Source: Escherichia coli
GTDB lineage: Bacteria > Pseudomonadota > Gammaproteobacteria > Enterobacterales > Enterobacteriaceae
Direction: 5' to 3' (one strand)
Length of the DNA stretch: 64,000 nt
NCBI RefSeq assembly: GCF_011045215.1
Contig: NZ_CP049201.1
Shown: one piece after another, positions 1 through 64,000 of the stretch
How the letters are laid out: every line of letters starts with the position of its first letter
How positions within the stretch are numbered: position 1 is the stretch's first letter
Notes under the pieces: generated by a model
What the model was told of the DNA's origin: nothing
The model's input: only the letters and a program-made list of their open reading frames with translations
Database searches by the model: none
Translations under genes and position numbers: made by a program

Positions 1-850
1 AGAGGCGCTGTTCGTCAATATCAACCGCAACAACCTGCGCTTCTGGTGCCACCTCAAGGATATGCGTTGTTTTACCGCCGGGGGCGGCACAAAGATCCAG
101 AATGTGTTCACCGTTTTGTGGCGCAAGCCAGGTCATGCAACCTTGTGCTGATGCATCCTGAACGGTAACCCATCCGTCTTCAAAACCAGGTAGCGCATGA
201 ACAGGTGCAGGTGTTTCCAGCCGTACAGCATCAGGGTAATCCGCATGCGGGAAACCTTTCATTCCTGCTTCATCCAGCAATGCAAGCCAGCTGTCGCGGG
301 AATGATGCGTACGATTAATACGCAGCCACATTGACGGACGCTGGTTATTGGCTTCGACGATGGATTGCCACTGCTCTGGATACGCTTTTTGCAGACGCTT
401 CAGCAACCAGGAAGGATGCAGATAACGTGCATCACTGGTATTAAACTCGGCTAATAACTCTTCTTGCTGACGCTGGAACTGGCGTAATACACCGTTAATC
501 AACCCTTTAAGTTGCGGACGCTTAATTGCGATAGCGCCTTCAACCGTTTCAGCCAGCGCAGCATGAGGTGGAATGCGGGTATAAAGCAGTTGATACAAAC
601 CAACCATAATCAGGTAATGCACAGTGCGCTGTTTGCCGGTCATCGGACGGGCCATTAACTTATTAATCAGCCAGTCTAACTGCGAAAGCGTACGCAGTAC
701 GCCAAAGCACAACTCTTGAAGAAGTGCTTTGTCTTTATCGGAAACTTTTTGCTGGAGCGGTGGCAGAATGTTGCTTAATGATTGCCCTTGCTCGACGACT
801 TGTTCAACGGCCTGGGCCGCCATGCTACGTAAATTACGTTGTTTTTTCAT
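1..850 (-). CDS. rsmB: 16S rRNA m5C967 methyltransferase RsmB, N-terminal part (gene continues beyond window start)
   Basis: Reverse strand from ATG at 850 translates [26 protein letters not shown]..., recognised as RsmB; sits downstream of fmt as in the def-fmt-rsmB operon. Not in the ORF track because it is truncated by the window edge. Confidence 0.85.
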
Positions 851-895
851 AAGTATAAAAATGCCCGGCAAGACCGGGCTTAGAAGATTGGACTA

Positions 896-1843
896 TCAGG
901 CCAGACGGTTGCCCGGAACAAACCATTCCCGACGAGAATTCAGGAGGTCTTGCGCGCTCATCGCTTTCTTACCCGCAGGTTGTAACGAGAGCAGATTCAG
1001 GATGCCATCACCAGTCGCAACCTGAATGCCTTGTTTGTTGGCTTCAAGGATCGTTCCTGGTGCAGCGTTGGTTGCCGTATCAATGACCGACGCTTTCCAG
1101 ACTTTAATCGGCTGTCCTTCAATTTCCAGCCAGCTCATTGGCCATGGATTGAAAGCACGAATGCAGCGTTCAAGCTGTGCTGCCGAAAGTGACCAGTCAA
1201 TACGCGCTTCTTCTTTACTCAACTTCTCGGCGTAAGTGACAAGAGTTTCGTCCTGAACTTCTGGTTTCGCCGTGCCGTCTGCCAATTGTTTCAACGTGGT
1301 GATAAGCCCTTGTGGGCCAAGCTCTGCCAGCTTGTCGTACAGCGTACCACTGGTATCTTCTGCAGTAATCGGGCAGGAGAGCTTATAGAGCATGTCACCG
1401 GTGTCTAAACCAACATCCATTTGCATAATGGTCACACCAGTTTCTGCATCACCCGCCCATAGTGAGCGTTGGATTGGTGCAGCACCGCGCCAGCGTGGCA
1501 GCAGTGAACCATGAACGTTGATACAGCCAAGACGCGGCATCTCCAGCACTGCTTTAGGCAGAATTAAGCCATAGGCGACGACAACCATAACATCAGCCTG
1601 TAGATCGGCGACCAGTTGCTGGTTTTCTTGTGGACGCAGGGAAACCGGTTGAAAAACGGGCAGACCTTTTTCCTCAGCCAGAACTTTAACCGGGCTGGGC
1701 ATCAGTTTTTTACCGCGTCCTGCCGGTCGGTCTGGCTGGGTGAACACGCCAACGACGTTATGACCAGAAGACAACAGCGCGTCGAGATGACGCGCTGCAA
1801 AGTCAGGTGTACCCGCAAAAATAATACGTAGTGATTCTGACAC
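896..1843 (-). CDS. fmt: Methionyl-tRNA formyltransferase
   Basis: 315-aa [27 protein letters not shown]...; length and sequence match Fmt; immediately downstream of def. Confidence 0.95.
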
Positions 1844-1857
1844 GTTAGTTCTTATCC

Positions 1858-2367
1858 TTAAGCCCGGGCTTTCAGACGATCCAGTTTTTCAACTTTCTGA
1901 CGAATACGTTGTTGTTTCAGCGGTGACAGATAATCCATAAACAGTTTGCCGACCAGGTGATCCATCTCATGCTGAATACAGATGGCTAACAGACCGTCTG
2001 CTTCCAATTCAAATGGTTTACCGTCACGGTCCAGGGCGCGAATTTTAACTTTCTCTGCGCGTGGCACTAAAGCACGTTGTTCAGGGATCGACAGGCAACC
2101 TTCTTCAATGCCTGTTTCGCCGCTTTTTTCTAAAAGCTCCGGATTGATTAACACCAGCCGTTCGTCACGGTTTTCCGAAACATCAATAACAATGATACGT
2201 TGATGGATATCAACCTGGGTTGCCGCCAGGCCAATACCTTCTTCTGCGTACATCGTCTCGAACATATCATCGACGATACGCTGAATTTCTGCATTCACTT
2301 CTTCTACCGGTTTAGCAACTTTGCGAAGCCGCTCGTCCGGAATATGTAACACTTGCAAAACTGACAT
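1858..2367 (-). CDS. def: Peptide deformylase
   Basis: 169-aa [27 protein letters not shown]... with GCLS and HEMDH metal-binding motifs. Confidence 0.95.
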
Positions 2368-2496
2368 AAATCTCCAGAGATGTGTTCAGGAGTTAGAAAG
2401 ATTATTTCTTCTATTCTAGACAAATCCCCCTCTGATTGACAGCATCACTGACCAATCGCAAAGATTGCTAAGGCTGCTTATGGCAGGGAGATAAGG

Positions 2497-3621
2497 ATGG
2501 TCGATACAGAAATTTGGCTGCGTTTAATGAGTATCAGCAGCTTGTACGGCGATGATATGGTCCGTATAGCTCACTGGCTGGCAAGACAGTCGCATATTGA
2601 TGCGGTTGTATTGCAGCAAACAGGGCTTACATTGCGGCAGGCACAACGCTTTCTTTCATTTCCGCGGAAGAGTATCGAAAGCTCACTTTGTTGGTTGGAG
2701 CAACCCAACCATCATTTAATCCCTGCGGACAGCGAATTTTATCCTCCTCAACTTCTGGCGACGACAGATTACCCCGGCGCACTGTTTGTTGAAGGAGAAC
2801 TGCACGCGCTGCATTCATTTCAGCTTGCCGTAGTGGGGAGTCGGGCGCATTCATTGTATGGCGAGCGATGGGGACGATTATTTTGCGAAACTCTGGCGAA
2901 GCATGGAGTGACAATTACGAGTGGACTGGCGCGTGGAATCGATGGTGTAGCGCATAAAGCAGCCTTACAGGTAAATGGCGTCAGCATTGCTGTATTGGGG
3001 AATGGACTTAATACCATTCATCCCCGCCGCCATGCCCGACTGGCTACCAGTTTGCTTGAACATGGTGGGGCACTTGTCTCGGAATTTCCCCTCGATGTTC
3101 CACCCCTTGCTTACAATTTCCCACGAAGAAATCGCATTATCAGTGGTCTAAGTAAAGGTGTACTGGTGGTGGAAGCGGCTTTGCGCAGTGGTTCGTTGGT
3201 GACAGCACGTTGTGCGCTTGAGCAGGGGCGTGAAGTTTTTGCCTTGCCAGGACCAATAGGGAATCCGGGAAGCGAAGGGCCTCACTGGTTAATAAAACAA
3301 GGTGCGATTCTTGTGACGGAACCGGAAGAAATTCTGGAAAACTTGCAATTTGGATTGCACTGGTTGCCAGACGCCCCTGAAAATTCATTTTATTCACCAG
3401 ATCAGGAAGACGTGGCATTGCCATTTCCTGAGCTCCTGGCTAACGTAGGAGATGAGGTAACACCTGTTGACGTCGTCGCTGAACGTGCCGGCCAACCTGT
3501 GCCAGAGGTAGTTACTCAACTACTCGAACTGGAGTTAGCAGGATGGATCGCAGCTGTACCCGGCGGCTATGTCCGATTGAGGAGGGCATGCCATGTTCGA
3601 CGTACTAATGTATTTGTTTGA
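2497..3621 (+). CDS. dprA: DNA-processing protein DprA/Smf
   Basis: 374-aa ORF, divergent from def; DprA/Smf Rossmann-like domain recognisable in translation. Confidence 0.9.
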
Positions 3622-4066
3622 AACCTATATTCACACAGAAGCTGAGTTGCGTGTGGATCAAGACAAACTTGAACAGGATCTTACCGACGCAGGATTTGAT
3701 CGAGAAGATATCTACAATGCCCTGCTTTGGCTGGAAAAGCTTGCGGATTATCAGGAAGGACTGGCAGAACCGATGCAACTGGCCTCTGATCCACTCTCCA
3801 TGCGTATTTATACCCCTGAGGAGTGTGAAAGACTGGATGCCAGCTGTCGTGGTTTTCTGCTTTTCCTTGAGCAAATTCAGGTGCTTAACCTTGAAACCCG
3901 TGAAATGGTGATAGAGCGAGTGCTCGCGCTGGATACCGCAGAGTTCGACCTGGAAGACCTGAAATGGGTAATCCTGATGGTGTTGTTCAATATTCCGGGC
4001 TGCGAAAATGCGTACCAGCAAATGGAAGAATTACTCTTTGAAGTGAATGAAGGTATGCTGCATTAA
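3593..4066 (+). CDS. smg: Smg protein (DUF494)
   Basis: 157-aa [33 protein letters not shown]...; start overlaps dprA 3' end by 29 nt. Confidence 0.9.
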
Positions 4067-4094
4067 TCATTTCTTTAATTCAGCATAAGTTGTT

Positions 4095-4637
4095 ATGGCG
4101 AAATCAGCACTGTTCACGGTGCGTAATAATGAATCCTGCCCAAAATGCGGGGCTGAACTGGTTATTCGATCCGGGAAACACGGTCCGTTTCTTGGCTGCT
4201 CACAGTATCCGGCGTGTGACTACGTCCGTCCTCTGAAATCTTCAGCGGATGGACATATTGTCAAAGTTCTGGAGGGGCAGGTTTGCCCTGCATGTGGCGC
4301 AAATCTGGTATTACGCCAGGGACGCTTTGGTATGTTTATTGGTTGCAGTAACTACCCTGAATGCGAACATACCGAACTTATCGATAAACCGGACGAAACA
4401 GCAATTACATGTCCCCAATGCCGGACGGGCCATCTGGTCCAGCGCCGCTCCCGTTATGGCAAAACATTTCACTCCTGTGATCGCTACCCGGAGTGTCAAT
4501 TTGCCATTAACTTCAAACCCATAGCTGGAGAATGCCCTGAGTGTCATTATCCGCTACTCATCGAAAAGAAAACCGCGCAGGGTGTAAAACACTTTTGTGC
4601 CAGTAAACAATGTGGAAAGCCGGTTTCGGCGGAATAA
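4095..4637 (+). CDS. yrdD: Topoisomerase-I-C-terminal-like zinc-ribbon DNA-binding protein YrdD
   Basis: 180-aa ORF with three repeated C-x2-C ... C-x4-C zinc-ribbon units ([12 protein letters not shown]; [12 protein letters not shown]; CPQCR..CDRYPEC) plus a fourth CPEC. Confidence 0.85.
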
Positions 4638-4641
4638 TAAC

Positions 4642-5214
4642 GTGAATAATAACCTGCAAGGAGACGCTATCGCAGCTGCGATAGATGTCCTCAATGAAGA
4701 ACGTGTCATCGCCTATCCAACGGAAGCCGTTTTCGGCGTCGGGTGCGATCCTGATAGCGAAACAGCAGTGATGCGACTGTTGGAGTTAAAACAGCGTCCG
4801 GTTGATAAGGGGCTGATTTTAATCGCGGCAAATTACGAGCAGCTTAAACCCTATATTGATGACACCATGCTGACTGATGCGCAGCGTGAAACCATTTTTT
4901 CCCGCTGGCCAGGTCCTGTCACCTTTGTCTTTCCCGCGCCTGCGACAACACCGCGCTGGTTGACGGGCCGCTTTGATTCGCTTGCTGTACGAGTCACCGA
5001 CCATCCGTTGGTGGTTGCTTTGTGCCAAGCTTATGGTAAACCGCTGGTTTCTACCAGTGCCAACTTGAGTGGATTGCCACCTTGTCGAACAGTAGACGAA
5101 GTTCGCGCACAATTTGGCGCGGCGTTCCCGGTTGTGCCTGGTGAAACGGGGGGGCGTTTAAATCCTTCAGAAATCCGCGATGCCCTGACGGGTGAACTGT
5201 TTCGACAGGGGTAA
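4642..5214 (+). CDS. tsaC: L-threonylcarbamoyladenylate synthase TsaC (YrdC/RimN)
   Basis: GTG start at 4642 gives the 190-aa protein [38 protein letters not shown]... (YrdC/Sua5 fold); the ORF-track entry 4597..5214 is an upstream in-frame extension. Confidence 0.85.
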
Positions 5215-5218
5215 CATA

Positions 5219-6037
5219 ATGGAAACCTATGCTGTTTTTGGTAATCCGATAGCCCACAGCAAATCGCCATTCATTCATCAGCAATTTGCTCAGCAACTGA
5301 ATATTGAACATCCCTATGGGCGCGTGTTGGCACCCATCAATGATTTCATCAACACACTGAACGCTTTCTTTCGTGCTGGTGGTAAAGGTGCGAATGTGAC
5401 GGTGCCTTTTAAAGAAGAGGCTTTTGCCAGAGCGGATGAGCTTACTGAACGGGCAGCGTTGGCTGGTGCTGTTAATACCCTCATGCGGTTAGAAGATGGA
5501 CGCCTGCTGGGTGACAATACCGATGGTGTAGGCTTGTTAAGCGATCTGGAACGTCTGTCTTTTATCCGCCCTGGTTTACGTATTCTGCTTATCGGCGCTG
5601 GTGGAGCATCTCGCGGCGTACTACTGCCACTCCTTTCCCTGGACTGTGCGGTGACAATCACTAATCGGACGGTATCCCGCGCGGAAGAGTTGGCTAAATT
5701 GTTTGCGCACACTGGCAGTATTCAGGCGTTGGGTATGGACGAACTGGAAGGTCATGAGTTTGATCTCATTATTAATGCAACATCCAGTGGCATCAGTGGT
5801 GATATTCCGGCGATCCCGTCATCGCTCATTCATCCAGGCATTTATTGCTATGACATGTTCTATCAGAAAGGAAAAACTCCTTTTCTGGCATGGTGTGAGC
5901 AGCGAGGCTCAAAGCGTAATGCTGATGGTTTAGGAATGCTGGTGGCACAGGCGGCTCATGCCTTCCTTCTTTGGCATGGCGTTCTGCCTGATGTAGAACC
6001 GGTCATCAAACTATTGCAACAGGAGTTGTCAGCGTGA
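5219..6037 (+). CDS. aroE: Shikimate dehydrogenase
   Basis: Internal ATG at 5219 gives 272 aa [28 protein letters not shown]...; NADP-binding GAGGASRG motif present. Confidence 0.9.
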
Positions 6038-6291
6038 ATCAGGCCATCCAGTTTCCGGACAGGGAAGAGTGGGACGAGAATAAAAAATGTGTATGTTTTC
6101 CCGCTCTCGTGAATGGCATGCAACTGACATGTGCGATCTCTGGCGATAGCCTGGCGTATCGCTTTACTGGAGATACGCCAGAGCAGTGGTTAGCGAGTTT
6201 TCGTCAGCATCGCTGGGACCTGGAAGAAGAAGCGGAAAACTTAATTCAGGAACAAAGTGAAGATGATCAAGGTTGGGTCTGGTTACCCTGA
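6034..6291 (+). CDS. yrdB: DUF1488 family protein YrdB
   Basis: 85-aa [35 protein letters not shown]...; start overlaps aroE stop. Confidence 0.8.
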
Positions 6292-6821
6292 TCCAGGTAT
6301 TCGTCTTTCCATTTCACGTAATTATTCGCGGAGTAACGTAACCCAGCCTTCTCTTCATCACTTAACGGGCGGATCTGTTTGACGGGACTACCGAGATACA
6401 GATATCCGCTCTCCAGCCGTTTATTTTGTGGGACCAGACTACCCGCACCAATCATCACATCATCTTCTACTATTGCGCCATCAAGTAAAATTGAGCCCAT
6501 CCCAACCAAAACTCGATTGCCAATGGTGCAGCCGTGGAGCATCACCTTGTGACCAACAGTGACATCTTCGCCAATGGTTAATGGGTTGCCATCTGGGTTG
6601 TACGAGGATTTATGAGTGACATGCAACATACTGCCATCCTGGATATTGGTGCGTGCTCCGATCTGTACATAATGTACATCTCCACGAATCACAACGAGCG
6701 GCCAGATCCCCACATCATCAGCCAGACGAACGTCACCAATCACGACACTGCTATCGTCGATCATTACGCGCTGACCGATTTGTGGAAAAAGATCGCGGTA
6801 TGGGCGTAAAACATCAGACAT
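6267..6821 (-). CDS. yrdA: Gamma-carbonic-anhydrase-like hexapeptide-repeat protein YrdA
   Basis: ATG at 6821 gives 184 aa MSDVLRPYRDLFPQIGQRVMIDDSSVVIGDV... (left-handed beta-helix repeats); the 293-aa track ORF is an N-terminal over-extension running into the rrn promoter region. Confidence 0.85.
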   Translation of the reverse strand: MSDVLRPYRDLFPQIGQRVMIDDSSVVIGDVRLADDVGIWPLVVIRGDVHYVQIGARTNIQDGSMLHVTHKSSYNPDGNPLTIGEDVTVGHKVMLHGCTIGNRVLVGMGSILLDGAIVEDDVMIGAGSLVPQNKRLESGYLYLGSPVKQIRPLSDEEKAGLRYSANNYVKWKDEYLDQGNQTQP

Positions 6822-6929
6822 ACTTACCTCAGCAATAAATGATTTACTAATGACTTTGGGGGCATTATTGGCCTTGTGCAAGTCTTTTAGTATGCAAAAA
6901 AGCACCGTTTTGTGTGCGATTGCAGCAAA

Positions 6930-7001
6930 AAGGGTGAAAAAACAACAAACAGAAAAAAAGATCAAAAAAATACTTGTGCAAAAAATTGGGATCCCTATAA
7001 T
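6930..7001 (+). promoter_or_regulatory. rrnD P1 promoter with A-rich UP element
   Basis: TTGTGC (6974-6979), 16-bp spacer, TATAAT (6996-7001), GC-rich discriminator GCGCC; preceded by an A-rich tract 6935-6973 typical of rrn P1 UP elements. Confidence 0.75.
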
Positions 7002-7081
7002 GCGCCTCCGTTGAGACGACAACGTGAAACACTTCACAGGATGGTCGGAACAACGAAGAGAAAAAACCCTGAAATTCAGGG

Positions 7082-7109
7082 TTGACTCTGAAAGAGGAAA
7101 GCGTAATAT
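7082..7109 (+). promoter_or_regulatory. rrnD P2 promoter
   Basis: TTGACT (7082-7087) and TAATAT (7104-7109) with 16-bp spacer, about 100 bp downstream of P1 as in E. coli rrn operons. Confidence 0.7.
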
Positions 7110-7149
7110 ACGCCACCTCGCGACAGTGAGCTGAAAGCCGCGTCGCAAC

Positions 7150-7162
7150 TGCTCTTTAACAA
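7150..7162 (+). promoter_or_regulatory. rrn leader boxA antitermination element
   Basis: TGCTCTTTAACAA matches the boxA consensus between P2 and mature 16S. Confidence 0.75.
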
Positions 7163-7293
7163 TTTATCAGACAATCTGTGTGGGCACTCGAAGATACGGA
7201 TTCTTAACGTCGCAAGACGAAAAATGAATACCAAGTCTCAAGAGTGAACACGTAATTCATTACGAAGTTTAATTCTTTGAGCATCAAACTTTT

Positions 7294-8835
<1,542 letters not shown>

Positions 8836-8903
8836 CCTTAAAGAAGCGTTCTTTGTAGTGCTCACACAGATTGTCTGATGAAAATGAGCAGTAAAACCTC
8901 TAC

Positions 8904-8980
<77 letters not shown>

Positions 8981-9022
8981 AATTTGCACGGCAAATTTGA
9001 AGAGGTTTTAACTACATGTTAT

Positions 9023-9098
9023 GGGGCTATAGCTCAGCTGGGAGAGCGCCTGCTTTGCACGCAGGAGGTCTGCGGTTCGATCCCGCATAGCTCCACCA
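9023..9098 (+). tRNA. alaU: tRNA-Ala (TGC)
   Basis: GGGGCTATAGCTCAGCTGGGAGAGCGCCTGCTTTGCACGCAGGAGGTCTGCGGTTCGATCCCGCATAGCTCCACCA; 76 nt with G3:U70. Confidence 0.97.
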
Positions 9099-9161
9099 TC
9101 TCTGTAGTGATTAAATAAAAAATACTTCAGAGTGTACCTGCAAAGGTTCACTGCGAAGTTT

Positions 9162-9174
9162 TGCTCTTTAAAAA
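9162..9174 (+). promoter_or_regulatory. 16S-23S spacer boxA element
   Basis: TGCTCTTTAAAAA in the spacer downstream of tRNA-Ala, at the usual position of the second boxA. Confidence 0.6.
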
Positions 9175-9272
9175 TCTGGATCAAGCTGAAAATTGAAACA
9201 CTGAACAACGAAAGTTGTTCGTGAGTCTCTCAAATTTTCGCAACTCTGAAGTGAAACATCTTCGGGTTGTGA

Positions 9273-12175
<2,903 letters not shown>

Positions 12176-12268
12176 ACAACGCCGAAGCTGTTTTGGCGGA
12201 TTGAGAGAAGATTTTCAGCCTGATACAGATTAAATCAGAACGCAGAAGCGGTCTGATAAAACAGAATT

Positions 12269-12388
12269 TGCCTGGCGGCCGTAGCGCGGTGGTCCCACCT
12301 GACCCCATGCCGAACTCAGAAGTGAAACGCCGTAGCGCCGATGGTAGTGTGGGGTCTCCCCATGCGAGAGTAGGGAACTGCCAGGCAT
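12269..12388 (+). rRNA. rrfD: 5S ribosomal RNA (first copy)
   Basis: TGCCTGGCGGCCGTAGCGCGGTGGTCCCACCTGACCCCATGCCGAACTCAGAAGTGAAACG...GCCAGGCAT; 120 nt. Confidence 0.97.
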
Positions 12389-12400
12389 CAAATTTAGCGT

Positions 12401-12476
12401 GCTGATATGGCTCAGTTGGTAGAGCGCACCCTTGGTAAGGGTGAGGTCCCCAGTTCGACTCTGGGTATCAGCACCA
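12401..12476 (+). tRNA. thrV: tRNA-Thr (GGT)
   Basis: GCTGATATGGCTCAGTTGGTAGAGCGCACCCTTGGTAAGGGTGAGGTCCCCAGTTCGACTCTGGGTATCAGCACCA; 76 nt. Confidence 0.95.
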
Positions 12477-12513
12477 CTTTTTAGGTTAAAGTTCGGCAGA
12501 TTAGAAAAGAATT

Positions 12514-12633
12514 TGTCTGGCGGCAGTAGCGCGGTGGTCCCACCTGACCCCATGCCGAACTCAGAAGTGAAACGCCGTAGCGCCGATGGTAGTGTGGGGC
12601 CTCCCCATGCGAGAGTAGGGAACTGCCAGACAT
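12514..12633 (+). rRNA. rrfF: 5S ribosomal RNA (second copy)
   Basis: TGTCTGGCGGCAGTAGCGCGGTGGTCCCACC...GCCAGACAT; 120 nt; differs from rrfD at a few positions including compensatory changes in the terminal helix. Confidence 0.95.
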
Positions 12634-12644
12634 CAAATCAAGCG

Positions 12645-12672
12645 AAAGGCCATCCGAAAGGATGGCCTTTTT
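12645..12672 (+). terminator. rrnD rho-independent terminator
   Basis: AAAGGCCATCC-GAAA-GGATGGCCTTTTT: perfect 11-bp stem followed by a T-run. Confidence 0.85.
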
Positions 12673-12693
12673 GCTTTTCGAACTAACATTCAA

Positions 12694-12909
12694 TTAATGG
12701 ATTACCTGCGATAAAAATGCCCTCGTACGCTCTGATTTAGGATGCGCAAAAAATTCATCAGGTGCAGCTTGCTCCACTATTTCCCCACGATCCATAAAAA
12801 TTACCCGGTCAGCGACGGTTCGTGCAAACCCCATCTCATGTGTTACACACAACATTGTCATACCCGACTGCGCCAGCCCAATCATCGTATCCAGCACCTC
12901 TTTCACCAT
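12694..12909 (-). pseudogene. yhdZ: yhdZ 3' fragment (ABC ATPase residues 182-252) separated from its 5' part by an IS insertion
   Basis: Translates MVKEVLDTMIGLAQSGMTMLCVTHEMGFARTVADRVIFMDRGEIVEQAAPDEFFAHPKSERTRAFLSQVIH, containing the ABC H-loop (CVTHE) but no Walker A/B; contiguous in frame with the N-terminal fragment once the IS is removed. Confidence 0.9.
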
Positions 12910-12910
12910 C
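12905..12910. repeat. Target-site duplication (ACCATC), right-hand copy relative to yhdZ
   Basis: ACCATC immediately abuts the IS end at 12911; identical hexamer at 14865-14870. Confidence 0.8.
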
Positions 12911-15412
<2,502 letters not shown>

Positions 15413-15419
15413 AGTGTCC

Positions 15420-16523
15420 TCAATGCGGTGTACGCCCGGTAGTAAAACGTTTTTCCAGATGTTGGCTATAACGTGACATGCTGAAACAGAAGATCCAGTA
15501 GATCAGCGCGGCGAAAACATACCCTTCCGTCGACATACCCAACCAGGCGGGATCAACGGTTGCCTGCTGAACGCTACTGAAAAGATCGAACAACCCGATG
15601 ATGATCACCAGGCTGGTATCTTTGAAGAGTGCGATGATGGTATTTACCAGCCCAGGAATTACCAGCTTCAACGCCTGTGGCAGAATAACCAGCCCCTGAG
15701 TTTTCCAGTAACCCAATGCCAGTGACTCTGCCGCTTCATATTGCCCTTTAGGCAGCGCCTGTAATCCGCCTCGCACGACTTCCGCAACATATGCTGACTG
15801 AAACAGGATCACGCCAACCAGCGCGCGGATCAGTTTGTCGATACTGGTGCCTTCTGCCATAAACAACGGCAGCATGACCGAAGACATAAACAATACGGTA
15901 ATCAGCGGTACGCCGCGCCAGAACTCGATAAAAATGACCGATAAGATACGCACAATCGGCATATGGGAGCGGCGACCTAACGCCAGTAAGATCCCCCACG
16001 GTAGCGCCCCCGCAATCCCAACGGATGCAATAATTAAAGTTAGCGTCAGCCCGCCCCATTGCCGGGTTTCAACCCGCTCAAGAGCAAAAAAACCGCCATA
16101 CATCAGCCACCAGACAATCAGTGGGTAAATCACCGCCCAGGCCGCAATATAGCGACCGCGATGCGGGAGTATTTTCCAGAACATTGGTGCGATCGACACA
16201 AGCCCAATCAGTAATGCGAGGTTAATTCGCCAGCGTTGGTCGTGTGGGTAAAGCCCATACATAAACTGACCAAATCGTTCGTGGATGAAGACCCAACAGG
16301 CACCAGCTTTTGTGCAGTCGGCACGCGTTGAGCCAACCCAGTTAGCCTGCAAAAATGCCCAGTTCAGCAACGGTGGGATCAGTTCCCACATCAACCATAT
16401 GCAGCCAATAGTCAGCAGGCTATTGCTCCAGCTGGAGAACAGATTTTTTCGCACCCACACCATCGCGCGGTTTGAGTTATGGCTCGCCGGGCGCGGGGGA
16501 TGAGACAGCAATACTTTTGTCAT
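15420..16523 (-). CDS. yhdY: Amino-acid ABC transporter permease YhdY
   Basis: 367-aa membrane protein from the second Met of the 368-aa track ORF (tandem Met, start choice +/-3 nt); ABC permease EAA-like loop present. Confidence 0.88.
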   Translation of the reverse strand: MTKVLLSHPPRPASHNSNRAMVWVRKNLFSSWSNSLLTIGCIWLMWELIPPLLNWAFLQANWVGSTRADCTKAGACWVFIHERFGQFMYGLYPHDQRWRINLALLIGLVSIAPMFWKILPHRGRYIAAWAVIYPLIVWWLMYGGFFALERVETRQWGGLTLTLIIASVGIAGALPWGILLALGRRSHMPIVRILSVIFIEFWRGVPLITVLFMSSVMLPLFMAEGTSIDKLIRALVGVILFQSAYVAEVVRGGLQALPKGQYEAAESLALGYWKTQGLVILPQALKLVIPGLVNTIIALFKDTSLVIIIGLFDLFSSVQQATVDPAWLGMSTEGYVFAALIYWIFCFSMSRYSQHLEKRFTTGRTPH

Positions 16524-16532
16524 CATGACTCC

Positions 16533-17714
16533 TTAGCGTTCAACGATCGCGATGCGGCGGTTATAGATATTCATCAGCAGCGAGATAGTCAGGCTGATAA
16601 TCAGATAGACCGACATGGTCATGGCTATCGTCTCGATGGCTTGCCCCGTCTGATTGAGCACGGTGCCGGCAAACAGCGAAACCATATCGGGATAGCCAAT
16701 AGCGGCGGCAAGAGAGGAGTTTTTGACGATGTTGAGATACTGGCTGGTTAACGGTGGAATAATCACCCGCAATGCCTGGGGAATAATGACCTGGCGTAGC
16801 GTAACCGGGTTGGGTAATCCCAGTGACCGAGCCGCTTCATGTTGACCATAAGGCACTGCCTGGATCCCAGCGCGGATAATCTCGGCGATAAATGCAGATG
16901 TATAAACCGAAAGTGCCAGCGTTAAGGCTGCCAGTTCAGGAATTAAAACCATCCCGCCGCGGAAGTTAAAGCCTCGTAGGGCTGGGACATCCCAGTGTAG
17001 TGCTGCGCCAAAAAGCCATTGCGCCAGTAAAGGCAAACCAATGATCAACACTGCGGCGATCGGCCAGGTGCGGCGCAGTTGTCCGGTCTTTATCTGGTAT
17101 GTTTTATTAAAGCGGAATAGCCCAACAGAAAGGACTATAGCCATAACAACAGCCAGGATAAACGCAATAAATCCGTCTCCCAGCTGCGGTGACGGAATAT
17201 AAAGCCCACGATTGCTCAAAAAGGCCAGATCAAACGCGCTCACAGTCTGGCGTGGTCCGGGCAAATTGCGCAACACGGCAAAGTACCAGAAGAAGATTTG
17301 CAGCAGCGGGGGAATATTACGGAAGATCTCAATATAAATTGTGGAAAGCTTTCGTAGCAGCCAGTTATCCGAAAGTCTCGCCAGACCGATAAAGAAGCCC
17401 AAAACAGAAGCGAACACAATACACAATGCAGAAACCAGTAGCGTATTGAGTAAGCCGACAATAAAAACGCGTCCGTAGGTGTCGCCCTGCTGGTAATCTA
17501 TCAAATGCTGGACAATACCGAAGCCGGCGCCGCGATCCAGAAAGGCAAAACCTGAAGTAATGCCACGATTATTGAGATTCGTTACAGTGTTGTGAAATAA
17601 CCAACCAACAATGCCGACAACAGCAACAACGGCAAGGATCTGGAATAACCAGGCACGAACCGTAGGGTTGGCAAAGGAGAGTGAGCCTTTAACGGTTGAG
17701 CGGCGATGAGACAT
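16533..17714 (-). CDS. yhdX: Amino-acid ABC transporter permease YhdX
   Basis: ORF 16533..17732; start placed at internal ATG (MSHRRSTVKGSLSF...) giving 393 aa; polytopic membrane protein. Confidence 0.85.
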   Translation of the reverse strand: MSHRRSTVKGSLSFANPTVRAWLFQILAVVAVVGIVGWLFHNTVTNLNNRGITSGFAFLDRGAGFGIVQHLIDYQQGDTYGRVFIVGLLNTLLVSALCIVFASVLGFFIGLARLSDNWLLRKLSTIYIEIFRNIPPLLQIFFWYFAVLRNLPGPRQTVSAFDLAFLSNRGLYIPSPQLGDGFIAFILAVVMAIVLSVGLFRFNKTYQIKTGQLRRTWPIAAVLIIGLPLLAQWLFGAALHWDVPALRGFNFRGGMVLIPELAALTLALSVYTSAFIAEIIRAGIQAVPYGQHEAARSLGLPNPVTLRQVIIPQALRVIIPPLTSQYLNIVKNSSLAAAIGYPDMVSLFAGTVLNQTGQAIETIAMTMSVYLIISLTISLLMNIYNRRIAIVER

Positions 17715-17781
17715 AGAAACCTCGGAAAGCATAACGCTGAAGAGAGCGCCGCCGTAGCGACGCTCGTTACCTCACACCGAC

Positions 17782-18807
17782 TTAACGCACGGGCGGCGCG
17801 TACTGAATACCGCCGTTATTCCAGAGATTATTTTGCCCACGTTTAATTTTCAGCGGGCTTTCTGAACCTACGTTACGCTCAAAAATTTCCGAGTAGTTAC
17901 CCACCTGTTTGATGATGTTATAGGCCCATTTATTATCCAACTTCAGATCCTTGCCGTAATCGCCTTCTTTACCCAGCAGATGTGCCATATCAGGCGTTGC
18001 TGGATTAGCCGCTTTTTCATCGACGTTCTGGGAATTGATGCCCATCTCTTCAGCATTTAGCATGGCGAAAAGCGTCCAGCGTACAATCGAGAACCATTCA
18101 TCATCGCCACGACGAACTACCGGCCCAAGCGGTTCTTTAGAGATAACCTCCGGTAAGACAATCCATTCAGCCGGGTTGCTTAATTTGATGCGCAGGGCAT
18201 ACAGTTGGGATTGATCCGAAGCCAGCGTATCGCAGCGACCAGATTCCAGTGCCTTCGCTGATTCGTCAGAGCGATCGAAAGTCACTGGTGTGTACTTCAT
18301 ATTGTTTGCCTTGAAATAGTCGGCGACGTTGAGTTCGGTATCAGTACCCGCCTGAATACAGACGGTAGCGCCATCCAGTTCTTTCGCGCTTTTTAGCCCC
18401 GCTTTATCGTGCGTCAGGAAGCCTATGCCGTCGTAATAAGTGACGCCAGTAAATGCCATTCCCATCCCGGCATCGCGAGATGAAGTCCAGGTCGTATTAC
18501 GGGAGAGCAAATCCACCTCCCCTGACTGTAAAGCGGTGAAGCGTTCTTTTGCAGTGAGCGGGGTATATTTCACTTTCGTGTCGTCACCAAATACAGCAGC
18601 GGCAACACCACGACAAATATCAACATCAATACCTGAAAATTTACCGTCAGCATCGGCATAAGAGAACCCAGGTAATCCATCACTGATCCCGCATTGCACA
18701 AAACCTTTTTTCTGTACGGCATCAAGCGTCGCGCCAGCATGCGCCTGATTTGCAACGGCAAGCAGCACGCTGGCGGCAGCCAGTGTGGCTATCATCATCT
18801 TTTTCAT
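17782..18807 (-). CDS. yhdW: Periplasmic amino-acid-binding protein YhdW of the ABC transporter
   Basis: 341-aa ORF with N-terminal signal peptide MKKMMIATLAAASVLLAVANQAHA; solute-binding protein family 3. Confidence 0.9.
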   Translation of the reverse strand: MKKMMIATLAAASVLLAVANQAHAGATLDAVQKKGFVQCGISDGLPGFSYADADGKFSGIDVDICRGVAAAVFGDDTKVKYTPLTAKERFTALQSGEVDLLSRNTTWTSSRDAGMGMAFTGVTYYDGIGFLTHDKAGLKSAKELDGATVCIQAGTDTELNVADYFKANNMKYTPVTFDRSDESAKALESGRCDTLASDQSQLYALRIKLSNPAEWIVLPEVISKEPLGPVVRRGDDEWFSIVRWTLFAMLNAEEMGINSQNVDEKAANPATPDMAHLLGKEGDYGKDLKLDNKWAYNIIKQVGNYSEIFERNVGSESPLKIKRGQNNLWNNGGIQYAPPVR

Positions 18808-18887
18808 AATGCTTCCTGTGAGGCGAAAATTATCGTTATAGGACGTTTGGGAAACGTCTTTTACCTGTCTGTGGCCATCCTCTTATA

Positions 18888-18903
18888 AGCAAAAGTAGTG
18901 CCA
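18888..18903 (-). promoter_or_regulatory. Sigma54 (RpoN) -24/-12 promoter upstream of yhdW
   Basis: Reverse strand reads TGGCAC-TACTT-TTGCT, an exact fit to the TGGCAC-N5-TTGCW consensus, about 80 bp upstream of the yhdW ATG and oriented toward it. Confidence 0.7.
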
Positions 18904-18992
18904 GCTTTTGCGCACGATTTCGCGTCGCAATAAGCTGAGTGTAGACAGGAAATAATAAAAACAGCGCCCCGCAATGGTGCGAAAATGAAACA

Positions 18993-19011
18993 TGCGCCAC
19001 ATTTTGGCGCA
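18993..19011. promoter_or_regulatory. Palindrome TGCGCCA-N5-TGGCGCA, candidate enhancer-binding-protein site upstream of the sigma54 promoter
   Basis: Perfect 7-bp inverted repeat about 100 bp upstream of the sigma54 promoter; resembles NtrC-type half sites (TGCACC/GGTGCA) but with atypical spacing. Confidence 0.4.
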
Positions 19012-19203
19012 AAATATTTACGCGTGTTTTACTAAGCAGAATAATGATTGTTAGCGTGAGTATATTTCTGGTGGGAAGTGTGAAAATTAAATTGATGCGT
19101 TATTTCGAAAGCGGCGAAATAACGCGATATAACATGCTAAATCAGCAGGGAATTATCCAGCAGAATATAGCAATATTTTATCTTATGGAGAGATACTGTA
19201 TCG

Positions 19204-19237
19204 TTAAACAGAGCGCGGAAATCCGCGCCCTGTTCAG
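19204..19237 (-). terminator. Putative terminator downstream of yhdV
   Basis: GC-rich hairpin GCGCGG-AAAT-CCGCGC directly after the yhdV stop, followed by a weak T-rich tract on the reverse strand. Confidence 0.45.
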
Positions 19238-19459
19238 TTATTTCGACAGAGCGATGATCCCCATCGTCAGGCCAGCAACAGCTGCTGCCCCGCCAGCAAT
19301 AGCCCCAGCCGTTTCCCAGTTATCCTGAGTCGTGCCTTTCATACAGGTATTGGTGTGAACCAGACGACCCTGATCGTCATAAACCGGAACGCAGGGCGAA
19401 TCATGAGCACAGCCCGCCAGCAATGCGGTGAGCAATGCCACAGGAATTAATCTTTTCAT
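19238..19459 (-). CDS. yhdV: Small outer-membrane lipoprotein YhdV
   Basis: 73 aa, MKRLIPVALLTALLAGC lipobox signal, Gly/Ala-rich C-terminus. Confidence 0.85.
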   Translation of the reverse strand: MKRLIPVALLTALLAGCAHDSPCVPVYDDQGRLVHTNTCMKGTTQDNWETAGAIAGGAAAVAGLTMGIIALSK

Positions 19460-19677
19460 GGTGTTACCTCAGTAATAAACGCTAACGCTTAATAAGTTAA
19501 CTCTCTTATTAACGTGCTGAATGCCATTTTATCACCGGAGGTTATAAATCTTGCGGAATGAATAATGACAAATTATGTGAATTGTAAAAATAGTGAAGGG
19601 AGCGGGAACTATAGAAAGTTTTTAAAGAGTGAGAAGAAGAATATCTTATTAATTTTTATGGGTTTCACTGAGAATAA

Positions 19678-19700
19678 TAAAGGCGCCCGAAAGCGCCTTT
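19678..19700 (-). terminator. Rho-independent terminator downstream of acrF
   Basis: AAAGGCGC-CCGAA-AGCGCCTTT hairpin followed by a T-rich run on the reverse strand, 12 nt past the acrF stop. Confidence 0.7.
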
Positions 19701-19711
19701 ATGTTTCTGAT

Positions 19712-22700
19712 TTATCCTTTAAAGCAACGGCGGATCACCACAAAGAACACCGGTACGAAGAAGATTGCCAGCAACGTTGCAGAGACCATTCCTCCCATTA
19801 CCCCGATACCCACAGCGTTCTGCGCGCCACTGCCGGCACCGTTACTGATAGCCAGCGGTAATACGCCGAGAATAAAGGCGAGAGAGGTCATCAGGATAGG
19901 ACGCAGACGCATACGTACTGCCATTAGTGTCGCTTCAACAACATCTTTACCCTCTTTCTCCATGAGATCTTTAGCGAACTCAACAATCAAAATAGCGTTT
20001 TTGGCCGACAAGCCAATTGTCGTTAGCAAGCCCACCATAAAGTAGACGTCATTTTTTTGATTAAAGAGTGTCGCCGCCAGCAGCACGCCGACAATCCCTA
20101 ACGGCACGACCAACATAACCGAGACAGGAATTGACCAGCTTTCATAGAGTGCAGCAAGGCACAGGAAAACAACCACAAAGGAAATTGCTACCAGAGCGGG
20201 AGCCTGGTTTCCCGATAAGCGTTCCTGATACGACATACCCGTCCAGTCATAACCAATGCCCGCAGGTAATTTTGACGCAAGGTTTTCCATCAACGCCATG
20301 GCATCGCCGGAACTGGTTCCTGGCGCGGCTTCCCCCTGAATCTCCATTGACGGCAGACCGTTGTAGCGTTCCAGTCGCGGAGAGCCATACACCCAATGTG
20401 AAGTGGTAAAGGCAGAGAATGGCACCATTTCGCCGTTGGCGCTGCGGACATAAAGTTTATCGACATCTTCTGGCAGCATACGGAATTTGGCATCCGCCTG
20501 AACATACACCTTTTTCACGCGACCACGGTCGATGAAGTCGTTAACGTAAGTCCCACCCAGCGCCGTTGAAATGGTCTGATTGATGTCAGAAAGTGAAACA
20601 CCTAATGCCTGCGCCTTTTCCTGGTCAACTTCCAGTTTAAACTGCGCGGTGTCTTCCAGGCCATTAGGACGCACGCTGACTAAGCTGGCAGGATGTTGCG
20701 CCGCCATACCAAGCAACTGGTTACGGGCCTGGGTTAGGGCATCGTGACCCAGCCCAGCCTGATCAATTAACTCAAAGTCGAAACCCGTTGCCGTGCCCAG
20801 TTCAACAATGGCTGGCATGTTGAATGGAATGACAAAACCGTCGCGGATCTTGCCCAATTCCATTTTGGCACGATGGATTACCGCTTCCGCACTGTTTTCG
20901 TCACCATTACGCTCTTCCCACGGTTTCAGACTGACGAAGGCCATACCGGCGTTTTGTGCCTGGCCGCTGAAGCTAAAGCCGTTAACCGTAAAGACACTTT
21001 CAACGTTCGCTTTCTCGTTCTTCAGATAGTAATCCGTCACTTGATCCAACACTTTTTGCGTCCGCTCTTGCGTCGCGCCAGCGGGTAACTGAATCATGGT
21101 CAGAAAGACACCCTGATCCTCTTCAGGTAAGAAGGAAGACGGAAGACGTAAAAACAACACCACCATTCCTGCAACAATCAGCGCATAGATCAGTAAATAT
21201 CGTCCTGTGGAACCGAGGATTTTGCCGACGCTGTTGGTGTAGTGGTTAACGCTATGATCGAAGGTGGTATTAAACCAGCCGAAGAAACCGCCCTTATTTT
21301 CGTGATGCTCAGCAGAGACGGGTTTAAGCAGCGTTGCACATAACGCAGGGGTAAGAATCAATGCCACCAGAACAGAAAGCGCCATTGCCGAAACGATGGT
21401 GATAGAGAACTGGCGATAAATTGCCCCAGTAGAACCGCCGAAGAATGCCATCGGAATAAATACCGCTGACAGCACCATCGCGATACCCACCAGTGCGCCC
21501 TGGATTTGCGACATTGATTTTTCCGTCGCTTCTTTTGGCGGGAGCTTATCCTCCATCATCACGCGCTCGACGTTCTCCACCACCACTATCGCATCATCGA
21601 CGAGCAGCCCGATGGCAAGCACCATCCCGAACATCGTTAGTGTGTTGATGGAGTAACCAAAAGCGGCGAGGATGGCAAACGTCCCTAACAACACCACGGG
21701 TACCGCAATGGTGGGGATCAGCGTTGCTCGCATATTCTGCAAGAACAGATACATCACCAGGAACACCAGCATAATAGCTTCGAACAGTGTTTTTACCACT
21801 TCGTGAATAGAAAGCTGGACGAATGGCGTGGTGTCATAAGGGTAGAGAACCTTCATTCCCTGCGGGAAGAATGGCTGTAATTCCGCCAGTTTTGCCTTAA
21901 TGGCTTTCGCGGTATCGAGAGCATTCGCGCCGGTTGCCAGCTTAATACCCAGGCCCGCCGCCGGTTTTCCGTTGATGCGAGCGATAACGTTATAGTTTTC
22001 ACCGCCAAGTTCAACCCGTGCGACATCTTTCAGGCGTACCACCGAGCCGTCACTGTTTACGCGCAGGGTCACTTTGCCGAATTCTTCCGGATTTTTTAAC
22101 CGCGTCTGAGCAATAATCGAGGCATTCAACTGTTGCCCTGGTAACGCTGGCGTTCCGCCCAACTGTCCGGCAGCGATCTGATCGTTCTGTACCTTCAACT
22201 GGTTAATCACATCAACCGGTGTCAGTTTATATTTGTTTAGCAGATCGGCGTCCAGCCAGATACGCATCGCATACTGTGCGCCGAAAAGCTGTACGTCACC
22301 GACGCCATTCAGACGGCTAAGCGTATCTTTAACGTTAGAGGCCACATAGTCCGAGATATCGTCCTGTGTGGTGTCTGGGTTATCAGAGACAAAGCCCGCC
22401 ACCATCAAATAGCTGCTACTGGACTTTTCAACACTGATCCCCTGCTGCTGAACCTCCTGCGGCAGCAACGGCGTGGCGAGCTGGAGTTTGTTCTGCACCT
22501 GCACTTGCGCGATATCAGGATCGGTCCCGGACTGGAAGGTAAGGGTAATTGTCACGCTACCGGCGGAATCGCTGGTGGAGGACATATACATCAGGTTATC
22601 GATACCGTTCATATTCTGTTCGATAACCTGCGTCACCGTATCCTGCACGGTCTGCGCATCAGCGCCCGGATAGTTTGCTGAAACAGAAACCGCTGGCGGT

Positions 22701-22816
22701 GCAATGGTTGGATACTGAGCGACGGGCAATTGTAGGATCGCCAGTGCGCCAGCCATCATCAGAATAATGGCCAGCACCCATGCAAATATCGGTCGTCGAA
22801 TAAAAAAGTTTGCCAT
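19712..22816 (-). CDS. acrF: RND multidrug efflux pump inner-membrane component AcrF
   Basis: 1034-aa [48 protein letters not shown]...; 12-TM RND architecture. Confidence 0.95.
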
Positions 22817-22827
22817 GTCAGATTACC

Positions 22828-23985
22828 TTACTTCGATGCAGTATCTGCGGGGGTATCGGTAGTGGCTTTAACCTGCTCTCCCGGACGCGCTTTTTGCAGG
22901 CCGCTGACAATGACTTGATCGCCAGATTTCAGACCTTCGCTAATCAACCATTTATCGCCAATCGCCTGACTGGCAACGACAGGGCGCGCTTCAACCTGAC
23001 TTTTATCGTTAACAATCAGCACGGTTGCATCACCACGCGGTGTGCGGCTAACGCCTTGTTGCGGGATAAGAATGGCGTCAGGTTGGACGCCTTCATCAAT
23101 CCGTGCACGCACAAACATACCCGGCAAAAGCGTATGTTGCGGGTTAGGGAAGACAGCACGTAGGGTTATGGAGCCGGTGCTTTCATCAACGGTCACATCG
23201 GAGAATTGCAGCGTACCTTTCAGGGGATAGGTTTGACCGTTTTCCATGACCAACTCTACGTTGCTGGTGGCGTTTTCCTTATGCAAATTTCCTTGCTCTA
23301 CGGATTGCTTCAGCCTCATAAAATCGTTGCTGGATTGGGTCACATCAACGTAGATAGGATCGAGCTGCTGGACAGTTGCCAGTTCAGTCGTTTGCCCATT
23401 AGTGACAAGAGCGCCTTCGGTCACAGTTGATTTGCCGATACGTCCGCTAATTGGCGCAGTCACTTTGGTATAAGCAAGATTGATGCGAGCGCTTTCGACT
23501 GTGGCTTTTGCGGCAATCACGGCGGCATCGGCCTGGCGAGCATCAGCAATGGCCTGGTCGTACTCCTGCTGGCTGATGTATTTCGTACCCACGAGCGGAA
23601 CGTAACGTTTTACCGTCAAATGCGCGATGGCGGCGGCGGCTTCACTTTTCGCCAGTTCGCCTTTCGCGCTGTCATAATTTGCCTGATAGGTCGCGGGATC
23701 GATCTGGTACAGGGACTGGCCTGCTTGCACATCGCTGCCTTCAGTGAAATTGCGATTCAGTACGATCCCGCTAACCTGTGGGCGAACTTCGGCTATACGA
23801 TAAGCATTGGTGCGGCCTGGTAATTCAGTCTTAACTTCTAACGGGGCCGTTTTTACAATATGAACGGTAACCTGCGGTTCACCGACGTGAGCTTTCTCTT
23901 CTCCCTTATCGTTACAATCGGCGATTAAAGCCGCGGAGATCAGAATAAAGGAGGGCAGGAGGAAAAACCTGGCATGTTTCGTCAT
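22828..23985 (-). CDS. acrE: RND efflux membrane-fusion (periplasmic adaptor) protein AcrE
   Basis: 385-aa ORF with lipoprotein signal (MTKHARFFLLPSFILISAALIADC); upstream of and co-oriented with acrF. Confidence 0.95.
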   Translation of the reverse strand: MTKHARFFLLPSFILISAALIADCNDKGEEKAHVGEPQVTVHIVKTAPLEVKTELPGRTNAYRIAEVRPQVSGIVLNRNFTEGSDVQAGQSLYQIDPATYQANYDSAKGELAKSEAAAAIAHLTVKRYVPLVGTKYISQQEYDQAIADARQADAAVIAAKATVESARINLAYTKVTAPISGRIGKSTVTEGALVTNGQTTELATVQQLDPIYVDVTQSSNDFMRLKQSVEQGNLHKENATSNVELVMENGQTYPLKGTLQFSDVTVDESTGSITLRAVFPNPQHTLLPGMFVRARIDEGVQPDAILIPQQGVSRTPRGDATVLIVNDKSQVEARPVVASQAIGDKWLISEGLKSGDQVIVSGLQKARPGEQVKATTDTPADTASK

Positions 23986-24383
23986 TACTATTCCTCAAAA
24001 AACCAAAAGCGCGTTATTTACCCAAAAAGGCAACGCGTTAACTCGCAGAAAGAAAAATACAGTTCGCTATCCTACAAATTATCATTCGTCGATGTAAGGA
24101 ATAGTTATGAATACAGGCGTCTCAAGGCACATAAACACAAAAAAAGATTAATATTCTACTGTTTTATTTTGACGCGGGTTGAAAGAGGCAGAATTAAAAC
24201 CTCGTAAATTGAAATATATATTGATGTAGTGAATGTATCTTAGGTAAATAATATATATTATTTATTTAACGATTTATAGCAACTCAATATTAGCCTCTCG
24301 TATAAATACACATTAGGTGATAGATTAACCTTCGCTATTTTCTCACTCTGTGTCGAATATATTTATTTCCTGAATAATTAATC

Positions 24384-25046
24384 ATGGCAAAAAGAACCAA
24401 AGCCGAAGCTCTGAAGACCCGGCAAGAACTGATTGAAACTGCCATCGCCCAGTTTGCGCAGCATGGCGTAAGCAAGACGACGCTCAACGACATTGCCGAC
24501 GCCGCTAACGTTACGCGTGGCGCTATCTACTGGCACTTCGAAAACAAGACTCAACTGTTTAATGAGATGTGGTTGCAACAGCCTTCATTGCGGGAGTTAA
24601 TCCAGGATCACTTGACGGCTGGGTTAGAGCATGACCCGTTTCAACAATTGCGTGAAAAATTGATTGTCGGCTTGCAATATATTGCCAAAATTCCCCGCCA
24701 GCAGGCGTTGCTGAAAATCTTATATCACAAATGTGAATTTAATGATGAGATGCTGGCCGAGGGAGTGATACGCGAAAAGATGGGCTTTAATCCGCAGACT
24801 CTCCGTGAAGTATTGCAGGCGTGTCAGCAAAAAGGTTGTGTAGCAAATAACCTCGATTTAGATGTTGTGATAATTATTATTGATGGTGCCTTCAGCGGAA
24901 TTGTTCAAAACTGGTTAATGAATATGGCGGGTTATGATCTTTATAAACAAGCCCCCGCTCTTGTCGATAACGTATTAAGAATGTTCATGCCAGATGAAAA
25001 CATAACGAAATTAATTCATCAAACGAATGAATTAAGTGTCATGTAA
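24384..25046 (+). CDS. acrS: TetR-family transcriptional repressor AcrS (EnvR)
   Basis: 220-aa ORF divergent from acrE; N-terminal TetR HTH (SKTTLNDIADAANVTRGAIYWHFENK). Confidence 0.92.
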   Translation: MAKRTKAEALKTRQELIETAIAQFAQHGVSKTTLNDIADAANVTRGAIYWHFENKTQLFNEMWLQQPSLRELIQDHLTAGLEHDPFQQLREKLIVGLQYIAKIPRQQALLKILYHKCEFNDEMLAEGVIREKMGFNPQTLREVLQACQQKGCVANNLDLDVVIIIIDGAFSGIVQNWLMNMAGYDLYKQAPALVDNVLRMFMPDENITKLIHQTNELSVM

Positions 25047-25054
25047 ATTCACAT

Positions 25055-25228
25055 TCAGTCCTGAAAATTCAGTTCGTCACAGTTAACCAGTTTTAGTGGA
25101 TTAACTGAGTTCATATTGCGGCATTTGTCTGTTTCTGTTGCCAGCAGTTCAATCCACTGCATCAGTAAAGTATCAAACAGAAAAACGAAGACAGCGAAAA
25201 CGACGAGCCACCAATACTTGCGAATCAT
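25055..25228 (-). CDS. yhdU: Small membrane protein YhdU (DUF2556)
   Basis: Internal ATG gives 57 aa MIRKYWWLVVFAVFVFLFDTLLMQWIELLATE...; single TM helix. Confidence 0.7.
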   Translation of the reverse strand: MIRKYWWLVVFAVFVFLFDTLLMQWIELLATETDKCRNMNSVNPLKLVNCDELNFQD

Positions 25229-25311
25229 TACCTGAGCCTGTGCATGTTTAACCAAGTCTGGCAGGAAATATACACGAAATGAATAATCTGAAAACCAGGC
25301 TTACACATCCT

Positions 25312-26196
25312 TTACTTTGTAATGAGATCGGGGTCAACTTCGCTTAACCGGCTTCGTTTTGACAGGTTGCCGGTCTTTCTTTTTTTCACTTTCGCCAGTT
25401 CTTCCGCAGAGTAATGCGACGCGACATCCAGCCGTCGAAGCCCCATTTTGATGTACTCGCTGTTGATCTCAATACCAATGAATTTTCGTCCGCTGGCGAT
25501 GGCTACGGCACCGGTAGTAAAGCTACCAGCAAACGGGTCGAGAACGATATCGCCTGGGTTGGAAGAGGCGAGAATAATGCGTTTCAGTAAGGCTTCCGGT
25601 TTTTGCGTCGGGTGGTTTTCATATTCATCCATCAAATAACGCACGCGAGGAAAATCCCAGACGTTACCCGGTACTTTTTGATGATTGTAAGGCTGTGGAG
25701 GATTTTTGCGATAATCGATCAACGCGCGCTGCGATCCGGTTTTGGCTTCTACCAGAATAGCATCACCGTTGAATGTGTAGTTCTTTGCGTCTTTCACCAT
25801 CATCAGGATGGGTTCGTACATGGAGCCGTAGTGTTTTTTCGCCTGCACTCCAGAACTGTCATAGGACCAGACGATCCGACTTTTGATGGTAAAAAGCTTG
25901 CGGCACTGGAGATCGATAAAGGGCATGTTTTCCGTACTGTTCATGATGTACATGCTGCCCTGCTTTTTCAGAACGCGGTGGCACTCTGCAATCACTTCAA
26001 ACAGCCAGTCGATAAACAGATCTTCTTTCCAGGCTTCGATCAGACCATCAAAATTTTTACCGATGTTATACGGTGGGTCGGCAAAGATCAGATCGACGCT
26101 TTCAGTAGGTAGCTTTTTAAGTTCGGCAAGGGCATCACCGTGAATAATGGTCTTAGCTTCATTACCAAACCGGGTCGGTTCACATCCTGTTCTCAT
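25312..26196 (-). CDS. yhdJ: Solitary DNA adenine (N6) methyltransferase YhdJ
   Basis: 294 aa from ATG at 26196 (MRTGCEPTRFGNEAKTIIHGDALAELKKLP...); DPPY catalytic motif (IFADPPYNIG) and AdoMet-binding region. Confidence 0.9.
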   Translation of the reverse strand: MRTGCEPTRFGNEAKTIIHGDALAELKKLPTESVDLIFADPPYNIGKNFDGLIEAWKEDLFIDWLFEVIAECHRVLKKQGSMYIMNSTENMPFIDLQCRKLFTIKSRIVWSYDSSGVQAKKHYGSMYEPILMMVKDAKNYTFNGDAILVEAKTGSQRALIDYRKNPPQPYNHQKVPGNVWDFPRVRYLMDEYENHPTQKPEALLKRIILASSNPGDIVLDPFAGSFTTGAVAIASGRKFIGIEINSEYIKMGLRRLDVASHYSAEELAKVKKRKTGNLSKRSRLSEVDPDLITK

Positions 26197-26221
26197 GGTC
26201 ACTCCCTTTGTGACACCTATA

Positions 26222-26258
26222 AAAAAGGCGCTTCCCCATGCCGAGTAGCGCCTTTTTA
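26222..26258 (-). terminator. Rho-independent terminator downstream of fis
   Basis: AGGCGCTACTCGGCATGGGGAAGCGCCT hairpin followed by TTTTTT on the reverse strand. Confidence 0.75.
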
Positions 26259-26281
26259 ATCAAGCATTTAGCTAACCTGAA

Positions 26282-26578
26282 TTAGTTCATGCCGTATTTT
26301 TTCAATTTTTTACGCAGCGTACCACGGTTGATGCCCATCATCAGCGCAGCACGGGTCTGGTTACCACGGGTGTATTGCATCACCATGTCCAACAGGGGCT
26401 GTTCTACTTCAGCCAGTACCAGCTCATAGAGGTCATTCACATCCTGACCATTCAGTTGAGCAAAATAGTTCTTCAGTGCCTGTTTAACCGAGTCACGCAG
26501 GGGTTTTTGGGTTACCTGATCCTGAGAGTTAACGGTAGAAACGGTCAGTACGTCAGAATTTACGCGTTGTTCGAACAT
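26282..26578 (-). CDS. fis: Nucleoid-associated protein / global regulator Fis
   Basis: 98-aa [101 protein letters not shown]. Confidence 0.98.
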
Positions 26579-26603
26579 AGTTCTGTCAGCTCTTTATTTC
26601 TGT

Positions 26604-27569
26604 TTACGCAAAATTTTCGAAGTATGCCTCCAACGCCTCCAGCTGTTCGCTGGCATCCTCAATGGCGTTGAATGTGCGCCGAAACTGGTCATTTGGAGCG
26701 TGTTCCTGGAGATACCAGGAAACGTGTTTACGTGCAATTCGGTACCCTTTTGCCGGACCATAAAAGTCATGCAGTTCCCGAACGTGCGCGCAAAGCAAGC
26801 GCTTAACCTCTGCCAAAGGCAGCGGGGGCAGCAACTCCCCAGTGTCCAGATAATGCTGGATTTCCCGAAAGATCCAGGGTCTTCCCTGAGCTGCGCGGCC
26901 TATCATCAGGGCATCCGCCCCTGTATAGTCGAGCACAGCTCTGGCTTTAAGCGGGTCAGTAATGTCGCCATTCGCGATAACCGGAATGGAAACTTTCTGC
27001 TTAACTGCCCGAATACTGTCGTACTCAGCTTCTCCATTGAACAAACAGGCGCGTGTACGGCCATGAATGGTCAGAGCCTGAATGCCACAGTCTTCAGCCA
27101 GTTGGGCAATCTCTTCGCAGTTACGGTGTTCCGGTGCCCAGCCAGTGCGAATTTTCAGGGTAACAGGAACGTCCACTGCATTGACGACCTCGGTAAGGAT
27201 CGATTTAACGACATCCGGGTACTGCAAGAGGGCTGAACCTGCGAGCTTGCGATTCACTTTTTTAGCCGGGCAACCCATATTGATATCAATAATCTGGGCA
27301 CCGCTTTCCACGTTAATACGTGCTGCATCTGCCATTTCTTTCGGATCGCTACCAGCAATTTGCACGGTGCGAATACCGGGTTCATCAATGTGCACCATCC
27401 GTAAACGAGATTTGTCGCTTTCCCAAACCTGTGGGTTAGAAGACATCATCTCGGATACTGTCAATCCGGCTCCCATCTCGTAGCACAACGTCCGAAAAGG
27501 TCTGTCTGTAATGCCAGCCATGGGCGCTGCGATCAGGCGATTTCTGAGCTGATATTGTCCGATGCGCAT
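26604..27569 (-). CDS. dusB: tRNA-dihydrouridine synthase B
   Basis: 321-aa [38 protein letters not shown]...; TIM-barrel Dus family; co-transcribed upstream of fis. Confidence 0.95.
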
Positions 27570-27897
27570 GAGTTAAGAAATGACCATACTGTGACTGCAA
27601 GGCGGCGTATATTACGCATTTTTTGCACGAGATGAAAGGCCAAACTTTGACCAATCCTCTGAGATGGATCAAAGAATTGCATTTAAAATGAGCGTGGTGC
27701 GATAATTACTCATAAAAATCATCATATTAGAAAATAGTGACTAAAATTTACACTCAAAGAAATTTGAGTAAGTTCTCAATTTTTCTTTATGAATGAAAAT
27801 TTTGGCACGCAAATTTGCGTAAATAATCGGCAAATTTACGTGCCTTTTGTGAGCTTGCTCGCACTTCGCCCCGCGTCACCCTACGGCGATGCGAAGG
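27570..27897 (-). promoter_or_regulatory. dusB-fis operon promoter and regulatory region
   Basis: AT-rich 328-bp intergenic region upstream of dusB; individual -35/-10 hexamers and Fis/IHF sites not resolved by eye. Confidence 0.35.
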
Positions 27898-28779
27898 TTA
27901 ATTCTTACGACCGGTAATACGGCACCACTCTTCTTTTTCCACGACCGGGTCCAGTGCGAAGCTGTCGGCATAAGCTTCACAAACGCTCTCTGCCTGGCTT
28001 GCCAGAATACCGGAAAGGCCCAGCAAACCGCCTGAAACCGGCAGGACGCTGATTAACGGTGCCAGTTCACGTAATGGGCCTGCAAGGATGTTAGCGACCA
28101 CCACGTCAGCTTTCATTTCTTCTGGCTGATCTTTCGGTAAGTAGAGTTCCAGACGGTCAGAAACGCCATTACGTTCGGCGTTATCGCGGCTGGCCTGAAT
28201 CGCCTGCGGATCGATATCAATACCAATGGCTTTTGCTGCACCCAGTTTCAGCGCCGCGATCGCCAGAATGCCGGAACCACAGCCAAAGTCGATGACTGTT
28301 TTACCGGTTAAATCGAGGCTGTCGAGCCATTGCAGGCACAGAGAGGTGGTTGGATGGGTACCCGTACCAAACGCCAGCCCTGGATCTAACATCACGTTGA
28401 CGGCGTTTTCGTCCGGCACATCACGCCAGCTAGGGCAGATCCACAGTCGTTCACCAAAGCGCATCGGGTGGAAATTATCCATCCATTCGCGCTCCCAGTC
28501 TTTATCTTCTAGTTGTTCGATTTTATGCGCGAAGCCTGCGCCGAGCAGCGGATGGTTTTCCAGAATCGCCACCACGTCGTTCATATCGGTTTCAGCGTCG
28601 AACAGACCAATCACATCGGTGTCGCCCCACAGGCGCGTTTCGCCCGGCAGCGGCTCAAATACTGGCGTATCGTGGGTATCCTGAAAAGTGATAGAAACGG
28701 CACCCGCTTCCATCAGCGCATCGCTAAGATCTTCCGCGTTCGCGCCGGTGGTGTTCAGTTTCAGTTGGATCCAAGGCAT
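27898..28779 (-). CDS. prmA: Ribosomal protein L11 methyltransferase
   Basis: 293-aa [37 protein letters not shown]...; AdoMet motif [10 protein letters not shown]. Confidence 0.95.
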
Positions 28780-28790
28780 GGCAAAACTCT

Positions 28791-30242
28791 TTATTTATCA
28801 GTAGTCAAAACGGTAGCTTGCGGGACGGATGTACCGAAACGGTTTCCGACCAGGAAAGCCAGCAAACTTAGTAGTAACGAGGGCACGATAGGGTGGAAGC
28901 CCAGGTACTGAATATTCAGCGTCGCGAGTACGGCATACAGCACGCCGCCAACGATCATCGCACTTAGCGCGCCTTTGGCGTTGGCGCGTTCCCAGTAAAG
29001 ACCCAGCACCAGCGGCCACAGGAAAACGGCTTCCAGCCCACCGAAGGCCAACAAATTCAGCCAGATGATCATTTCTGGCGGCTTCCAGGCGGCAAGCAGC
29101 AGCAACGCGCCGAGAACTAACGTAATTACCGCCGACATCCGCTTCAGACGCGTCTCGTTTTGCATTTGATCCGGACGGATATTCAGATAGAGATCTTTAA
29201 TGATCGTAGCGGAACTTTGTAGCAATTGGGCGTTAATTGTCGACATGATCGCAGCCATAGGTGCAGCCAGAAAGATCCCGGCAGCAAACGGTGGCAGCAC
29301 TTTTACCATTAACGTCGGGATCACCAGATCCGGTACGGTGAGATCGGGGATCACTGCACGACCTAACGCTCCTGCCAGGTGCATACCGAACATCAGGATT
29401 GCGACTACAATCGTACCGATGATGATCCCCCGGTGTACTGCTTTGCTGTCTTTATAAGAGATACAGCGCACCGCAGTATGCGGCAGGCCTATAACGCCAA
29501 AGCACACCAGTACCCAGAACGACGTCATAAAGGCAGGCGACAGAATATCGTCAGCGCCTTGTGGCGTAACCAGTTGCGGATCGATGGTTTGCAAGGTCTG
29601 TACTGCGTTGCTTAAGCCGCCAGCGGCATGTACCACGCCAATAAGCAGCACAACGGTGCCAATCAGCATCACAAGCCCTTGCATGGTGTCGTTCAGCACG
29701 CTGGCGCGAAAGCCACCAAAGGCGGTATATAACGCAATGCTGATACCAAAAATCAGCAGCCCGGTTTCATAAGGAATACCCGCCGCGGTTTCCAGCAGGC
29801 GCGCACCGCCGATAAACTGCACGGTCATCGCACCAACGAACGCAACCAGCAAACTCAAACTCGCCAGCCACACCAGAAGACGACTCTGGTAGCGGGCAAA
29901 CAGCATATCGTTCAGCGTCACTGCATTGTAGCGGCGCGCAAGAATCGCAAACTTCTTGCCGAGAATACCGAGCGAAAGCCAGACTGCAGGAAGCTGAATC
30001 ATCGCCAGCAATACCCAGCCAAGGCCGTATTTGTAAGCAGCTCCAGGCCCGCCGATAAACGAACTGGCACTGATATAAGTCGCGGTGAGCGTCATCGCCA
30101 GCACAATACCGCCCATAGAGCGGCTGCCGAGGAAATACTCATTAAGAAAGGTGCCGGTGCTCCGTTTACGCATCGCATAAACCGAGATACCGAACACCAC
30201 TACCAGATAGGCGACCAGCGGTAGAATTACTTCAAGCTGCAT
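28791..30242 (-). CDS. panF: Sodium/pantothenate symporter
   Basis: 483 aa from [26 protein letters not shown]...; SSS-family polytopic transporter; start choice +/-6 nt. Confidence 0.9.
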
Positions 30243-30474
30243 CGTCATCCTCCAGCGGGATATCGCGATAGATAAATTTCACCATCGCCCAGCACAGTCC
30301 AATAAACAGCAGCGGTGTCAGGATGCAGGCCATCTCAAACCAGCGCGGAAAGCCGGTAAAACCGGGGGCAACGCCAGGTAAGTAAGCGGCTACTAACCAT
30401 ACCGCCAGATACAAAAGGGTCAGCCCCAGCGCCCAGCGCGCCTCTTTATGGGCCTGAACAAAACGAGTGTCCAT
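30232..30474 (-). CDS. yhdT: Small membrane protein YhdT (DUF997)
   Basis: 80-aa ORF MDTRFVQAHKEARWALGLTLLYLAVWLVAAYLPG...; immediately upstream of panF. Confidence 0.8.
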   Translation of the reverse strand: MDTRFVQAHKEARWALGLTLLYLAVWLVAAYLPGVAPGFTGFPRWFEMACILTPLLFIGLCWAMVKFIYRDIPLEDDDAA

Positions 30475-30540
30475 TTTTTGTCCCTGATGGGTGAAGAAAG
30501 CGGGGATTGTACCTTATGGGGGTTGTCGATCCCCAGTAAT

Positions 30541-30568
30541 AAAAAAGGCCGGAAAATCCGGCCTTTTG
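30541..30568 (-). terminator. Rho-independent terminator downstream of accC
   Basis: AAAAGGCCGGATTTTCCGGCCTTTTTT on the reverse strand, just past the accC stop. Confidence 0.75.
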
Positions 30569-30582
30569 ACGCTTTAGCAGTC

Positions 30583-31932
30583 TTATTTTTCCTGAAGACC
30601 GAGTTTTTTCTCCAGATAGTGGATGTTAGTGCCACCATGCTGGAAGTTCTCGTCATTCATGATGCGGATCTGCAGATCAATATTGGTCTTGATACCGTCG
30701 ATGATCAGCTCCTGCAGCGCATTCTTCATGCGAGCAATCGCCACGTCACGGTTTTCACCGTAGCAAATCAGTTTGCCGATCATTGAGTCATAGTACGGCG
30801 GTACAGTGTAGCCCGCGTAGATATGAGACTCCCAACGCACGCCAAAACCGCCAGGTGCGTGGAAACGGGTGATTTTGCCTGGGCTTGGCAGGAAGGTGTT
30901 CGGATCTTCGGCGTTAATACGGCATTCCACCGCATGGCCGCGAACATGAACCTCTTCTTGCTTGATCGACAGCGGTTGACCTGCCGCGATACGCAGCTGT
31001 TCTTTGATCAGGTCAACGCCGGTGATCATTTCAGTAACCGGGTGTTCTACCTGAATACGGGTGTTCATTTCGATGAAATAGAACTCGCCGTTTTCGAACA
31101 GGAACTCGAAAGTACCTGCACCGCGATAGCCGATATCAACACACGCTTTAGCGCAACGTTCGCCGATGTAGCGGCGCAGTTCCGGGGTAATGCCCGGTGC
31201 TGGCGCTTCTTCGACCACTTTCTGATGGCGGCGCTGCATGGAGCAGTCACGTTCCGCCAGATAGATAGCGTTGCCCTGACCGTCAGCCAGTACCTGAATC
31301 TCGACGTGGCGAGGATTTTCCAGGTATTTCTCCATGTAAACCATGTCGTTATTGAAAGCGGCTTTCGCTTCCGCACGGGTCATGGAGATGGATTGTGCCA
31401 GTTCCGCGTCGCCGCGCACTACGCGCATACCGCGACCGCCGCCGCCGCCGGAGGCTTTGATAATCACCGGATAACCAATGCGTTTAGCAATGGCGCGGTT
31501 TTTATCCATATCGTCGCCCAGCGGGCCGTCAGAACCTGGTACACAAGGAACGCCCGCTTTTTTCATCGCGGCGATTGCCGACACTTTGTCACCCATCAGG
31601 CGAATAGTGTCTGCTTTCGGGCCGATGAAGATAAAGCCAGAACGTTCAACCTGCTCGGCAAAATTGGCGTTCTCGGAGAGGAAGCCGTAACCCGGATGGA
31701 TTGCTACTGCGCCGGTGATTTCAGCGGCGCTGATGATTGCCGGGATGTTCAGATAACTTTTTACTGACGGAGCAGGGCCGATACAGACCGTTTCATCTGC
31801 CAGTAATACGTGTTTTAGATCGCGATCCGCGCTGGAGTGCACAGCGACAGTCTTGATGCCCAGTTCTTTACAGGCACGAAGAATACGCAATGCAATCTCG
31901 CCGCGGTTGGCAATAACAATTTTATCCAGCAT
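30583..31932 (-). CDS. accC: Biotin carboxylase subunit of acetyl-CoA carboxylase
   Basis: 449 aa from internal ATG ([33 protein letters not shown]...); ATP-grasp fold. Confidence 0.97.
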
Positions 31933-31942
31933 GTTCGCCTCG

Positions 31943-32413
31943 TTACTCGATGACGACCAGCGGCTCGTCAAATTCTACCGGTTGTCCACTTTCGACCAGA
32001 ATTGCTTTCACAGTACCGGATTTGTCTGCTTCGATCTGGTTCATCATTTTCATGGCTTCAACGATGCACAGGGTATCGCCCACGTTGACTTTCTGACCCA
32101 CTTCGATGAACGCTTTTGCGTCCGGGCTTGGGGTGCGGTAGAAAGTACCAACCATCGGGGAGCGTACGATGTGACCACTGATTTCCGCTGCTGCTGGCGC
32201 TTCCATGGAAGGAACTGTCGCCGGAGCGGCTGCGTTAGATTGAGCTGGCTGCTGCATCATTGGTGCAGCGTAAGCTTGTTGCATCACAGGGAAACTTGCG
32301 GCAGGAGCTGCACGGCTGATGCGTACTGACTCTTCGCCTTCGGAGATTTCCAGTTCGGAGATGCCTGATTCTTCAACCAGCTCGATCAGTTTTTTAATCT
32401 TACGAATATCCAT
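31943..32413 (-). CDS. accB: Biotin carboxyl carrier protein of acetyl-CoA carboxylase
   Basis: 156 aa; Ala/Pro-rich linker; biotinylation motif [10 protein letters not shown] near C-terminus. Confidence 0.97.
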
Positions 32414-33389
32414 GAGTGGGTTCCGTACTCTTTGTTTAGTGTGATTGTGACAGGCGTTTCACCGCCGTCTGTAAAGCGTATGCCCCGACAGCTGTATGCA
32501 TAGCGATAAATTCCAGCAGGCCGGGACGCCGGTCTATTTTGCCCCAGAGTGTCAATGTTAGACTTGACGGACATTGTGCAGCGATCTGCTGCTATCCTCC
32601 GGCAAAAAACAAAATATACCTTCGTTGCGCCAATGTCACCTTTTCCGCAGCGCAAAAACTGCGTCAGGGAGGACGAGGTCGCACATTATAACGATTTCGT
32701 AGCAATTGGCAGCTAAATACTGGTCTTATCAGGGAAGATAATCAACAGCTAACATGTAAATAACCTTCAACACCGTGTAATTTGCAACAAGCCGCACAAT
32801 TCACGAAATTAGCGCCATCATCGACGGAACTTCTTATAACGTAAGGTGAAAAGCTGTAAAGCCAGCCCTGCGAAGATGAGGGCTGCAATGAGATAATCTT
32901 CACAGACCACAAATAATGTAGGGATGCCAGGATCGCGACAAGATAGACGACATTACGCAGCGGTTGCTGGGGATTACCCAATTTTCACTGCATCGTCTGG
33001 ATAGATGTGAATGCTAAAGCACGCAAAATTAACCGATTGACAATGCTCAGCATTAAATAGGTTCGAGTGATTAATTTGTAGTCAAACAAAATCAGATTAT
33101 TCACCCCATGGTACCAGAAATAAGTAAGGGGTTAAGCGTAGCGTCGCCCAAGCAAAGCACCATAAACCTAACAGGCGACGGAGGCGTATCAATAATAGCT
33201 GTTTAGTGGAGTATCAATGCGCATCAATTTATGGTCAGTCGAAATCATGACTTTCCAGTTTGGATGATGTTGTACAACTTCATGACCAAGGTGTTCGACG
33301 AAAGCTGTCCGGCTAACCGCTTTTCCCGTTAACCGATTGAATAATGATTTCAAAATGAGTTCCCTCTCTTATTATTCCTTGCTAAATGG

Positions 33390-34364
33390 TTAGTTAACCT
33401 TCACCAGCGTGCGACCTTGGATCTGGTTATTAATGATGGCCTCGGCAAAGTTCGGTGCCTCTGACAGAGATATCTCTTTTGCCGCCTGGGTATAGAATGA
33501 TTCCGGTAAATCGGCGACCAGTCGCTGCCAGGCTTGTGCGCGGCGTTCTGGTGGCGTCATTACTGAATCCACCCCTTGCAAACGGACATTACGCAGAATA
33601 AATGGCATGACCGTGGTTGGCAGAGTAAAACCACCCGCCAGACCACAGGCCGCCACGCAGCCGCCGTAATTCATTTGCGCCAGCACTTTTGCCAGCACTT
33701 TGTCGCCAACGGTGTCAATTGCCCCAGCCCACACTTGTTTTTCCAGAGGACGGGATTCGGCAAACTCATCACGAGGGAGAATACGGCTGGCACCTAAACT
33801 TTTCAGATATTCATGGGTACTTTCGCGACCGGAAACGGCAACGACCTGGTAACCCAACTTATGCAGCAGCGCTACGGCGGTACTGCCGACGCCACCACTG
33901 GCACCCGTCACAACAATCTCTCCGTCCTGCGGGCGAACACCGGCATCTTCCAGCGCCATCACACACAGCATGGCGGTAAAACCGGCAGTACCGATAATCA
34001 TTGCTTTACGCGCGTCCAGCCCTTGCGGCATGGCAACCAGCCAGTCACCTTTCACTCGCGCCTGCTCCGCCAGCCCACCCCAGTGGTTTTCACCAACGCC
34101 CCAGCCAGTGAGTAACACCTCCTGACCGGCATGAAAACGCGGATCTTCGCTGGTGCATACAGTTCCGGCAAAATCGATCCCAGGAATCATCGGAAAATTA
34201 CGGATGATTTTTCCCTTACCGGTAATCGCCAGCGCATCTTTATAGTTCAGGCTCGACCAGTGAACATCGACCGTGACATCGCCCTCCGGCAGGCGACTTT
34301 CGTCCAGAGTCTGTACTGATGCGAGAGTTTTGCCGTCCTGCTGTTCTAAAAGTAACGCCTGCAT
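33390..34364 (-). CDS. acuI: NADPH-dependent acrylyl-CoA reductase AcuI (YhdH), MDR-family oxidoreductase
   Basis: 324-aa ORF MQALLLEQQDGKTLASVQTLDESRLPEGDVTVDVHWSSLNYKD...; quinone-oxidoreductase-like. Confidence 0.9.
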   Translation of the reverse strand: MQALLLEQQDGKTLASVQTLDESRLPEGDVTVDVHWSSLNYKDALAITGKGKIIRNFPMIPGIDFAGTVCTSEDPRFHAGQEVLLTGWGVGENHWGGLAEQARVKGDWLVAMPQGLDARKAMIIGTAGFTAMLCVMALEDAGVRPQDGEIVVTGASGGVGSTAVALLHKLGYQVVAVSGRESTHEYLKSLGASRILPRDEFAESRPLEKQVWAGAIDTVGDKVLAKVLAQMNYGGCVAACGLAGGFTLPTTVMPFILRNVRLQGVDSVMTPPERRAQAWQRLVADLPESFYTQAAKEISLSEAPNFAEAIINNQIQGRTLVKVN

Positions 34365-34515
34365 AAGTGGTCCTCATGTGCATGATGGATTGGAAAATAA
34401 TTTCTGAAGACTATACTCGCTAATGGAAAAGCAAAGCCGATGAAGCGCAATAAATTGCGAGATAAATCTGATTTGCTAGTATGCCCGCTTCCTCACTATC
34501 GGAGTTAACACAAGG

Positions 34516-36456
34516 ATGAGATTAACGACGAAATTTTCGGCCTTTGTTACGCTGCTCACCGGGTTAACAATTTTTGTGACTTTGCTGGGCTGTTCGCTAA
34601 GTTTCTACAACGCCATTCAGTATAAGTTTAGTCATCGCGTTCAGGCGGTGGCGACGGCGATTGATACCCACCTTGTGTCGAATGACTTCAGCGCATTAAG
34701 GCCACAAATTACCGAATTAATGGTGTCAGCAGATATCGTTCGTGTAGACCTGCTGCATGGTGATAAACAGGTTTATACCCTGGCCAGAAATGGTAGTTAT
34801 CGTCCGGTTGGCACCAGCGATCTGTTTCGTGAACTGAGCGTTCCGTTGATAAAGCATCCGGGGATGTCGTTGCGTCTGGTTTATCAGGATCCGATGGGCA
34901 ACTATTTCCATTCGTTGATGACCACCGCGCCGCTCACGGGGGCGATTGGCTTTATCATTCTTATGCTCTTTCTGGCGGTACGCTGGTTACAACGGCAACT
35001 TGCCGGGCAAGAATTGCTGGAAACCCGGGCTACTCGTATCTTAAACGGTGAGCGTGGCTCTAATGTGTTGGGAACCATCTATGAATGGCCGCCCACAACC
35101 AGCAGTGCGCTGGATACGCTGCTTCGTGAAATTCAGAACGCACGCGAACAACACAGCCGTCTTGATACGCTGATCCGCTCTTATGCCGCACAGGACGTGA
35201 AAACCGGCCTCAATAACCGACTCTTTTTCGATAATCAGTTAGCAACGTTACTGGAAGATCAGGAGAAAGTAGGTACCCACGGGATCGTGATGATGATTCG
35301 TCTGCCGGATTTCAATATGTTGAGCGATACCTGGGGGCACAGCCAGGTTGAAGAACAGTTCTTCACTCTGACGAATCTGCTGTCGACATTTATGATGCGC
35401 TACCCTGGCGCACTGCTGGCGCGTTACCACCGCAGTGATTTTGCTGCGCTGTTACCGCACCGGACGTTAAAAGAGGCAGAGAGCATCGCCGGTCAGTTAA
35501 TCAAAGCCGTCGATACCTTGCCGAACAATAAAATGCTCGATCGCGACGATATGATCCACATTGGTATCTGCGCCTGGCGTAGTGGTCAGGATACCGAGCA
35601 GGTAATGGAACATGCAGAGTCTGCCACGCGTAATGCGGGATTGCAGGGCGGCAATAGCTGGGCTATTTACGATGACTCGTTGCCTGAAAAAGGACGCGGT
35701 AATGTTCGCTGGCGTACGCTTATCGAGCAAATGCTCAGTCGCGGCGGCCCGCGCCTTTATCAAAAACCGGCGGTTACTCGCGAAGGTCAGGTTCATCATC
35801 GCGAACTCATGTGCCGCATCTTTGATGGTAATGAAGAGGTTAGCTCGGCGGAGTATATGCCGATGGTCTTGCAGTTTGGCTTATCGGAAGAGTATGACCG
35901 TCTGCAAATCAGCCGTCTTATTCCACTATTGCGTTACTGGCCAGAGGAAAATCTGGCGATTCAGGTTACCGTTGAGTCGCTGATTCGCCCGCGTTTTCAG
36001 CGTTGGCTGCGCGATACGTTAATGCAATGTGAAAAATCACAACGAAAACGCATAATTATTGAACTTGCAGAGGCCGATGTAGGTCAACATATCAGTCGTT
36101 TACAACCTGTTATTCGTTTAGTGAATGCTTTAGGGGTACGGGTAGCCGTCAACCAGGCTGGTTTGACGCTGGTAAGCACCAGTTGGATCAAAGAACTTAA
36201 TGTTGAGTTACTCAAGCTCCATCCGGGGCTGGTCAGAAACATTGAGAAGCGAACGGAGAACCAGCTGCTGGTTCAAAGCCTGGTGGAAGCCTGCTCAGGG
36301 ACCAGCACCCAGGTTTACGCCACCGGTGTGCGTTCGCGAAGCGAGTGGCAGACCCTGATTCAGCGCGGTGTTACAGGCGGGCAAGGGGATTTTTTCGCGT
36401 CCTCACAGCCACTTGATACTAACGTGAAAAAATATTCACAAAGATACTCGGTTTAA
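34516..36456 (+). CDS. csrD: RNase E specificity factor CsrD (degenerate GGDEF-EAL protein)
   Basis: 646-aa ORF with N-terminal TM segments followed by GGDEF-like and EAL-like domains. Confidence 0.9.
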   Translation: MRLTTKFSAFVTLLTGLTIFVTLLGCSLSFYNAIQYKFSHRVQAVATAIDTHLVSNDFSALRPQITELMVSADIVRVDLLHGDKQVYTLARNGSYRPVGTSDLFRELSVPLIKHPGMSLRLVYQDPMGNYFHSLMTTAPLTGAIGFIILMLFLAVRWLQRQLAGQELLETRATRILNGERGSNVLGTIYEWPPTTSSALDTLLREIQNAREQHSRLDTLIRSYAAQDVKTGLNNRLFFDNQLATLLEDQEKVGTHGIVMMIRLPDFNMLSDTWGHSQVEEQFFTLTNLLSTFMMRYPGALLARYHRSDFAALLPHRTLKEAESIAGQLIKAVDTLPNNKMLDRDDMIHIGICAWRSGQDTEQVMEHAESATRNAGLQGGNSWAIYDDSLPEKGRGNVRWRTLIEQMLSRGGPRLYQKPAVTREGQVHHRELMCRIFDGNEEVSSAEYMPMVLQFGLSEEYDRLQISRLIPLLRYWPEENLAIQVTVESLIRPRFQRWLRDTLMQCEKSQRKRIIIELAEADVGQHISRLQPVIRLVNALGVRVAVNQAGLTLVSTSWIKELNVELLKLHPGLVRNIEKRTENQLLVQSLVEACSGTSTQVYATGVRSRSEWQTLIQRGVTGGQGDFFASSQPLDTNVKKYSQRYSV

Positions 36457-36634
36457 CCTGCCGTTTAATCCGTTTTCACGTAGAATAACGCGCGCTGCGT
36501 CTCATGGGAGTGTGCTTGTCTGCTCGCCAGATTGTTGCAGCACATATGCAGATGAATGACCTTACGCGGTTGCAAACAGGCGAGGAATGCTGCTGATGCA
36601 TTAAGCCTTTCTGGACTCAGGCAGAGATTTGTAA

Positions 36635-37804
<1,170 letters not shown>

Positions 37805-37869
37805 TCGGATGCAGGCAGGGGAAGCGTCTGTTTACCCTGCCTGGTCTGATACGAGAATACGCATAACTT

Positions 37870-39461
<1,592 letters not shown>

Positions 39462-39469
39462 AGGTTTCT

Positions 39470-40063
39470 ATGACTTCTCTGTATTTAGCTTCCGGTTCTC
39501 CGCGTCGTCAGGAGTTACTTGCGCAACTTGGCGTGACCTTTGAACGTATTGTTACGGGCATTGAGGAGCAGCGTCAGCCGCAGGAGAGCGCGCAGCAGTA
39601 TGTTGTGCGTCTGGCGCGCGAGAAAGCACGGGCAGGTGTCGCGCAAACGGCGAAGGATCTCCCGGTGCTGGGTGCGGATACTATCGTTATCCTGAACGGA
39701 GAAGTGCTGGAGAAACCGCGCGACGCAGAGCATGCGGCGCAGATGTTGCGCAAATTATCGGGTCAGACCCATCAGGTGATGACGGCAGTGGCGTTGGCCG
39801 ACAGCCAGCACATTCTCGATTGCCTGGTGGTCACCGATGTGACTTTCAGAACGTTAACAGACGAAGACATCGCGGGCTATGTCGCCAGCGGTGAACCGTT
39901 AGATAAAGCAGGTGCATACGGTATTCAGGGGCTGGGTGGCTGTTTTGTCAGGAAGATAAATGGCAGCTATCACGCCGTAGTCGGCTTACCGCTGGTTGAA
40001 ACGTATGAATTATTAAGTAATTTTAACGCACTGCGTGAGAAAAGGGATAAACATGACGGCTGA
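39470..40063 (+). CDS. yhdE: Maf-family nucleoside triphosphate pyrophosphatase YhdE
   Basis: 197-aa [31 protein letters not shown]...; Maf family. Confidence 0.92.
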
Positions 40064-41522
40064 ATTGTTAGTAAACGTAACGCCTTCGGAAACGCGAGTG
40101 GCGTATATTGATGGCGGTATTCTGCAGGAAATTCATATTGAACGTGAGGCGCGACGCGGAATAGTAGGCAATATCTACAAGGGTCGTGTAAGTCGTGTAC
40201 TTCCGGGTATGCAGGCGGCTTTTGTAGATATTGGGCTGGATAAAGCCGCGTTTCTTCATGCTTCCGACATCATGCCGCACACCGAATGTGTGGCGGGTGA
40301 AGAACAAAAGCAATTCACGGTGCGCGACATCTCGGAACTGGTTCGTCAGGGGCAAGATCTGATGGTGCAGGTGGTGAAAGATCCGCTTGGCACTAAGGGG
40401 GCGCGCCTGACCACCGATATCACGCTGCCTTCTCGCTATCTGGTCTTTATGCCAGGGGCTTCTCACGTTGGTGTTTCCCAACGTATTGAAAGCGAATCAG
40501 AACGTGAACGCCTGAAAAAAGTGGTCGCAGAGTATTGCGACGAGCAGGGCGGGTTTATCATCCGTACCGCAGCGGAAGGGGTTGGCGAGGCTGAACTGGC
40601 CTCCGATGCCGCTTATCTGAAACGCGTCTGGACCAAAGTTATGGAGCGTAAAAAACGCCCGCAGACCCGTTATCAGCTGTACGGCGAACTGGCGCTGGCG
40701 CAGCGTGTTCTGCGTGATTTCGCCGATGCCGAACTGGACCGCATTCGCGTTGACTCACGCCTGACTTACGAAGCATTACTTGAGTTCACCTCGGAGTACA
40801 TTCCCGAGATGACCAGCAAGCTGGAGCATTACACCGGACGCCAGCCGATTTTCGATCTCTTTGATGTCGAAAACGAAATCCAGCGAGCGCTGGAACGCAA
40901 AGTAGAACTGAAATCCGGTGGTTATCTGATTATCGACCAGACCGAAGCGATGACCACCGTGGACATCAATACCGGAGCGTTTGTCGGTCATCGCAATCTT
41001 GACGACACCATTTTCAATACCAATATTGAAGCGACGCAGGCTATCGCTCGCCAGTTACGGTTGCGCAATCTGGGCGGGATTATCATTATTGATTTCATCG
41101 ATATGAATAATGAAGATCACCGCCGCCGAGTGCTGCACTCGCTGGAGCAGGCGTTGAGCAAAGACCGGGTGAAAACCAGCGTTAATGGTTTTTCGGCGCT
41201 GGGGCTGGTGGAGATGACGCGTAAACGCACCCGCGAAAGCATTGAGCACGTACTGTGTAACGAATGCCCAACCTGCCACGGTCGCGGAACGGTGAAAACC
41301 GTGGAAACGGTATGCTATGAAATCATGCGCGAGATTGTTCGTGTCCACCATGCTTACGACTCCGACCGTTTCCTGGTCTATGCTTCTCCGGCAGTAGCTG
41401 AAGCCTTGAAAGGCGAAGAGTCACACTCGCTGGCGGAAGTGGAAATTTTCGTTGGTAAACAGGTTAAAGTACAAATTGAACCGCTCTATAACCAGGAGCA
41501 GTTTGACGTCGTAATGATGTAA
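40053..41522 (+). CDS. rng: Ribonuclease G
   Basis: 489 aa from ATG at 40053 ([31 protein letters not shown]...); S1 domain plus RNase E/G catalytic core; start overlaps yhdE 3' end by 11 nt. Confidence 0.95.
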
Positions 41523-41589
41523 ACAGATGCTGGGCCGCCATCCGGCAAAGGGTTTTTGAGTCACATATTTAGCAGACAAGGAGTGACGG

Positions 41590-44500
41590 GTGAGGCGATT
41601 GCCGGGGATTTTACTGCTTACTGGAGCCGCGCTCGTTGTGATCGCTGCCCTGCTGGTTAGCGGCCTGCGTATTGCTTTACCGCATCTTGACGCCTGGCGT
41701 CCGGAAATCCTCAACAAAATAGAATCCGCGACTGGCATGCCGGTTGAAGCCAGTCAGCTCTCAGCCAGCTGGCAGAATTTTGGCCCGACGCTTGAAGCAC
41801 ACGACATCCGTGCAGAACTAAAAGATGGCGGCGAATTTTCGGTTAAACGCGTTACTCTGGCGCTGGATGTCTGGCAGAGCCTGTTACATATGCGCTGGCA
41901 GTTTCGCGACCTCACTTTCTGGCAGCTGCGCTTTCGCACCAACACTCCTATCACCAGCGGTGGTAGAGATGACAGTCTGGAAGCCAGTCACATCAGCGAT
42001 CTGTTTCTTCGTCAATTTGACCATTTCGATCTCCGCGACAGTGAAGTCAGTTTCCTGACGCCATCCGGTCAGCGCGCCGAGCTGGCGATCCCACAACTCA
42101 CCTGGCTGAACGATCCACGTCGACACCGTGCGGAAGGCCTGGTAAGCCTCTCCAGCCTTACCGGACAGCACGGCGTGATGCAGGTGCGCATGGATTTGCG
42201 CGATGATGAGGGGTTGTTAAGCAATGGTCGCGTCTGGCTCCAGGCGGATGACATCGACCTGAAGCCGTGGCTCGGTAAATGGATGCAGGACAATATTGCG
42301 CTGGAAACGGCACAGTTCTCCCTTGAAGGCTGGATGACGATCGACAAAGGCGATGTAACCGGCGGTGACGTCTGGCTGAAACAGGGCGGTGCCAGCTGGT
42401 TGGGCGAGAAGCAAACGCATACGCTGTCGGTGGATAATCTGACCGCGCATATTACGCGTGAAAATCCGGGCTGGCAGTTCTCTATTCCCGATACACGGAT
42501 CACGATGGACGGCAAACCCTGGCCGAGCGGAGCATTGACGCTGGCCTGGATACCGGAACAGGACGTTGGCGGCAAAGACAATAAACGCAGTGACGAACTC
42601 CGGATTCGCGCCAGTAATCTGGAGCTGGCAGGCCTGGAGGGCATACGCCCGCTGGCCGCGAAACTTTCACCTGCACTGGGTGATGTTTGGCGCTCCACAC
42701 AACCGAGCGGCAAGATTAACACGCTGGCGCTGGATATCCCGCTTCAGGCGGCAGACAAGACCCGTTTTCAGGCATCGTGGAGCGATCTGGCCTGGAAGCA
42801 ATGGAAATTATTACCGGGTGCGGAACACTTCTCCGGGACGCTTTCCGGCAGCGTTGAAAATGGTTTGCTTACCGCGTCGATGAAGCAGGCAAAGATGCCT
42901 TACGAAACGGTATTCCGTGCGCCACTGGAAATCGCCGACGGCCAGGCAACTATAAGCTGGCTGAACAATGACAAAGGTTTCCAGCTGGATGGGCGTAATA
43001 TTGACGTTAAAGCCAAAGCCGTCCATGCGCGCGGCGGTTTTCGTTACCTGCAACCTGCTAACGATAAACCCTGGCTGGGTATTCTGGCTGGCATCAGTAC
43101 CGATGATGGTTCACAAGCCTGGCGCTATTTCCCGGAAAACTTGATGGGTAAAGACCTGGTTGATTACTTAAGTGGCGCGATTCAGGGCGGTGAAGCGGAT
43201 AACGCGACGCTGGTTTATGGTGGCAATCCGCAACTCTTCCCCTATAAACACAACGAAGGTCAGTTTGAAGTGCTGGTGCCGCTGCGCAACGCGAAGTTTG
43301 CCTTCCAGCCGGACTGGCCTGCATTAACTAACCTTGATATTGAACTGGACTTTATTAACGACGGTTTATGGATGAAAACCGATGGCGTTAATCTGGGCGG
43401 CGTGCGCGCGAGTAATCTCACCGCAGTGATCCCTGACTACTCGAAAGAAAAACTGCTGATTGACGCTGACATTAAAGGTCCGGGTAAAGCCGTTGGCCCT
43501 TACTTTGATGAGACACCGCTGAAAGATTCTCTGGGGGCGACCCTGCAAGAACTCCAGCTCGACGGCGATGTGAATGCTCGCTTACATCTTGATATCCCGC
43601 TGAACGGCGAACTGGTAACCGCGAAAGGTGATGTGACGCTGCGTAATAACAGTCTGTTTATCAAACCACTCGACAGCACCCTGAAAAATTTGAGCGGTAA
43701 ATTCAGCTTTATCAATGGCGATCTGCAAAGTGAACCACTGACAGCAAGCTGGTTTAATCAGCCGTTGAACGTGGATTTTTCCACCAAAGAAGGGGCAAAA
43801 GCCTACCAGGTCGCGGTGAATCTCAACGGTAACTGGCAACCAGCGAAAACCGGCGTTCTGCCTGCAGCGGTGAACGAAGCATTGAGTGGCAGCGTGGCGT
43901 GGGATGGTAAAGTGGGCATTGTTCTGCCTTATCATGCTGGCGCGACGTATAACGTAGAGCTAAACGGCGATTTGAAGAATGTGAGCAGTCACTTACCTTC
44001 ACCGTTAGCCAAACCTGCGGGTGAACCACTGCCGGTAAACGTTAAGGTTGATGGCAATCTCAACAGCTTTGATTTAACCGGACAGGCTGGTGCGGATAAC
44101 CATTTCAATAGCCGCTGGTTGCTCGGTCAAAAGCTGACGCTCGACCGTGCTATTTGGGCGGCAGACAGTAAAACGCTCCCGCCGTTGCCGGAACAAAGTG
44201 GCGTTGAACTCAATATGCCGCCGATGAATGGTGCCGAGTGGCTGGCCCTGTTCCAGAAAGGCGCGGCGGAGAGTGTCGGTGGTGCAGCGAGTTTCCCACA
44301 ACACATAACGTTACGTACGCCTATGTTGTCACTGGGAAATCAGCAATGGAATAACCTGAGTATTGTTTCGCAACCGACGGCAAATGGCACCCAGGTTGAG
44401 GCGCAAGGGCGTGAAATCAACGCCACGCTAGCGATGCGTAATAACGCGCCGTGGCTGGCGAATATCAAATATCTTTATTACAACCCGAGCGTGGCGAAAA

Positions 44501-45390
44501 CTCGTGGTGATTCAACGCCGTCATCACCTTTCCCGACAACGGAGCGCATTAACTTCCGTGGCTGGCCGGACGCACAAATACGATGCGCAGAGTGCTGGTT
44601 CTGGGGGCAAAAATTCGGTCGTATTGACAGTGATCTCACCATTTCTGGCGATACATTAACGCTGACCAATGGACTGATTGATACCGGTTTCTCGCGGCTT
44701 ACTGCCGATGGTGAATGGGTTAATAATCCGGGGAATGAACGTACCTCGCTGAAAGGAAAACTGCGCGGGCAGAAAATTGATGCCGCCGCAGAATTTTTTG
44801 GTGTCACGACGCCCATACGGCAGTCGTCATTTAATGTGGATTACGATTTACACTGGCGTAAAGCACCGTGGCAGCCAGATGAGGCGACGTTGAATGGCAT
44901 CATTCATACTCAACTGGGTAAAGGCGAAATTACCGAAATCAATACCGGACATGCCGGGCAATTGCTGCGCTTATTGAGCGTAGATGCCCTGATGCGTAAG
45001 CTGCGTTTTGATTTCAGAGACACTTTTGGCGAAGGGTTCTATTTTGACTCCATTCGCAGCACCGCGTGGATTAAAGACGGCGTTATGCACACCGACGACA
45101 CGCTGGTGGATGGCCTGGAGGCGGATATCGCCATGAAAGGGTCGGTAAATCTGGTACGTCGCGACCTGAATATGGAAGCGGTTGTCGCACCAGAGATTTC
45201 TGCGACGGTGGGCGTGGCTGCGGCTTTTGCGGTTAACCCCATTGTTGGCGCGGCAGTGTTTGCCGCCAGTAAAGTGCTGGGGCCGCTGTGGAGCAAAGTC
45301 TCCATTTTGCGCTATCACATTTCGGGTCCGCTGGACGATCCGCAAATCAACGAAGTGTTGCGCCAACCGCGTAAAGAAAAAGCGCAATGA
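41590..45390 (+). CDS. yhdP: AsmA-like inner-membrane-anchored giant protein YhdP
   Basis: 1266-aa ORF from GTG with N-terminal TM anchor (LLLTGAALVVIAALLVSGL) and long beta-rich periplasmic body. Confidence 0.93.
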   Translation: MRRLPGILLLTGAALVVIAALLVSGLRIALPHLDAWRPEILNKIESATGMPVEASQLSASWQNFGPTLEAHDIRAELKDGGEFSVKRVTLALDVWQSLLHMRWQFRDLTFWQLRFRTNTPITSGGRDDSLEASHISDLFLRQFDHFDLRDSEVSFLTPSGQRAELAIPQLTWLNDPRRHRAEGLVSLSSLTGQHGVMQVRMDLRDDEGLLSNGRVWLQADDIDLKPWLGKWMQDNIALETAQFSLEGWMTIDKGDVTGGDVWLKQGGASWLGEKQTHTLSVDNLTAHITRENPGWQFSIPDTRITMDGKPWPSGALTLAWIPEQDVGGKDNKRSDELRIRASNLELAGLEGIRPLAAKLSPALGDVWRSTQPSGKINTLALDIPLQAADKTRFQASWSDLAWKQWKLLPGAEHFSGTLSGSVENGLLTASMKQAKMPYETVFRAPLEIADGQATISWLNNDKGFQLDGRNIDVKAKAVHARGGFRYLQPANDKPWLGILAGISTDDGSQAWRYFPENLMGKDLVDYLSGAIQGGEADNATLVYGGNPQLFPYKHNEGQFEVLVPLRNAKFAFQPDWPALTNLDIELDFINDGLWMKTDGVNLGGVRASNLTAVIPDYSKEKLLIDADIKGPGKAVGPYFDETPLKDSLGATLQELQLDGDVNARLHLDIPLNGELVTAKGDVTLRNNSLFIKPLDSTLKNLSGKFSFINGDLQSEPLTASWFNQPLNVDFSTKEGAKAYQVAVNLNGNWQPAKTGVLPAAVNEALSGSVAWDGKVGIVLPYHAGATYNVELNGDLKNVSSHLPSPLAKPAGEPLPVNVKVDGNLNSFDLTGQAGADNHFNSRWLLGQKLTLDRAIWAADSKTLPPLPEQSGVELNMPPMNGAEWLALFQKGAAESVGGAASFPQHITLRTPMLSLGNQQWNNLSIVSQPTANGTQVEAQGREINATLAMRNNAPWLANIKYLYYNPSVAKTRGDSTPSSPFPTTERINFRGWPDAQIRCAECWFWGQKFGRIDSDLTISGDTLTLTNGLIDTGFSRLTADGEWVNNPGNERTSLKGKLRGQKIDAAAEFFGVTTPIRQSSFNVDYDLHWRKAPWQPDEATLNGIIHTQLGKGEITEINTGHAGQLLRLLSVDALMRKLRFDFRDTFGEGFYFDSIRSTAWIKDGVMHTDDTLVDGLEADIAMKGSVNLVRRDLNMEAVVAPEISATVGVAAAFAVNPIVGAAVFAASKVLGPLWSKVSILRYHISGPLDDPQINEVLRQPRKEKAQ

Positions 45391-45464
45391 TTTGACGAGG
45401 GCGCATAATTGCCCCAATCTCATAAGATAATCGTTGCCAAAGGCCAACGAGCCAGAACATAACC

Positions 45465-45502
45465 GTAGGCTGGATAGGGCGTTCACGCCGCATCCGGCAG
45501 CC
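45465..45502 (-). repeat. REP (repetitive extragenic palindromic) element
   Basis: Reverse strand reads GCTGCCGGATGCGGCGTGAACGCCCTATCCAGCCTAC, matching the E. coli REP consensus; in the yhdP-tldD intergenic region. Confidence 0.8.
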
Positions 45503-45530
45503 GTAAAAAATCCTCTACTGCAGTAACTAA

Positions 45531-46991
<1,461 letters not shown>

Positions 46992-47118
46992 TAATTTCAT
47001 TATTTTCAGAAGGATAATTAATCTTTCTACGTGCACGAACGGTCCCCTCGCTCCTCTGGGGTTAGGGTGAGGGGAACCCGTTAGCACAGGTTTGTACAAC
47101 GTAACAGTACAATATGAA

Positions 47119-48048
47119 TTACTTCTCTTTCCCGCGCCCGTGCATCTCCTGAAACAATTTACCGACCTCAACAAAATAATCCGTCAGCGAGTTGATCACG
47201 ACCTGTACCTTCAGCGGCAGCTTATCTTTTTCGGTATATAACGCATAAACCGGGCGTGGATCTGACTGATAACGCGGCAGCAGGATCTCCAGCTCCCCAC
47301 GATTGATCTCGTTGATCACCCACATCAGCGGCACGTAGGCGATCCCGGCACCCGCCGTTAGCCAGCGCACCAGCGTCATCGGATCATTAGTCACAAATCT
47401 CCCTTGCGGGATCAGGCGAGTCGAGATCCCTTCCGGTGCAATCAGTTCAAATTCATTGTCGGGCCGCACGCTGTATTCAAGCCATGAATGGCTACTTAAA
47501 TCGGCGGGTTTTTCCGGTATACCGTATTGTGTGAGATAGCTTTTCGCGGCGCACACCACCATTGGCATCGCGCCAAGACGGCGGGAAAACAGGCTGGAAT
47601 CCTGCAACGCGCCGACGCGGATCACCACATCCAGACCGTCGGCAATCAGGTCGGGGGCTGGAATTCCGGTAACCAGATTGACGCTCAAACCTGGGTATTC
47701 TTTCAGCATTTTGGCTGTCAGCCCGGCGAGAACATTTTGTGCCATAGTTGAAGAACAGCCAATGCGTAGCGTCCCGATGGGGGTGTTATTGAAGGCATAC
47801 AGTTGCTCATGAACATCCTGCACTTCATGAAGCATACGACGGCAGCCCTGGTAGTAAATTCTGCCGGCTTCGGTCAGGCCAATGCTGCGTGTGCTACGGT
47901 TTAACAGCTTTACCTGCAACTCATCTTCCAGTTTTGACACCGTCTGACTGATGGACGAAACGCTCATCTGTAGCTGTCTGGCGGCGGCGGTAAAAGAGCC
48001 AAATTCAACTACTTTGGCAAACACCGACATGCGTTTTAGTCGTTCCAT
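47119..48048 (-). CDS. aaeR: LysR-family transcriptional activator AaeR
   Basis: 309-aa ORF with N-terminal LysR HTH; divergent from aaeXAB. Confidence 0.92.
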   Translation of the reverse strand: MERLKRMSVFAKVVEFGSFTAAARQLQMSVSSISQTVSKLEDELQVKLLNRSTRSIGLTEAGRIYYQGCRRMLHEVQDVHEQLYAFNNTPIGTLRIGCSSTMAQNVLAGLTAKMLKEYPGLSVNLVTGIPAPDLIADGLDVVIRVGALQDSSLFSRRLGAMPMVVCAAKSYLTQYGIPEKPADLSSHSWLEYSVRPDNEFELIAPEGISTRLIPQGRFVTNDPMTLVRWLTAGAGIAYVPLMWVINEINRGELEILLPRYQSDPRPVYALYTEKDKLPLKVQVVINSLTDYFVEVGKLFQEMHGRGKEK

Positions 48049-48230
48049 TATTCACTCTGACTTAAAAGTGATTTAGATCACATAATATAGATAACAGCAT
48101 AACAGTTACGCTAATATATTAAATATCAATCTACAGCAATGTTGCTCTCGCCCGGCTTTCCATGCCCTTCTCTGCGGCGACAGATGCTGAAAATAATAAC
48201 GCCTGCTCTCTCTATACAACCAAGGTCAAC

Positions 48231-48434
48231 ATGAGTCTGTTTCCCGTTATCGTGGTGTTTGGGCTGTCCTTCCCACCGATATTTTTTGAATTGCTTTTAT
48301 CACTGGCGATTTTCTGGCTGGTGCGCCGGGTACTTGTGCCAACAGGTATCTACGACTTTGTCTGGCATCCGGCGTTGTTCAACACCGCGCTCTATTGCTG
48401 CTTGTTTTATTTGATATCGCGACTGTTCGTTTGA
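48231..48434 (+). CDS. aaeX: Small membrane protein AaeX
   Basis: 67 aa from internal ATG ([43 protein letters not shown]...). Confidence 0.85.
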
Positions 48435-48441
48435 GGTTGAA

Positions 48442-49374
48442 GTGAAAACACTAATAAGAAAATTCTCCCGTACGGCCATCACGGTCGTATTAGTCATTCT
48501 GGCCTTCATCGCAATTTTTAATGCCTGGGTCTATTACACCGAATCCCCGTGGACGCGTGACGCGCGCTTTAGCGCTGACGTCGTTGCGATCGCGCCGGAC
48601 GTTTCTGGACTCATTACCCAGGTGAATGTTCATGATAACCAGCTGGTGAAAAAAGGACAGGTACTGTTCACCATCGACCAGCCGCGCTATCAAAAGGCGC
48701 TTGAGGAAGCGCAAGCCGATGTTGCTTATTATCAGGTACTGGCACAGGAGAAACGCCAGGAGGCCGGACGTCGTAACCGTCTCGGTGTGCAGGCGATGTC
48801 TCGCGAAGAGATCGACCAGGCCAACAACGTACTACAAACGGTTCTGCATCAGTTAGCGAAAGCGCAAGCGACCCGCGATCTGGCAAAACTGGATCTTGAA
48901 CGCACGGTGATCCGCGCGCCAGCGGATGGCTGGGTGACCAACCTCAACGTCTATACCGGTGAGTTTATTACTCGAGGATCAACGGCGGTTGCGCTGGTGA
49001 AACAGAACTCCTTCTATGTACTGGCCTATATGGAAGAAACTAAGCTGGAAGGGGTGCGCCCTGGGTATCGTGCAGAGATCACGCCGCTTGGCAGTAACAA
49101 AGTGCTGAAAGGGACTGTTGATAGTGTTGCCGCTGGGGTCACCAACGCCAGCAGCACGCGTGACGATAAAGGGATGGCGACCATCGACTCTAACCTTGAA
49201 TGGGTGCGTTTGGCGCAACGTGTTCCGGTTCGTATTCGTCTCGACAACCAGCAAGAGAACATCTGGCCTGCGGGCACCACTGCTACAGTGGTGGTCACTG
49301 GCAAACAAGATCGCGACGAAAGCCAGGATTCGTTCTTCCGTAAAATGGCCCATCGCCTGCGTGAGTTTGGTTAA
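48442..49374 (+). CDS. aaeA: Aromatic carboxylic acid efflux pump membrane-fusion subunit AaeA
   Basis: 310-aa ORF (GTG start) with N-terminal TM and HlyD-like periplasmic domain. Confidence 0.93.
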
Positions 49375-49379
49375 TCACG

Positions 49380-51347
49380 ATGGGTATTTTCTCCATTGCT
49401 AACCAACATATTCGCTTTGCGGTAAAACTGGCGACCGCCATTGTACTGGCGCTGTTTGTTGGCTTTCACTTCCAGCTGGAAACGCCACGCTGGGCGGTAC
49501 TGACAGCGGCGATTGTTGCCGCCGGTCCGGCCTTTGCTGCGGGAGGTGAACCGTATTCTGGCGCTATTCGCTATCGTGGCTTTTTGCGCATCATCGGCAC
49601 ATTTATTGGCTGTATTGCTGGACTGGTGATCATCATTGCGATGATCCGCGCACCATTATTGATGATTCTGGTGTGCTGTATCTGGGCCGGTTTTTGTACC
49701 TGGATATCCTCGCTGGTACGAATAGAAAACTCGTATGCGTGGGGGCTGGCCGGTTATACCGCGCTGATCATTGTGATCACCATTCAGCCGGAACCATTGC
49801 TTACGCCGCAGTTTGCCGTCGAACGTTGTAGCGAGATCGTTATCGGTATTGTGTGTGCGATTATGGCGGATTTGCTCTTTTCTCCGCGATCGATCAAACA
49901 AGAAGTGGATCGAGAGCTGGAAAGTTTGCTGGTCGCGCAATATCAATTAATGCAACTCTGTATCAAGCATGGCGATGGTGAAGTTGTCGATAAAGCCTGG
50001 GGCGACTTGGTGCGACGCACCACGGCGCTACAAGGCATGCGCAGCAACCTGAATATGGAATCTTCCCGCTGGGCGCGGGCCAATCGACGTTTAAAAGCGA
50101 TCAATACGCTATCGCTGACGCTGATTACCCAATCCTGCGAAACTTATCTTATTCAGAATACGCGCCCGGAATTGATCACTGATACTTTCCGCGAATTTTT
50201 TGACACGCCGGTAGAAACCGCGCAGGACGTTCACAAGCAGCTCAAACGCCTGCGGAGAGTTATCGCCTGGACCGGGGAACGGGAAACGCCTGTCACCATT
50301 TATAGCTGGGTCGCGGCGGCAACGCGTTATCAGCTTCTCAAGCGCGGCGTTATCAGTAACACAAAAATCAACGCCACCGAAGAAGAGATCCTGCAAGGCG
50401 AACCGGAAGTAAAAGTAGAGTCAGCCGAACGTCATCATGCAATGGTTAACTTCTGGCGAACCACACTTTCCTGCATTCTGGGCACGCTTTTCTGGCTGTG
50501 GACGGGCTGGACTTCCGGCAGTGGTGCAATGGTGATGATTGCGGTAGTGACGTCACTGGCAATGCGTTTGCCGAATCCACGCATGGTGGCGATCGACTTT
50601 ATCTACGGGACGCTGGCCGCGCTGCCGTTAGGGCTGCTCTACTTTTTGGTGATTATCCCTAATACCCAACAGAGCATGTTGCTGCTGTGTATTAGCCTGG
50701 CAGTGCTGGGATTCTTCCTCGGTATAGAAGTACAGAAACGGCGACTGGGCTCGATGGGGGCACTGGCCAGCACCATAAATATTATCGTGCTGGATAACCC
50801 GATGACTTTCCATTTCAGTCAGTTTCTCGACAGCGCATTAGGGCAAATCGTCGGCTGTGTGCTCGCGTTCACCGTTATTTTGCTGGTGCGGGATAAATCG
50901 CGCGACAGGACTGGACGTGTACTGCTTAATCAGTTTGTTTCTGCCGCTGTTTCCGCGATGACTACCAATGTGGCACGTCGTAAAGAGAACCACCTCCCGG
51001 CACTTTATCAGCAGCTGTTTTTGCTGATGAATAAGTTCCCAGGGGATTTGCCGAAATTTCGCCTGGCGCTGACGATGATTATCGCGCACCAGCGCCTGCG
51101 TGATGCGCCGATCCCGGTTAACGAGGATTTATCAGCGTTTCACCGACAAATGCGCCGCACAGCAGACCATGTGATATCTGCCCGTAGCGATGATAAACGT
51201 CGTCGGTACTTTGGTCAGTTGCTGGAAGAACTTGAAATCTACCAGGAAAAGCTACGCATCTGGCAAGCGCCACCGCAGGTGACGGAACCGGTTCATCGGC
51301 TGGCGGGGATGCTCCATAAGTATCAACATGCGTTGACCGATAGTTAA
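49380..51347 (+). CDS. aaeB: Aromatic carboxylic acid efflux pump subunit AaeB
   Basis: 655-aa polytopic membrane protein (fusaric-acid-resistance-like family). Confidence 0.93.
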
Positions 51348-51350
51348 GTC

Positions 51351-51378
51351 AAAACCGACGCCAAAAGCGTCGGTTTTT
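51351..51378 (+). terminator. Rho-independent terminator downstream of aaeB
   Basis: AAAACCGACGC-CAAAA-GCGTCGGTTTTT. Confidence 0.8.
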
Positions 51379-51437
51379 CATGGCTATACTTAGCGATGCA
51401 CGGCAGAACTCGCCGCGAAACGTGACGGTGGCAACAG

Positions 51438-51710
51438 ATGAATATTTATACCTTTGATTTTGATGAGATTGAGAGTCAGGAGGATTTTTATCGTGACTTT
51501 AGCCAAACCTTTGGTCTGGCGAAAGATAAGGTGCGCGATCTCGACTCACTATGGGATGTGTTAATGAACGATGTCCTGCCGCTACCACTTGAGATTGAAT
51601 TTGTTCATCTGGGAGAGAAAACGCGTCGCCGTTTTGGCGCGTTAATATTGCTGTTTGATGAGGCAGAGGAAGAGCTGGAAGGGCATTTGCGTTTTAATGT
51701 TCGTCATTAG
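51438..51710 (+). CDS. yhcO: Barstar-like protein YhcO
   Basis: 90-aa acidic [49 protein letters not shown]...; barstar-family immunity-protein fold recognised from sequence. Confidence 0.8.
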
Positions 51711-51713
51711 CGC

Positions 51714-51740
51714 AAAAAAAAGCCCCCGAACCGGGGGCAA
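51714..51740. terminator. Bidirectional terminator between convergent yhcO and yhcN
   Basis: AAAAAAAAGCCCCCGAACCGGGGGC hairpin flanked by A-run on one side (T-run on the other strand). Confidence 0.7.
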
Positions 51741-51765
51741 TATCGTCGGACAAGACGATGAGGGT

Positions 51766-52029
51766 TTATTTGTACAGTTCAGCCGTAGCGTGCCAGGTGT
51801 CACCGCTACGAGCTTCAGTAATCTGGTAGGCCGTTGCGCCTTTCTCTTCCGCTTTTTTGTTCAGCATTTCACGTATATCCATTGGCGAAGACGCCACACC
51901 ACTTACGGATACGGTCCCGATTGCTTCACGGTTTTGTGCTTGTGCAGCATCAATGGAGTCGGCAGCGAATGCACCGAAAGAGAGAACAGAAAGTACGCTT
52001 AATGCAGCAACAGTGGTTTTGATTTTCAT
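51766..52029 (-). CDS. yhcN: Stress-induced periplasmic protein YhcN (DUF1471/YdgH-BhsA family)
   Basis: 87-aa ORF with signal peptide MKIKTTVAALSVLSVLSFGAFA. Confidence 0.88.
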   Translation of the reverse strand: MKIKTTVAALSVLSVLSFGAFAADSIDAAQAQNREAIGTVSVSGVASSPMDIREMLNKKAEEKGATAYQITEARSGDTWHATAELYK

Positions 52030-52393
52030 GATTTTTACCTCGACATAATCTTTTTGCTGGGTCTTTGTTTCGTGACCCTTATCACAAAATCAAGTATACA
52101 CTAATTATTGGGCTAATTAATACCACGCTAACTGTTTCTGTTGATACTAAGTGTTAAAAATGTGAATTTTAATAACAAAAAAGAATTAAAAATACGGTTA
52201 TTTATCTTTAATTCTAGTATTTTCAATTAGATAATGAATTTTGCATAATGTGCTTTTTTTACCGTATGTATTCATTGTGTGAATGACATGTCGCAGTAAA
52301 ACGCACTATTCGTTAAATTAATCGCAGGGGAAAGCAGGGGGTTGAGAGGGATAAGCAACATTTTCCCCGCCGCCAGAAGCGACGGGGCAGAGA

Positions 52394-52867
<474 letters not shown>

Positions 52868-52885
52868 TCACCCGATATGGTGGTT

Positions 52886-52926
52886 GATACAACATTATTG
52901 TGCATACAGATGAATTTTTATGCAAA
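52886..52926 (-). promoter_or_regulatory. Tandem ARG boxes (ArgR autoregulation) in the argR promoter
   Basis: Reverse strand reads TTTGCATAAAAATTCATC followed by TGTATGCACAATAATGTTGTAT, both fitting the TnTGAAT-w4-ATTCAn ARG-box pattern, 20-60 bp upstream of the argR ATG. Confidence 0.7.
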
Positions 52927-53223
52927 CAGTCAGCCCTGAAGAAGGCTGAAATAATGTTATGAAAGAGCGGGATTTTATCAAATTTCGTTATTGAGAAACA
53001 TGCCTGCGTCACGGCATGCAAATTCTGCTTAAAAGTAAATTAATTGTTATCAAATTGATGTTGTTTTGGCTGAACGGTAGGGTATATTGTCACCACCTGT
53101 TGGAATGTTGCGCTAATGCATAAGCGACTGTTAATTACGTAAGTTAGGTTCCTGATTACGGCAATTAAATGCATAAACGCTAAACTTGCGTGACTACACA
53201 TTCTTGAGATGTGGTCATTGTAA

Positions 53224-54237
<1,014 letters not shown>

Positions 54238-54255
54238 TTGATTAGCGAATAATAA

Positions 54256-54286
54256 AAAACCGGAGCACAGACTCCGGTTTTTTGTT
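54256..54286 (+). terminator. Rho-independent terminator downstream of mdh
   Basis: AAAAAACCGGAGCACAGACTCCGGTTTTTTGTTTT; probably also serves convergent degS. Confidence 0.8.
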
Positions 54287-54299
54287 TTGAGCACTCGAC

Positions 54300-55367
54300 T
54301 TAATTGGTTGCCGGATATTCCTGAATGGTGACCTGCAGCGTTAACTGCTTATCATCACGCATCACTACAACCGGGATCACCGAACCAGGGCGAATTTCTG
54401 CCACCTGATCCATCGTCTCCAGAGCAGAGATGGCCGGTTTGTTATCCACCGAAATAATCAGATCGTTGACCTGAATACCCGCATTCGCCGCCGGGCCGTC
54501 AGGTGACACTTCATTAACCACGATCCCTTGCAGTTGATCTATACCACCGCCCTGCGCGTGCAGTGGTGCGATCTCGCGTCCGCCGATACCAATGTAGCCG
54601 CGGATCACGCGACCATCGCGGATCAGCTTATCCATAATTTTGGTTGCTAACTGGAAAGGAATCGCAAAGCCGATACCTTCCGGCGTTTCGCCATCGTTAC
54701 TCTTATCAAACGACAGCGTGTTAATGCCCATCAGTTCGCCCAGCGAGTTCACCAGCGCGCCGCCAGAGTTACCATGGTTAATGGAAGCATCGGTTTGTAG
54801 GAAGTTTTGCCGCCCGGTCGGGTTCAGACCGATTCGACCCGTGGCACTAATAATCCCCTGGGTAATGGTCTGCCCGAGGTTGTACGGGTTACCGATCGCC
54901 AGTACCACGTCGCCAATGTGCGGTACGCGACGTGCATTGATTGGAATGGTAGGTAAACCGCCAGTGGCATTAATTTTGAGTACCGCCAGATCGGTTAGAG
55001 AGTCAGATCCCACCAGCAATGCTTCAAATACACGTCCATCCTGTAAGGCGACGATGATCTGATCGGCGTCGTTGATGACGTGTTTATTGGTGATGATATA
55101 ACCGCGTTGATCCATGATTACACCGGATCCCAGGGTGCGGATCTCAAGCTGGTTGTGAGAGTTGGTGTTCAAACCACGGTTGTAAACGTTAACCACCGCT
55201 GGCGCGGCGCGGCGAACCGCCAGATTATAACTGGCAGGCGTCTCATCGGTACTGTCAAATTGCGGAGTGGAAAGTGGGTTAAGGCTGCGCAGCGAAGGCA
55301 TGGCAACCAGCAGAATAGCGCCGACAATTAATCCAATCGCAACGGAACGTAAGAGCTTCACAAACAT
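54300..55367 (-). CDS. degS: Envelope-stress serine endoprotease DegS
   Basis: 355-aa ORF with N-terminal TM anchor, trypsin-like catalytic domain (GNSGGAL) and one PDZ domain. Confidence 0.95.
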   Translation of the reverse strand: MFVKLLRSVAIGLIVGAILLVAMPSLRSLNPLSTPQFDSTDETPASYNLAVRRAAPAVVNVYNRGLNTNSHNQLEIRTLGSGVIMDQRGYIITNKHVINDADQIIVALQDGRVFEALLVGSDSLTDLAVLKINATGGLPTIPINARRVPHIGDVVLAIGNPYNLGQTITQGIISATGRIGLNPTGRQNFLQTDASINHGNSGGALVNSLGELMGINTLSFDKSNDGETPEGIGFAIPFQLATKIMDKLIRDGRVIRGYIGIGGREIAPLHAQGGGIDQLQGIVVNEVSPDGPAANAGIQVNDLIISVDNKPAISALETMDQVAEIRPGSVIPVVVMRDDKQLTLQVTIQEYPATN

Positions 55368-55456
55368 GATGGAGGCGTCATTAAAAAAGGGAACGGCAGC
55401 AGCATACCACGAGTTAACCGGACATCACACGTCAGCCTGATGCCCGGTTTACGACA

Positions 55457-56824
55457 TTAACGCATCAGCAGATAGATGCTTTCATTGCCGCGTACAATTT
55501 GCAGGGCGATGATGGCCGGTTTTGCCGCCAGCACTTTACGCATTTCAGCAATCGAGTTCACCCGATCGCGGTTGACGCCAATGATCACATCGTCTTTTTG
55601 CAAGCCAGCCTGAGCAGCTGGGCTTCCTTTGACAACTTCATCGATTTTAATACCTTTGCCGCCATCTTTTAGCTGACCATCGCTCAACGTTGCACCTTCC
55701 AGCGCTGGCGTGATCATTTCAGCGCTGGCCGACGAAGAGGTGCTGGTATCGAGCGTCACTTCTACTTCCAGTGGTTTGCCGTTACGCAGCAGGCCAAGCT
55801 TCACTTTCGTGCCCGGCTCGGTGGTCGCGATACGAGAGCGCAACTCAGCAAAGCTATTCAGCGGTTTGCCGTTGAGGCTGGTAATAATATCGCCCGCTTT
55901 GACGCCCGCTTTCGCCGAGCCAGAACCTGGCAACACTTCGCTGACAAACGCGCCACGCTGCACGTCAAGGTTGAAGGCTTTGGCGATATCGGCACTCATC
56001 TCGGTGCCTTTGATGCCTAACAAACCGCGTTTGATTTCACCAAAGTCGATAAGCTGCTGCGCCAGTGTTCGCGCCATATTACTGGGGATGGCAAATCCAA
56101 TTCCGACGCTCCCGCCGCCAGGCGCAAGGATTGCAGTGTTGATGCCAATTAACTCACCGTTAAGGTTTAACAGTGCACCGCCGGAGTTACCGCGGTTAAT
56201 GGAAGCATCTGTCTGGATAAAGTTTTCCAGACCTTCAAGATTCAACCCGCTGCGTCCTAATGCGGAAACAATGCCAGAGGTGGCGGTTTGCCCAAGGCCA
56301 AATGGGTTACCGACCGCCACGGCAAAATCACCGACGCGCAATTTATCGGAGTCGGCAATAGCGATTTGCGTTAATTTGCTCGGGTTTTGAATTTGCAACA
56401 GGGCGATATCGCTCTGGTCATCGCTACCAATCAGTTTTGCATCAAACTCGCGCCCATCATTGAGCTGAATACTGATTTTCTGTGCCTGATTAATCACATG
56501 GTTGTTGGTCAGCACATAGCCTTTACTGGCGTTGATGATGACACCGGAGCCTAAACCTTCGAAGGGTTGTGCAGGTTGATCCGGTAAATCATCACCAAAA
56601 AACTTTTTGAATTCTTCCGGGATTTTCTGTCCCTGACTGGCCGTTCCTTCCACCCGTACGCTCACCACTGCCGGAAGCACTTTTTCCAGCATTGGAGCCA
56701 GACTGGGGAGGGGGGCCTGATCGGCAACCTGGCCTGGAATCGACGCGACGGCCTGAAATGACGCCGAGAGAGTTAACCCGACACTTAACGCTAATGCACT
56801 CAACAGCTGGGTTTGTTTTTTCAT
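55457..56824 (-). CDS. degQ: Periplasmic serine endoprotease DegQ
   Basis: 455 aa from ATG at 56824 (MKKQTQLLSALALSVGLTLSASFQAVA signal peptide); HtrA family with two PDZ domains. Confidence 0.95.
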   Translation of the reverse strand: MKKQTQLLSALALSVGLTLSASFQAVASIPGQVADQAPLPSLAPMLEKVLPAVVSVRVEGTASQGQKIPEEFKKFFGDDLPDQPAQPFEGLGSGVIINASKGYVLTNNHVINQAQKISIQLNDGREFDAKLIGSDDQSDIALLQIQNPSKLTQIAIADSDKLRVGDFAVAVGNPFGLGQTATSGIVSALGRSGLNLEGLENFIQTDASINRGNSGGALLNLNGELIGINTAILAPGGGSVGIGFAIPSNMARTLAQQLIDFGEIKRGLLGIKGTEMSADIAKAFNLDVQRGAFVSEVLPGSGSAKAGVKAGDIITSLNGKPLNSFAELRSRIATTEPGTKVKLGLLRNGKPLEVEVTLDTSTSSSASAEMITPALEGATLSDGQLKDGGKGIKIDEVVKGSPAAQAGLQKDDVIIGVNRDRVNSIAEMRKVLAAKPAIIALQIVRGNESIYLLMR

Positions 56825-56977
56825 TATTCCTGCTCTCGTACCTGAATGATAAGAAAAGAGATTCAAAACAGTTTGATGTTATTGAATTTTCAGACGGCTA
56901 ACAATGAGACACCAGATTAAATGATAGTCGGGGAGGGAGAGAAGAGGAGGGCGCAATGGCTGCGCCCGAAAAATAAA

Positions 56978-57376
56978 TTAGTCGCGCTTCGCGCCTGTAC
57001 GCAGCAGGCCGGATGCGCCTTCAGAATAGTCGCGAGGCATCTGCACCGGTGCCTGATCGTTGCTGGCTTCAGACTCTGCCAGACGATTACGGAACGGGTT
57101 TGCTTCAGCAGACAGTTCCGGCAGCAGGCTGCTGGAGCTTTTCGCCATGTGCTGATACAGCTGGCGATAGTCGTGCGCCATGGTATCCAGTAATTCCGCG
57201 CTGCGGGCAAAGTGGCTAACCAGCTCTTCGCGATACTCGTCCAGTTCAGCTTTATTCTTTTCCAGTTCGTACTGCAACGCCTGTTGCTGGCGTAGTTTAC
57301 GATTACCAAAACGCATGGCCACAGCACCAATAATGATGCCGACGACTAACCCAATTAGCGCATATTCCCAGGTCAT
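56978..57376 (-). CDS. zapG: Z-ring-associated inner-membrane protein ZapG (YhcB)
   Basis: 132-aa ORF MTWEYALIGLVVGIIIGAVAMRFGNRKLRQQQALQYELEKNKAELDEYREEL... Confidence 0.9.
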   Translation of the reverse strand: MTWEYALIGLVVGIIIGAVAMRFGNRKLRQQQALQYELEKNKAELDEYREELVSHFARSAELLDTMAHDYRQLYQHMAKSSSSLLPELSAEANPFRNRLAESEASNDQAPVQMPRDYSEGASGLLRTGAKRD

Positions 57377-57569
57377 GAATATCTCCCGTTGTCTTTTGTT
57401 TCCGTAGGGTGTTGGCTTCAGGCTCCATGCCTGCGGCTGATTATGCCACTATAACCGTTAATTCCACAGAAGTGGAATCCCGACTGCATATCGCGTAGTG
57501 TAGAACGGCCTTTTTTTCGTCAACCGTGAACAACGGCGCACCGATTATTCAAGGAATAACAATAAGATC

Positions 57570-58697
57570 ATGCAAAGCGTTACCCCAACATCGCAATACC
57601 TGAAGGCGCTCAATGAAGGCAGCCATCAACCCGACGACGTTCAAAAAGAGGCCGTCAGCCGCCTGGAAATTATTTATCAGGAACTCATCAATAGCAGGCC
57701 ACCAGCCCCCAGGACGAGTGGGCTAATGGCGCGGGTCGGTAAGCTGTGGGGTAAACGCGAAGACACAAAGCATACGCCAGTGCGTGGCTTATATATGTGG
57801 GGCGGTGTAGGACGCGGGAAAACCTGGCTGATGGACCTTTTCTATCAAAGCCTGCCGGGAGAGCGGAAACAGCGCCTGCACTTTCACCGTTTTATGCTGC
57901 GGGTGCACGAAGAGCTAACTGCCTTACAGGGGCAGACCGATCCGCTGGAAATTATTGCCGATCGCTTTAAAGCCGAAACTGACGTGCTCTGTTTTGACGA
58001 ATTTTTTGTTTCTGATATTACCGACGCCATGCTACTTGGCGGTCTGATGAAAGCCCTGTTCGCCCGCGGTATTACCCTGGTAGCGACGTCAAATATTCCG
58101 CCGGATGAACTTTATCGAAATGGCCTGCAACGTGCGCGTTTTCTGCCTGCAATCGATGCCATTAAACAGCATTGTGATGTAATGAACGTGGACGCTGGTG
58201 TTGATTATCGACTGCGTACACTCACTCAGGCGCATCTGTGGCTTTCGCCACTCAACGATGAAATCCGGGCGCAAATGGATAAACTATGGTTGGCGCTGGC
58301 GGGGGCGAAACGAGAAATTTCACCAACGTTAGAAATCAACCATCGGCCATTAGCGACAATGGGCGTCGAGAACCAGACGCTGGCGGTCTCTTTTACTACG
58401 CTGTGCGTCGACGCCCGCAGTCAGCATGACTATATTGCGCTCTCACGTCTCTTTCATACGGTCATGTTGTTTGATGTACCAGTTATGACGCGGTTGATGG
58501 AGAGCGAAGCGCGGCGCTTTATTGCGCTGGTGGATGAGTTTTACGAGCGCCATGTCAAATTAGTGGTGAGTGCAGAAGTGCCGCTGTATGAAATTTATCA
58601 GGGTGAGCGGCTGAAGTTTGAGTTCCAGCGTTGCCTGTCACGTCTGCAAGAGATGCAAAGCGAAGAGTATCTGAAGCGCGAGCATTTGGCGGGTTAA
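57570..58697 (+). CDS. zapE: Cell-division ATPase ZapE (YhcM), AFG1 family
   Basis: 375-aa ORF with Walker A GGVGRGKT. Confidence 0.92.
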   Translation: MQSVTPTSQYLKALNEGSHQPDDVQKEAVSRLEIIYQELINSRPPAPRTSGLMARVGKLWGKREDTKHTPVRGLYMWGGVGRGKTWLMDLFYQSLPGERKQRLHFHRFMLRVHEELTALQGQTDPLEIIADRFKAETDVLCFDEFFVSDITDAMLLGGLMKALFARGITLVATSNIPPDELYRNGLQRARFLPAIDAIKQHCDVMNVDAGVDYRLRTLTQAHLWLSPLNDEIRAQMDKLWLALAGAKREISPTLEINHRPLATMGVENQTLAVSFTTLCVDARSQHDYIALSRLFHTVMLFDVPVMTRLMESEARRFIALVDEFYERHVKLVVSAEVPLYEIYQGERLKFEFQRCLSRLQEMQSEEYLKREHLAG

Positions 58698-58828
58698 AAC
58701 CTGTCACAAATCACAAAAAGGGGTCGATCTTTGACCCCGACTTCTCTATAATCCTGCGACCCCACGTTACAAGAAAGTTTTTTTCCCAAAACTTTTTGTG
58801 TGCTGGCATAGGCTATTCGAAGGGGTAG

Positions 58829-59344
<516 letters not shown>

Positions 59345-59356
59345 TCGGGATTATAG

Positions 59357-59752
<396 letters not shown>

Positions 59753-59784
59753 TTGGCTTCTGCTCCGGCAGAAAACAATTTTCG

Positions 59785-59811
59785 AAAAAACCCGCTTCGG
59801 CGGGTTTTTTT
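59785..59811 (+). terminator. Rho-independent terminator of the rplM-rpsI operon
   Basis: AAAAAACCCGCTTCGGCGGGTTTTTTT. Confidence 0.9.
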
Positions 59812-60146
59812 ATGGCTAAAATCTGAATCAGCGTAAAAACTGGAATGTTGCTTTTTGCTGCCACCTGACAGACAGGTAAAACAAAAACCACATCGCCAAT
59901 AAGGGACTAAGTCAACTATTTCAGACTAAAGCGCATCTCTTTTTCCCCATTTCCGGCATCGACTCACCACAAAGGTCGCAAAATCTGGTAAACTATCATC
60001 CAATTTTCTGCCCAAATGTCGGGTATTGCTCATTTTTTGTTTGATTTTCGAACAAAGAGAGTCGTTCCTTACTGGGTAACACAACTTCTGACTGGCCACC
60101 TGGTGGCTGGTAGCAGTAAAAATTCTGACTATACCTGGAGGTTTTC

Positions 60147-60785
60147 ATGGCTGTCGCTGCCAACAAACGTTCGGTAATGACGCTGTTTTCCGGTCCTACT
60201 GACATCTATAGCCATCAGGTCCGCATTGTGCTGGCTGAGAAAGGTGTAAGTTTCGAGATCGAACACGTGGAAAAGGACAATCCGCCTCAGGATCTGATTG
60301 ACCTCAACCCGAATCAGAGCGTTCCGACCCTGGTGGATCGTGAGCTGACCCTGTGGGAATCTCGCATCATTATGGAATATCTGGATGAGCGTTTCCCGCA
60401 TCCGCCACTGATGCCTGTTTACCCGGTAGCTCGCGGTGAAAGCCGTCTGTACATGCATCGCATCGAAAAAGACTGGTACACGCTGATGAACACCATCATC
60501 AACGGTTCAGCTTCTGAAGCAGATGCCGCACGTAAGCAACTGCGCGAAGAACTGCTGGCGATTGCGCCGGTCTTCGGTCAGAAGCCGTACTTCCTGAGCG
60601 ATGAGTTCAGCCTGGTCGATTGCTACCTTGCTCCGCTGCTGTGGCGTCTGCCGCAACTGGGCATCGAGTTCAGCGGCCCGGGTGCGAAAGAGCTGAAAGG
60701 CTATATGACCCGCGTCTTTGAGCGTGACTCTTTCCTTGCTTCTTTAACTGAAGCAGAACGTGAAATGCGTCTGGGCCGGAGTTAA
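60147..60785 (+). CDS. sspA: Stringent starvation protein A (GST-like)
   Basis: 212-aa ORF MAVAANKRSVMTLFSGPTDIYSHQVRIVLAEKGVSFEIEHVEKDNPPQDL... Confidence 0.97.
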   Translation: MAVAANKRSVMTLFSGPTDIYSHQVRIVLAEKGVSFEIEHVEKDNPPQDLIDLNPNQSVPTLVDRELTLWESRIIMEYLDERFPHPPLMPVYPVARGESRLYMHRIEKDWYTLMNTIINGSASEADAARKQLREELLAIAPVFGQKPYFLSDEFSLVDCYLAPLLWRLPQLGIEFSGPGAKELKGYMTRVFERDSFLASLTEAEREMRLGRS

Positions 60786-60790
60786 TCTGT

Positions 60791-61288
60791 ATGGATTTGT
60801 CACAGCTAACACCACGTCGTCCCTATCTACTGCGTGCATTCTATGAGTGGTTGCTGGATAACCAGCTCACGCCGCACCTGGTGGTGGATGTGACGCTCCC
60901 TGGTGTGCAGGTTCCTATGGAATATGCGCGTGACGGGCAAATCGTACTCAACATTGCGCCGCGTGCTGTCGGCAATCTGGAACTGGCGAATGATGAGGTG
61001 CGCTTTAACGCGCGCTTTGGTGGCATTCCGCGTCAGGTTTCTGTGCCGCTGGCTGCCGTGCTGGCTATCTACGCCCGTGAAAATGGCGCTGGCACGATGT
61101 TTGAGCCTGAAGCTGCCTACGATGAAGATGCCAGCATCATGAATGATGAAGAGGCATCGGCAGACAACGAAACCGTTATGTCGGTTATTGATGGCGACAA
61201 GCCAGATCACGATGATGACACTCATCCTGACGATGAACCTCCGCAGCCACCACGCGGTGGTCGACCGGCATTACGCGTTGTTAAGTAA
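60791..61288 (+). CDS. sspB: ClpXP adaptor protein SspB
   Basis: 165-aa ORF MDLSQLTPRRPYLLRAFYEWLLDNQLTPHLVVDV... with acidic tail ending in the ClpX-binding motif (GGRPALRVVK). Confidence 0.97.
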   Translation: MDLSQLTPRRPYLLRAFYEWLLDNQLTPHLVVDVTLPGVQVPMEYARDGQIVLNIAPRAVGNLELANDEVRFNARFGGIPRQVSVPLAAVLAIYARENGAGTMFEPEAAYDEDASIMNDEEASADNETVMSVIDGDKPDHDDDTHPDDEPPQPPRGGRPALRVVK

Positions 61289-61292
61289 TACA

Positions 61293-61318
61293 AAACAGGC
61301 CCTGGTGGCCTGTTTTGT
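61293..61318. terminator. Bidirectional terminator between convergent sspB and dcuD
   Basis: AAAACAGGCC-CTGGT-GGCCTGTTTTGTCTTTT. Confidence 0.75.
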
Positions 61319-61329
61319 CTTTTAATGGC

Positions 61330-62697
61330 TTAATAAAATAGCGTGATTGTGGCAATCATATTCACCACGAAACCGACTGCCATGGGGATCGCTGTCCGCT
61401 TCACCACCGCAAAAGGCGAAACGCCTGCAATTCCTGACGTAACGACCACCACCGCAGTAATCGGCGAAACCGCGCGTGCTAGCGTCGTGGCAAAATGCAT
61501 CGGCATAATCATTACAACCGCTGGTACATGTAGTCCGGCTGCGATATTCGGAATAAGACTGGCAAATGACATAAACGGCGCATTGCCAGAGCCCATCACA
61601 ATGGCACAAATGGCAATGACCAGCGCCATAATAATCATCACGCCAATACCGCCCAGACCAGAATGCTCCGCACCCCTGATAACCGCATCGACAGTGCCAA
61701 TCGTCGTTAAGCCTTTCGCAAATATTTCACCCGCGACCACCAGCGTTACCACGTTGGCAAACTGCGTACCCATGCCGTCAAAAAACGCCTGCACATCGTC
61801 CATTGTTTCGCGCAAGTTATGCTTGCGGAAGAACTCAACAAACATCGTCACCGTCAAACTCAGTAACATCACCACCACCAGATGCAGTTCTGACTGCATC
61901 AGCCCGATGTGGGCGAGGAACAGCGAGCCGAGCATCAGGATTAACGGCATCACAGGTAAAATGGCGTAATAGTGCGGCGGGACATTATCGAGAGCTTTTT
62001 GCTCTGCCTGTTCGTGATTGATATTTTTATCTTTTTTGTCAAAAGCGCGTTGCACGAAAAAGTGGGAGATCGCCACCGAGATAATGACGCAAGAGGCGAC
62101 CGGAAGCTGGTAGTGGAAGAAGTAAGTGGCAATTTTCATTCCCGCTACCTGGGCAGCAAAAATGGAGTTCGTTTCCAGAATCCCCCACTCAATGGACATT
62201 GTGGTTGCGATAACCGCCACCGCAGAGAGACGGCTTACTCCCAGACTCACCAGCGTCGGAAATAAGGTGACCATCAGCAACATACCCAGACCGGAGGCGC
62301 TGGTAATAAACTGCGCCATGATTTGGCCGATGACGTAAGTTGCCGACAGAATAATATACGGCGAGCGAATGAGTTTTAACGGGCGGCTTAACAAGCTCAC
62401 CATCGCGCGACTGGCCCCTATGCGCTCCATGTAGCGGGCATAACCGCCCACCGCCATAATCGACAGCCCCAATCCGGCAATGCGGTTGGACAGCATGCGC
62501 AGGATTTCATTATAAATATCGACGATCAAGTAGCCGCTGCTTTTGGTGGGATCGAGTACACCACCGAACCCTAACCAGACACCGCACATCATCAGGAAGA
62601 TACCTGCGGCAGCCAGCACCACCTGAGGTTTGTAGTTTTTCAGGATCAAATAGCCCATCGTAATTAATACGATGACAGATATAATTATGCCGAACAT
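61330..62697 (-). CDS. dcuD: Anaerobic C4-dicarboxylate transporter DcuD (DcuC family)
   Basis: 455 aa from ATG at 62697 ([25 protein letters not shown]...); polytopic membrane protein. Confidence 0.9.
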
Positions 62698-63076
62698 TGT
62701 TGAACTCCGTGTCAAAAGAAAACGGTCAATCCCATAAACGGCAGATTGAAAACAATGATGTTATATTTTTTGCAAGTCTATTTATGGTGCGGATGTCGTG
62801 TTTTTAATTGTAGGTGAGGTGATTTTTCATTAAAAAATATGCGCTTATGATTATTTTGTAAGAACACATTCATAATATTCATAATGCTCGTGAATAGTCT
62901 TATAAATAATTCAATCGGGATGTTTTTATCTGCGTTACATTAATTTTTCGCAATAGTTAATTATTCCGTTAATTATGCTAATGATGAGGCACAAAGAGAA
63001 AACCCTGCCATTTTCCCCTACTTTCAATCCTGTGATAGGATGTCACTGATGATGTTAATCACACTGACCTTACAGA

Positions 63077-63868
63077 ATGGGCCTTATGAACGCATTTGAT
63101 TCGCAAACCGAAGATTCTTCACCTGCAATTGGTCGCAACTTGCGTAGCCGCCCGCTGGCGCGTAAAAAACTCTCCGAAATGGTGGAAGAAGAGCTGGAAC
63201 AGATGATCCGCCGTCGTGAATTTGGCGAAGGTGAACAATTACCGTCTGAACGCGAACTGATGGCGTTCTTTAACGTCGGGCGTCCTTCGGTGCGTGAAGC
63301 GCTGGCAGCGTTAAAACGCAAAGGTCTGGTGCAAATAAACAACGGCGAACGTGCCCGCGTCTCGCGTCCTTCTGCGGACACCATCATCGGCGAGCTTTCC
63401 GGCATGGCGAAAGATTTCCTTTCTCATCCTGGTGGGATTGCCCATTTCGAACAATTACGTCTGTTCTTTGAATCCAGCCTGGTGCGCTATGCGGCTGAAC
63501 ACGCCACCGATGAGCAAATCGATTTGCTGGCAAAAGCACTGGAAATCAACAGTCAGTCGCTGGATAACAACGCGGCATTCATTCGCTCAGACGTTGATTT
63601 CCACCGCGTGCTGGCGGAGATCCCAGGTAACCCAATCTTCATGGCGATCCACGTTGCCCTGCTCGACTGGCTGATCGCCGCACGTCCAACCGTGGCTGAT
63701 CAGGCTCTGCACGAGCATAACAACGTTAGCTATCAACAGCATATTGCGATCGTTGACGCGATCCGCCGCCACGATCCTGACGAAGCCGATCGTGCGTTGC
63801 AATCGCATCTCAACAGCGTCTCTGCTACCTGGCACGCCTTCGGTCAGACCACCAACAAAAAGAAATAA
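63077..63868 (+). CDS. nanR: GntR/FadR-family repressor of sialic acid catabolism NanR
   Basis: 263-aa ORF with GntR HTH ([31 protein letters not shown]) and FCD domain. Confidence 0.93.
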
Positions 63869-63921
63869 TGCCACTTTAGTGAAGCAGATCGCATTATAAG
63901 CTTTCTGTATGGGGTGTTGCT

Positions 63922-63944
63922 TAATTGATCTGGTATAACAGGTA
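63922..63944 (+). promoter_or_regulatory. NanR operator: three direct GGTATA repeats in the nanA promoter
   Basis: GGTATAACAGGTATAAAGGTATA, 46 bp upstream of the nanA ATG. Confidence 0.8.
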
Positions 63945-63989
63945 TAAAGGTATATCGTTTATCAGACAAGCATCACTTCAGAGGTATTT

Positions 63990-64000
63990 ATGGCAACGAA
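63990..64000 (+). CDS. nanA: N-acetylneuraminate lyase NanA, first codons only (window ends)
   Basis: ATGGCAACGAA at the expected position after nanR and its operator; identification rests mainly on synteny. Confidence 0.55.

What the first reader, a model, noticed from the sequence alone, without database searches (positions are those of the whole stretch)
4095..4637. YrdD: free-standing protein built from topoisomerase-I-like zinc-ribbon repeats, in a cluster with dprA
The translation shows three consecutive C-x2-C ... C-x4-C modules plus a fourth CPEC, resembling the C-terminal zinc ribbons of topoisomerase I without any catalytic domain. It sits in the dprA - smg - yrdD - tsaC cluster, next to the DNA-processing protein DprA in an organism that is not naturally transformable under laboratory conditions. 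The cluster may form a functional DNA-handling unit.
Basis: partly seen in the sequence, partly recalled or inferred. Interest (0 to 1): 0.25.

Follow-up and report, generated by a model that had tools for sequence, protein, structure and literature searches.

The report
YrdD: leftover topoisomerase I DNA-binding tail
This is the known E. coli gene yrdD, a small protein of four zinc-ribbon modules that binds single-stranded DNA. It lies exactly where other bacteria keep the tail end of their topoisomerase I gene, so it is most likely a conserved leftover of that gene. The finding is real but already known.

Summary
The ORF at 4095-4637 is E. coli yrdD. It is present in 5425 of 5426 complete E. 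coli genomes and is annotated "DNA topoisomerase family protein".

There are four complete 4-Cys zinc ribbons, not three plus a fragment, and the second Cys pair is CX5C in ribbons 1-3 and CX4C in ribbon 4. There is no Toprim or catalytic domain.

Zn-dependent ssDNA binding has already been published (Cheng et al. 2014, as cited in PMC4678816), and the dprA-smg-yrdD-tsaC-aroE-yrdB neighbourhood is already noted in the literature.

What I add is positional. In Neisseria and several gammaproteobacterial contigs, the slot after dprA(-smg) and before tsaC holds a full-length topA. Its last ~165 residues align ribbon by ribbon with YrdD at 42-48% identity. E. coli's own TopA tail aligns at only 26%.

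YrdD is therefore best read as the retained C-terminal ssDNA-binding domain of an ancestral topA at this locus. It is kept under strong purifying selection (dN/dS about 0.05), and the base-stacking aromatic residues of ribbons 1-3 are conserved.

A joint function with DprA is plausible but untested. Novelty: already known. Interest: low.

The parts
4095..4637 (+). yrdD coding sequence: 180 aa, 19.8 kDa, pI 8.6, net charge +6
   Evidence: ORF and translation. Present at 95-100% identity in 5425 of 5426 complete E. coli genomes and annotated yrdD. PF01396 E=1.3e-54.
4137..4217 (+). Zinc ribbon 1 (C15,C18,C35,C41), with beta3 aromatic F32
   Evidence: Motif. Cys invariant or near-invariant; F32 kept in 33 of 34 homologues. 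F32 is equivalent to F616 of E. coli TopA D5, which stacks on ssDNA (PMC4678816).
4284..4364 (+). Zinc ribbon 2 (C64,C67,C84,C90), with R77-F78 and F81
   Evidence: Best Pfam stretch, residues 62-98. R77/F78/F81 line up with R724/F725/Y728 of TopA D7, the ssDNA contacts in 4RUL. Conservation: basic 31/34, aromatic 34/34, F 33/34.
4410..4496 (+). Zinc ribbon 3 (C106,C109,C128,C134), with a longer knuckle spacing (x18) and F125
   Evidence: Motif. The same x18 spacing and the RRSRxGxxFxSC signature occur in ribbon 3 of the 4-ribbon TopAs P0168, P0183 and P0284. F125 is kept in 33 of 34.
4533..4613 (+). Zinc ribbon 4 (C147,C150,C168,C173), with a CX4C second knuckle and no conserved beta3 aromatic
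   Evidence: Motif. All four Cys are invariant in 34 homologues. AF2 pLDDT is above 90 over residues 140-170. The aromatic position is variable. It is collinear with ribbon 4 of the syntenic TopAs.
2497..3621 (+). dprA (smf), first gene of the cluster
   Evidence: NCBIfam PRK10736 DprA E=5e-212; Pfam DNA_processg_A, SAM_SMF and DprA_WH.
3593..4066 (+). smg (DUF494). It overlaps the dprA 3' end by 29 nt and ends 28 nt before yrdD.
   Evidence: PF04361 E=3e-59; junctions. It is the most conserved gene of the cluster, dN/dS about 0.02.
4642..5214 (+). tsaC (yrdC). Its GTG start lies 4 nt after the yrdD stop.
   Evidence: NCBIfam PRK10634 TsaC E=2e-84; junction sequence. It is the most persistent neighbour of yrdD and topA across taxa.
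5219..6291 (+). aroE (5219-6037) and yrdB (6034-6291), the tail of the same tightly packed gene string
   Evidence: ORFs and junctions; annotation. No convincing terminator lies between dprA and yrdB.
2368..2496 (+). def-dprA intergenic region, the presumed promoter region for the string. No sigma-70-like or CRP-S-like site was detected on the + strand.
   Evidence: Sequence; promoter scan. The TGCGA-N6-TCGCA scan at up to 2 mismatches gives no hit here and no enrichment in the window.

Best explanation
The ORF is E. coli yrdD. It encodes a basic, flexible string of four Zn(Cys)4 ribbons of the topoisomerase-I C-terminal type and has no strand-cleaving domain, so it cannot be a topoisomerase.

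Most likely mechanism:
- Each folded ribbon needs its metal for stability.
- Ribbons 1-3 present a conserved aromatic residue on strand beta3, plus a basic/aromatic pair in the beta2-beta3 turn of ribbon 2.
- These residues stack on the bases of single-stranded DNA regardless of sequence, as domains D5 and D7 of E. coli topoisomerase I do.
- The protein therefore coats or holds unwound or single-stranded DNA.
- Ribbon 4 lacks the conserved aromatic. Like TopA D6, it may serve protein contacts instead.

Most likely origin:
- yrdD is the surviving 3' part (the C-terminal domain) of an ancestral topA that sat in the ancient dprA-(smg)-topA-(tsaC) cluster.
- In the lineage leading to Enterobacterales, Vibrionales, Aeromonadales, Alteromonadales and Pasteurellales, the housekeeping enzyme became the 865-aa E. 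coli-type TopA encoded elsewhere.
- The locus copy then lost its catalytic part.
- The remaining tail has been kept under strong purifying selection, which implies a useful role of its own that can be separated from catalysis.

Status of each step:
- Shown here: domain content, collinearity, synteny, conservation.
- Shown by others: Zn/Fe binding, Zn-dependent ssDNA binding, supercoiling-responsive transcription.
- Inferred: the stacking mechanism, co-transcription in E. coli, the direction and manner of the gene loss, and the cellular role.
For: Identity and domain content:
- Annotated yrdD in E. coli genomes.
- Four PF01396-type ribbons and nothing else.

Fold:
- The AF2 model has mean pLDDT 82, is all-beta with four modules, and has pTM 0.48, which fits beads on a string.
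- The best Foldseek PDB matches are 4rul_A (full-length E. coli TopA with ssDNA, E=8.9e-5) and the RNAP-TopoI complexes 9gdh and 9gda.

ssDNA-binding residues:
- F32, F81 and F125 are each kept in 33 of 34 homologues. R77 is basic in 31 of 34 and F78 aromatic in 34 of 34.
- They correspond to F616, Y728, R724 and F725, which contact ssDNA in 4RUL.

Published function:
- Zn(II)-dependent ssDNA binding and Fe/Zn competition (Cheng et al. 2014, as cited in PMC4678816 and PMC6495748).

Expression:
- Peptides were detected by MS (PMC6857472).
- Transcription is repressed by relaxation and raised by hypernegative supercoiling (PMC545778; PMC8301835).

Origin, by sequence:
- YrdD residues 12-174 align in one collinear stretch, ribbon 1-4 to ribbon 1-4, with the last ~165 aa of 756-773-aa TopAs at 160-171 bits.
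- E. coli's own TopA gives only ~42 bits, out of register. Identity is 42-48% against 26%.

Origin, by position:
- Those TopAs occupy the same slot: dprA-smg-topA (L006; N. gonorrhoeae L090), dprA-topA (Coxiellaceae L003) and dprA-topA-tsaC (L004).
- dprA-smg-yrdD-tsaC is found in E. coli, 79 of 80 Enterobacterales, Aeromonas, Pseudoalteromonas and Corallincola. In Vibrio (and L007) the same order holds but purEK genes lie between yrdD and tsaC.
- N. gonorrhoeae has a single TopA, the syntenic one. Aeromonas, Proteus and E. coli have an E. coli-type TopA megabases away from yrdD.
- One contig shows topA (with a different, cysteine-less tail) followed by a separate 4-ribbon ORF and then tsaC (L093).

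Selection:
- dN/dS is 0.04-0.08 for yrdD, about 0.07 for tsaC and 0.14-0.30 for dprA.
Against: - The phylogeny is weak. NJ bootstrap support is only 26% for a single YrdD clade and 50% for YrdD plus syntenic TopA tails. YrdD is only slightly closer to the syntenic TopA tails (42-48%) than to other 4-ribbon TopA tails (36-45%). The relic argument therefore rests mainly on synteny.
- No genome carrying both a full-length syntenic 4-ribbon TopA and an E. coli-type TopA (the expected intermediate) was found or could be searched for.
- The contexts outside Enterobacterales are about a dozen loci, several of them from unnamed metagenome contigs.
- Co-transcription in E. coli was inferred only from gene spacing and from the lack of terminator-like sites.
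- I could not read the primary paper on ssDNA binding.
- No phenotype of a yrdD mutant is known to me from the sources searched.
- ssDNA stacking by YrdD residues is inferred by homology, not shown.
Confidence: 0.7

Rival explanations
1. DprA, Smg and YrdD form one DNA-processing unit. YrdD would hold incoming or gapped single-stranded DNA while DprA loads RecA, during the cryptic competence or DNA-uptake programme of E. coli.
For: - dprA-smg-(topA or yrdD) adjacency is ancient and was shown to be co-transcribed in Neisseria.
- Gene junctions in the window are tight: a 29-nt overlap and a 28-nt gap.
- Both DprA and YrdD bind ssDNA.
- In one reduced-genome Pantoea symbiont, dprA and yrdD are both decayed while smg, tsaC and aroE are intact.
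- Proteus keeps dprA directly next to yrdD without smg.
Against: - No interaction or shared phenotype is reported in the sources read.
- According, topA and smg are not recognised members of competence regulons.
- Mergibacter (Pasteurellaceae, a family with naturally competent members) has yrdD away from dprA and next to tsaC-aroE.
- dprA evolves 2-4 times faster than yrdD, which is unusual for obligate partners.
- No CRP-S-like site was found upstream of dprA in the window.
- The joint decay in the symbiont is a single case.
Confidence: 0.2
2. YrdD acts in supercoiling or transcription control as a detached TopA tail. It would bind the unpaired strand behind RNA polymerase or in R-loop-prone, hypernegatively supercoiled DNA. 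It might also dock on RNA polymerase or on a type IA topoisomerase core (TopA or Topo III), helping or competing with topoisomerase I.
For: - yrdD transcription falls on relaxation and rises with hypernegative supercoiling, the behaviour expected of a relaxing-side factor.
[quoted passage not shown] They are needed for processive relaxation.
- The closest structural matches include RNAP-TopoI complexes.
- Ribbon 4 lacks the DNA-stacking aromatic, as does TopA D6, which contacts the catalytic core.
Against: - No direct data exist.
- The E. coli TopA tail is only 26% identical to YrdD, so RNAP or core contacts need not be conserved.
- The RNAP-TopoI interface is weak and mostly electrostatic, and the authors consider the way the C-terminal domain is engaged likely specific to E. 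coli because the TopoI C-terminal domain is not conserved between species.
- PMC8301835 lists yrdD as a 'topoisomerase gene', which is an annotation artefact.
Confidence: 0.2
3. YrdD is an RNA- or tRNA-binding helper linked to TsaC, which makes threonylcarbamoyl-AMP for tRNA t6A. Its ribbons would bind single-stranded RNA rather than DNA.
For: - tsaC is the most constant neighbour. It follows yrdD directly or closely in E. coli (4-nt gap), Mergibacter (overlapping), Pseudoalteromonas, Corallincola, Proteus and L093, and it follows full-length topA in L004.
- Base stacking by aromatic residues is not specific for DNA sugar (inference).
Against: - The only reported binding activity is to ssDNA.
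- TsaC works without YrdD in many bacteria that lack yrdD (established knowledge of the t6A pathway).
- The topA-tsaC adjacency in L004 suggests the linkage is inherited gene order, not a YrdD-specific partnership.
Confidence: 0.06
4. yrdD is a functionless leftover: a decaying gene fragment that is merely still open in E. coli.
For: - It looks like a truncated gene, a tail without an enzyme.
- It has a weak ribosome-binding region.
- It was lost in one symbiont.
Against: - It is intact in 5425 of 5426 E. coli genomes and in 79 of 80 Enterobacterales species.
- All 16 Cys are conserved from E. coli to Vibrio, Pseudoalteromonas and Pasteurellaceae.
- dN/dS is about 0.05, as low as for the essential tsaC.
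- The protein is detected by mass spectrometry.
Confidence: 0.02

Closest known systems
YrdD of E. coli K-12 (b3283), as described by Cheng et al. 2014 (Biometals 27:229; cited in PMC4678816 and PMC6495748)
   Same: It is the same gene: 99-100% identity to E. coli genomes. Published properties are four predicted 4-Cys ribbons, Zn and Fe binding, and Zn-dependent ssDNA binding.
   Different: Nothing differs in the sequence. The published work, as far as I could read it second-hand, does not address its origin at the dprA-smg-topA locus.
C-terminal domain of 4-ribbon bacterial topoisomerase I encoded in dprA-(smg)-topA clusters (Neisseria TopA; Coxiellaceae and gammaproteobacterial MAG TopAs P0168, P0183, P0284)
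   Same: Same number and order of ribbons, the same ribbon-specific spacings, 42-48% identity end to end, and the same genomic slot.
   Different: YrdD starts at the domain boundary, with residue ~12 matching TopA residue ~590. It lacks Toprim and the catalytic Tyr domain, so it is a separate 20-kDa protein.
E. coli topoisomerase I C-terminal domains D5-D9 (PDB 4RUL; RNAP-TopoI complexes 9GDA-9GDH)
   Same: Same fold type, a 4-stranded zinc ribbon. The same beta3 aromatic and R-F turn residues are used for ssDNA stacking. These are the top structural and sequence matches in the PDB.
   Different: Identity is only about 26% and the alignment is out of register. TopA has three Zn ribbons plus two cysteine-less ribbon-like domains (PF08272, restricted to Gammaproteobacteria), whereas YrdD has four true Zn ribbons.
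Free-standing 4-ribbon ORF next to a topA with a cysteine-less Toprim_C_rpt tail (L093, SUP05/Thioglobus-like contig)
   Same: A separate 200-aa four-ribbon protein lies directly upstream of tsaC and directly downstream of topA.
   Different: It groups with TopA tails (87% bootstrap) and never with the YrdD clade (0%). It probably represents an independent split. The evidence is a single 4-kb metagenome contig.
Zinc ribbons of RNA polymerase subunit Rpb9 and the TFIIS/TFIIB family
   Same: Generic zinc-ribbon fold; weak Foldseek and Pfam echoes.
   Different: Scores fall below the family thresholds (for example PF08271, 23.6 bits against a cut-off of 29). There is no evidence of relatedness beyond the fold.

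Membership tests
Topoisomerase-I-type C4 zinc ribbon (Pfam PF01396 Zn_ribbon_Top1 / Topo_C_ZnRpt) | Profile match above the curated threshold | tested here: met
   182.1 bits against a cut-off of 32, E=1.3e-54, with three stretches significant on their own. The fourth ribbon is recognised by collinear alignment to ribbon 4 of TopAs.
Topoisomerase-I-type C4 zinc ribbon (Pfam PF01396 Zn_ribbon_Top1 / Topo_C_ZnRpt) | Four cysteines in two knuckles (CxxC ... CxnC) per module | tested here: met
   Four modules and 16 Cys. All are invariant or at least 90% conserved in 34 homologues.
Topoisomerase-I-type C4 zinc ribbon (Pfam PF01396 Zn_ribbon_Top1 / Topo_C_ZnRpt) | Four-stranded antiparallel beta-sheet ribbon fold | tested here: met
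   The AF2 model is all-beta with mean pLDDT 82 and paired strands in each module. The top Foldseek hit is 4rul_A. This rests on a prediction, not an experimental structure.
Topoisomerase-I-type C4 zinc ribbon (Pfam PF01396 Zn_ribbon_Top1 / Topo_C_ZnRpt) | Aromatic residue on beta3 that stacks on ssDNA bases | tested here: met
   F32, F81 and F125 are each kept in 33 of 34 homologues, which meets the feature for ribbons 1-3. The ribbon 4 position is not conserved.
Topoisomerase-I-type C4 zinc ribbon (Pfam PF01396 Zn_ribbon_Top1 / Topo_C_ZnRpt) | Zn(II) occupancy and ssDNA binding | not testable with these tools
   Reported by Cheng et al. 2014, as cited. The primary paper is not held.
Type IA DNA topoisomerase (TopA), the name carried by many database annotations of this protein | Toprim domain (PF01751) | tested here: not met
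   No hit in Pfam or NCBIfam. The TopA equivalog models score 40-96 bits against cut-offs of 456-930, and only over their C-terminal ends.
Type IA DNA topoisomerase (TopA), the name carried by many database annotations of this protein | Topoisom_bac domain (PF01131) with the catalytic tyrosine | tested here: not met
   No hit. The protein begins at the position equivalent to TopA residue ~580-590, after the catalytic core.
YrdD orthologous group (free-standing 4-ribbon proteins of Enterobacterales, Vibrionales, Aeromonadales, Alteromonadales and Pasteurellales) | About 175-200 aa, four ribbons, no other domain, located next to tsaC and usually after dprA-smg | tested here: met
   Window. 79 of 80 Enterobacterales. 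Vibrio, L007, Pseudoalteromonas, Corallincola, Aeromonas, Proteus and Mergibacter.
Sxy/CRP-S competence regulon | CRP-S site (TGCGA-N6-TCGCA-like) in the promoter region of the transcription unit | tested here: inconclusive
   No match with up to 2 mismatches lies in 2368-2496, and the window as a whole shows no enrichment: 41 matches against 41.4 expected. The published site lists were not available.

The most novel reading that the evidence does not exclude
YrdD is not just an ssDNA binder. It would be a detachable topoisomerase tail that still works in trans, preserving an ancestral, catalysis-independent job of the TopA C-terminal domain that the remodelled E. coli-type TopA gave up. Candidate jobs are handing ssDNA to, or recruiting, a partner encoded in the same old cluster (DprA or Smg), or docking on a type IA core (TopA or Topo III) or on RNA polymerase when DNA becomes hypernegatively supercoiled. 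The L093 contig suggests that such splits of topA into core and tail genes have happened more than once.
Probability: 0.15. Interest if true: 0.5.

Novelty: already known. Interest (0 to 1): 0.2.

Why it matters
The finding as stated does not change anything. yrdD is a named E. coli gene with published metal-binding and ssDNA-binding data, and its neighbourhood is already used in comparative work.

The positional and collinear match to the 3' end of topA in the old dprA-(smg)-topA-(tsaC) cluster adds three modest points:
- It explains why a topoisomerase tail sits beside dprA in E. coli.
- It shows that database names such as "type I DNA topoisomerase" for this protein are wrong.
- It gives a natural case of a topoisomerase C-terminal domain kept under selection without its enzyme, which argues that the tail has a role of its own.

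If that role were found, through links to DprA or Smg, R-loops, RNA polymerase or Topo III, it would inform how type IA topoisomerase tails work in general. That includes the multi-ribbon tails of eukaryotic TOP3 enzymes.

Tried and rejected
All were Enterobacterales. This was useful for conservation but not for diversity. I obtained diversity from the look-up of encoding contigs and from whole chromosomes mislabelled as plasmids in PLSDB.
2. The plasmid search for YrdD found no real plasmid-borne family. The good hits are chromosomes or chromosome fragments filed as plasmids.
3. Proteins of 280-620 aa with four ribbons, checked as possible half-decayed intermediates, are mostly truncated gene calls of full-length topA on short contigs. 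P0151 is a frameshifted or fragmentary topA on a 1-kb contig, not a free-standing protein.
4. The trees are unreliable. The first NJ tree looked clean, but bootstrapping shows weak support for the key nodes, so I do not rest the origin claim on the tree.
5. The promoter and terminator scan and the CRP-S pattern scan gave nothing above chance. The terminator-like hairpin inside yrdD (4315-4331) is one of 6 found against 5.7 expected, and I treat it as chance.
6. Three papers could not be obtained: the full text of Cheng et al. 2014, Sinha et al. 2009 on the E. coli Sxy regulon, and the supplement of Cameron and Redfield 2006.
7. A Biopython bootstrap run timed out. I replaced it with a numpy implementation.
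Full report
**What is at the coordinates.** The window is E. coli chromosome. The stretch 3500-5300 is found at 95-100% identity in 5425 of 5426 complete E. coli genomes, where it is annotated dprA, smg, yrdD ("DNA topoisomerase family protein"), tsaC and aroE.

The ORF 4095-4637 (+) encodes 180 aa. It has 16 cysteines, all arranged in four complete modules:
- C15xxC18-x16-C35x5C41
- C64xxC67-x16-C84x5C90
- C106xxC109-x18-C128x5C134
- C147xxC150-x17-C168x4C173

The second knuckle is CX5C in modules 1-3, and the fourth module is a whole ribbon rather than a lone CPEC.

Pfam gives PF01396 (Zn_ribbon_Top1) at E=1.3e-54 and finds no Toprim or Topoisom_bac domain. NCBIfam TopA models match only through their C-terminal ends and far below their cut-offs. 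The only solved structures that match by sequence are E. coli topoisomerase I entries (4RUL, 9GDA and related), through domains D5-D7.

I built an alignment of 34 homologues. AlphaFold2 then gives an all-beta, four-module model with mean pLDDT 82 and pTM 0.48, the pattern expected for well-folded beads on flexible linkers.

Foldseek against the PDB returns full-length E. coli TopA with ssDNA (4rul_A, E=8.9e-5) and the RNAP-TopoI cryo-EM complexes as the only matches below 1e-3. Generic zinc-ribbon proteins such as Rpb9 follow at non-significant scores. The zinc-ribbon prediction is therefore met.

**What is already known.**
- YrdD has been purified. It binds zinc and iron, and its zinc form binds ssDNA (Cheng et al. 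2014, as summarised in PMC4678816, and PMC6495748). I could not read the primary paper.
- yrdD transcription is repressed by chromosome relaxation (PMC545778) and raised under hypernegative supercoiling (PMC8301835).
- The protein has been seen by mass spectrometry (PMC6857472).
- The tsaC-dprA-smg-yrdD-aroE-yrdB neighbourhood is used as a marker in a recent TsaC/YciO study (bioRxiv 2024.07.01.601547).

The finding is therefore a known, partly characterised gene.

**Likely mechanism.** In the 4RUL structure, the TopA ribbons bind ssDNA mainly by stacking bases on an aromatic residue of strand beta3 (F616 in D5, Y728 in D7). In D7, R724 and F725 in the preceding turn help. D6 lacks the aromatic and binds the catalytic core instead of DNA.

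YrdD compares with this as follows:
- It has the equivalent residues in ribbons 1-3: F32, R77-F78...F81 (in register with R724-F725...Y728 in the alignment) and F125.
- Across 34 homologues, from Enterobacterales to Vibrio, Pseudoalteromonas, Pasteurellaceae and four TopA tails, these aromatic residues are kept in 33 of 34 sequences. The R77 position is basic in 31 of 34 and the F78 position aromatic in 34 of 34.
- The ribbon 4 position is variable.
- The protein is basic, with pI 8.6 and net charge +6.

I infer sequence-independent ssDNA binding by ribbons 1-3. Ribbon 4 may be free for protein contacts. This fits the published binding data but was not tested here.

**Surroundings.** dprA (2497-3621) overlaps smg (3593-4066) by 29 nt. 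yrdD starts 28 nt after smg. tsaC (GTG at 4642) starts 4 nt after yrdD. aroE and yrdB follow with 4-nt spacing or overlap.

The simple scans found no promoter-like site on the + strand inside the string, and terminator-like hairpins were no more frequent than chance. A six-gene operon is therefore likely but is inferred, not shown. I found no CRP-S-like site upstream of dprA, so a competence-type regulation of the string is not supported by this window.

**Where the evidence led: yrdD sits in the place of topA.** Hovland et al. showed that N. meningitidis co-transcribes dprA-smg-topA and that dprA and topA are neighbours in 14 of 24 phyla (PMC5817196).

An exhaustive HMMER search of 1.8 billion cluster representatives found two kinds of close relatives. 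One is free-standing proteins of 175-200 aa. The other is full-length TopAs of 756-773 aa whose last ~165 residues align to YrdD residues 12-174 in one stretch.

Direct comparison shows ribbon 1-4 to ribbon 1-4 collinearity at 160-171 bits. Ribbon-specific traits are shared: the x18 spacing and the RRSRxGxxFxSC signature of ribbon 3, and the CX4C knuckle of ribbon 4. E. coli's own TopA tail gives only ~42 bits in shifted registers. Identity is 42-48% against 26%.

The genomic contexts of those TopAs and of the YrdD homologues are:

| Arrangement | Where seen |
|---|---|
| dprA-smg-topA | L006; N. gonorrhoeae L090 |
| dprA-topA | Coxiellaceae MAG L003 |
| dprA-topA-tsaC | gammaproteobacterial MAG L004 |
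| dprA-smg-yrdD-tsaC | E. coli; 79 of 80 Enterobacterales species; Aeromonas; Pseudoalteromonas; Corallincola |
| dprA-smg-yrdD-(purEK genes)-tsaC | Vibrio (purK and purE, inverted); L007 (purE only) |
| dprA-yrdD-tsaC (no smg) | Proteus |
| yrdD-tsaC-aroE, away from dprA | Mergibacter |

In complete chromosomes, N. gonorrhoeae has only the syntenic TopA. Aeromonas, Proteus and E. coli have an E. coli-type 865-aa TopA far from the locus. The E. coli-type tail, with its cysteine-less PF08272 domains, is confined to Gammaproteobacteria (PMC9369019).

The simplest reading is that the locus originally held a full-length 4-ribbon topA. After a second, remodelled topA took over elsewhere, only the 3' tail survived, as yrdD.

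One metagenome contig (L093) shows a related situation. A topA with a different, cysteine-less Toprim_C_rpt and lysine-rich tail is followed by a separate 200-aa four-ribbon ORF and then tsaC. Its nearest named relatives are SUP05/Thioglobus-like Gammaproteobacteria.

**Limits of the origin claim.**
- A bootstrapped NJ tree supports the group of syntenic TopA tails plus the L093 ORF (87%). Support is only 26% for a single YrdD clade and 50% for YrdD plus the syntenic tails.
- YrdD is only a little closer to syntenic TopA tails than to other 4-ribbon TopA tails.
- The non-enterobacterial contexts number about a dozen.

I rate the relic origin at about 0.7.

**YrdD is not a dead remnant.**
- yrdD is intact across E. 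coli and Enterobacterales.
- All 16 Cys are conserved across orders.
- dN/dS against Salmonella, Citrobacter, Klebsiella and Pantoea is 0.04-0.08. This is as low as for the essential tsaC (about 0.07) and lower than for dprA (0.14-0.30). dS is near saturation, so these values are rough.
- The one loss seen is in a reduced-genome Pantoea symbiont of Nezara viridula. There yrdD and dprA are both decayed while smg, tsaC and aroE remain.

**Verdict on the interpretation.** "Topoisomerase-like zinc ribbons without a catalytic domain" is correct. "A functional DNA-handling unit with DprA" is possible and is consistent with the age of the linkage and with the joint decay in one symbiont.

It is nevertheless untested. 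It is not required by the data, because the linkage can be inherited gene order. It is weakened by Mergibacter, where yrdD keeps tsaC but not dprA as its neighbour.

Two other roles are at least as plausible: a supercoiling- or transcription-linked role as a TopA tail acting in trans, or simple ssDNA protection.

**Scores.** The finding is already known and I rate its interest low (0.2). The most novel reading still open is that YrdD preserves an ancestral, catalysis-independent function of the TopA tail and works in trans with DprA or Smg, a type IA core, or RNA polymerase. I give this about 0.15 probability and moderate interest if true.

Noticed in passing
L083:4800-7010 (Pantoea sp. Nvir, symbiont of Nezara viridula): dprA has an internal deletion. 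yrdD is reduced to an N-terminal remnant (MSKSALFTLRKQAICP) followed by frameshifts and stops. smg, tsaC and aroE are intact. This is the only one of 80 Enterobacterales loci without yrdD.
   Followed up: partly
L093:3-1497 (4-kb metagenome contig, SUP05/Thioglobus-like): The 3' end of a topA with cysteine-less Toprim_C_rpt repeats and a lysine-rich tail is followed, after a 97-nt gap, by a separate 200-aa four-zinc-ribbon ORF and then tsaC. It looks like a tail replacement that left the old zinc-ribbon tail as its own gene, independently of the E. coli YrdD lineage.
   Followed up: partly
window 3593-4066 (smg): Smg (DUF494, function unknown) is the most conserved gene of the string, with dN/dS about 0.02 and 97% identity to Salmonella. 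Yet it is absent between dprA and yrdD in Proteus mirabilis (L095) and between dprA and topA in Coxiellaceae (L003). In L094 it precedes topA without dprA.
   Followed up: partly
PLSDB records NZ_CP119142.1, NZ_AP026896.1, NZ_OL790811.1, NZ_CP134663.1 and others: Several records in the plasmid collection are whole chromosomes (2-5 Mb) of N. gonorrhoeae, Aeromonas caviae, Proteus mirabilis and E. coli filed as plasmids. They were useful here as named complete genomes, but they are a trap for plasmid statistics.
   Followed up: no
window 4095-4637 and database names of homologues: Many source annotations call this 180-aa protein 'type I DNA topoisomerase' or 'DNA topoisomerase 1', although it has no catalytic domain. 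One review lists yrdD among 'topoisomerase genes' (PMC8301835).
   Followed up: yes
L094:4959-7771 (GCA_038136475.1): After smg, topA is called as two ORFs: 490 aa (Toprim + Topoisom_bac) and 256 aa (Toprim_C_rpt). This could be a real split or an assembly frameshift. It was not resolved.
   Followed up: no
window 2497-3621 (dprA): dprA evolves 2-4 times faster than its neighbours (74% identity to Salmonella against 87-97% for smg, yrdD, tsaC and aroE). This suggests relaxed constraint on the competence gene in enterics.
   Followed up: no

Follow-up and report, generated by a model that had tools for sequence, protein, structure and literature searches.

The convergent genes yrdB and yrdA of Escherichia coli share 25 nt at their 3' ends, an overlap that is real, ordinary and already known. 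In the 64-kb window, by which we mean the whole stretch of DNA that was analysed, yrdB occupies positions 6034-6291 on the plus strand and yrdA positions 6267-6821 on the minus strand, and both the open reading frame listing and the RefSeq/PGAP annotation give 6267-6291 as the segment common to the two. Each gene contributes its stop codon and its final seven sense codons to this dual-coding segment, in which yrdB reads ...QGWVWLP* and yrdA reads ...QGNQTQP*, and both genes terminate with TGA. We consider it quite likely that this tail-to-tail overlap, genuine but unexceptional, is a conserved by-product of stop-codon drift.

yrdB encodes an 85-aa DUF1488 protein from a GTG start codon and is the final gene of the smg-yrdD-tsaC-aroE-yrdB transcription unit. 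The TGA stop of aroE (shikimate dehydrogenase, 5219-6037, plus strand) overlaps the yrdB start by 4 nt (GTGA, 6034-6037). On the opposite strand, translation from the ATG at 6821 yields the 184-aa YrdA, which annotation, PDB and Pfam identify as a gamma-carbonic-anhydrase-family (left-handed beta-helix) protein, and the minus-strand ORF ends at 6267. yrdA sits directly upstream of the rrnD promoters, and the rrnD 16S gene is annotated on the plus strand from approximately 7294. The RefSeq annotation was taken from strain OkiPb01695, which is 100% identical to the window over 5200-7200 (locus coordinate = window position + 801); colinearity between the two is not maintained across the full 64 kb. 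Matches to the 5200-7200 region were found in 5,424 of 5,426 complete genomes.

The same organization is present in K-12 MG1655, where yrdA (3429236-3429790, +) and yrdB (3429766-3430023, -) also have 25 nt in common (K-12 position = 3436057 minus window position). Over the two genes the window and K-12 differ at 11 positions, only one of which lies in the overlap (6273), and this change is synonymous in both frames. The ORF listing, the RefSeq annotation and K-12 MG1655 thus all confirm the 25-bp 3' overlap described in an earlier note on this DNA. That note had likened it to two other overlaps, and their lengths, read directly from the window sequence, are also correct: 29 nt for dprA/smg (dprA 2497-3621, smg 3593-4066) and 11 nt for yhdE/rng (yhdE 39470-40063, rng 40053-41522). 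The likeness does not extend to mechanism, as these two pairs are arranged on the same strand within operons, whereas yrdB and yrdA are antisense to one another. yrdB/yrdA is the only one of the six convergent CDS pairs in the window to overlap, the next tightest being acrS/yhdU with a 2-nt gap.

Short ORFs are often over-extended by gene callers, and yrdB is both small and initiated at GTG; the overlap might on these grounds be an annotation artefact, with one of the two proteins truly ending or starting elsewhere. Comparison of both proteins with their families effectively refutes this. YrdB residues 5-84 of 85 match the Pfam DUF1488 model (PF07369) with an E-value of 2.4e-33 and 114.4 bits (gathering cutoff 22), spanning positions 1-82 of the 82-position profile, and YrdB is therefore a member of this family, for which the structure of a YrdB homologue has been solved (2GPI). 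In 28 aligned homologues, some with as little as 35% identity, the N-terminal MNQ and a C-terminal Gly/hydrophobic/x/Leu-Ile motif are kept, so that both the start of the protein and its C-terminal strand are conserved to 35-40% identity. YrdA residues 2-184 match the chain of PDB entry 3TIO, 'Protein YrdA', with one residue different (E 2.5e-121); the deposited chain reaches the final residue of YrdA, and the Salmonella orthologue (3R3R) is of equal length. The hexapeptide repeats of YrdA (Hexapep Pfam match, 68.7 bits) together with its identity to 3TIO place it, by sequence, among the gamma-carbonic-anhydrase-like proteins.

Codon-position entropies were calculated over a set of 77 sequences (76 species loci and the window). 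Variation is concentrated at third positions in both genes, with 1.29 bits in yrdB compared with 0.73 and 0.61 bits at positions 1 and 2, and 1.34 bits in yrdA compared with 0.43 and 0.38 bits. Column analysis of the same 77 sequences revealed that both stops are invariant and are always TGA. Both frames are real coding sequence through the overlap, and the pair is a convergent overlap of two coding sequences.

The two frames are related in phase 123:213, in which codon positions 1 and 2 of one gene lie opposite 2 and 1 of its partner and third positions face each other. In this phase the two TGG (Trp) codons and the TGA stop of yrdB each impose CAx (Gln/His) on yrdA, and the YrdA residues seen, Q-x-x-Q/H-x-Q/H-P, match this constraint. 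Reciprocally, the yrdA TGA imposes CAx (Gln/His) on yrdB, which is also observed. Substitutions in the tails are coupled as the phase predicts, with the YrdB/YrdA pairs V/T, I/I, F/N, Y/Y and L/S. The last base of the yrdA stop, at 6267, is always T, even though the yrdB codon that it completes varies widely in meaning among species (D, A, S, N, V, Y, T, G and I), which is direct evidence that selection acts on the position of the yrdA stop. The third positions that neither frame constrains (6270, 6273, 6279 and 6285) carry 1.3-1.7 bits, similar to the flanks; as they vary normally, no constraint beyond dual coding is visible. The YrdA tail following ...DYL(A/D)Q ranges from 0 to 10 residues depending on lineage, and distant DUF1488 homologues retain a G-x-hydrophobic-x-L ending. 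Because the end of YrdB lies within its domain and the tail of YrdA is variable, it is YrdA that reaches into yrdB.

When one genome per species was scanned, a yrdB relative turned up at 80 loci, and both stops were located in each. In 76 of these 80 other species genomes, nearly all of them Enterobacteriaceae, the genes share exactly 25 nt; among the genera are Escherichia, Salmonella, Citrobacter, Klebsiella, Raoultella, Enterobacter, Kosakonia, Kluyvera, Cedecea and Buttiauxella. The overlap is 19 nt at two loci, where a Trp-to-Tyr change in yrdB makes an earlier antisense stop, and 40 nt at a third; in the remaining locus yrdA is apparently disrupted. All three exceptions in length result from a yrdB codon change that creates or removes an antisense stop. 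While an open antisense frame of 25 nt is unremarkable by itself, its conservation exceeds chance.

More distant DUF1488 representatives were collected by an exhaustive protein search, and the layout of their contigs was inspected. The convergent aroE-yrdB/yrdA arrangement is kept in these contigs as well, with overlaps of 46 nt in Pantoea stewartii, 28 nt in Edwardsiella tarda, 25 nt in a Rouxiella-like and 13 nt in an Edaphovirga-like genome, 7 nt in a MAG with a hemF-aroE context, and 4 nt in both Enterovibrio (TTAA) and one further lineage (CTAG). The genes are separated by gaps of 11 nt in Plesiomonas, 1 nt in Ferrimonas and 69 nt in lineage L097, where a GC-rich hairpin lies within the gap. 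The length is 1 mod 3 in all of the Enterobacterales loci examined, as it is in three of the five from other orders, which means that the frame relation has stayed constant and only the positions of the stops have shifted. The existence of relatives with 11-nt, 1-nt and 69-nt gaps indicates that the overlap itself is dispensable.

Based on these comparisons, we propose that aroE-yrdB and yrdA have been convergent since before Enterobacterales, Vibrionales and some Alteromonadales split, and that, with almost no spacer between the genes, small shifts of a stop codon would run one frame into the other. Two causes account for the fixed 25 nt of the Enterobacteriaceae. The YrdB C-terminus (GW-V/I-WL-S/P) belongs to the conserved DUF1488 fold, and since its TGG and TGA codons force CAx on the antisense strand, yrdA is unable to stop earlier; the yrdA TGA, in turn, is kept in position by selection. 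The final six to seven residues of YrdA are poorly conserved and would be a passenger tail. A one-step origin by conversion of TTAA to TTGA was also considered and was downgraded to speculation, as the YrdA C-termini of the outgroups are offset by two codons.

Stop-codon migration is also the origin suggested for overlaps of this class in general. Lillo and Krakauer (2007) put the number of convergent CDS overlaps in E. coli at 58, attributed them to stop-codon mutation, and found a predicted intrinsic terminator for only 20% of the genes involved (PMC2174442). yrdB/yrdA, one of these roughly 58 pairs, fits such an origin and, like most of them, lacks an intrinsic terminator. It differs from the generic case in its rarer phase, 123:213 being the least common class with 18% of convergent overlaps of at least 5 nt, and in being longer than the modal 4 nt (PMC2174442). 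It is also unusually stable, at exactly 25 nt across approximately 25 genera.

The earlier note had claimed that the two mRNAs would be antisense to each other across their terminal codons. This is necessarily so, and the RNA overlap exceeds 25 nt. Term-seq of cells grown in LB to an OD of 0.4 (Adams et al. 2021) placed an RNA 3' end at K-12 position 3429912 (+) and classed it as antisense to yrdB (PMC7815308). This position corresponds to window position 6145, 122 nt past the yrdA stop and within yrdB. The yrdA-strand transcript therefore passes through the overlap instead of ending before it; its 3' untranslated tail (6145-6266, minus strand) is antisense to yrdB, and the yrdA mRNA spans 147 nt of the 258-nt yrdB. 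Within the region K-12 3429100-3430099, 3429912 is the sole discrete 3' end in the tables of this study, and none is given for the yrdB strand (PMC7815308).

The sequence folds, on the minus strand, into a 10-bp hairpin, CUGGCGUAUC...GAUACGCCAG, at 6151-6181 that finishes 6 nt ahead of the mapped yrdA 3' end and is not followed by a U-tract. Across the 77 sequences, 72.5% of cells can pair in this hairpin, compared with 30-45% in slid controls. As the window itself supplied the structure, and as the hairpin lies within coding DNA, this excess is only suggestive. The yrdA mRNA ends about 122 nt beyond its stop, beside a hairpin located inside yrdB.

Termination on the yrdB strand appears to be of a different kind. 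The SMRT-Cappable-seq supplement reports the operon b3284-b3280, which corresponds to smg-yrdD-tsaC-aroE-yrdB. Bicyclomycin data identify a Rho termination region inside yrdB (Rho score 2.48, p = 1.8e-7) that peaks at window position 6141 on the plus strand (K-12 3429916, minus strand), and bicyclomycin increases read-through into the region antisense to yrdA (PMC7815308). Beyond the yrdB stop, at approximately 6395-6525 on the plus strand, there is a C-rich, G-poor stretch with a C/G ratio of up to 4.0, and from its composition this is a plausible candidate for a Rho-loading (rut) region. The smg-to-yrdB transcript enters the region antisense to yrdA, and Rho limits how far it proceeds.

A scan of 4000-8000 for intrinsic terminators gave none after the stop of either yrdB or yrdA. 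There is no bidirectional intrinsic terminator, as no site lies 3' of either stop and the hairpins present have no U-tract. The scan did return two minus-strand matches at 7065-7114, in the region of rrnD P1/P2 and upstream of the yrdA reading frame, which are unrelated. Searching 5000-7400 against Rfam at a permissive threshold gave no match in aroE, yrdB or yrdA. The plus strand over 6250-6450 folds better than shuffled sequences (z = -3.25), but no RNA 3' end maps to the hairpin formed there. Convergent pairs that do use a bidirectional intrinsic terminator have the same layout as yrdB/yrdA, and lineage L097, with its GC-rich hairpin between the genes, resembles them; the E. coli pair differs in having neither a spacer nor a hairpin followed by a U-tract. 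Transcripts of the yrdB strand are terminated by Rho, and those of the yrdA strand end beside the hairpin inside yrdB. Since there is no room for a shared terminator, each transcript must end inside the opposite gene, and since the transcript ends lie beyond the stops, the two RNAs overlap in sense-antisense orientation by at least 147 nt, forming what has been termed a 'convergent excludon'.

The overlap is itself bracketed by an imperfect 9-bp inverted repeat, GATCAAGGT / ACCCTGATC, found by folding and comparison on both strands at 6265-6293, with arms at 6265-6273 and 6285-6293 and a core in which the two TGA stops pair together. One could regard this repeat as a functional hairpin, acting as a pause or termination signal or as a protective 3' stem-loop for both transcripts, and indeed the minus strand folds as a 9-bp stem, and 71 distinct sequences can typically form 7 to 8 of the 9 pairs on the plus strand. 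Three of these pairs, however, are simply the facing TGA stops, and two more are supplied by the GG and CC of conserved Gly and Ser/Pro codons. Changes in the outer pairs are not compensated, which makes the repeat look like a by-product of symmetric gene ends. Nor does a U-tract follow the repeat on either strand, and no RNA 3' end maps to it, there being zero entries at 34297xx or 34298xx (PMC7815308). We therefore regard a functional role as very improbable and rejected the repeat as an independent element, its pairing being explained by the stops and conserved codons in the absence of compensatory changes.

Whether the antisense arrangement regulates either gene is a separate matter. The overlap could be a selected regulatory device, a true excludon in which transcription of smg-yrdD-tsaC-aroE-yrdB and of yrdA would lower each other through collision or RNase III cleavage. 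Transcript overlap in vivo is documented by the Term-seq 3' end and by the excludome table of Sanmartin et al. (NAR 2025), who used ExcludonFinder on E. coli MG1655 and list yrdA-yrdB itself in Table 1, as one of 165 convergent excludons that occur in half or more of 58 RNA-seq samples (PMC12288877). On the yrdA side, an RNA overlap of no less than 147 nt points in the same direction. The conservation of the layout over several orders of Gammaproteobacteria could reflect selection for co-regulation, and excludon pairs generally have higher synteny than other neighbours (PMC12288877). The above-control pairing of the hairpin at 6151-6181 could likewise mean that a selected RNA element is embedded in yrdB.

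The catalogued excludons are neighbouring opposite-strand genes with 3' transcript overlap and a spacer below average, which also describes yrdA-yrdB. Most of them, however, overlap through their 3' UTRs alone, the intergenic distance averaging 95 nt, while in yrdA-yrdB the coding sequences themselves overlap (PMC12288877). Transcript overlap is consequently obligatory for this pair and uninformative on regulation: overlapping CDSs automatically qualify if both genes are expressed. The comparative data also weigh against a selected device, in that the free third positions of the overlap drift normally and relatives with gaps in place of the overlap exist.

Double-stranded RNA captured with p19 provides a further view. 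None of the clusters in the portion of the p19 tables that was covered is labelled yrdB, though p19 is weak at 3' ends; those listed are in the 5' part of yrdA, aroE, yrdD and smg/smf (PMC7373196, whose supplement uses an older coordinate system shifted by 1978). The authors of the excludon catalogue state that they were unable to validate convergent excludons by p19 capture (PMC12288877). The 5' cluster of yrdA comes from a distinct antisense RNA within that gene (6668-6729, plus strand), placed from PMC2912661, PMC7373196 and the position of its promoter motif: a -10 hexamer, CATAAT, lies at 6668-6673, the transcription start site at approximately 6680, and the p19-captured dsRNA at approximately 6691-6729. 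Mutating this antisense promoter, the sole experiment to address antisense transcription on yrdA directly, left a yrdA::lacZ fusion unchanged (PMC2912661).

Taken together, these observations leave coupling of the two genes by transcriptional interference or RNase III processing, as the earlier note had suggested, unsupported, and we think it unlikely that the overlap has been selected as a regulatory device. A stronger version, in which conservation would reflect function, the smg-yrdD-tsaC-aroE-yrdB unit (t6A tRNA modification, shikimate) and yrdA would form a reciprocal antisense switch, and the hairpin in yrdB would be a conserved yrdA 3'-end element, is more doubtful still. Antisense regulation of this kind would, if true, tie a housekeeping operon to a gamma-carbonic-anhydrase homologue that is poorly understood and lies beside an rRNA operon. 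Any interference between the two genes is, we infer, a weak side effect and not a selected switch.

The classical excludon, Listeria mogR / lmo0675-0677, involves a long, regulated antisense transcript that extends over a whole neighbouring gene and has a demonstrated phenotype. It shares with yrdB/yrdA the antisense relation between adjacent transcripts of opposite strand; we know of nothing comparable to the mogR phenotype for yrdB/yrdA.

Every E. coli annotation contains the overlap, that of K-12 having done so for decades, and an excludon catalogue names the pair; in this sense it is already known. Its value is that of a textbook example. The two frames constrain each other, with TGG and TGA in one dictating CAx in the other and substitutions in the two tails coupled. 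Migration of a stop codon alters the length of the overlap and leaves its phase unchanged. Lastly, where there is no room for a terminator, convergent genes rely on Rho and on structures embedded in their neighbour.

Within the window, yrdB (6034-6291, plus strand) and yrdA (6267-6821, minus strand) share 25 nt at their convergent 3' ends. The next tightest convergent pair is acrS (24384-25046, plus strand) and yhdU (about 25049-25228, minus strand), which are separated by a gap of 2 nt. Other close contacts occur as well. The same-strand genes dprA and smg overlap by 29 nt (3593-3621), and an overlap of exactly this length is also present at loci L085, L087, L090 and L091, which come from Pantoea, Edwardsiella, Plesiomonas and an Edaphovirga-like lineage. 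For yhdT and panF (about 30213-30474, minus strand), the closest strain is annotated with a same-strand overlap of 11 nt. The aroE and yrdB genes have the sequence GTGA in common (6034-6037), and mreC and mreD share 1 nt.

Examination of the relatives of the yrdB/yrdA pair revealed a different arrangement at locus L097, where the two genes are separated by 69 nt and the spacer (L097:2765-2833) contains a GC-rich hairpin, acgaagggagcc...ggctcccttcgt. This hairpin looks like a shared terminator of yrdB and yrdA, whereas E. coli lacks a terminator-like hairpin placed between the two genes. L097 is the sole relative with this 69-nt separation. At L057 (Kluyvera genomosp. 3) the yrdA frame is apparently broken by a stop about 160 nt ahead of the expected end, which may represent a frameshift or a pseudogene.

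The plus-strand RNA spanning 6250-6450 is more stable than shuffled controls, with a folding z-score of -3.25. A long hairpin is found at 6367-6412 (plus strand), about 80-120 nt 3' of the yrdB stop, and GUUUAUUUUGU lies some distance after the hairpin; no 3' end has been mapped to this hairpin in published data. Further into yrdA lies an antisense RNA (6668-6729, plus strand), with a -10 hexamer CATAAT at 6668-6673 and a transcription start site at about 6680. Double-stranded RNA fragments (RNase III, p19-captured) have been reported at about 6691-6729, inside yrdA (PMC7373196), and expression of yrdA::lacZ was unchanged after mutation of the antisense promoter (PMC2912661).

Published Term-seq places a very abundant 'orphan' 3' end at K-12 position 3428984 (about 7073 in the window, plus strand), which falls in the loop of a hairpin at 7065-7083, between the two promoters of the rRNA operon rrnD. 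This promoter region (6931-7172) also gives a sub-threshold Rfam match to the Yersinia sRNA Ysr197 (94 bits versus a gathering score of 167). Among draft-genome contigs with the yrdB-yrdA pair, most have a length of about 26 kb and stop short beyond yrdB, at a distance of between a few hundred bases and roughly 1.5 kb; these breaks are consistent with an rRNA operon being next after yrdA in those draft-genome genera too.

Follow-up and report, generated by a model that had tools for sequence, protein, structure and literature searches.

Organization of the yhdWXYZ locus

The window, a stretch of 64,000 nucleotides of Escherichia coli DNA, carried the genes acrE-acrF-yhdV-yhdW-yhdX-yhdY-yhdZ in this order on the minus strand. 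The features of the locus, with their positions, are listed in Table 1. The yhdW gene was intact in this strain, whereas the annotation of K-12 MG1655 gives it as a pseudogene.

The distal end of the operon was interrupted by a 1,953-bp insertion relative to PapM-32-1 and K-12. The insertion contained Pfam matches to rve+HTH (transposase) and IstB_IS21 (IstB ATPase), was 99.9% identical to annotated IS100 copies, and was flanked at both ends by GATGGT. The element cut the ABC ATPase gene yhdZ just after the codons for ...SALDPEMV. A search of 5,426 complete E. coli genomes found this yhdZ–IS100 junction in none of them. The gene of the substrate-binding protein was therefore preserved in this strain although the ATPase gene was disrupted. 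The initial annotation had stated that the operon feeds into the insertion sequence; the geometry agreed with this statement, with IS100 lying in yhdZ in the same orientation, and read-through into the element is a prediction from that geometry. Since IS100 splits yhdZ, transcription during nitrogen starvation would enter the transposase genes of the element, and no functional transporter would result.

Table 1. Positions of the regulatory and coding features of the yhdW region in the window
Feature	Position	Strand	Description
σ54 (RpoN) -24/-12 element TGGCACtacttTTGCT, yhdWp	18888..18903	minus	exact consensus, conserved
Transcription start (inferred)	18877	minus	19 bp downstream of the motif centre 18896, convention of PMC4591121
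Proximal NtrC-like 17-mer CGCACCATTGCGGGGCG	18981-18965	minus	centre at about -96; score 10.7, rank 3 of 63,984
Distal NtrC-like 17-mer TGCGCCAAAATGTGGCG	19011-18995	minus	centre at about -126; score 9.8, rank 10 of 63,984
Deeply conserved block TTTCCTGTCTACACTC	18952-18937	minus	between enhancer and promoter; high information content in 80 orthologues
yhdW leader, 70 nt	18807..18876	minus	conserved GCCACAGACAGG, hairpin 18858-18842, ATAACGATAA, ribosome-binding site ACAGGAAG
yhdW, first gene of yhdWXYZ	17782..18807	minus	intact, 341 aa, periplasmic amino-acid-binding protein; ORF list and RefSeq annotation of the identical PapM-32-1 region
IS100 (IS21 family) in yhdZ	12912..14864	minus, operon orientation	istA 14778-13756, istB 13759-12977

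The σ54 promoter element

The σ54 element was located between yhdV and yhdW, on the strand of yhdW and pointing at this gene. The sequence TGGCAC-TACTT-TTGCT (TGGCACTACTTTTGCT), read on the minus strand from 18903 to 18888, had zero mismatches to TGGCAC-N5-TTGCW, and its GG and GC doublets were exactly 10 nt apart, which is the spacing used as the σ54 criterion. The last base of the motif was 81 nt from the A of the yhdW ATG at 18807, and the proposal of an exact σ54 element directed toward yhdW about 80 bp from its ATG was thus confirmed. This was the sole match to TGGCAC-N5-TTGCW in the 64-kb window at either 0 or 1 mismatch. By chance, 0.14 matches were expected per window, and at least one match occurred in 13 of 100 shuffles. 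The motif by itself was therefore just mildly improbable, and the argument is carried by its position, orientation, and conservation.

For the orthologue scan, one genome per species was used, which gave 80 orthologous loci spread over about 20 genera of enterobacteria, including Escherichia, Citrobacter, Enterobacter, Kosakonia, Cedecea, Buttiauxella, Siccibacter, and Atlantibacter. The core TGGCA[CT]-N5-TTGCT was present in all 79 loci that had enough upstream sequence, at 91–115 nt before the ATG, whereas the 5-nt spacer varied. A fixed core with a variable spacer is the pattern expected under selection for σ54 contacts. In an alignment of the 80 unique upstream segments, which was used to define conserved blocks, the -24/-12 element itself formed one such block, and ATGGCC was conserved around the predicted start site. 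Within E. coli, a 601-bp query around the promoter matched 5,399 of the 5,426 complete genomes.

The start site predicted at 18877 (Table 1) gives a leader of 70 nt, in agreement with the value of 'Distance 70' given for yhdW in PMC4591121. No mapped start site, footprint, or EMSA for yhdW was found in the literature covered.

Published evidence on the identical K-12 sequence

The segment 18805–19112, in which the promoter, the full leader, and the two candidate enhancer sites all lie, was base-identical to K-12 MG1655. The yhdV–yhdW spacer differed from that of K-12 at five positions only, all of them at 19113–19221. Because of the identity of 18805–19112, the results published for K-12 apply directly to this strain.

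Binding of σ54 has been reported from two genome-wide approaches. The σ54 ChIP-seq of Bonocora et al. (2015; PMC4591121) gave peak OS34 (FAT 29, PSSM 12.5) on CTGGCACTACTTTTGCT upstream of yhdW, with a predicted start 70 bp from the gene, and this 17-mer was identical to the sequence at yhdWp here. The same study gave the EcoCyc status of the yhdW promoter as 'Predicted' in 2015. By gSELEX, Shimada et al. (2021; PMC8743547) found a peak of the RpoN holoenzyme in the yhdV/yhdX spacer both with and without NtrC. For the activator, the NtrC ChIP-seq of Brown et al. (2014; PMC4066584) gave peak 17 at yhdWXYZ, with 16-fold enrichment in nitrogen-starved cells. That paper classes yhdWXYZ as a known member of the Ntr regulon on the basis of expression data from Zimmer et al. 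(2000), and other papers also describe the operon as NtrC-regulated. The yhdW gene is in the RegulonDB list of σ54 promoters, and a yhdWp-gfp fusion, described as a 'perfect match' σ54 promoter, was among the weakest of 12 σ54 promoters tested. The substrate and physiological role of YhdWXYZ are only now under study, in a 2026 preprint on its function in which NtrC and σ54 are not discussed.

The element is thus real, functional, strongly conserved, and already known, yhdWp being listed in both RegulonDB and EcoCyc. The reading of yhdWXYZ as a nitrogen-regulated, NtrC-activated σ54 operon was right and had already been established for the identical K-12 sequence. As a discovery it is of small value, since the promoter, the sigma factor, and the activator are already in databases and in several genome-wide data sets. 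Three points are added here. The anatomy of the enhancer is corrected to a pair of imperfect NtrC-like dyads, centred at -96 and -126. The enhancer geometry, its phasing relative to the promoter included, is shown to be maintained in about 20 genera of enterobacteria. The element is also placed in its strain context, with an intact yhdW, unlike K-12, and a yhdZ split by IS100.

The inverted repeat and the NtrC-like enhancer sites

The inverted repeat TGCGCCAcatttTGGCGCA at 18993–19011 consisted of 7-nt arms, TGCGCCA and TGGCGCA, which were perfectly complementary and surrounded a 5-nt spacer. The spacer, AAATG on the minus strand, was not self-complementary. The initial annotation, which was right in outline and wrong in the details of the enhancer sites, had described a perfect 19-bp palindrome about 100 bp upstream of the promoter. 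Its location was correct, and the distance was 106 bp from centre to centre of the repeat and the -24/-12 element, but only the 7-nt arms paired and the spacer was not palindromic. In the 441 bp examined, 15 inverted repeats of at least 6 nt were found, including one longer perfect repeat of 11 nt. About one 7-nt inverted repeat with arms up to 40 nt apart would be expected in 441 bp (441 x 41 / 4^7 = 1.1), so the repeat as such was at chance level. Furthermore, all 7 arm pairs formed in only 2 of the 80 unique orthologous sequences.

The consensus for NtrC, TGCACCA-N3-TGGTGCA, is a dyad of 17 bp (PMC8743547). Classical sites were recovered from the parts of the K-12 genome where the NtrC ChIP peaks were strongest, and 16 of these sites were used to construct a symmetrised NtrC matrix. 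The recovered sites included those of glnAp2 at -140 and -108, glnL, hisJ, nac, glnH, astC, rutA, and glnK. The matrix was seeded from the consensus and partly restates it. Both 17-mers upstream of yhdW ranked within the top 10 of the 63,984 window positions. The best match of the whole window was TGCGCTACCCTGGCGCA at 35396–35412, with a score of 13.4.

The repeat had been taken as the binding site of an enhancer-binding protein such as NtrC. It did overlap the distal NtrC-like 17-mer; the register, however, was off by 2 bp. As an NtrC dyad, the 7-N5-7 arrangement is 2 bp too wide and does not hold: the register 18993–19009 scored 4.1, compared with 9.8 for the 17-mer shifted by 2 bp (19011–18995), and its arms were complementary in only the 2 orthologues noted above. 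In addition, the proximal site, located 30 bp downstream of the distal one, had been missed, and this site scored higher and was far better conserved. These results strongly indicate that the repeat represents the weaker, distal member of a two-site enhancer, and that the additional symmetry it shows in E. coli is incidental.

The proximal site matched 10 of the 14 consensus positions, with a conserved G in place of T at position 14. It was the top upstream match in 78 of the 80 orthologues, with scores of 7.3–17.1. The distal 17-mer lay exactly 30 bp upstream of the proximal one in 75 of the 80 orthologues, among the top three matches listed per locus, and the aligned distal 17-mers scored more weakly (0.1–11.3). 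One pair of NtrC-like sites spaced 20–45 bp apart was found in the window, against 0.033 expected. Across the 80 orthologues, the proximal conserved block was TTT-GCACC-N5-G-GGC at 18984–18965, of which the central 5 nt were variable, and the distal conserved block was TTTTGCnC-N5-TGTGGC--A-GTT at 19014–18989. Both sites departed from the consensus, with a right half that was conserved yet non-consensus.

The distance of the enhancer from the start site fell into two classes, -96/-126 in Escherichia, Citrobacter, and Cedecea, and -107/-137 in most other genera. The genera were sorted into these classes by net insertions or deletions in the stretch that separates the enhancer from the -24 element. 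The difference between the classes is close to one helical turn, which keeps the sites on the same face of the DNA and is consistent with selection on the phasing of enhancer and promoter.

The NtrC ChIP peak coordinates were located 83–163 bp downstream of the proximal site, and the resolution of ChIP-seq is too coarse to assign binding to particular bases. The same offset was observed elsewhere, at 97–177 bp from the -108 site of glnA and at 48–128 bp for glnK. As it is shared with glnA and glnK, the offset points to the peak caller or to looping and is no argument against the yhdW sites. The two 17-mers are strong candidates for the bases at which NtrC binds.

Alternative explanations for the upstream blocks

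A different role for the repeat at 18993–19011 would be that of an RNA hairpin, namely an intrinsic terminator or attenuator of yhdV transcription in place of a protein site. A terminator-pattern scan flagged the repeat, with a 7-bp stem containing 5 G-C pairs, a 5-nt loop, and the following TGTTTCATTT, and flagged the neighbouring NtrC-like site as well; the E. coli hairpin folded at -10.8 kcal/mol, and yhdV lay upstream in 76 of the 80 loci. Because of this synteny, gene order gave no information on which of the two genes, yhdV or yhdW, the blocks belong to. However, a fully paired stem was found in just the 2 orthologues mentioned, the mean hairpin energy was -3.2 kcal/mol, and the stem showed no compensatory changes although the sequence blocks were conserved. 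The repeat lay 227 nt beyond the yhdV stop, whereas a longer G+C-rich hairpin, an inverted repeat with 13-nt arms, was located directly after the stop at 19207–19234 and is likely to be the yhdV terminator. The conserved columns fitted the positions of the NtrC half-sites instead. The hairpin reading, which is extremely improbable, was rejected on the ground that the stem was not kept in orthologues. An Rfam scan of 18600–19500 returned nothing in the promoter or the leader. A sub-threshold STnc40 match (22 bits, where the gathering score is 45; E = 0.38) was located over the 3' end of yhdV and overlapped the inverted repeat at 19207–19234.

The promoter could also be a σ54 promoter whose upstream blocks are bound mainly by a protein other than NtrC, for example Lrp or a different enhancer-binding protein, with NtrC acting indirectly or weakly. 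In the gSELEX study, NtrC alone gave no peak in the yhdV/yhdX spacer that reached the 40% cut-off. A Lrp ChIP signal has been reported at yhdW, which was classed as a direct Lrp-activated σ54 target. In the distal block, TGTGGC and GTT are strictly conserved even though they deviate from the NtrC consensus. On the other hand, NtrC was cross-linked to the region in vivo specifically during nitrogen starvation, and yhdW expression is reported to be NtrC-dependent. The two blocks were the best NtrC-matrix matches of the region in nearly every orthologue, with a spacing and a position that mirror those of footprinted NtrC enhancers. Binding of Lrp would add to the action of NtrC and not substitute for it, so that Lrp may co-regulate the operon; a main role of another protein at these blocks is very unlikely. 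The consensus sequences of IHF and CRP, compared by eye with the conserved blocks, gave no convincing or conserved match. A generic σ70 scan gave two matches only, each at 9 of 12 positions, at 19086–19059 (minus) and 19017–19045 (plus), a number that did not exceed the shuffle expectation.

Comparison with known NtrC-dependent promoters

The architecture of yhdWp resembled that of glnAp2 of E. coli, which likewise has a -24/-12 promoter and a pair of NtrC dyads separated by about three helical turns, at -108 and -140 compared with -96 and -126 at yhdW. Both promoters are bound by σ54 and NtrC in vivo. The yhdW sites were weaker, with scores of 10.7 and 9.8 against 15–23 for most training sites of the matrix. 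Unlike glnAp2, yhdW has a conserved non-consensus right half, gave no gSELEX peak at the 40% cut-off with NtrC alone, and has a low reported output. A second, non-σ54 promoter-like element near the enhancer, which would be a further parallel, is speculative for yhdW.

The hisJ, argT, glnH, and gltI genes also belong to nitrogen-scavenging transporters with periplasmic binding proteins, use the same sigma factor and activator, and share the NtrC ChIP-seq list with yhdW (PMC4066584). The NtrC sites of hisJ are at -116 and -145, an architecture that parallels that of yhdW. In contrast to these genes, yhdW is a pseudogene in K-12, and in the present strain the operon is disabled downstream by IS100 in yhdZ.

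Proposed mechanism

With high confidence, yhdWp is the known NtrC-activated σ54 promoter of yhdWXYZ, an operon that encodes a polar amino-acid ABC transporter. From the K-12 literature and the present analyses, the promoter is occupied by σ54 and the region by NtrC, expression depends on nitrogen and NtrC, and the promoter and both site-like blocks are conserved. The bases contacted by NtrC and the start site are predicted from the candidate sites and the motif, and DNA looping is assumed by analogy with glnAp2.

According to this model, the σ54 holoenzyme would bind TGGCAC-N5-TTGCT (18903–18888) as a closed complex that does not initiate unaided. On nitrogen limitation, phosphorylated NtrC would bind the two imperfect 17-bp dyads (18981–18965 and 19011–18995), which are three helical turns apart. 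NtrC would then oligomerise at the enhancer and contact the promoter through looping of the DNA. Hydrolysis of ATP by NtrC would open the complex, and transcription would begin near 18877.

The leader and additional conserved blocks

The deeply conserved block between the enhancer and the promoter contained TCTACACT, which fitted KCTAYRCT in 74 of the 80 loci, a pattern that we take to be a σS-type extended -10 pattern. The CCTGTCT of the same block was the reverse complement of a conserved AGACAGG at 18870–18864, just after the inferred start, and the two were predicted to pair in a read-through RNA with a median probability of 0.97. An insulator function, in which CCTGTCT would mask the Shine-Dalgarno sequence in read-through RNA, was not supported; the pairing probability of CCTGTCT with the Shine-Dalgarno sequence was about 0, and the accessibility of the latter was equal in the read-through and σ54-initiated RNAs (0.38 vs 0.39).

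The leader contained a hairpin, GACGTTT-CCC-AAACGTC, at 18858–18842 (minus), which folded in 66 of 70 orthologues with a median z of -3.3 against shuffles. Its stems varied in sequence and yet paired, as in GGCGTTT/GAACGCC, AGCGTT/AACGCT, and GACGTTC/GGACGTC. This pattern of variation suggests a selected RNA structure. RNAalifold on a MAFFT alignment of the leaders missed the hairpin owing to gaps that were placed inconsistently, and each orthologue was therefore folded separately.

The σS-type -10-like TCTACACT, the CCTGTCT/AGACAGG pair that brackets the promoter, and the leader hairpin with its compensatory changes may be cues to a second, undescribed control layer of the yhdW region, conserved across Enterobacteriaceae and additional to the NtrC/σ54 switch. 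Such a layer seems rather unlikely. If it exists, the region would have dual promoters like glnAp1/glnAp2, of which NtrC might repress one and activate the other, and the extra features could determine the level of expression under basal conditions or in stationary phase, or deal with transcripts that read through from yhdV.

In the same leader, ATAACGATAA at 18839–18830 (minus) was nearly invariant across 64 aligned orthologues.

Follow-up and report, generated by a model that had tools for sequence, protein, structure and literature searches.

The window, a 64-kb stretch of DNA from Escherichia coli, contains a divergent cluster that encodes an RND efflux pump and a TetR-family repressor. 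It is organized as follows.

19677-19702: G+C-rich palindromic hairpin, 10 bp 3' of the acrF stop codon (terminator-like, by consensus match only)
19712-22816, minus strand: acrF, RND permease (1034 aa, 3105 nt, intact ORF)
22828-23985, minus strand: acrE, periplasmic adaptor (385 aa, full-length ORF)
23986-24383, no strand: acrS-acrE divergent control region (398 bp, 30.9% GC, uninterrupted)
24384-25046, plus strand: acrS (envR), TetR-family repressor (220 aa, intact ORF)

Conserved organization of the acrS-acrEF locus

The first-pass annotation had placed and named these three genes and described their reading frames as intact, which the ORF list and the NCBIfam models confirm to the base. 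The genes have the same lengths as in K-12 MG1655, are free of internal stops, and share 99-99.9% identity with the same-named RefSeq genes on E. coli chromosomes. The neighborhood follows the conserved order rrnD-yhdWXYZ-acrEF-acrS-yhdU-yhdJ-fis, and ~96% of complete E. coli genomes carry the locus with these same neighbors. The region is very probably the ordinary core-genome acrS (envR)/acrEF locus of E. coli, in its wild-type, uninterrupted configuration. An Rfam search of positions 18800-25400 returned no RNA element; two matches, Bcj14 within acrE and STnc40 at the end of acrF, stayed below threshold.

In K-12 MG1655, the envR (acrS)-acrEF locus (b3264-b3266) has the same order, orientation, protein lengths (220, 385 and 1034 aa) and 398-bp spacer. 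The DNA differences number 6 in acrS, 1 in the spacer, 7 in acrE and 27 in acrF. Of the neighboring genes, yhdW is intact in the window but a pseudogene in K-12; yhdZ, in the window, contains an IS100 element that interrupts it.

AcrF belongs to the HAE-1 RND permeases, with 1866.7 bits against TIGR00915 (NCBIfam, cut-off 940.35) over residues 1-1033; residues 1-1032 align end to end with AcrB structures. When aligned with AcrB, AcrD and MdtF, the protein keeps all the proton-relay residues (D407, D408, K940, R971 and T978, AcrB numbering). Its four differences from K-12 AcrF (G148D, F240L, L770V and G958D) all fall where AcrB, AcrD and MdtF vary. Since the relay is kept and the changes are confined to variable positions, the permease looks functional as judged from its sequence. 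AcrS is recognized over its whole length (1-220 of 220) by NF007430, the equivalog of the acrEF/envCD regulator (score 432.9, cut-off 274), and genes orthologous to acrS carry precomputed TetR_N matches. Three conservative changes (E75D, Q150K and M163I) separate it from its K-12 counterpart. The overall arrangement parallels that of AcrAB-TolC (acrR-acrAB), in which a paralogous RND permease with the same proton-relay residues and a lipoprotein adaptor are accompanied by a divergent TetR repressor.

A lipobox substitution in AcrE

AcrE is an RND periplasmic adaptor according to TIGR01730 (RND_mfp; score 287.3, cut-off 94.9), and it is 98% identical to the representative of the E. coli AcrE cluster. 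A single residue distinguishes it from K-12 AcrE.

23917-23919, minus strand: AcrE codon 23, GAT (Asp) in place of GGT (Gly), which changes the lipobox from IAGC to IADC

The substitution, G23D, affects position -1 of the lipobox, whose consensus is [LVI][ASTVI][GAS]C (PMC4728403, PMC8689077). With the sequence L-I-A-D-C, AcrE falls outside the bacterial lipoprotein lipobox, whereas AcrA of the AcrAB-TolC system has LTGC. The residue at position -1 is G or S in all 120 AcrE orthologue representatives and D in none of them. Likewise, among the complete E. coli genomes matching the segment, 5,227 in number, none contains the exact 57-mer surrounding codon 23. A sequencing error was rejected as the source, because at least 23 independent contigs encode the identical AcrE(G23D) protein. 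The locus is thus not strictly wild-type with regard to AcrE.

By inference from the motif, G23D would impair the processing of AcrE by Lgt and LspA. Because the change lies outside the consensus and is absent from the surveyed genomes and orthologues, the maturation of AcrE is uncertain, and so is the capacity of the pump, should the operon be activated. The first-pass annotation had considered acrE and acrF to encode a complete AcrAB paralogue; this holds for the full-length reading frames, while function is unproven given AcrE G23D.

It is possible, though we lean against it, that the locus has entered early functional decay, G23D being a loss- or reduction-of-function allele tolerated in a silent operon and the completeness of the paralogue merely apparent. 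The departure from the lipobox consensus and the absence of the allele from the genomes and orthologues surveyed point in this direction. Several other assemblies with the identical AcrE protein also have a 7-bp frameshifting deletion in acrF. The locus is moreover dispensable and decaying in some lineages: in ST11/O157:H7, acrF is a pseudogene with a 45-bp insertion carrying stop codons (PMC10202319), and ~195-199 of the 5,426 complete genomes are without the spacer or the 5' end of acrE. IS1, IS2 and IS903B are found inside acrE in several genomes. On the other hand, acrF, acrE and acrS all have intact ORFs in the window, where acrF contains no insertion, deletion or stop codon. Lipid-deficient variants of AcrA and MexA stay functional, so AcrE might do its job even if it is left unprocessed and signal-anchored. 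Neutrality would also fit the persistence of the allele on several haplotypes. As these comprise no fewer than four distinct synonymous haplotypes of acrE, one can conceive that G23D has been selected recurrently, AcrE leaving the lipoprotein pathway either to inactivate a costly or leaky pump or to become a signal-anchored adaptor of altered function; we consider such selection improbable.

The AT-rich spacer between acrS and acrE

The spacer had been described as strongly AT-rich and free of insertions, and both points stand. Its GC content is 30.9% (28.2% across 24100-24383), as compared to 50.7% for the whole window, while the coding regions at the locus have normal GC. No other 398-bp stretch of the 64 kb is lower, the minimum being at 23984, and only 0.02% of all 398-bp segments are equally AT-rich, a deviation well outside what chance would give in this window. 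The spacer and its K-12 counterpart are collinear, with the same 398 bp, no insertion and one substitution (G instead of A at 24119). Homologous spacers in Salmonella and Citrobacter measure 406-413 bp with 32-35% GC, and in a four-genus alignment the acrE-proximal 180 bp contain 60% invariant columns, against 24-31% elsewhere. The presence of the same AT-rich spacer in Salmonella and Citrobacter indicates that it is ancestral rather than a recent import.

Three promoter or promoter-like elements were located in the spacer.

24257-24287, minus strand: putative acrEF promoter, TTGAGT-19-AATAAT (string match to the K-12 genomic SELEX listing, PMC3946193)
24194-24222, plus strand: acrS (envR) promoter, TTAAAA-17-TATATT (K-12 listing, PMC3946193; independently picked by a consensus scan)
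24069-24097, minus strand: candidate promoter-like element, TTACAT-17-TAGGAT, in the conserved acrE-proximal block

Both K-12 promoter strings are unchanged in the window. The hexamers of the third element are invariant in the four-genus alignment but match only 8 of 12 consensus positions; the element may be a promoter. The substitution at 24119 lies outside all three elements. The fold of the putative acrE leader was not significant (z-score -1.53). The 24-bp AcrR/EnvR operator associated with AcrAB-TolC has no copy in the spacer, where the best match reaches 14 of 24 positions and does not exceed those elsewhere in the window; an operator shared with AcrR/EnvR was accordingly rejected.

Probable H-NS silencing of the operon

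H-NS represses acrEF in E. coli and Salmonella (PMC4462101 and PMC6599122, each with reference to Nishino & Yamaguchi 2004; PMC9780535, with reference to Nishino 2009). Genomic SELEX in K-12 flags the envR/acrE spacer as bound by H-NS (PMC3946193), and acrEF expression in K-12 is very low (PMC4462101, PMC9330008). The AT-richness of the spacer had been read as the signature of H-NS-silenced DNA. The GC content is indeed well below average, as for H-NS-silenced loci, and binding and repression are published for K-12 and Salmonella; however, AT-richness alone is not a specific signature of H-NS. The high-affinity 10-mer motif of H-NS is not enriched in the spacer, with one 8/10 match and a density near the window average. 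Hence, the case for silencing comes from the K-12 and Salmonella publications and not from the present sequence.

According to these publications, the ~400-bp AT-rich divergent spacer, whose weak sigma-70 promoters serve acrS and acrEF, would be bound by H-NS, which would keep both units nearly silent in laboratory conditions. Once released by loss of hns or by an upstream IS1, IS2 or IS10, AcrEF-TolC would back up AcrAB-TolC. We infer that such an insertion may supply a fusion or outward promoter, break the H-NS filament, or both. In the strain studied here, the operon is presumably not released, since its spacer is that of K-12 save for one base located outside the listed promoters.

Should the substitution at 24119 or strain-specific trans regulators relieve repression, the operon would not be silent in this strain. 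We judge this unlikely: its sole support is the single spacer difference from K-12, which affects none of the promoter elements, whereas spacers with 99-100% identity are common to many E. coli and low expression is the published norm. Least probable of all is a recent foreign origin of the AT-rich DNA with xenogeneic silencing of the import, a reading that appeals to the low GC typical of H-NS-targeted imports (PMC9330008) and that is already contradicted by the conserved context of the locus in E. coli, by its occurrence in Salmonella and Citrobacter, where the spacer is just as AT-rich and the acrE-proximal block is conserved, and by the normal GC of the coding regions.

Insertion sequences near and at the acrEF locus

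Activation of acrEF by IS insertion upstream of acrE, as stated in the first-pass annotation, is established in the literature (PMC4462101, PMC9330008). The elements reported are IS1, IS2 and IS10 (PMC9330008; also PMC4462101): IS1 or IS2 in E. coli and IS1 or IS10 in Salmonella, in alleles selected in the laboratory from acrB mutants. The region targeted in these alleles is the one that carries no insertion in the window. IS1, IS2 and IS10 are all absent from the 64 kb, in which the sole IS is an IS100 element, unreported at acrEF.

12911-14864, minus strand: IS100 (IS21 family), 1954 bp, interrupting yhdZ, with a 6-bp direct repeat (ACCATC)
12977-13759: istB, 260 aa, intact
13756-14778: istA, 340 aa, intact

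This copy is 99.5-99.8% identical to annotated IS100 and lies ~9.4 kb away. Its ends, TGTCA...TGACA (TGT...ACA), together with the ACCATC repeat, are those of the IS21 family. It constitutes an insertion relative to strain PapM-32-1, and its site is occupied in no other complete genome, none of which covers more than 90% of positions 1-19500 of the window. Judging from the intact istA and istB and the unique insertion site, IS100 may be active.

Among complete E. coli genomes, 5,231 have the spacer and 5,211 of them keep it contiguous; it is split in ~20 (0.4% of 5,426). A survey of IS1 and IS2 cases, made with a query including flanks of ±2 kb, identified at least five of these ~20 genomes among the matches listed; IS1 occupies three sites in natural isolates, given here as window-equivalent positions.

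24346-24355: IS1 in 2017.11.01CC and PSS-10
24116-24122: IS1 in AR436
24040-24048: IS1 in XJ55

A split spacer is no more common than the insertions within acrE and the losses of the region described above. Given the rarity of split spacers and the frequency of acrE disruption or deletion, a nearby mobile element is a weak predictor of activation. The proposal that an active IS nearby makes the locus a plausible target therefore keeps its premise of an intact IS100, but this is not an element reported at acrEF, and split spacers are found in ~0.4% of genomes.

Implications

The locus, its silencing by H-NS and its activation by IS elements are all already known, and the earlier interpretation repeats published biology. 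Beyond bookkeeping, the locus matters little, being textbook material for efflux-mediated resistance. IS elements found here interrupt or remove acrE no less frequently than they lie on its upstream side. Finally, the AcrE allele illustrates that a pump judged intact from its ORFs alone can conceal a potentially disabling change in the signal peptide of its adaptor.

An intact and widely conserved acrS-acrEF locus

The locus consists of three full-length open reading frames and a divergent control region, hereafter the spacer. The ORF list returns exactly the coordinates proposed in the first-pass annotation:

19712-22816, minus strand: acrF, RND permease (1034 aa; NCBIfam TIGR00915, 1866.7 bits, cut-off 940)
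22828-23985, minus strand: acrE, RND periplasmic adaptor (385 aa; NCBIfam TIGR01730, 287.3 bits, cut-off 94.9)
23986-24383: acrS-acrE intergenic gap, 398 bp
24384-25046, plus strand: acrS (envR), acrEF/envCD regulator (220 aa; NCBIfam equivalog NF007430, 432.9 bits, cut-off 274, full length)

A 6.4-kb query of the region matched 5,425 of 5,426 complete E. coli genomes and was covered to at least 80% at one place in 5,198; the genes are annotated as acrF, acrE and acrS in the matching genomes, and the top match is strain PapM-32-1 (99.9%). The gene order of the window (trkA/rsmB/fmt/def, then rrnD, yhdWXYZ, yhdV, acrEF, acrS, yhdU, yhdJ, fis, mreBCD and yhdP, then aaeB/tldD/degQ) is that of the usual E. 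coli chromosomal segment. The yhdW ORF (periplasmic binding protein, 341 aa; 17782-18807) is intact here; in K-12 MG1655 the gene carries a pseudogene annotation.

AcrF, AcrE and AcrS have the same lengths as in K-12 MG1655 and no internal stops, in agreement with their first description as intact. AcrS differs from the K-12 protein at three residues, all conservative, and AcrF at four (G148D, F240L, L770V and G958D), all at positions that vary in an alignment with AcrB, AcrD and MdtF. L240 and V770 are the consensus of these paralogues, and the proton-relay residues are intact. Of the sequences on record, only this genome has G958D (window position 19944), the exact AcrF being known from one contig (QIF11852.1). 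Since residue 958 sits in the cytoplasmic loop between TM10 and TM11 and its counterpart in AcrD is Asp, this change is probably harmless.

The AT-rich control region

The spacer has a GC content of 30.9% (28.2% over 24100-24383), as compared to 50.7% for the window, and is the most AT-rich 398-bp stretch of the 64 kb, which bears out its initial description. Only two other AT-rich troughs occur in the window, at 51841-52444 (minimum 398-bp GC 32.4%) and 62551-63158 (31.9%); these are possible additional intergenic regions of the H-NS type, within the aaeB/tldD/degQ part. The spacer is collinear with that of K-12, with one base different (24119), and therefore carries no insertion, as first noted.

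Genomic SELEX in K-12 marked the envR/acrE spacer as an H-NS site and placed in it two promoters, TTAAAA-17-TATATT for envR and TTGAGT-19-AATAAT for acrEF (PMC3946193). Both strings are unchanged here:

24194-24222, plus strand: envR promoter string
24287-24257, minus strand: acrEF promoter string

Basal acrEF expression is very low, and IS1 or IS2 in E. coli, or IS1 or IS10 in Salmonella, activates the operon when inserted upstream (PMC4462101, PMC6599122, PMC9330008). Inactivation of hns leads to higher acrEF expression (PMC4462101, PMC6599122), and Salmonella envR is itself silenced by H-NS (PMC9780535). The proposal of H-NS silencing and IS activation thus stands on literature for a near-identical K-12 sequence, to which the sequence itself adds AT-richness only. 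Scans of the spacer with an H-NS 10-mer and with a 24-bp AcrR/EnvR operator gave nothing over background, the folding of the putative acrE leader is not unusual, and an Rfam search of the locus returned no match above gathering score. A below-threshold match to the Burkholderia sRNA family Bcj14 (23699-23886, minus strand; 39.8 bits, gathering score 59) lies wholly within the acrE coding sequence and probably reflects adaptor-gene sequence in the family seed.

Homologous spacers of 406-413 bp with 32-35% GC are found in Salmonella, Citrobacter koseri and a C. freundii-like contig. On this comparison the AT-rich spacer is ancestral, and its import is rejected. Among Escherichia, Salmonella and Citrobacter, the acrE-proximal 180 bp (23986-24165) has 60% invariant columns, against 24-31% in the remainder, and contains an invariant promoter-like element:

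24097-24069, minus strand: TTACAT-17-TAGGAT

This element, a candidate promoter to be taken as a lead only, differs from the acrEF promoter of the SELEX listing.

A non-canonical lipobox in AcrE

AcrE differs from its K-12 counterpart by a single residue, which qualifies the first-pass annotation of a complete AcrAB paralogue: the ORFs and the permease support it, whereas the lipobox of the adaptor is non-canonical.

23917-23919, minus strand: AcrE codon 23, G23D at lipobox position -1 (IAGC to IADC)

The change turns MTKHARFFLLPSFILISAALIAGC into ...LIADC, and the published consensus is [LVI][ASTVI][GAS]C (PMC4728403, PMC8689077). At this position, G is found in 118 and S in 2 of 120 orthologue cluster representatives from Escherichia, Shigella, Salmonella and Citrobacter, and PapM-32-1, the closest relative, has Gly. 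An aspartate there should hinder processing by Lgt and LspA. AcrA and MexA variants without lipid are functional, and an AcrE left unprocessed and anchored by its signal sequence may still work.

A 57-bp query with the altered base at its centre had no exact match in the 5,227 complete E. coli genomes with the segment. A sequencing error is rejected: assemblies from NCBI, ENA and Logan contain the identical protein, which was read on at least 23 contigs. These carry at least four synonymous acrE haplotypes, one of them K-12-like except for the G23D base; given the very large sample of E. coli assemblies, recurrence of a single transition across haplotypes is not in itself remarkable. Several G23D assemblies, L006, L009 and L010 among them, share a 7-bp deletion at window-equivalent 21142-21148 that breaks acrF, which is annotated as 569 + 461 aa or left uncalled. 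This frameshift suggests an operon that no longer functions in that clone.

In many E. coli assemblies AcrE is a variant of 355-362 aa (proteins P0050-P0062, P0070 and P0088-P0093), 92-94% identical, about 26 aa shorter and with a normal N-terminus, suggesting a recurrent allele with an internal deletion or a truncated C-terminus.

Insertion sequences at and near the locus

A 498-bp query (spacer ± 50 bp) found the spacer in 5,231 of 5,426 complete genomes, contiguous in 5,211 and split in about 20 (0.4%); about 195 genomes lack it. For loss of the spacer or of the 5' end of acrE, the figure is about 195-199 genomes. A chimeric query retrieved IS1- and IS2-bearing alleles. Cases identified at the locus include the following (window-equivalent positions):

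24346-24355: IS1 in spacer, strains 2017.11.01CC and PSS-10
24116-24122: IS1 in spacer, AR436 and probably AR_0374
24040-24048: IS1 in spacer, XJ55 (acrF with internal stop)
Inside acrE: IS1, strains GD33, 13KWH46, E41 and WP7-S17-ESBL-04
Inside acrE: IS2, strains AHM8C212RI and AHM8C160RI
Inside acrE: IS903B, strain ECSD228
Deletion: IS1B in place of yhdV, acrF, acrE and spacer, adjoining a frameshifted acrS, strain AR_0085

The spacer thus has at least three distinct natural IS1 sites. Its IS1-bearing strains include human isolates (Viet Nam, Ecuador), the CDC AR-bank isolate AR436 and a bovine isolate from China, whose acrF also has an internal stop. From these cases, IS activity at acrEF is real yet rare, and destructive at least as often. 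The published acrF pseudogene of ST11 (PMC10202319) points the same way.

Relative to PapM-32-1, the window contains one insertion:

12911-14864: IS100 (IS21 family), 1,954 bp, ends TGT...ACA, 6-bp ACCATC target duplication

It interrupts the 3' third of yhdZ and so truncates the ATPase component of the YhdWXYZ amino-acid ABC transporter. No element occurs here in any complete E. coli genome (top coverage of window 1-19500, 90%), which is consistent with a recent event. The copy shares 99.5-99.8% identity with annotated IS100 sequences, and its istA (340 aa) and istB (260 aa) are intact. Of the "active IS nearby" in the first-pass annotation, the intact element is present and its activity is inferred. 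About 9.4 kb separate it from the acrEF promoter, and the 64-kb window contains neither IS1 nor IS2. Fusion promoters are possible with IS21-family members, none of which is reported at acrEF (PMC9330008); acrEF as a future target of IS100 is speculative.

Overall, the initial observation on acrS/acrEF is confirmed. Its interpretation finds support in the K-12 literature and essentially restates established biology, with two caveats, the lipobox and the IS type, for a locus that was already known.

Follow-up and report, generated by a model that had tools for sequence, protein, structure and literature searches.

The solitary adenine methyltransferase gene yhdJ beside fis in Escherichia coli and its kinship with circulating C-R-M restriction-modification systems

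M.EcoKII is the REBASE name of the YhdJ protein of Escherichia coli K-12, an enzyme known from characterisation work since 2007 (Broadbent et al. 2007, as cited in PMC4444293); its listing as an orphan methyltransferase gives the specificity ATGC(m6A)T with the remark "(silent)" (PMC4444293). The overexpressed enzyme methylates the second adenine of ATGCAT and the cloned gene protects DNA from NsiI, whereas native methylation was seen at none of the 1644 ATGCAT adenines in K-12, in which deletion or inactivation of yhdJ is without effect (PMC4444293). Natural isolates of E. coli give no ATGCAT methylation signal either, and in later methods papers the M.EcoKII motif, being unmethylated, serves as the negative control; Blow et al. 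2016 do not mention YhdJ.

The Salmonella enterica enzyme differs in that it natively methylates approximately 500 sites, none having been seen in E. coli. Deletion of yhdJ from Salmonella removes all 513 ATGC(m6A)T sites and causes no growth, motility or virulence defect; 12 transcripts change in LB but not a single one in SPI-2 medium, and only one of the genes concerned has a methylated site (PMC9239280). In S. Paratyphi A, a truncation of yhdJ at codon 151 is common (PMC9239280). Approximately 61% of the Salmonella ATGCAT sites carry the methyl mark in one growth phase or more, and mid-exponential cells have more methylated sites than late stationary ones.

Dam and Dcm, like YhdJ, stand alone at fixed places in the chromosome, are conserved across enterics and are non-essential, but they methylate nearly all of their own sites and serve in repair, in the timing of replication and in VSP repair, whereas YhdJ is silent or acts on part of its sites. 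The Caulobacter methyltransferase CcrM acts on GANTC, is under cell-cycle control and is required by its host; YhdJ, in contrast, acts on ATGCAT and is dispensable.

Here we describe the yhdJ locus in a window of E. coli DNA, that is, the whole stretch of 64,000 nucleotides that was analysed. We read the gene, with a probability of approximately 0.93, as a solitary core-gene methyltransferase that is the orphaned M subunit of a C-R-M system, has no endonuclease partner and is probably weakly transcribed.

Identity, motifs and neighbourhood of yhdJ

The yhdJ coding sequence occupies positions 25312..26196 on the minus strand and encodes, from an ATG start, a protein of 294 residues, the ortholog of M.EcoKII and a β-class N6-adenine DNA methyltransferase. 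A GTG start at 26202, two codons upstream of the ATG, yields a 296-residue version in the list of open reading frames; the RefSeq start in near-identical genomes is the ATG, and the same coordinates are annotated as yhdJ in the collinear genome introduced below. A GGGAG Shine-Dalgarno sequence (26202..26206, minus strand), recognised from sequence and fold, precedes the ATG with a 5-nt spacing.

The protein is identical to K-12 YhdJ at 292 of 294 positions (99%) without gaps. The two differences, I29L and A31T, are conservative, lie near the N-terminus and fall outside the catalytic and SAM motifs; the K-12 gene has the same length, spacers and gene order, and both spacers (85 bp between fis and yhdJ, 83 bp between yhdJ and yhdU) are base-for-base identical to those of K-12. 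The NCBIfam equivalog NF008572 matches with 588.9 bits against a cutoff of 292 and covers residues 1-294 of 294, Pfam PF01555 (N6_N4_Mtase) matches residues 34-251 with an E-value of 2.4e-64 (217.7 bits versus a gathering score of 26.7), and the top PADLOC model is MTase_II (8.9e-156). The identity with K-12 YhdJ and the equivalog match bear out the gene name proposed in an earlier note on this DNA, and the open reading frame with a DPPY motif that the note had placed at 25312-26196 is intact. The gene is thus a re-identified yhdJ, already known as M.EcoKII, and there is nothing new in the finding itself.

The three hallmark motifs align with those of CcrM (6pbd). The DPPY of catalytic motif IV (aa 40-43; 26068..26079, minus strand, reading GACCCACCGTAT), located by a regular expression on the translation, aligns with the CcrM DPPY. 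The conserved β-class motif HPTQKP (aa 195-200; 25597..25614, minus strand), which stands shortly before motif I, is identical in the CcrM alignment, and DPFAGSF, the SAM-binding motif I of the FxGxG type (aa 220-226; 25519..25539, minus strand), also found by regular expression, aligns with DPFFGVG. The catalytic DPPY comes first and the SAM motif is C-terminal to motif IV, which is the β-class permutation. Sequence comparison with solved structures places the fold in the β-class of amino-methyltransferases: CcrM (6pbd) ranks first at 1.9e-33, followed by 8urk/9c3u, M.MboIIA and M.RsrI, and the β-class structures 1g60 and 1eg2 match at 6.3e-27 and 1.3e-26.

CcrM, the best solved-structure match, shares with YhdJ the β-class motif order and the orphan state, but it is not an ortholog, as its NCBIfam equivalog NF050803 scores 136 bits on YhdJ against a cutoff of 830. 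CcrM has 366 residues and an extra C-terminal domain, whereas YhdJ aligns to its residues 11-267 and carries only a 37-residue basic tail. By homology with the solved relatives, YhdJ would bind SAM through its C-terminal DPFAGSF region, the target adenine would flip into the N-terminal DPPY pocket and the central segment, approximately aa 95-190, would read the target site. The 99% identity to the K-12 allele suggests that the YhdJ of the window is likewise specific for ATGCAT. The methyltransferase activity on which the earlier note's reading turned holds for the cloned enzyme and not for the native gene in K-12, where ATGCAT methylation is undetectable.

A different enzymatic identity, that of an RsmD-like RNA methyltransferase, would have in its favour a match to Cons_hypoth95 (26.8 bits, cutoff 24) and the label "RsmD family RNA methyltransferase" that RefSeq gives to the truncated yhdJ copy of strain LR-25. 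The Cons_hypoth95 match is weak, however, and spans only residues 9-58, the DPPY-motif segment common to all amino-methyltransferases, whereas the full-length match is to DNA methyltransferases. The RsmD equivalog reaches 20.4 bits against a cutoff of 117.5, and methylation of ATGCAT in DNA has been shown experimentally (PMC4444293, PMC9239280). We therefore reject the RNA methyltransferase identity and regard its probability as negligible.

The window is collinear with E. coli PapM-32-1 in the order trkA-rrnD-yhdZYX-acrFE-acrS-yhdU-yhdJ-fis-dusB-prmA-panF-nanR. Relative to PapM-32-1, the window contains one extra insertion. The upstream neighbour of yhdJ is fis (26282..26578, minus strand; NCBIfam NF001659, 180.9 bits), which is 100% identical across enteric loci, and the downstream neighbour is yhdU (25055..25228, minus strand), which encodes a DUF2556 small membrane protein (Pfam PF10831, 3.9e-36) and not a nuclease. 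These matches agree with the two neighbours that the earlier note had named. The far-side boundary of the locus is formed by acrS/envR, which encodes a TetR-family repressor (24384..25046, plus strand; NCBIfam NF007430, 432.9 bits).

Of 5426 complete E. coli genomes, 5417 carry the gene, 5387 of them at a coverage of at least 80%, and it is the gene next to fis in 57620 of 57705 Salmonella genomes (PMC10111431). For a wider comparison, 80 relatives' loci were fetched from species-representative genomes. The order dusB-fis-yhdJ is kept in 25/25 enteric loci (Escherichia, Citrobacter and Salmonella; 76-99% identity), and yhdU and acrS follow in all 24 that reach past yhdJ, the E. albertii contig ending inside the gene. 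The S. enterica protein matches that of the window in its dusB-fis-yhdJ-yhdU position and its length of 294 residues, and is approximately 80-82% identical; its locus differs by a GGDEF-EAL gene inserted between yhdU and the TetR-family gene acrS/envR. The open reading frame has 294 codons in Escherichia, in most Citrobacter and in Salmonella, and dN/dS within Escherichia is 0.05-0.09, at unsaturated dS values of 0.05-0.57, which demonstrates strong purifying selection.

These data bear directly on the proposal that yhdJ is a decaying relic of a lost restriction-modification system and has no present function. Such a relic would be silent and deletable without a phenotype, as yhdJ is in K-12, would derive from a restriction-modification methylase, and might be expected to show losses such as the truncation at codon 151 in S. 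Paratyphi A. The low dN/dS, the conserved full length and the near-universal presence in E. coli and Salmonella indicate, however, that yhdJ is not decaying, and the cloned enzyme is active. We hold the relic proposal to be very unlikely.

The missing endonuclease and the origin of yhdJ

The earlier note had described yhdJ as an orphan methyltransferase without a restriction partner and outside any restriction-modification system, and had called for an HMM search of the flanking reading frames. Scans of the seven flanking and antisense open reading frames of yhdJ, including a 169-residue antisense frame at 25603..26112, against PADLOC and Pfam revealed no nuclease, and the sole PADLOC match of yhdU is a weak, chance-level one to KwaA (E 0.0039).

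The family to which a cognate endonuclease would belong is apparent from 56 non-enteric loci, from Pseudoalteromonas, Marinobacterium, Nostoc/Anabaena, Prochlorococcus, Pseudomonas, many Bacteroidota and Clostridia, in which a methylase 58-71% identical to YhdJ stands without dusB, fis, yhdU or acrS as neighbours. In 45 of these 56 loci, a conserved open reading frame of approximately 340-400 residues lies 1-61 bp downstream of the methylase. This frame corresponds to the PADLOC REase_II model PDLC03455 (E-values from 1e-61 to 1e-157), and several members of the family bear the NCBI name "type II restriction endonuclease"; Pfam and NCBIfam give no matches to it, and its identification is due solely to PADLOC and the source names.

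A profile HMM built from 38 of these partner endonucleases was run against the six-frame translation of the 64-kb window and found nothing, the best E-value being 0.96. Searches of the same 64 kb by tblastn with the enteric endonucleases described below and two 69-residue C proteins gave scattered best matches at E 0.025 to 0.7, the best E-values being 0.68 for the endonucleases and 0.23 for the C proteins. At the DNA level, the methylase gene alone aligns between the window and the plasmid-borne C-R-M system (70% over 710 nt). Since neither the PDLC03455-type HMM nor tblastn found anything, the cognate partner family is both identified and absent from the 64-kb window. The orphan status put forward in the earlier note is thus upheld by the generic scans of the flanks and by the targeted search for the endonuclease and C protein, and is in line with the listing of M.EcoKII as an orphan (PMC4444293).

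We also considered whether YhdJ could be one half of a working restriction-modification system with its endonuclease gene at another place in this genome, given that the 64 kb are the inspected part of it. Among complete E. coli genomes, 3 of 5426 have the endonuclease type in question, always on small plasmids that bring their own M gene, and it left no trace in the window; moreover, yhdJ can be deleted from K-12 without effect (PMC4444293). A distant functional partner is therefore extremely unlikely.

Members of the endonuclease family are also found in Citrobacter freundii, Enterobacter bugandensis and Yersinia. The enteric C-R-M loci consist of a 69-residue helix-turn-helix controller, a 343-residue endonuclease and a convergent methylase of 305-307 residues that overlaps the endonuclease gene by 29 bp. 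Genes for integrases and transposases are close by, the C. freundii copy (CP056244.1) is on an island, and mobilizable ColE1-type plasmids, 4.4-12 kb in size, carry the same three-gene module in E. coli, Klebsiella and Enterobacter. Wherever it occurs in complete E. coli genomes (3/5426), the module is plasmid-borne and has its own M gene, which RefSeq labels "yhdJ". The "YhdJ-like" plasmid pCS36-4CPA was examined as a further example of the system and rejected, as its methylase and endonuclease are different ones.

The enteric C-R-M methylases are 75% identical to YhdJ over 263-290 residues. Those on plasmids and islands (E. coli NZ_AP027820.1, C. freundii CP056244.1 and E. bugandensis) share the motifs of YhdJ and form its sister clade in a neighbour-joining tree; they differ in their C-terminal tail, in their location on mobile DNA and in being accompanied by R and C genes, neither of which is in the window. 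In this tree, the chromosomal orphans are monophyletic, sister to the enteric C-R-M methylases and nested among restriction-modification-linked methylases of other phyla. Within the central segment (aa 95-190), the presumed target reader, the C-R-M methylases are 81-84% identical to YhdJ and the Salmonella YhdJ is 84% identical, and the relatives linked to restriction-modification systems are, judging from these sequences, probably specific for ATGCAT as well.

From the sequence relationships, and from the lack of any trace of R or C in the window, we conclude that yhdJ is an M subunit orphaned from a C-R-M type II system and thus not an orphan by origin. A single acquisition by the ancestor of Escherichia, Citrobacter and Salmonella is a reasonable but not rigorous interpretation of these relationships, the tree being a distance tree without bootstrap values. 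Genomic islands and phage satellites are documented to integrate at the 3' end of fis (PMC10111431), and arrival of yhdJ through this hotspot is plausible, albeit unproven.

The fis terminator and the expression of yhdJ

The 85-bp spacer between fis and yhdJ harbours an intrinsic terminator, that of the dusB-fis operon (26221..26257, minus strand); its GGCGCU...AGCGCC hairpin is preceded by A5 and followed by U6, and RNA folding and conservation are the evidence for it. The spacer folds with -29.4 kcal/mol (z -3.5; equalled by 0 of 200 shuffles). Neither the hairpin nor the T-tract varies between Escherichia, Citrobacter and Salmonella, and both recur unchanged at an enteric fis locus without yhdJ. 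The simple terminator scan that we ran missed this element because the hairpin loop is above the limit of that scan. Homology with the yhdJ-less fis locus stops at window position 26219, just beyond the T-tract; given the presence of the terminator in that locus, we conclude that it belongs to fis and predates yhdJ.

The ATG of yhdJ lies approximately 25 nt past the end of the terminator. The intervening leader of approximately 22 nt contains a small Escherichia-specific hairpin (26197..26214, minus strand), assigned from the fold and from sequence comparison, which presents the GGGAG Shine-Dalgarno sequence in its loop. The leader differs in sequence between Escherichia and both Citrobacter and Salmonella, the Salmonella version, ribosome-binding region included, being unrelated to that of E. 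coli. A crude consensus scan of the minus strand from 26197 to 26600, that is, from the terminator to the middle of fis, detected no sigma-70-like promoter. Rfam returned nothing at the gathering score for the spacers; a sub-threshold STnc40 match (25.6 versus 45 bits) overlies the terminator.

We infer from this arrangement that transcription of yhdJ is weak and would arise mainly from read-through of the fis terminator or from an unrecognised promoter. Weak transcription would fit the silence of the gene in laboratory E. coli, and read-through would fit the peak of Salmonella methylation in exponential phase, when fis transcription is high. The read-through idea is weakened by a study in which deletion of dusB-fis in engineered K-12 left yhdJ expression without significant change, although in the comparator strain a cat cassette separated the two genes fis and yhdJ (PMC4751926). 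A difference between terminators as the cause of silence in E. coli and activity in Salmonella was rejected, as the hairpin and T-tract are identical in the two; the terminator alone therefore cannot explain why E. coli is silent.

Possible roles of YhdJ

The window contains 8 ATGCAT sites, against 12.9-15.1 expected, with none between 152 and 32495 and none in the approximately 6 kb that follow yhdJ and fis towards higher coordinates. This apparent depletion is unremarkable for 64 kb, and we do not interpret it as a signal.

One conceivable role is that of an epigenetic regulator comparable to Dam or CcrM, with ATGCAT methylation switching certain promoters. The orphan YhdJ is conserved, and its fixed locus adjoins the gene of the global regulator Fis. 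In Salmonella, ATGCAT methylation is the most condition-dependent mark (PMC9239280), and it declines from mid-exponential to late stationary phase. The Salmonella deletion mutant, however, shows almost no transcript changes and no phenotype (PMC9239280), and differential methylation of ATGCAT sites has no association with changes in expression. The sparse distribution of the 8 sites in the window, with its long empty interval up to 32495, also speaks against local control. A regulatory role is thus poorly supported by the Salmonella data, and we deem it unlikely.

A second possible role is chromosomal immunity, in which YhdJ would act as a kind of vaccine whose ATGCAT methylation blunts restriction or post-segregational killing by incoming, related C-R-M modules of presumably the same specificity. 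This proposal concerns the role of the protein and is compatible with its identity as an orphan methylase. Modules of this type, with an M subunit 75% identical to YhdJ, circulate in E. coli, Klebsiella and Enterobacter on mobilizable ColE1-type plasmids, and a C. freundii island carries one as well. In their central region, these methylases resemble E. coli YhdJ (81-84% identity) to the same degree as does the Salmonella YhdJ, which methylates ATGCAT. Strong purifying selection acts on yhdJ even though knockouts reveal neither a regulon nor a phenotype. An enzyme that cuts ATGCAT, EcoT22I, is in common laboratory use; its E. coli origin is read from nomenclature only. An analogous role has been proposed for Dcm against EcoRII. 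The authors of the Salmonella study suggested a defence-related role for YhdJ (PMC9239280).

Two observations stand against immunity. ATGCAT methylation is undetectable in E. coli and reaches approximately 61% of the sites in Salmonella, and methylation this incomplete would not stop a restriction enzyme. The C-R-M type is moreover rare (3/5426 complete E. coli genomes), so the selection that it exerts would be weak. We accordingly regard immunity as a tentative possibility and one that is probably not the explanation. In its fuller form, YhdJ may be the domesticated remnant of a mobile C-R-M module, which perhaps arrived at the hotspot at the 3' end of fis and was kept as immunity against ATGCAT systems; we view this version with equal reserve. 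Domestication for immunity would explain purifying selection on a methylase that has no regulon and no laboratory phenotype. We found no statement of the immunity idea for YhdJ in the searchable literature, and it may be implicit in REBASE.

The orphan status of yhdJ is already recorded in standard tables of E. coli methyltransferases, and the literature has named the puzzle that it poses, namely the near-universal conservation of an apparently silent, phenotype-less methylase in E. coli and Salmonella. Our analysis adds the targeted exclusion of a real partner endonuclease and the finding of intact sister restriction-modification systems in the same hosts. The presence of these sister systems on plasmids of 4-6 kb provides a concrete and cheap experimental handle on why yhdJ persists.

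The 3′ side of fis

Islands and satellites have a known integration hotspot on the 3′ side of fis. An enteric genome used for comparison (locus L089) encodes an identical Fis protein and lacks both yhdJ and yhdU. Homology between this locus and the window runs precisely to the fis terminator's foot and no further, ending at window position 26219 (compared stretches: window 26219-26257, locus 3797-3860), beyond which two convergent unannotated genes of 72 and 765 aa occupy the place of yhdJ and yhdU. Neither gene product yielded a match in a Pfam search. The fis 3′ end and terminator are also overlaid by a match to the Salmonella sRNA STnc40 that falls below the Rfam threshold (26221-26288, minus strand; 25.6 bits relative to a gathering score of 45, E-value 0.25), which is probably a mere echo of the terminator hairpin.

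Partial copies and relatives of yhdJ

Partial yhdJ copies are present in about 30 of 5417 genomes. In E. coli strain LR-25 (NZ_AP027500.1, 715849-716047), the match is limited to the first 199 nt of yhdJ, and the corresponding RefSeq feature is named 'RsmD family RNA methyltransferase', a label that is an artefact of annotation caused by the motif shared in the DPPY region. Within yhdJ itself, a 169-aa open reading frame runs antisense on the plus strand (25603-26112); Pfam and PADLOC scans of this frame returned no match, and the most likely reading is that it arises incidentally from the coding frame opposite.

A Citrobacter freundii island (CP056244.1, locus L095) carries a yhdJ-type controller–endonuclease–methylase system together with a gene for a PvuRts1I-like/SRA-domain protein (9735-10616 of the locus), a type of modification-dependent restriction enzyme. 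A primase/D5-like gene adjoins the latter, and the combination of these two neighbours with the controller–endonuclease–methylase system therefore gives the island the look of a small defence island.

The rRNA operon and IS100

We infer from collinearity with an annotated genome that an rrnD-type rRNA operon lies between yrdA and yhdZ, at about 7290-12640, with the predicted order 16S, tRNA-Ile, tRNA-Ala, 23S, 5S, tRNA-Thr and a second 5S; these coordinates are approximate because of the offset introduced by IS100. This 1954-bp element of the IS21 family (12911-14864) is inserted within the ABC-transporter ATPase gene yhdZ, which it splits in two, and is flanked by the target duplication ACCATC (12905-12910 and 14865-14870). 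Its istA (13756..14778) and istB (12977..13759) genes are both on the minus strand. The insertion is absent from E. coli PapM-32-1, which is otherwise collinear with the window. Copies of IS100 with at least 99% identity are common in E. coli: 3152 of 5426 genomes contain a match.

The yhdJ leader hairpin

Directly before the yhdJ AUG, the leader contains a small hairpin, GUCAC-AAAGGGA-GUGAC (26197-26214), the loop of which holds the yhdJ Shine-Dalgarno sequence. The hairpin is found in Escherichia, whereas the sequence at that place in Citrobacter and Salmonella is unrelated. The leader hairpin might have a bearing on the silence of YhdJ in E. coli as opposed to its activity in Salmonella.

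Follow-up and report, generated by a model that had tools for sequence, protein, structure and literature searches.

The DNA that we analysed is a 64,000-nt stretch of Escherichia coli (the window), which is in reverse orientation relative to K-12. The accB and acuI (yhdH) genes in this window are separated by a gap at 32414-33389, whose length is exactly 976 bp according to the ORF coordinates, and no intact conserved gene is found within it (Table 1). A sequence-only reading of this DNA had drawn attention to the gap as lacking a convincing gene, and that much holds. The same reading mentioned a single short ORF, of 79 aa, but this is an undercount, as ORFs of 89, 54 and 55 aa also occur. 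The gap is conserved within the species: of 5426 complete E. coli genomes, 5425 have it. Among the best 20 of these 5425 matches, no annotation lies beneath it. In K-12 MG1655, two pseudogenes without a named product are annotated in the gap: yrdF (b4697) and yrdE (b4646).

Table 1. Features in and around the accB-acuI gap, in window coordinates. Promoters, the FadR-like site and relics are assignments from sequence comparison.
Feature	Coordinates	Strand	Basis or remark
accC	30583-31932	-	ORF
accB	31943-32413	-	ORF
62-aa leader ORF	32386-32574	-	From the putative fossil aroQ ATG to 28 nt inside accB
89-aa ORF	32386-32655	-	ORF list
aroQ-accB spacer, accB ribosome-binding region, motif GAGTACGGAA	32414-32435	-	Conserved across Enterobacterales
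Last 15 aroQ codons and TAA stop	32436-32483	-	tblastn; near-invariant in the 11-species alignment
Scrambled putative aroQ-body remnant	32484-32571	-	Gaps in the 11-species alignment
55-aa ORF	32549-32716	+	ORF list
Retained aroQ start codon	32572-32574	-	Aligned with the ATG of intact aroQ in the 11- and 36-species alignments
Candidate promoter P2: GTGACA, 17-nt spacer, TATTTT	32611-32639	-	Promoter prediction and conservation
5'-proximal hairpin CGCAG-UUUUUGCG-CUGCG of the P1 transcript	32646-32663	-	Covariance-model alignment
Predicted promoter P1: CTGCCA, 16-nt spacer, TATAAT	32685-32712	-	10 of 12 consensus positions
FadR-like half-palindrome CTGATAAGACCAG	32720-32732	-	Centred ~48 bp upstream of the predicted P1 start; identical in all 11 species of the 11-species alignment
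Former msrQ-aroQ spacer	32735-32817	-	Columns 20-90 of the 11-species alignment; not conserved between genera
79-aa ORF	32742-32981	-	ORF list
yrdE relic	32818-33210	-	msrQ codons ~67-199, three frames, in-frame stop
54-aa ORF (yrdF remnant)	33189-33353	-	ORF list
yrdF relic	33211-33353	-	First ~48 codons of a DUF1444-like gene; K-12 pseudogene at the equivalent place
acuI (yhdH)	33390-34364	-	ORF

To place the gap in context, we compared 80 listed accB loci (Salmonella is not among them). In most of the Enterobacterales examined, the gene order is acuI-msrP-msrQ-aroQ-accB-accC. Typically, msrP (~335 aa) and msrQ (199 aa) are followed by about 235 bp, then by aroQ (150 aa), ~22 bp and accB. 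The product of aroQ is a type II dehydroquinase (3-dehydroquinate dehydratase), and its gene is found next to accB as far away as Vibrio, Aeromonas and the Pasteurellaceae. No aroQ ORF is present at this position in E. coli, E. albertii, three Citrobacter species, Superficieibacter and Phytobacter. The dehydroquinase function of E. coli is provided by the type I enzyme AroD.

We used two alignments for the region between msrQ and accB: one of 11 species that extends from the end of msrQ to accB, and one of 36 species. In the 11-species alignment, a promoter block is followed by the aroQ 5'UTR and its ATG, which are retained in E. coli. There follows a large gap in E. coli, E. albertii, Citrobacter and Superficieibacter, after which the alignment resumes with a near-invariant aroQ tail, the spacer and the accB ATG. 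The E. coli segment thus lies where an aroQ relic is expected, immediately upstream of accB and with the orthologous promoter, 5'UTR and start codon in both alignments. The distance from the retained ATG to the retained stop codon is 139 nt, as compared to 453 nt in intact aroQ, so that ~314 bp are missing. The ancestral Shine-Dalgarno sequence AGGAG has become AGCAG in E. coli (AGCAG or AGCAA in Escherichia).

Recognizable AroQ sequence in E. coli is confined to the first ~7 codons and to residues 136-150, while the middle is not alignable. When intact AroQ proteins were used as tblastn queries, residues 136-150 matched with 87% identity (E-value 5e-5 in a small database), and no similarity to AroQ was detected by tblastn in the segment between the tail and the start codon. 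We therefore call this scrambled middle a putative aroQ fossil on the grounds that the retained start and the retained tail flank it. A longer decayed copy is found in Phytobacter, covering residues 66-150 (tblastn, E-value 1e-6), and the boundaries of the deletion differ among Escherichia, Citrobacter, Superficieibacter and Phytobacter. Within intact aroQ, third codon positions are more conserved in the tail than elsewhere in the gene. In E. coli, no msrQ terminator was found by a terminator scan of the former msrQ-aroQ spacer.

Compared to the aroQ-accB-accC clusters of other gamma-proteobacteria, then, E. coli has in common the promoter block, the 5'UTR, the start codon, the last 15 codons, the stop codon and the 22-nt spacer, but it lacks ~314 bp of the body of aroQ and cannot make AroQ. 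From these comparisons, we infer that the accBC leader is derived from aroQ and that its promoter is the ancestral aroQ-accBC promoter. An aroQ pseudogene is not annotated at this locus in K-12. The accBC promoter and "unusually long leader" of Li and Cronan (1992/1993) and James and Cronan (2004) correspond to the same region directly upstream of accB, but a derivation from aroQ is stated nowhere in the literature or annotation that we found, although papers beyond our access might contain such a statement. The proposal appears to be new relative to these sources.

The promoter elements and leader lengths given here are predictions based on consensus sequences and conservation. P1 has -35 and -10 hexamers with a spacing in the range of 16-18 nt that is kept across species, as is expected of a sigma-70 promoter. 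Its predicted start, near 32678 or K-12 position 3405171, would result in a leader of about 265 nt before accB. The block GATAATCTTCCCTGATAAGACCAGTATTTAGCTGCCAA.TGCTACGAAATCGTTATAATGTGCGAC is essentially unchanged in the 11 aligned species regardless of whether aroQ is present or absent, and P1 is also predicted upstream of the intact aroQ gene of Pseudescherichia vulneris. Further upstream, the core AAGACCAGTA is located ~153 nt from the aroQ ATG across Enterobacterales. Read on the reverse strand, the element that contains it is CTGGTCTTATCAG, which resembles the CTGGTnnGAnCAG-type palindrome that we take to be the 17-bp FadR consensus. The element is thus a putative FadR site, and the invariance of a FadR-like sequence near position -48 relative to the predicted P1 start would fit a role in activation.

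A second sigma-70 promoter, P2, is probable. Its start would be near 32604, or K-12 position 3405246, and would give a leader of ~190 nt. In the 36-species alignment, TGAC(A) and TA..TT are invariant and are separated by a 17-nt spacer whose length is fixed and whose sequence is free, and a P2-type promoter is predicted in E. coli, P. vulneris and Yersinia. Alternatively, the same nucleotides could represent the 3' part and U-tract of a leader element like the Ysr190 RNA (see below). Neither the start-site supplement of Kim 2012 nor that of Ettwiller 2016 contains an entry for the accBC locus.

The distal ~570 bp of the gap coincide in both place and sequence with yrdF and yrdE of K-12. Neither has a product in the K-12 record. 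By sequence comparison, we identify yrdE as msrQ codons ~67-199, and yrdF as the initial 48 codons of a DUF1444-like gene. A translation of the yrdE relic that was stitched together from three minus-strand frames matches the NCBIfam MsrQ model NF003831 with an E-value of 1.7e-22 and a score of 80 bits (positions 76-173 of 212). Truncation of the copy keeps this score below the full-length cutoff of 130 bits. DNA identity between the relic and the functional msrQ gene of K-12 is 77.5% over 382 nt; the latter gene is located elsewhere in the genome, beside hiuH and msrP. There is no intact msrQ frame in the gap: three frames must be stitched, codons 1-66 are gone and msrP is not adjacent, with no similarity to msrP found anywhere in the gap. 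The relic is therefore a pseudogene and not a gene, and RefSeq marks a YedZ/MsrQ pseudogene at this place in several strains.

The 79-aa ORF begins inside the msrQ relic and continues past the relic's stop codon in another frame. It had been described as being of low complexity, but its residues 1-29 match MsrQ (NF003831, E-value 2e-6) because the ORF reads through decayed msrQ. The remainder has no family match in profile searches, and the earlier judgement that the ORF is not a real gene is borne out, as it is a chance read-through.

The yrdF relic has a TTG start codon 36 nt past the acuI stop codon, and this strain has lost the remainder of the gene by deletion. Intact versions are found in E. 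albertii (271 aa; positions 3308-4123 of locus L002) and in E. coli FCI48 (276 aa), where the RefSeq name is DUF1444 domain-containing protein. Judging by the expected pattern of split matches, ~660 of 5425 genomes (about 12%) have this long form, of which one, FCI48, was inspected. The full-length E. albertii protein matches the Pfam DUF1444 model (PF07285) weakly over profile positions 15-253 of 264, scoring 18 bits where the cutoff is 23.8 (E-value 2e-3); its match to NCBIfam PRK13668 has an E-value of 4e-5.

Both this strain and K-12 carry a direct fusion of nucleotides 1-143 of the DUF1444-like gene to msrQ, joined at about nucleotide 197 of the latter. Codons 67-96 of msrQ are retained in the short form but are missing from the long, DUF1444-intact form, so a single deletion cannot convert either form into the other. 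The tail of K-12 MsrQ (LRSLFNRL) resembles the start of yrdF (LKSLFNRL), and we considered whether this marks a recombination junction. This similarity has an E-value of 0.19 at the protein level and is equalled in score by 267 of 500 DNA shuffles, and we regard it as a coincidence.

The two parts of the gap differ in their rates of change. Between E. coli and E. albertii, the msrQ relic is 81.9% identical and the third codon positions of accC are 81.6% identical; this equality means that the relic drifts neutrally. Over the same evolutionary distance, identity is 98.2% in the promoter block, 98.5% in the aroQ tail and spacer, 95.7% in the scrambled middle and 88.5% in the 5'UTR. Taken together, the distal ~570 bp behave as neutral junk that would have no function.

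Within E. coli, we compared 321-nt probes and counted the genomes in which they match at ≥99% identity. The promoter and leader probe reaches this level in all 5425 of 5425 genomes, as compared to 849 for a probe in the accB coding sequence, 479 for accC and 12 for acuI. The proximal ~400 bp are thus more uniform than neighbouring essential coding sequence. A probe of 630 nt in the distal relics matches with 95-99% identity in 4777 genomes and with 90-95% in 199. In the proximal 404 nt, this strain and FCI48 would be expected to have ~9 differences, based on the ratio of polymorphism to divergence in the relic, but 0 are observed; the same 404 nt have 26 differences relative to E. albertii. 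The uniformity extends over segments that are not conserved between genera, and retention of a promoter alone does not explain it. It reflects either an E. coli-specific constraint on the whole leader or a species-wide sweep of the segment.

The sequence-only reading also raised the possibility that the gap contains an unannotated regulatory RNA or small protein. We searched positions 31800-33800 with Rfam at a permissive E-value, and nothing reached threshold. The Ysr190 model (RF02764; Yersinia sRNA 190) matches the E. coli site over its full length but weakly, at 25.3 bits and an E-value of 0.39, where the gathering threshold is 66. At the orthologous position, i.e., the aroQ promoter and 5'UTR, the same model scores 96-131 bits in three Yersinia species and 77.5 bits in Serratia. 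Short transcripts from this region have therefore already been catalogued in Yersinia. The boundaries of the model are loose; it begins inside the P1 spacer and takes in the P1 -10 box, and so includes promoter DNA. Ysr190 is probably a leader of aroQ rather than a free-standing small RNA.

A covariance analysis across Enterobacteriaceae, which had been suggested for this region, gave a divided answer: there is no overall consensus fold, but one small 5'-proximal hairpin covaries. RNAalifold predicted no usable consensus in alignments of 36 Enterobacterales, 16 Yersinia/Serratia-type and 23 Enterobacteriaceae 5'UTRs, and it did not recover the structure of the Ysr190 family. Folding of the whole leader is slightly better than that of shuffled sequences (z-score -1.3), and the mean z-score is -0.57 when the first 40 nt are folded in each species. 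The hairpin lies 15-35 nt into the P1 transcript, and its stem differs in sequence between species. In 22 Enterobacteriaceae, 91.7% of its alignment cells are paired, as compared to 75.4% in shuffles, where the alignment was fitted to the structure model (RNAalifold alone missed the hairpin). Five of the six pairs change on both sides, and the covariation score of 0.488 was reached by 0 of 500 shuffles (0.226 in shuffles). With a model based on the Ysr190 structure, the proportion of paired cells is 80.7%, versus 70.5% in shuffles.

One alternative to a plain promoter and leader is that the proximal part is a cis-acting RNA, whether an attenuator or a 5'UTR-derived small RNA homologous to Ysr190, that controls transcription into accBC and is perhaps involved in autoregulation by AccB. 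Such an RNA would account for the above-threshold Ysr190 matches at the orthologous sites in Yersinia and Serratia, for a weak E. coli match that nonetheless spans the model at the same place, for the covarying hairpin and for the pairing under the Ysr190-structure model. It would also give a role to the U-rich tract TATATTTTGTTTTTT downstream and to a published Term-seq 3' end, the single one near accB, at K-12 position 3405373 (window 32476), 63 nt upstream of the ATG. However, reads at that end are few, its Rho score is 0.93 and its intrinsic-terminator score is 2.1 (cutoff 3), the Term-seq list has no 3' end at the U-tract, and a terminator scan found no intrinsic terminator in the gap. 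The shortfall of the E. coli Ysr190 score from the gathering score, the inclusion of the P1 -10 box in a loosely bounded model, the failure of three alignments to yield a consensus structure and the modest folding z-score also count against it. Moreover, invariant TGACA and TA...T elements separated by 17 nt of free sequence fit a sigma-70 promoter better than they fit a stem. We consider this explanation rather unlikely.

A small protein or regulatory upstream ORF is also conceivable, in that translation of the 62-aa leader ORF, whose ATG is at K-12 position 3405275, could couple to or modulate that of accB and so take the place of an ancestral aroQ-accB coupling. Both E. coli and E. albertii have the ORF intact (in the latter, two 1-nt indels ~30 nt apart restore the frame), some pipelines annotate it as a gene, and the underlying DNA is essentially monomorphic in E. 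coli. Reportedly, Li and Cronan noted in 1993 that the unusually long accBC leader contains an ORF as well as bent DNA. Against this idea, the Shine-Dalgarno sequence is mutated in Escherichia, as noted above, and one small-ORF ribosome-profiling supplement that was searched has no entry near accB. The ORF is restricted to Escherichia: an ORF that has a start codon and ends near accB is absent from C. werkmanii, C. youngae, Superficieibacter and Phytobacter, and other Citrobacter have in common with it only the C-terminal 22 residues, which are a frame-shifted reading of invariant DNA. As four other aroQ-less lineages manage without such an ORF, we rejected the notion that one is required for translational coupling as a general rule, and a functional product of this ORF seems quite improbable to us. 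A broader variant is that the aroQ fossil has been reused, such that the whole ~400-nt promoter-leader, including the scrambled middle that is unique to the genus, is now a sequence-specific regulatory element, acting as RNA or through the 62-aa ORF, that could underlie AccB autoregulation or growth-rate control. The uniformity of the leader within E. coli is what this reuse would explain, but a recent species-wide sweep is the alternative, and we regard the idea as doubtful. Finally, the distal, AT-rich part might be an unrecognized functional gene or small RNA on either strand. Its GC content falls to 0.40-0.44, there are promoter-like matches on the plus strand at 32888-32917 and 33168-33196, and the 54-aa ORF is called a hypothetical protein in some genomes. 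Yet this part diverges at the neutral rate, is polymorphic with presence and absence varying by strain, and has no Rfam, Pfam or NCBIfam match except MsrQ. Its four promoter-like matches are within about 1.4 standard deviations of the shuffle mean (1.9, SD 1.5). A function there is extremely unlikely.

Overall, the evidence for a regulatory RNA or small protein is thin: Rfam, RNAalifold, the folding z-score and the conservation of ORFs speak against it, and one covarying hairpin and an invariant leader speak for it. Some regulatory content beyond the promoter is plausible, given the covarying hairpin and the unusual invariance of the leader within E. coli.

The explanation that we prefer, and consider very likely, is that the interval combines a gene graveyard with a working accBC control region whose leader is an aroQ fossil. 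The comparison of loci shows that acuI-msrP-msrQ-aroQ-accB-accC was the ancestral order in Enterobacterales, with aroQ-accBC under a single predicted promoter region upstream of aroQ. Under the proposal, a DUF1444-like gene would have replaced msrP and the start of msrQ in Escherichia, with the working msrPQ pair situated elsewhere, beside hiuH. There are hints that this DUF1444-like gene is of mobile-element origin. The leftover msrQ would then have decayed into yrdE, the DUF1444-like gene would have been cut to 48 codons (yrdF) in most E. coli, including this strain, and ~314 bp of aroQ would have been lost. Selection would maintain what accBC needs: the FadR-like site, P1, the aroQ 5'UTR with its hairpin and P2-like element, and the ~70 nt directly upstream of accB. 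E. coli accBC would thus be transcribed from the old aroQ promoter, and the leader of ~265 nt (~190 nt from P2) would be the remains of aroQ.

This proposal bears on the suggestion that the size of the gap leaves room for a hidden RNA or small protein. The size has a different explanation, since ~60% of the gap is yrdF and yrdE debris and the length of the leader is largely due to decayed aroQ; the death of three genes there is the main reason why the gap is so large, and two of them are already annotated as pseudogenes. The statement that accBC has a long leader and is autoregulated does apply to this region, in that its accB-proximal part consists of the accBC promoter and long leader. The accB and accC genes form one operon whose transcription tracks the growth rate, autoregulation acts via the N-terminal part of AccB, a protein without a DNA-binding motif, and FadR is a proposed activator (PMC3896788, PMC11602165). 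According to a 2026 preprint, accBC mRNA is reduced by the small RNA OmrA.

For the most part, then, the region is ordinary and largely annotated already, with one modest new evolutionary insight, namely the aroQ origin of the leader. The accBC genes encode the first committed step of fatty-acid synthesis, and a leader that has long been seen as unusual would be explained as the remains of an upstream cistron. Two K-12 pseudogenes without a listed product also gain putative identities. The understanding of the pathway is unchanged, and what is offered is a tidy explanation rather than a new kind of element. The leads that remain are the covarying 5' hairpin, the probable second promoter and the strikingly uniform leader.

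With regard to the DUF1444-like protein, its homologues are almost all in Escherichia. We rejected a plasmid origin of the gene, as the matches in a plasmid collection were exclusively mislabelled chromosomes. One homologue that is 63% identical adjoins KfrA_N and Aca2-type genes.

The non-coding promoter-leader preceding accB (window 32380-32700) is highly uniform within the species: every one of the 5425 E. coli genomes in which this segment is present matches it at 99% identity or more. At the same threshold, probes of the same length taken from accB, accC and acuI matched 849, 479 and 12 genomes, respectively. When the promoter-leader segment is compared with E. albertii, 26 of 404 positions differ. 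The uniformity may reflect either constraint or a species-wide sweep. The whole region is missing from only one of 5426 complete E. coli genomes. A copy of it also occurs on one record typed as a plasmid; the plasmid collection includes several multi-megabase "plasmid" records that are evidently chromosomes.

Close to accB, the motif GAGTACGGAA lies 10-20 nt upstream of the ATG and is kept across Enterobacterales, and third-position variability is reduced in the last 15 codons of aroQ, the gene directly upstream of accB in most Enterobacterales examined. Together, these sequence features point to a putative signal for accB expression overlapping the last part of aroQ. Published Term-seq data place a weak RNA 3' end at window position 32476 (K-12 position 3405373), 63 nt upstream of accB. 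The scrambled remnant of aroQ has a predicted stem here, and the 3' end follows it directly. The scores given by the Term-seq authors class this end as neither Rho-dependent nor intrinsic.

In Yersinia and Serratia, matches to the Rfam family Ysr190 ("Yersinia sRNA 190") fall on the promoter and 5'UTR of aroQ, some 36 nt before the ATG of that gene, and the Rfam model includes the -10 box. Ysr190 probably represents a fragment of a leader or 5'UTR, and not a free-standing small RNA.

Coordinates of the features discussed
Feature	Locus	Position
GAGTACGGAA motif spacer	window	32414-32435
GAGTACGGAA motif spacer, orthologous	L005-L058	
Ysr190 match	L058	4380-4481
Ysr190 match	L038	4238-4339
Ysr190 match	L036	4380-4481
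Ysr190 match	L023	4379-4480
DUF1444-like gene (truncated)	window	33211-33353
DUF1444-like gene	L083	1502-2332
DUF1444-like gene	L002 (E. albertii)	3308-4123
yrdF N-terminus	window	33330-33353
msrQ	L082 (K-12)	4484-5119
Contig with DUF1444-like homologue	L085	1-5501

K-12 MsrQ has an unusual C-terminal tail, …KKLRSLFNRLRKQV…, that resembles the yrdF N-terminus, LKSLFNRLTGKAV. This likeness is probably a coincidence, because the similarity was not significant when the DNA of the K-12 msrQ tail and the yrdF start was compared.

The DUF1444-like gene adjoining acuI, whose beginning is yrdF, shows presence/absence polymorphism among E. coli genomes. Of the 5425 compared, about 660 gave the split match expected for an intact gene (one such genome was checked), and in those without a split match the gene is cut to 48 codons. 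Each form of the locus, short or long, retains sequence that is missing from the other. A homologue of the protein, 63% identical, is encoded on a short contig beside KfrA_N, Aca2/YdiL and DUF7352 genes, neighbours that suggest a plasmid or other mobile-element setting.

Follow-up and report, generated by a model that had tools for sequence, protein, structure and literature searches.

Whether the palindrome between the convergent genes tldD and aaeR of Escherichia coli serves both genes as a terminator or represents a copy of a small dispersed repeat is the question raised by this locus. The analyzed window, a stretch of 64,000 nt, belongs to an E. coli chromosome, and its yhdP, tldD, aaeR, and aaeXA genes match K-12 b4472, b3244, b3243, and b3242-b3241, respectively. 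The hairpin is very probably the tldD-aaeR copy of the BoxC/PIT/TMECO/HPG1 family, in the form of a decayed allele that is carried passively and has no terminator role. BoxC repeats of E. coli reportedly go back to Bachellier and colleagues in the 1990s, and PIT elements are said to have been described by Hoyne and Maher in 2000 and 2002. The family, the K-12 locus, and the existence of degenerate alleles are all already published and nothing here is new. With the family known since the 1990s, the locus contained in two K-12 surveys, and degenerate alleles elsewhere already noted, the result matters little alone. Its use is a clean annotation, in which the spacer is labeled as holding a decayed BoxC repeat and not a terminator.

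Position and folding of the palindrome

The coding sequences of yhdP (41590-45390) and tldD (45546-46991) lie on the + strand, while that of aaeR (47119-48048) lies on the - strand and converges with tldD; aaeXA is found further along than aaeR. The stops of tldD (46991, +) and aaeR (47119, -) bound a 127-nt spacer which contains the element. The 3' UTR of tldD has the C-rich block of the element first, and the 3' UTR of aaeR has its complementary strand. A reading made from the letters alone (hereafter the sequence-only reading) had placed a hairpin at 47035-47085 and quoted the string CCCCTCGCTCCTCTGGGGTTAGGGTGAGGGGAAC, which occupies 47044-47077. The inverted CCCCTC/GAGGGG arms that it described between the two convergent genes are present and sit at the center of an imperfect palindrome that extends well beyond them, a 57-nt repeat element of BoxC type at 47031-47087 that was delimited by RNA and DNA folds and by alignment with K-12 and to which no strand is assigned.

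In the folds, the outermost pairs of the palindrome are formed by GTGC (47031-34) with GCAC (47084-87), followed inwards by the outer stem arm AACGG (47038-47042, +) with its partner CCGTT (47078-82), by TCCCCTCGC (47043-51) with GTGAGGGGA (47067-75), and by an inner stem of CCT (47053-55) with AGG (47064-66). The stem contains a 2-nt bulge and is closed by the 8-nt loop CTGGGGTT (47056-63). Because of the bulge and a mismatch, the palindrome was missed by a repeat finder at its default extension and was recovered by folding. A 71-nt RNA around it has a fold energy of -31.8 kcal/mol on the + strand (z -2.7; 2 of 200 shuffles equally good) and of -29.7 kcal/mol on the - strand (z -3.5; 0 of 200), and the whole 127-nt spacer reaches z -4.3 and -4.7 with none of 200 shuffles folding as well. 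Folded as DNA, the 57-mer yields -14.0 and -11.7 kcal/mol.

Two further AT-rich hairpins are predicted by folding outside the repeat. One of them, AGAAGGAT/ATCTTTCT at 47008-47028 (+), directly follows the tldD stop, and the other, TTGTAC/GTACAA at 47092-47112 (-), directly follows the aaeR stop; neither has a U-tract after it. A small ORF or sRNA in the spacer is unsupported; only mechanical ORFs of 31 and 49 aa occur there, and these run over the gene ends. The element is noncoding, as the sequence-only reading had proposed.

Family identity and decay of the copy

A BLASTN search with the 66-mer at 47030-47095 returned 58,698 places in 5,425 of 5,426 complete E. coli genomes, with a median of 12 and a range of 2-23 per genome. 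The full-length K-12 allele returned 93,533 places (median 18, range 2-35 per genome), of which 93,466 were chromosomal and 67 were located on plasmids. Under the E-value limit used, each place needs a near-exact match of roughly 20 nt and is thus not expected by chance in a 5-Mb genome. The sequence-only reading had suggested a BLASTN search for dispersal of its 50-mer as a check, and the small-repeat alternative is upheld, as the 66-mer is dispersed across E. coli genomes. Within the 64-kb window, no second copy, full TMECO motif, or G4 motif was found, so that the element is single there. This single occurrence would suit a palindrome that is a chance feature of unique spacer sequence, an explanation which is practically inconceivable given the conserved family consensus and the related places, which number in the tens of thousands across E. 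coli. The 9-mer GGGTTAGGG also occurs at 20731-20739 and 23141-23149 of the window, in both cases without adjacent BoxC blocks and probably by chance.

The spacers of the window and of K-12 show 95% column identity apart from a 6-nt gap and two substitutions inside the element, where CCCTCGCCCCTTTGGGGTGAGGGTTAGGGTGAGGGG of K-12 aligns with CCCTCGCTCCTCTGGGG------TTAGGGTGAGGGG of the window. The K-12 site at 3,390,529-3,390,494 is listed verbatim, as CCCTCGCCCCTTTGGGGTGAGGGTTAGGGTGAGGGG, under “TMECO no. 14, type A mm” between aaeR and tldD, at 44 nt from aaeR and 53 nt from tldD in the supplementary table (Holder et al. 2015, PMC4666352). The same K-12 site appears as HPGQ 37 of group HPG1, at position 3390505, with 45 nt to aaeR and 67 nt to tldD (Kaplan et al. 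2016, PMC5100583). According to Holder et al. 2015 (PMC4666352), TMECO is the motif that was first named BoxC and that Hoyne and Maher later termed PIT element. A third survey gives BoxC a size of 56 bp and about 22-32 E. coli copies (PMC2267715). Members of the family are G/C-rich imperfect palindromes found at about 20-30 intergenic positions of the E. coli chromosome.

Nine further K-12 copies share flanks beyond the 36-nt core, namely ..GCAC..ACGGTC on the left and GGGGAA[A/C] on the right, and both are present in the window copy. The BoxC identity is secure because the core and both family flanks are shared with the K-12 copies. A chance match confined to the G-rich 18-mer at the other places is excluded by these conserved flanks and by the published catalogues. 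In addition, the window copy is orthologous to a catalogued one, with the same flanking genes and an alignable spacer, and belongs to a repeat that is dispersed, multi-copy, chromosomal, and intergenic. The conserved flanks extend its core to a 57-nt palindrome, compared with the published length of ~56 bp.

REP/BIME (PU) elements are likewise small palindromic intergenic dispersed repeats which are transcribed within 3' UTRs, but their sequence is unrelated and no Rfam or REP-like match was found at the element, the true REP being located 1.5 kb upstream. The Rfam scan covered 44000-50000 at E<=10 and gave no match at 46992-47118, and thus none at the element. The sequence-only reading was therefore right to keep the hairpin apart from the nearby REP at 45465-45512. 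A weak Rfam match to the REP-derived naRNA4 was observed at 45468-45512 with 33 bits, which is below the gathering score. The yhdP-tldD spacer (45391-45545) comprises 155 nt in the window and carries a single REP at about 45465-45512, while that of K-12 comprises 429 nt and carries the same REP plus three extra tandem REP-pair units of ~91 nt in a BIME-like cluster. Repeats have thus driven a length polymorphism here as well, 1.5 kb away from the BoxC copy.

The TMECO consensus of Holder et al. 2015 (PMC4666352) consists of three blocks, CCCTCNCCC-N3-6-GGGNGAGGG-N3-GGGNGAGGG, from which a purine-motif intrastrand triplex can arise. The window copy gave no match to the regular expression of this consensus and has one GGGNGAGGG block left, with no second purine block. 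Its pyrimidine block CCCTCGCTC (47045-47053, +), identified from the sequence and the K-12 alignment as block 1 of the triplex motif, is retained with one substitution, a C-to-T change at 47052 relative to the family consensus CCCTCNCCC. At 47054-47064 (+), according to alignments and regular expressions, what is left of loop 1 and of purine block 2 precedes the TTA loop (CTCTGGGG-TTA). Between GGGG (47058-61) and TTA (47062-64), a hexamer is gone that reads TGAGGG in K-12 and AGAGGG in the family consensus, and its deletion is flanked by GGG direct repeats. The last purine block, GGGTGAGGG(G) at 47065-47074 (+), is intact according to folds and regular expression and is the Watson-Crick partner of the pyrimidine block in the folds of the window allele. 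The TTAGGG which the sequence-only reading had assigned to a loop region is present in the letters, but it is composed of the TTA second loop of a type A element and the start of the last purine block. A telomere-like reading of TTAGGG was rejected because its TTA represents the second loop of the type A elements in the family.

The window copy thus resembles BoxC/PIT/TMECO elements in its chromosomal site, which is that of K-12 TMECO no. 14, and in its pyrimidine block, TTA loop, last purine block, and ACGGTC...GGGGAA flanks, but differs in the missing purine hexamer and the C-to-T change in the pyrimidine block, with which a three-strand structure should no longer be possible. With the hexamer gone and the substitutions present, the published three-block consensus fails and a plain Watson-Crick hairpin is left; since one of the three triplex blocks is missing, loss of the intrastrand triplex is predicted. 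The locus has three G-tracts in the window and falls short of the G4 motif, which takes four G3+ tracts and loops of 1-7 nt, whereas the K-12 allele has four G-tracts by inspection. The HPG1 switch motif is represented at this locus by the K-12 orthologue HPGQ 37, in which an upstream C-rich region permits a hairpin alternative (Kaplan et al. 2016, PMC5100583); with three G-tracts, only the hairpin and duplex states of this switch are available to the window allele. As the consensus is not matched although the site is orthologous, the copy is considered a decayed derivative of a family member and not a functional-consensus member, and it falls into the class termed ‘TMECO mutated’ or degenerate by Holder et al. 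2015 (PMC4666352).

The consensus is matched at the same site by K-12, O157 strain 7409, NT1F31, and Escherichia sp. E1V33. Since the latter lies outside E. coli proper and its orthologous tldD-aaeR spacer holds the complete consensus element, the short allele is the derived one. Escherichia sp. E1V33 was the only orthologous case among 43 matches of a genome-contig scan with ACGGTCCCCT-N10-40-GGGGAACCC. The remaining 42 arose by chance in unrelated phyla; two of them were cyanobacterial and, once inspected, proved unrelated. Judging from the GGG direct repeats, the hexamer would most simply have been lost by slipped-strand mispairing between the bounding GGG runs, and two point substitutions were added. 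The one pyrimidine and one purine block that remain would permit only an ordinary Watson-Crick hairpin, and the potential of the full allele for a triplex (three blocks) and a G-quadruplex (four G-tracts) would be gone.

Transcription across the spacer

The sequence-only reading had offered a terminator shared by tldD and aaeR as one explanation of the hairpin and had proposed to look for the 3' ends of both genes by Term-seq. Like intrinsic terminators, the element is a GC-rich stem-loop after stop codons, but no T/U run follows its stem on either strand, the + strand continuing with AGCACAGGTTTGT and the - strand with CGTGCACGTAGAAAG, and a U-tract is likewise absent after the stem in ten K-12 copies. 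A scan for consensus promoters and terminators gave nothing within the spacer. The curated Term-seq 3'-end tables of K-12, which cover three growth conditions, hold no entry at 3,390,3xx-3,390,6xx (Adams et al. 2021, PMC7815308), and so none at the base of the stem; given the modest expression of tldD and aaeR, the curation threshold could have hidden a weak 3' end in the spacer. Both genes are also absent from the TERMITe supplementary tables. All transcript data come from K-12 and its full-length allele, and the simpler hairpin of the window strain could behave differently.

A Rho termination region was reported in K-12 at 3,390,148 on the minus (tldD) strand, with a Rho score of 5.99 (p 5.5e-18) and upstream/downstream read counts of 148/26 without bicyclomycin versus 231/243 with it (Adams et al. 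2021, PMC7815308). By this coarse call, made in 800-nt windows, the region is located ~350 nt past the element and antisense within aaeR, equivalent to ~47420 on the + strand of the window. Because the Rho region lies beyond the element, tldD transcription passes the element and is ended by Rho. This ending antisense to aaeR was shown for K-12, and we infer the same for the window strain. The read-through of tldD overlaps the 3' third of aaeR, which could make the convergent transcription units interfere with each other.

The highly expressed adk gene of K-12 carries a full BoxC copy 24 nt past its stop codon, at 497,843-497,878 (locus 497,693-498,028). Its mapped 3' end lies at 497,939/40, 61 nt past the BoxC copy and after a canonical hairpin-plus-U terminator, GGCCGGAT...ATTCGGCCTTTT. 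This read-through indicates that in vivo a full BoxC copy does not terminate transcription and does not mark a stable processed end.

A bidirectional, Rho-independent terminator shared by the two genes would fit a stable GC-rich hairpin between convergent genes; several K-12 BoxC copies lie between the convergent pairs tauD/hemB, frlR/yhfS, zntA/tusA, and aaeR/tldD, and such a role was speculated on by Kaplan et al. 2016 (PMC5100583). It is nevertheless very unlikely in view of the missing T-run, the lack of K-12 3' ends in the spacer, the downstream Rho region, and the passage of the adk transcript through its copy. Other BoxC copies are located inside operons in K-12, in pstA-pstB and yihS-yihR, and PIT elements had shown neither promoter nor terminator activity in earlier reporter assays that Holder et al. 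2015 (PMC4666352) cite. A switch in non-B DNA, by which an intrastrand triplex or a G-quadruplex/hairpin/duplex equilibrium regulates the neighbors or stalls polymerases, would draw on the in vitro formation of triplex or G4 by full-length members (Holder et al. 2015, PMC4666352; Kaplan et al. 2016, PMC5100583). The window allele lacks one of three triplex blocks and one of four G-tracts, an in vivo DMS footprint did not point to a stable triplex even in a full copy (Holder et al. 2015, PMC4666352), and no shared function was found to link the flanking genes, which leaves such a switch extremely improbable. The hairpin is predicted to be strong as RNA on both strands, and Rho-dependent termination occurs downstream of tldD.

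The element could then act as a barrier to 3'-to-5' exonucleases, with Rho-ended transcripts trimmed back to the stem and the tldD and aaeR mRNAs stabilized in the way of REP hairpins. It is established that REP hairpins stabilize upstream mRNA, and Rho-terminated transcripts are, as Dar and Sorek reportedly found in 2018, often trimmed to stable stems. No processed 3' end is reported at the K-12 element, and the adk copy also has none, the sole adk 3' end being that of the downstream terminator; a barrier of this kind is accordingly regarded as unlikely, though less so than the terminator or the switch. Under the preferred reading of a decayed and passively carried BoxC copy, the location of the downstream termination signal suggests that the element is most likely transcribed passively within the tldD and aaeR 3' UTRs, and it would neither end transcription nor be regulatory.

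Alleles across E. coli

Orthologous alleles were fetched from eight other genomes, and the E. coli alleles of the locus form a series in length, spanning 72, 66, 65, or 60 nt. The full-length allele is present in K-12 with GGGGTGAGGG and in O157:H7 strain 7409 and NT1F31 with GGGGAGAGGG. Alleles shorter by 6 nt occur in the window, 2013C-4361, and TR01 with CGCTCC and in NRG857C with CGCCCC. EC16 has lost 7 nt, 1916D18 shows a different 7-nt loss, and MNCRE44 lacks 12 nt, with CCCCTCGCCCCTCTGGGGTTAGGGG. Among ~5,400 E. coli genomes, at least five alleles of this one orthologous copy thus differ by 6, 7, or 12 nt. The full-length allele accounts for ~38% of genomes (~2,040), the minus-6/7 alleles for ~50% (2,700-2,900), and the minus-12 allele for ~10% (552), by estimates that combine BLAST identity bands with 40 evenly spaced rows of the ranking and do not amount to a full census. 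The exact 66-mer of the window was found in only five genomes and differs from the common minus-6 allele by one base, the A at 47083.

The minus-12 allele forms a tidier hairpin as DNA, at -17.9 kcal/mol and z -3.9. MNCRE44 and NRG857C have spacer SNPs in common, which fits a stepwise decay that would run from the full element over minus 6 to minus 12. Holder et al. 2015 (PMC4666352) described TMECO loci as exceptionally variable and, in other strains, frequently “mutated”, and the length series at tldD-aaeR agrees with this variability. On a small scale, it illustrates what Holder et al. claim for TMECO motifs, namely that they are local instability hot spots. Local indel instability is the only demonstrated effect of the element, and the main consequence of its presence would be this instability, seen as the hexamer-stepped length polymorphism among E. 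coli lineages; the window allele appears to have no function of its own. The minus-12 allele, found in the ST131-like genome MNCRE44, folds tighter than the full element and recalls the ‘palindrome effect’ of Holder et al.

The element is kept in 5,415 of 5,426 genomes, which might reflect some selected role and could equally result from simple vertical inheritance. Recurrent slippage in hexamer steps could also act as a heritable tuning knob and not merely as neutral decay. Such a knob would mean that switching between triplex/G4-capable and plain-hairpin alleles alters 3'-UTR stability or the transcriptional interference between tldD and aaeR by lineage, although there is very little likelihood of it.

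One genome carries an allele at odds with its label: NZ_CP033605.1, listed as O157:H7 strain TR01, has the window-type minus-6 allele together with its spacer SNPs, and its TldD protein accession differs from that of O157:H7 strain 7409, which has the full allele. A serotype label attached to a different lineage or recombination at the locus could account for this mismatch. The number of BoxC-like places also varies strongly, from 2 to 35 per genome, with only 3 in minus-12 genomes, 5 in NRG857C, and 17-29 in many others. This uneven copy number suggests a lineage-wide loss or gain of the family.
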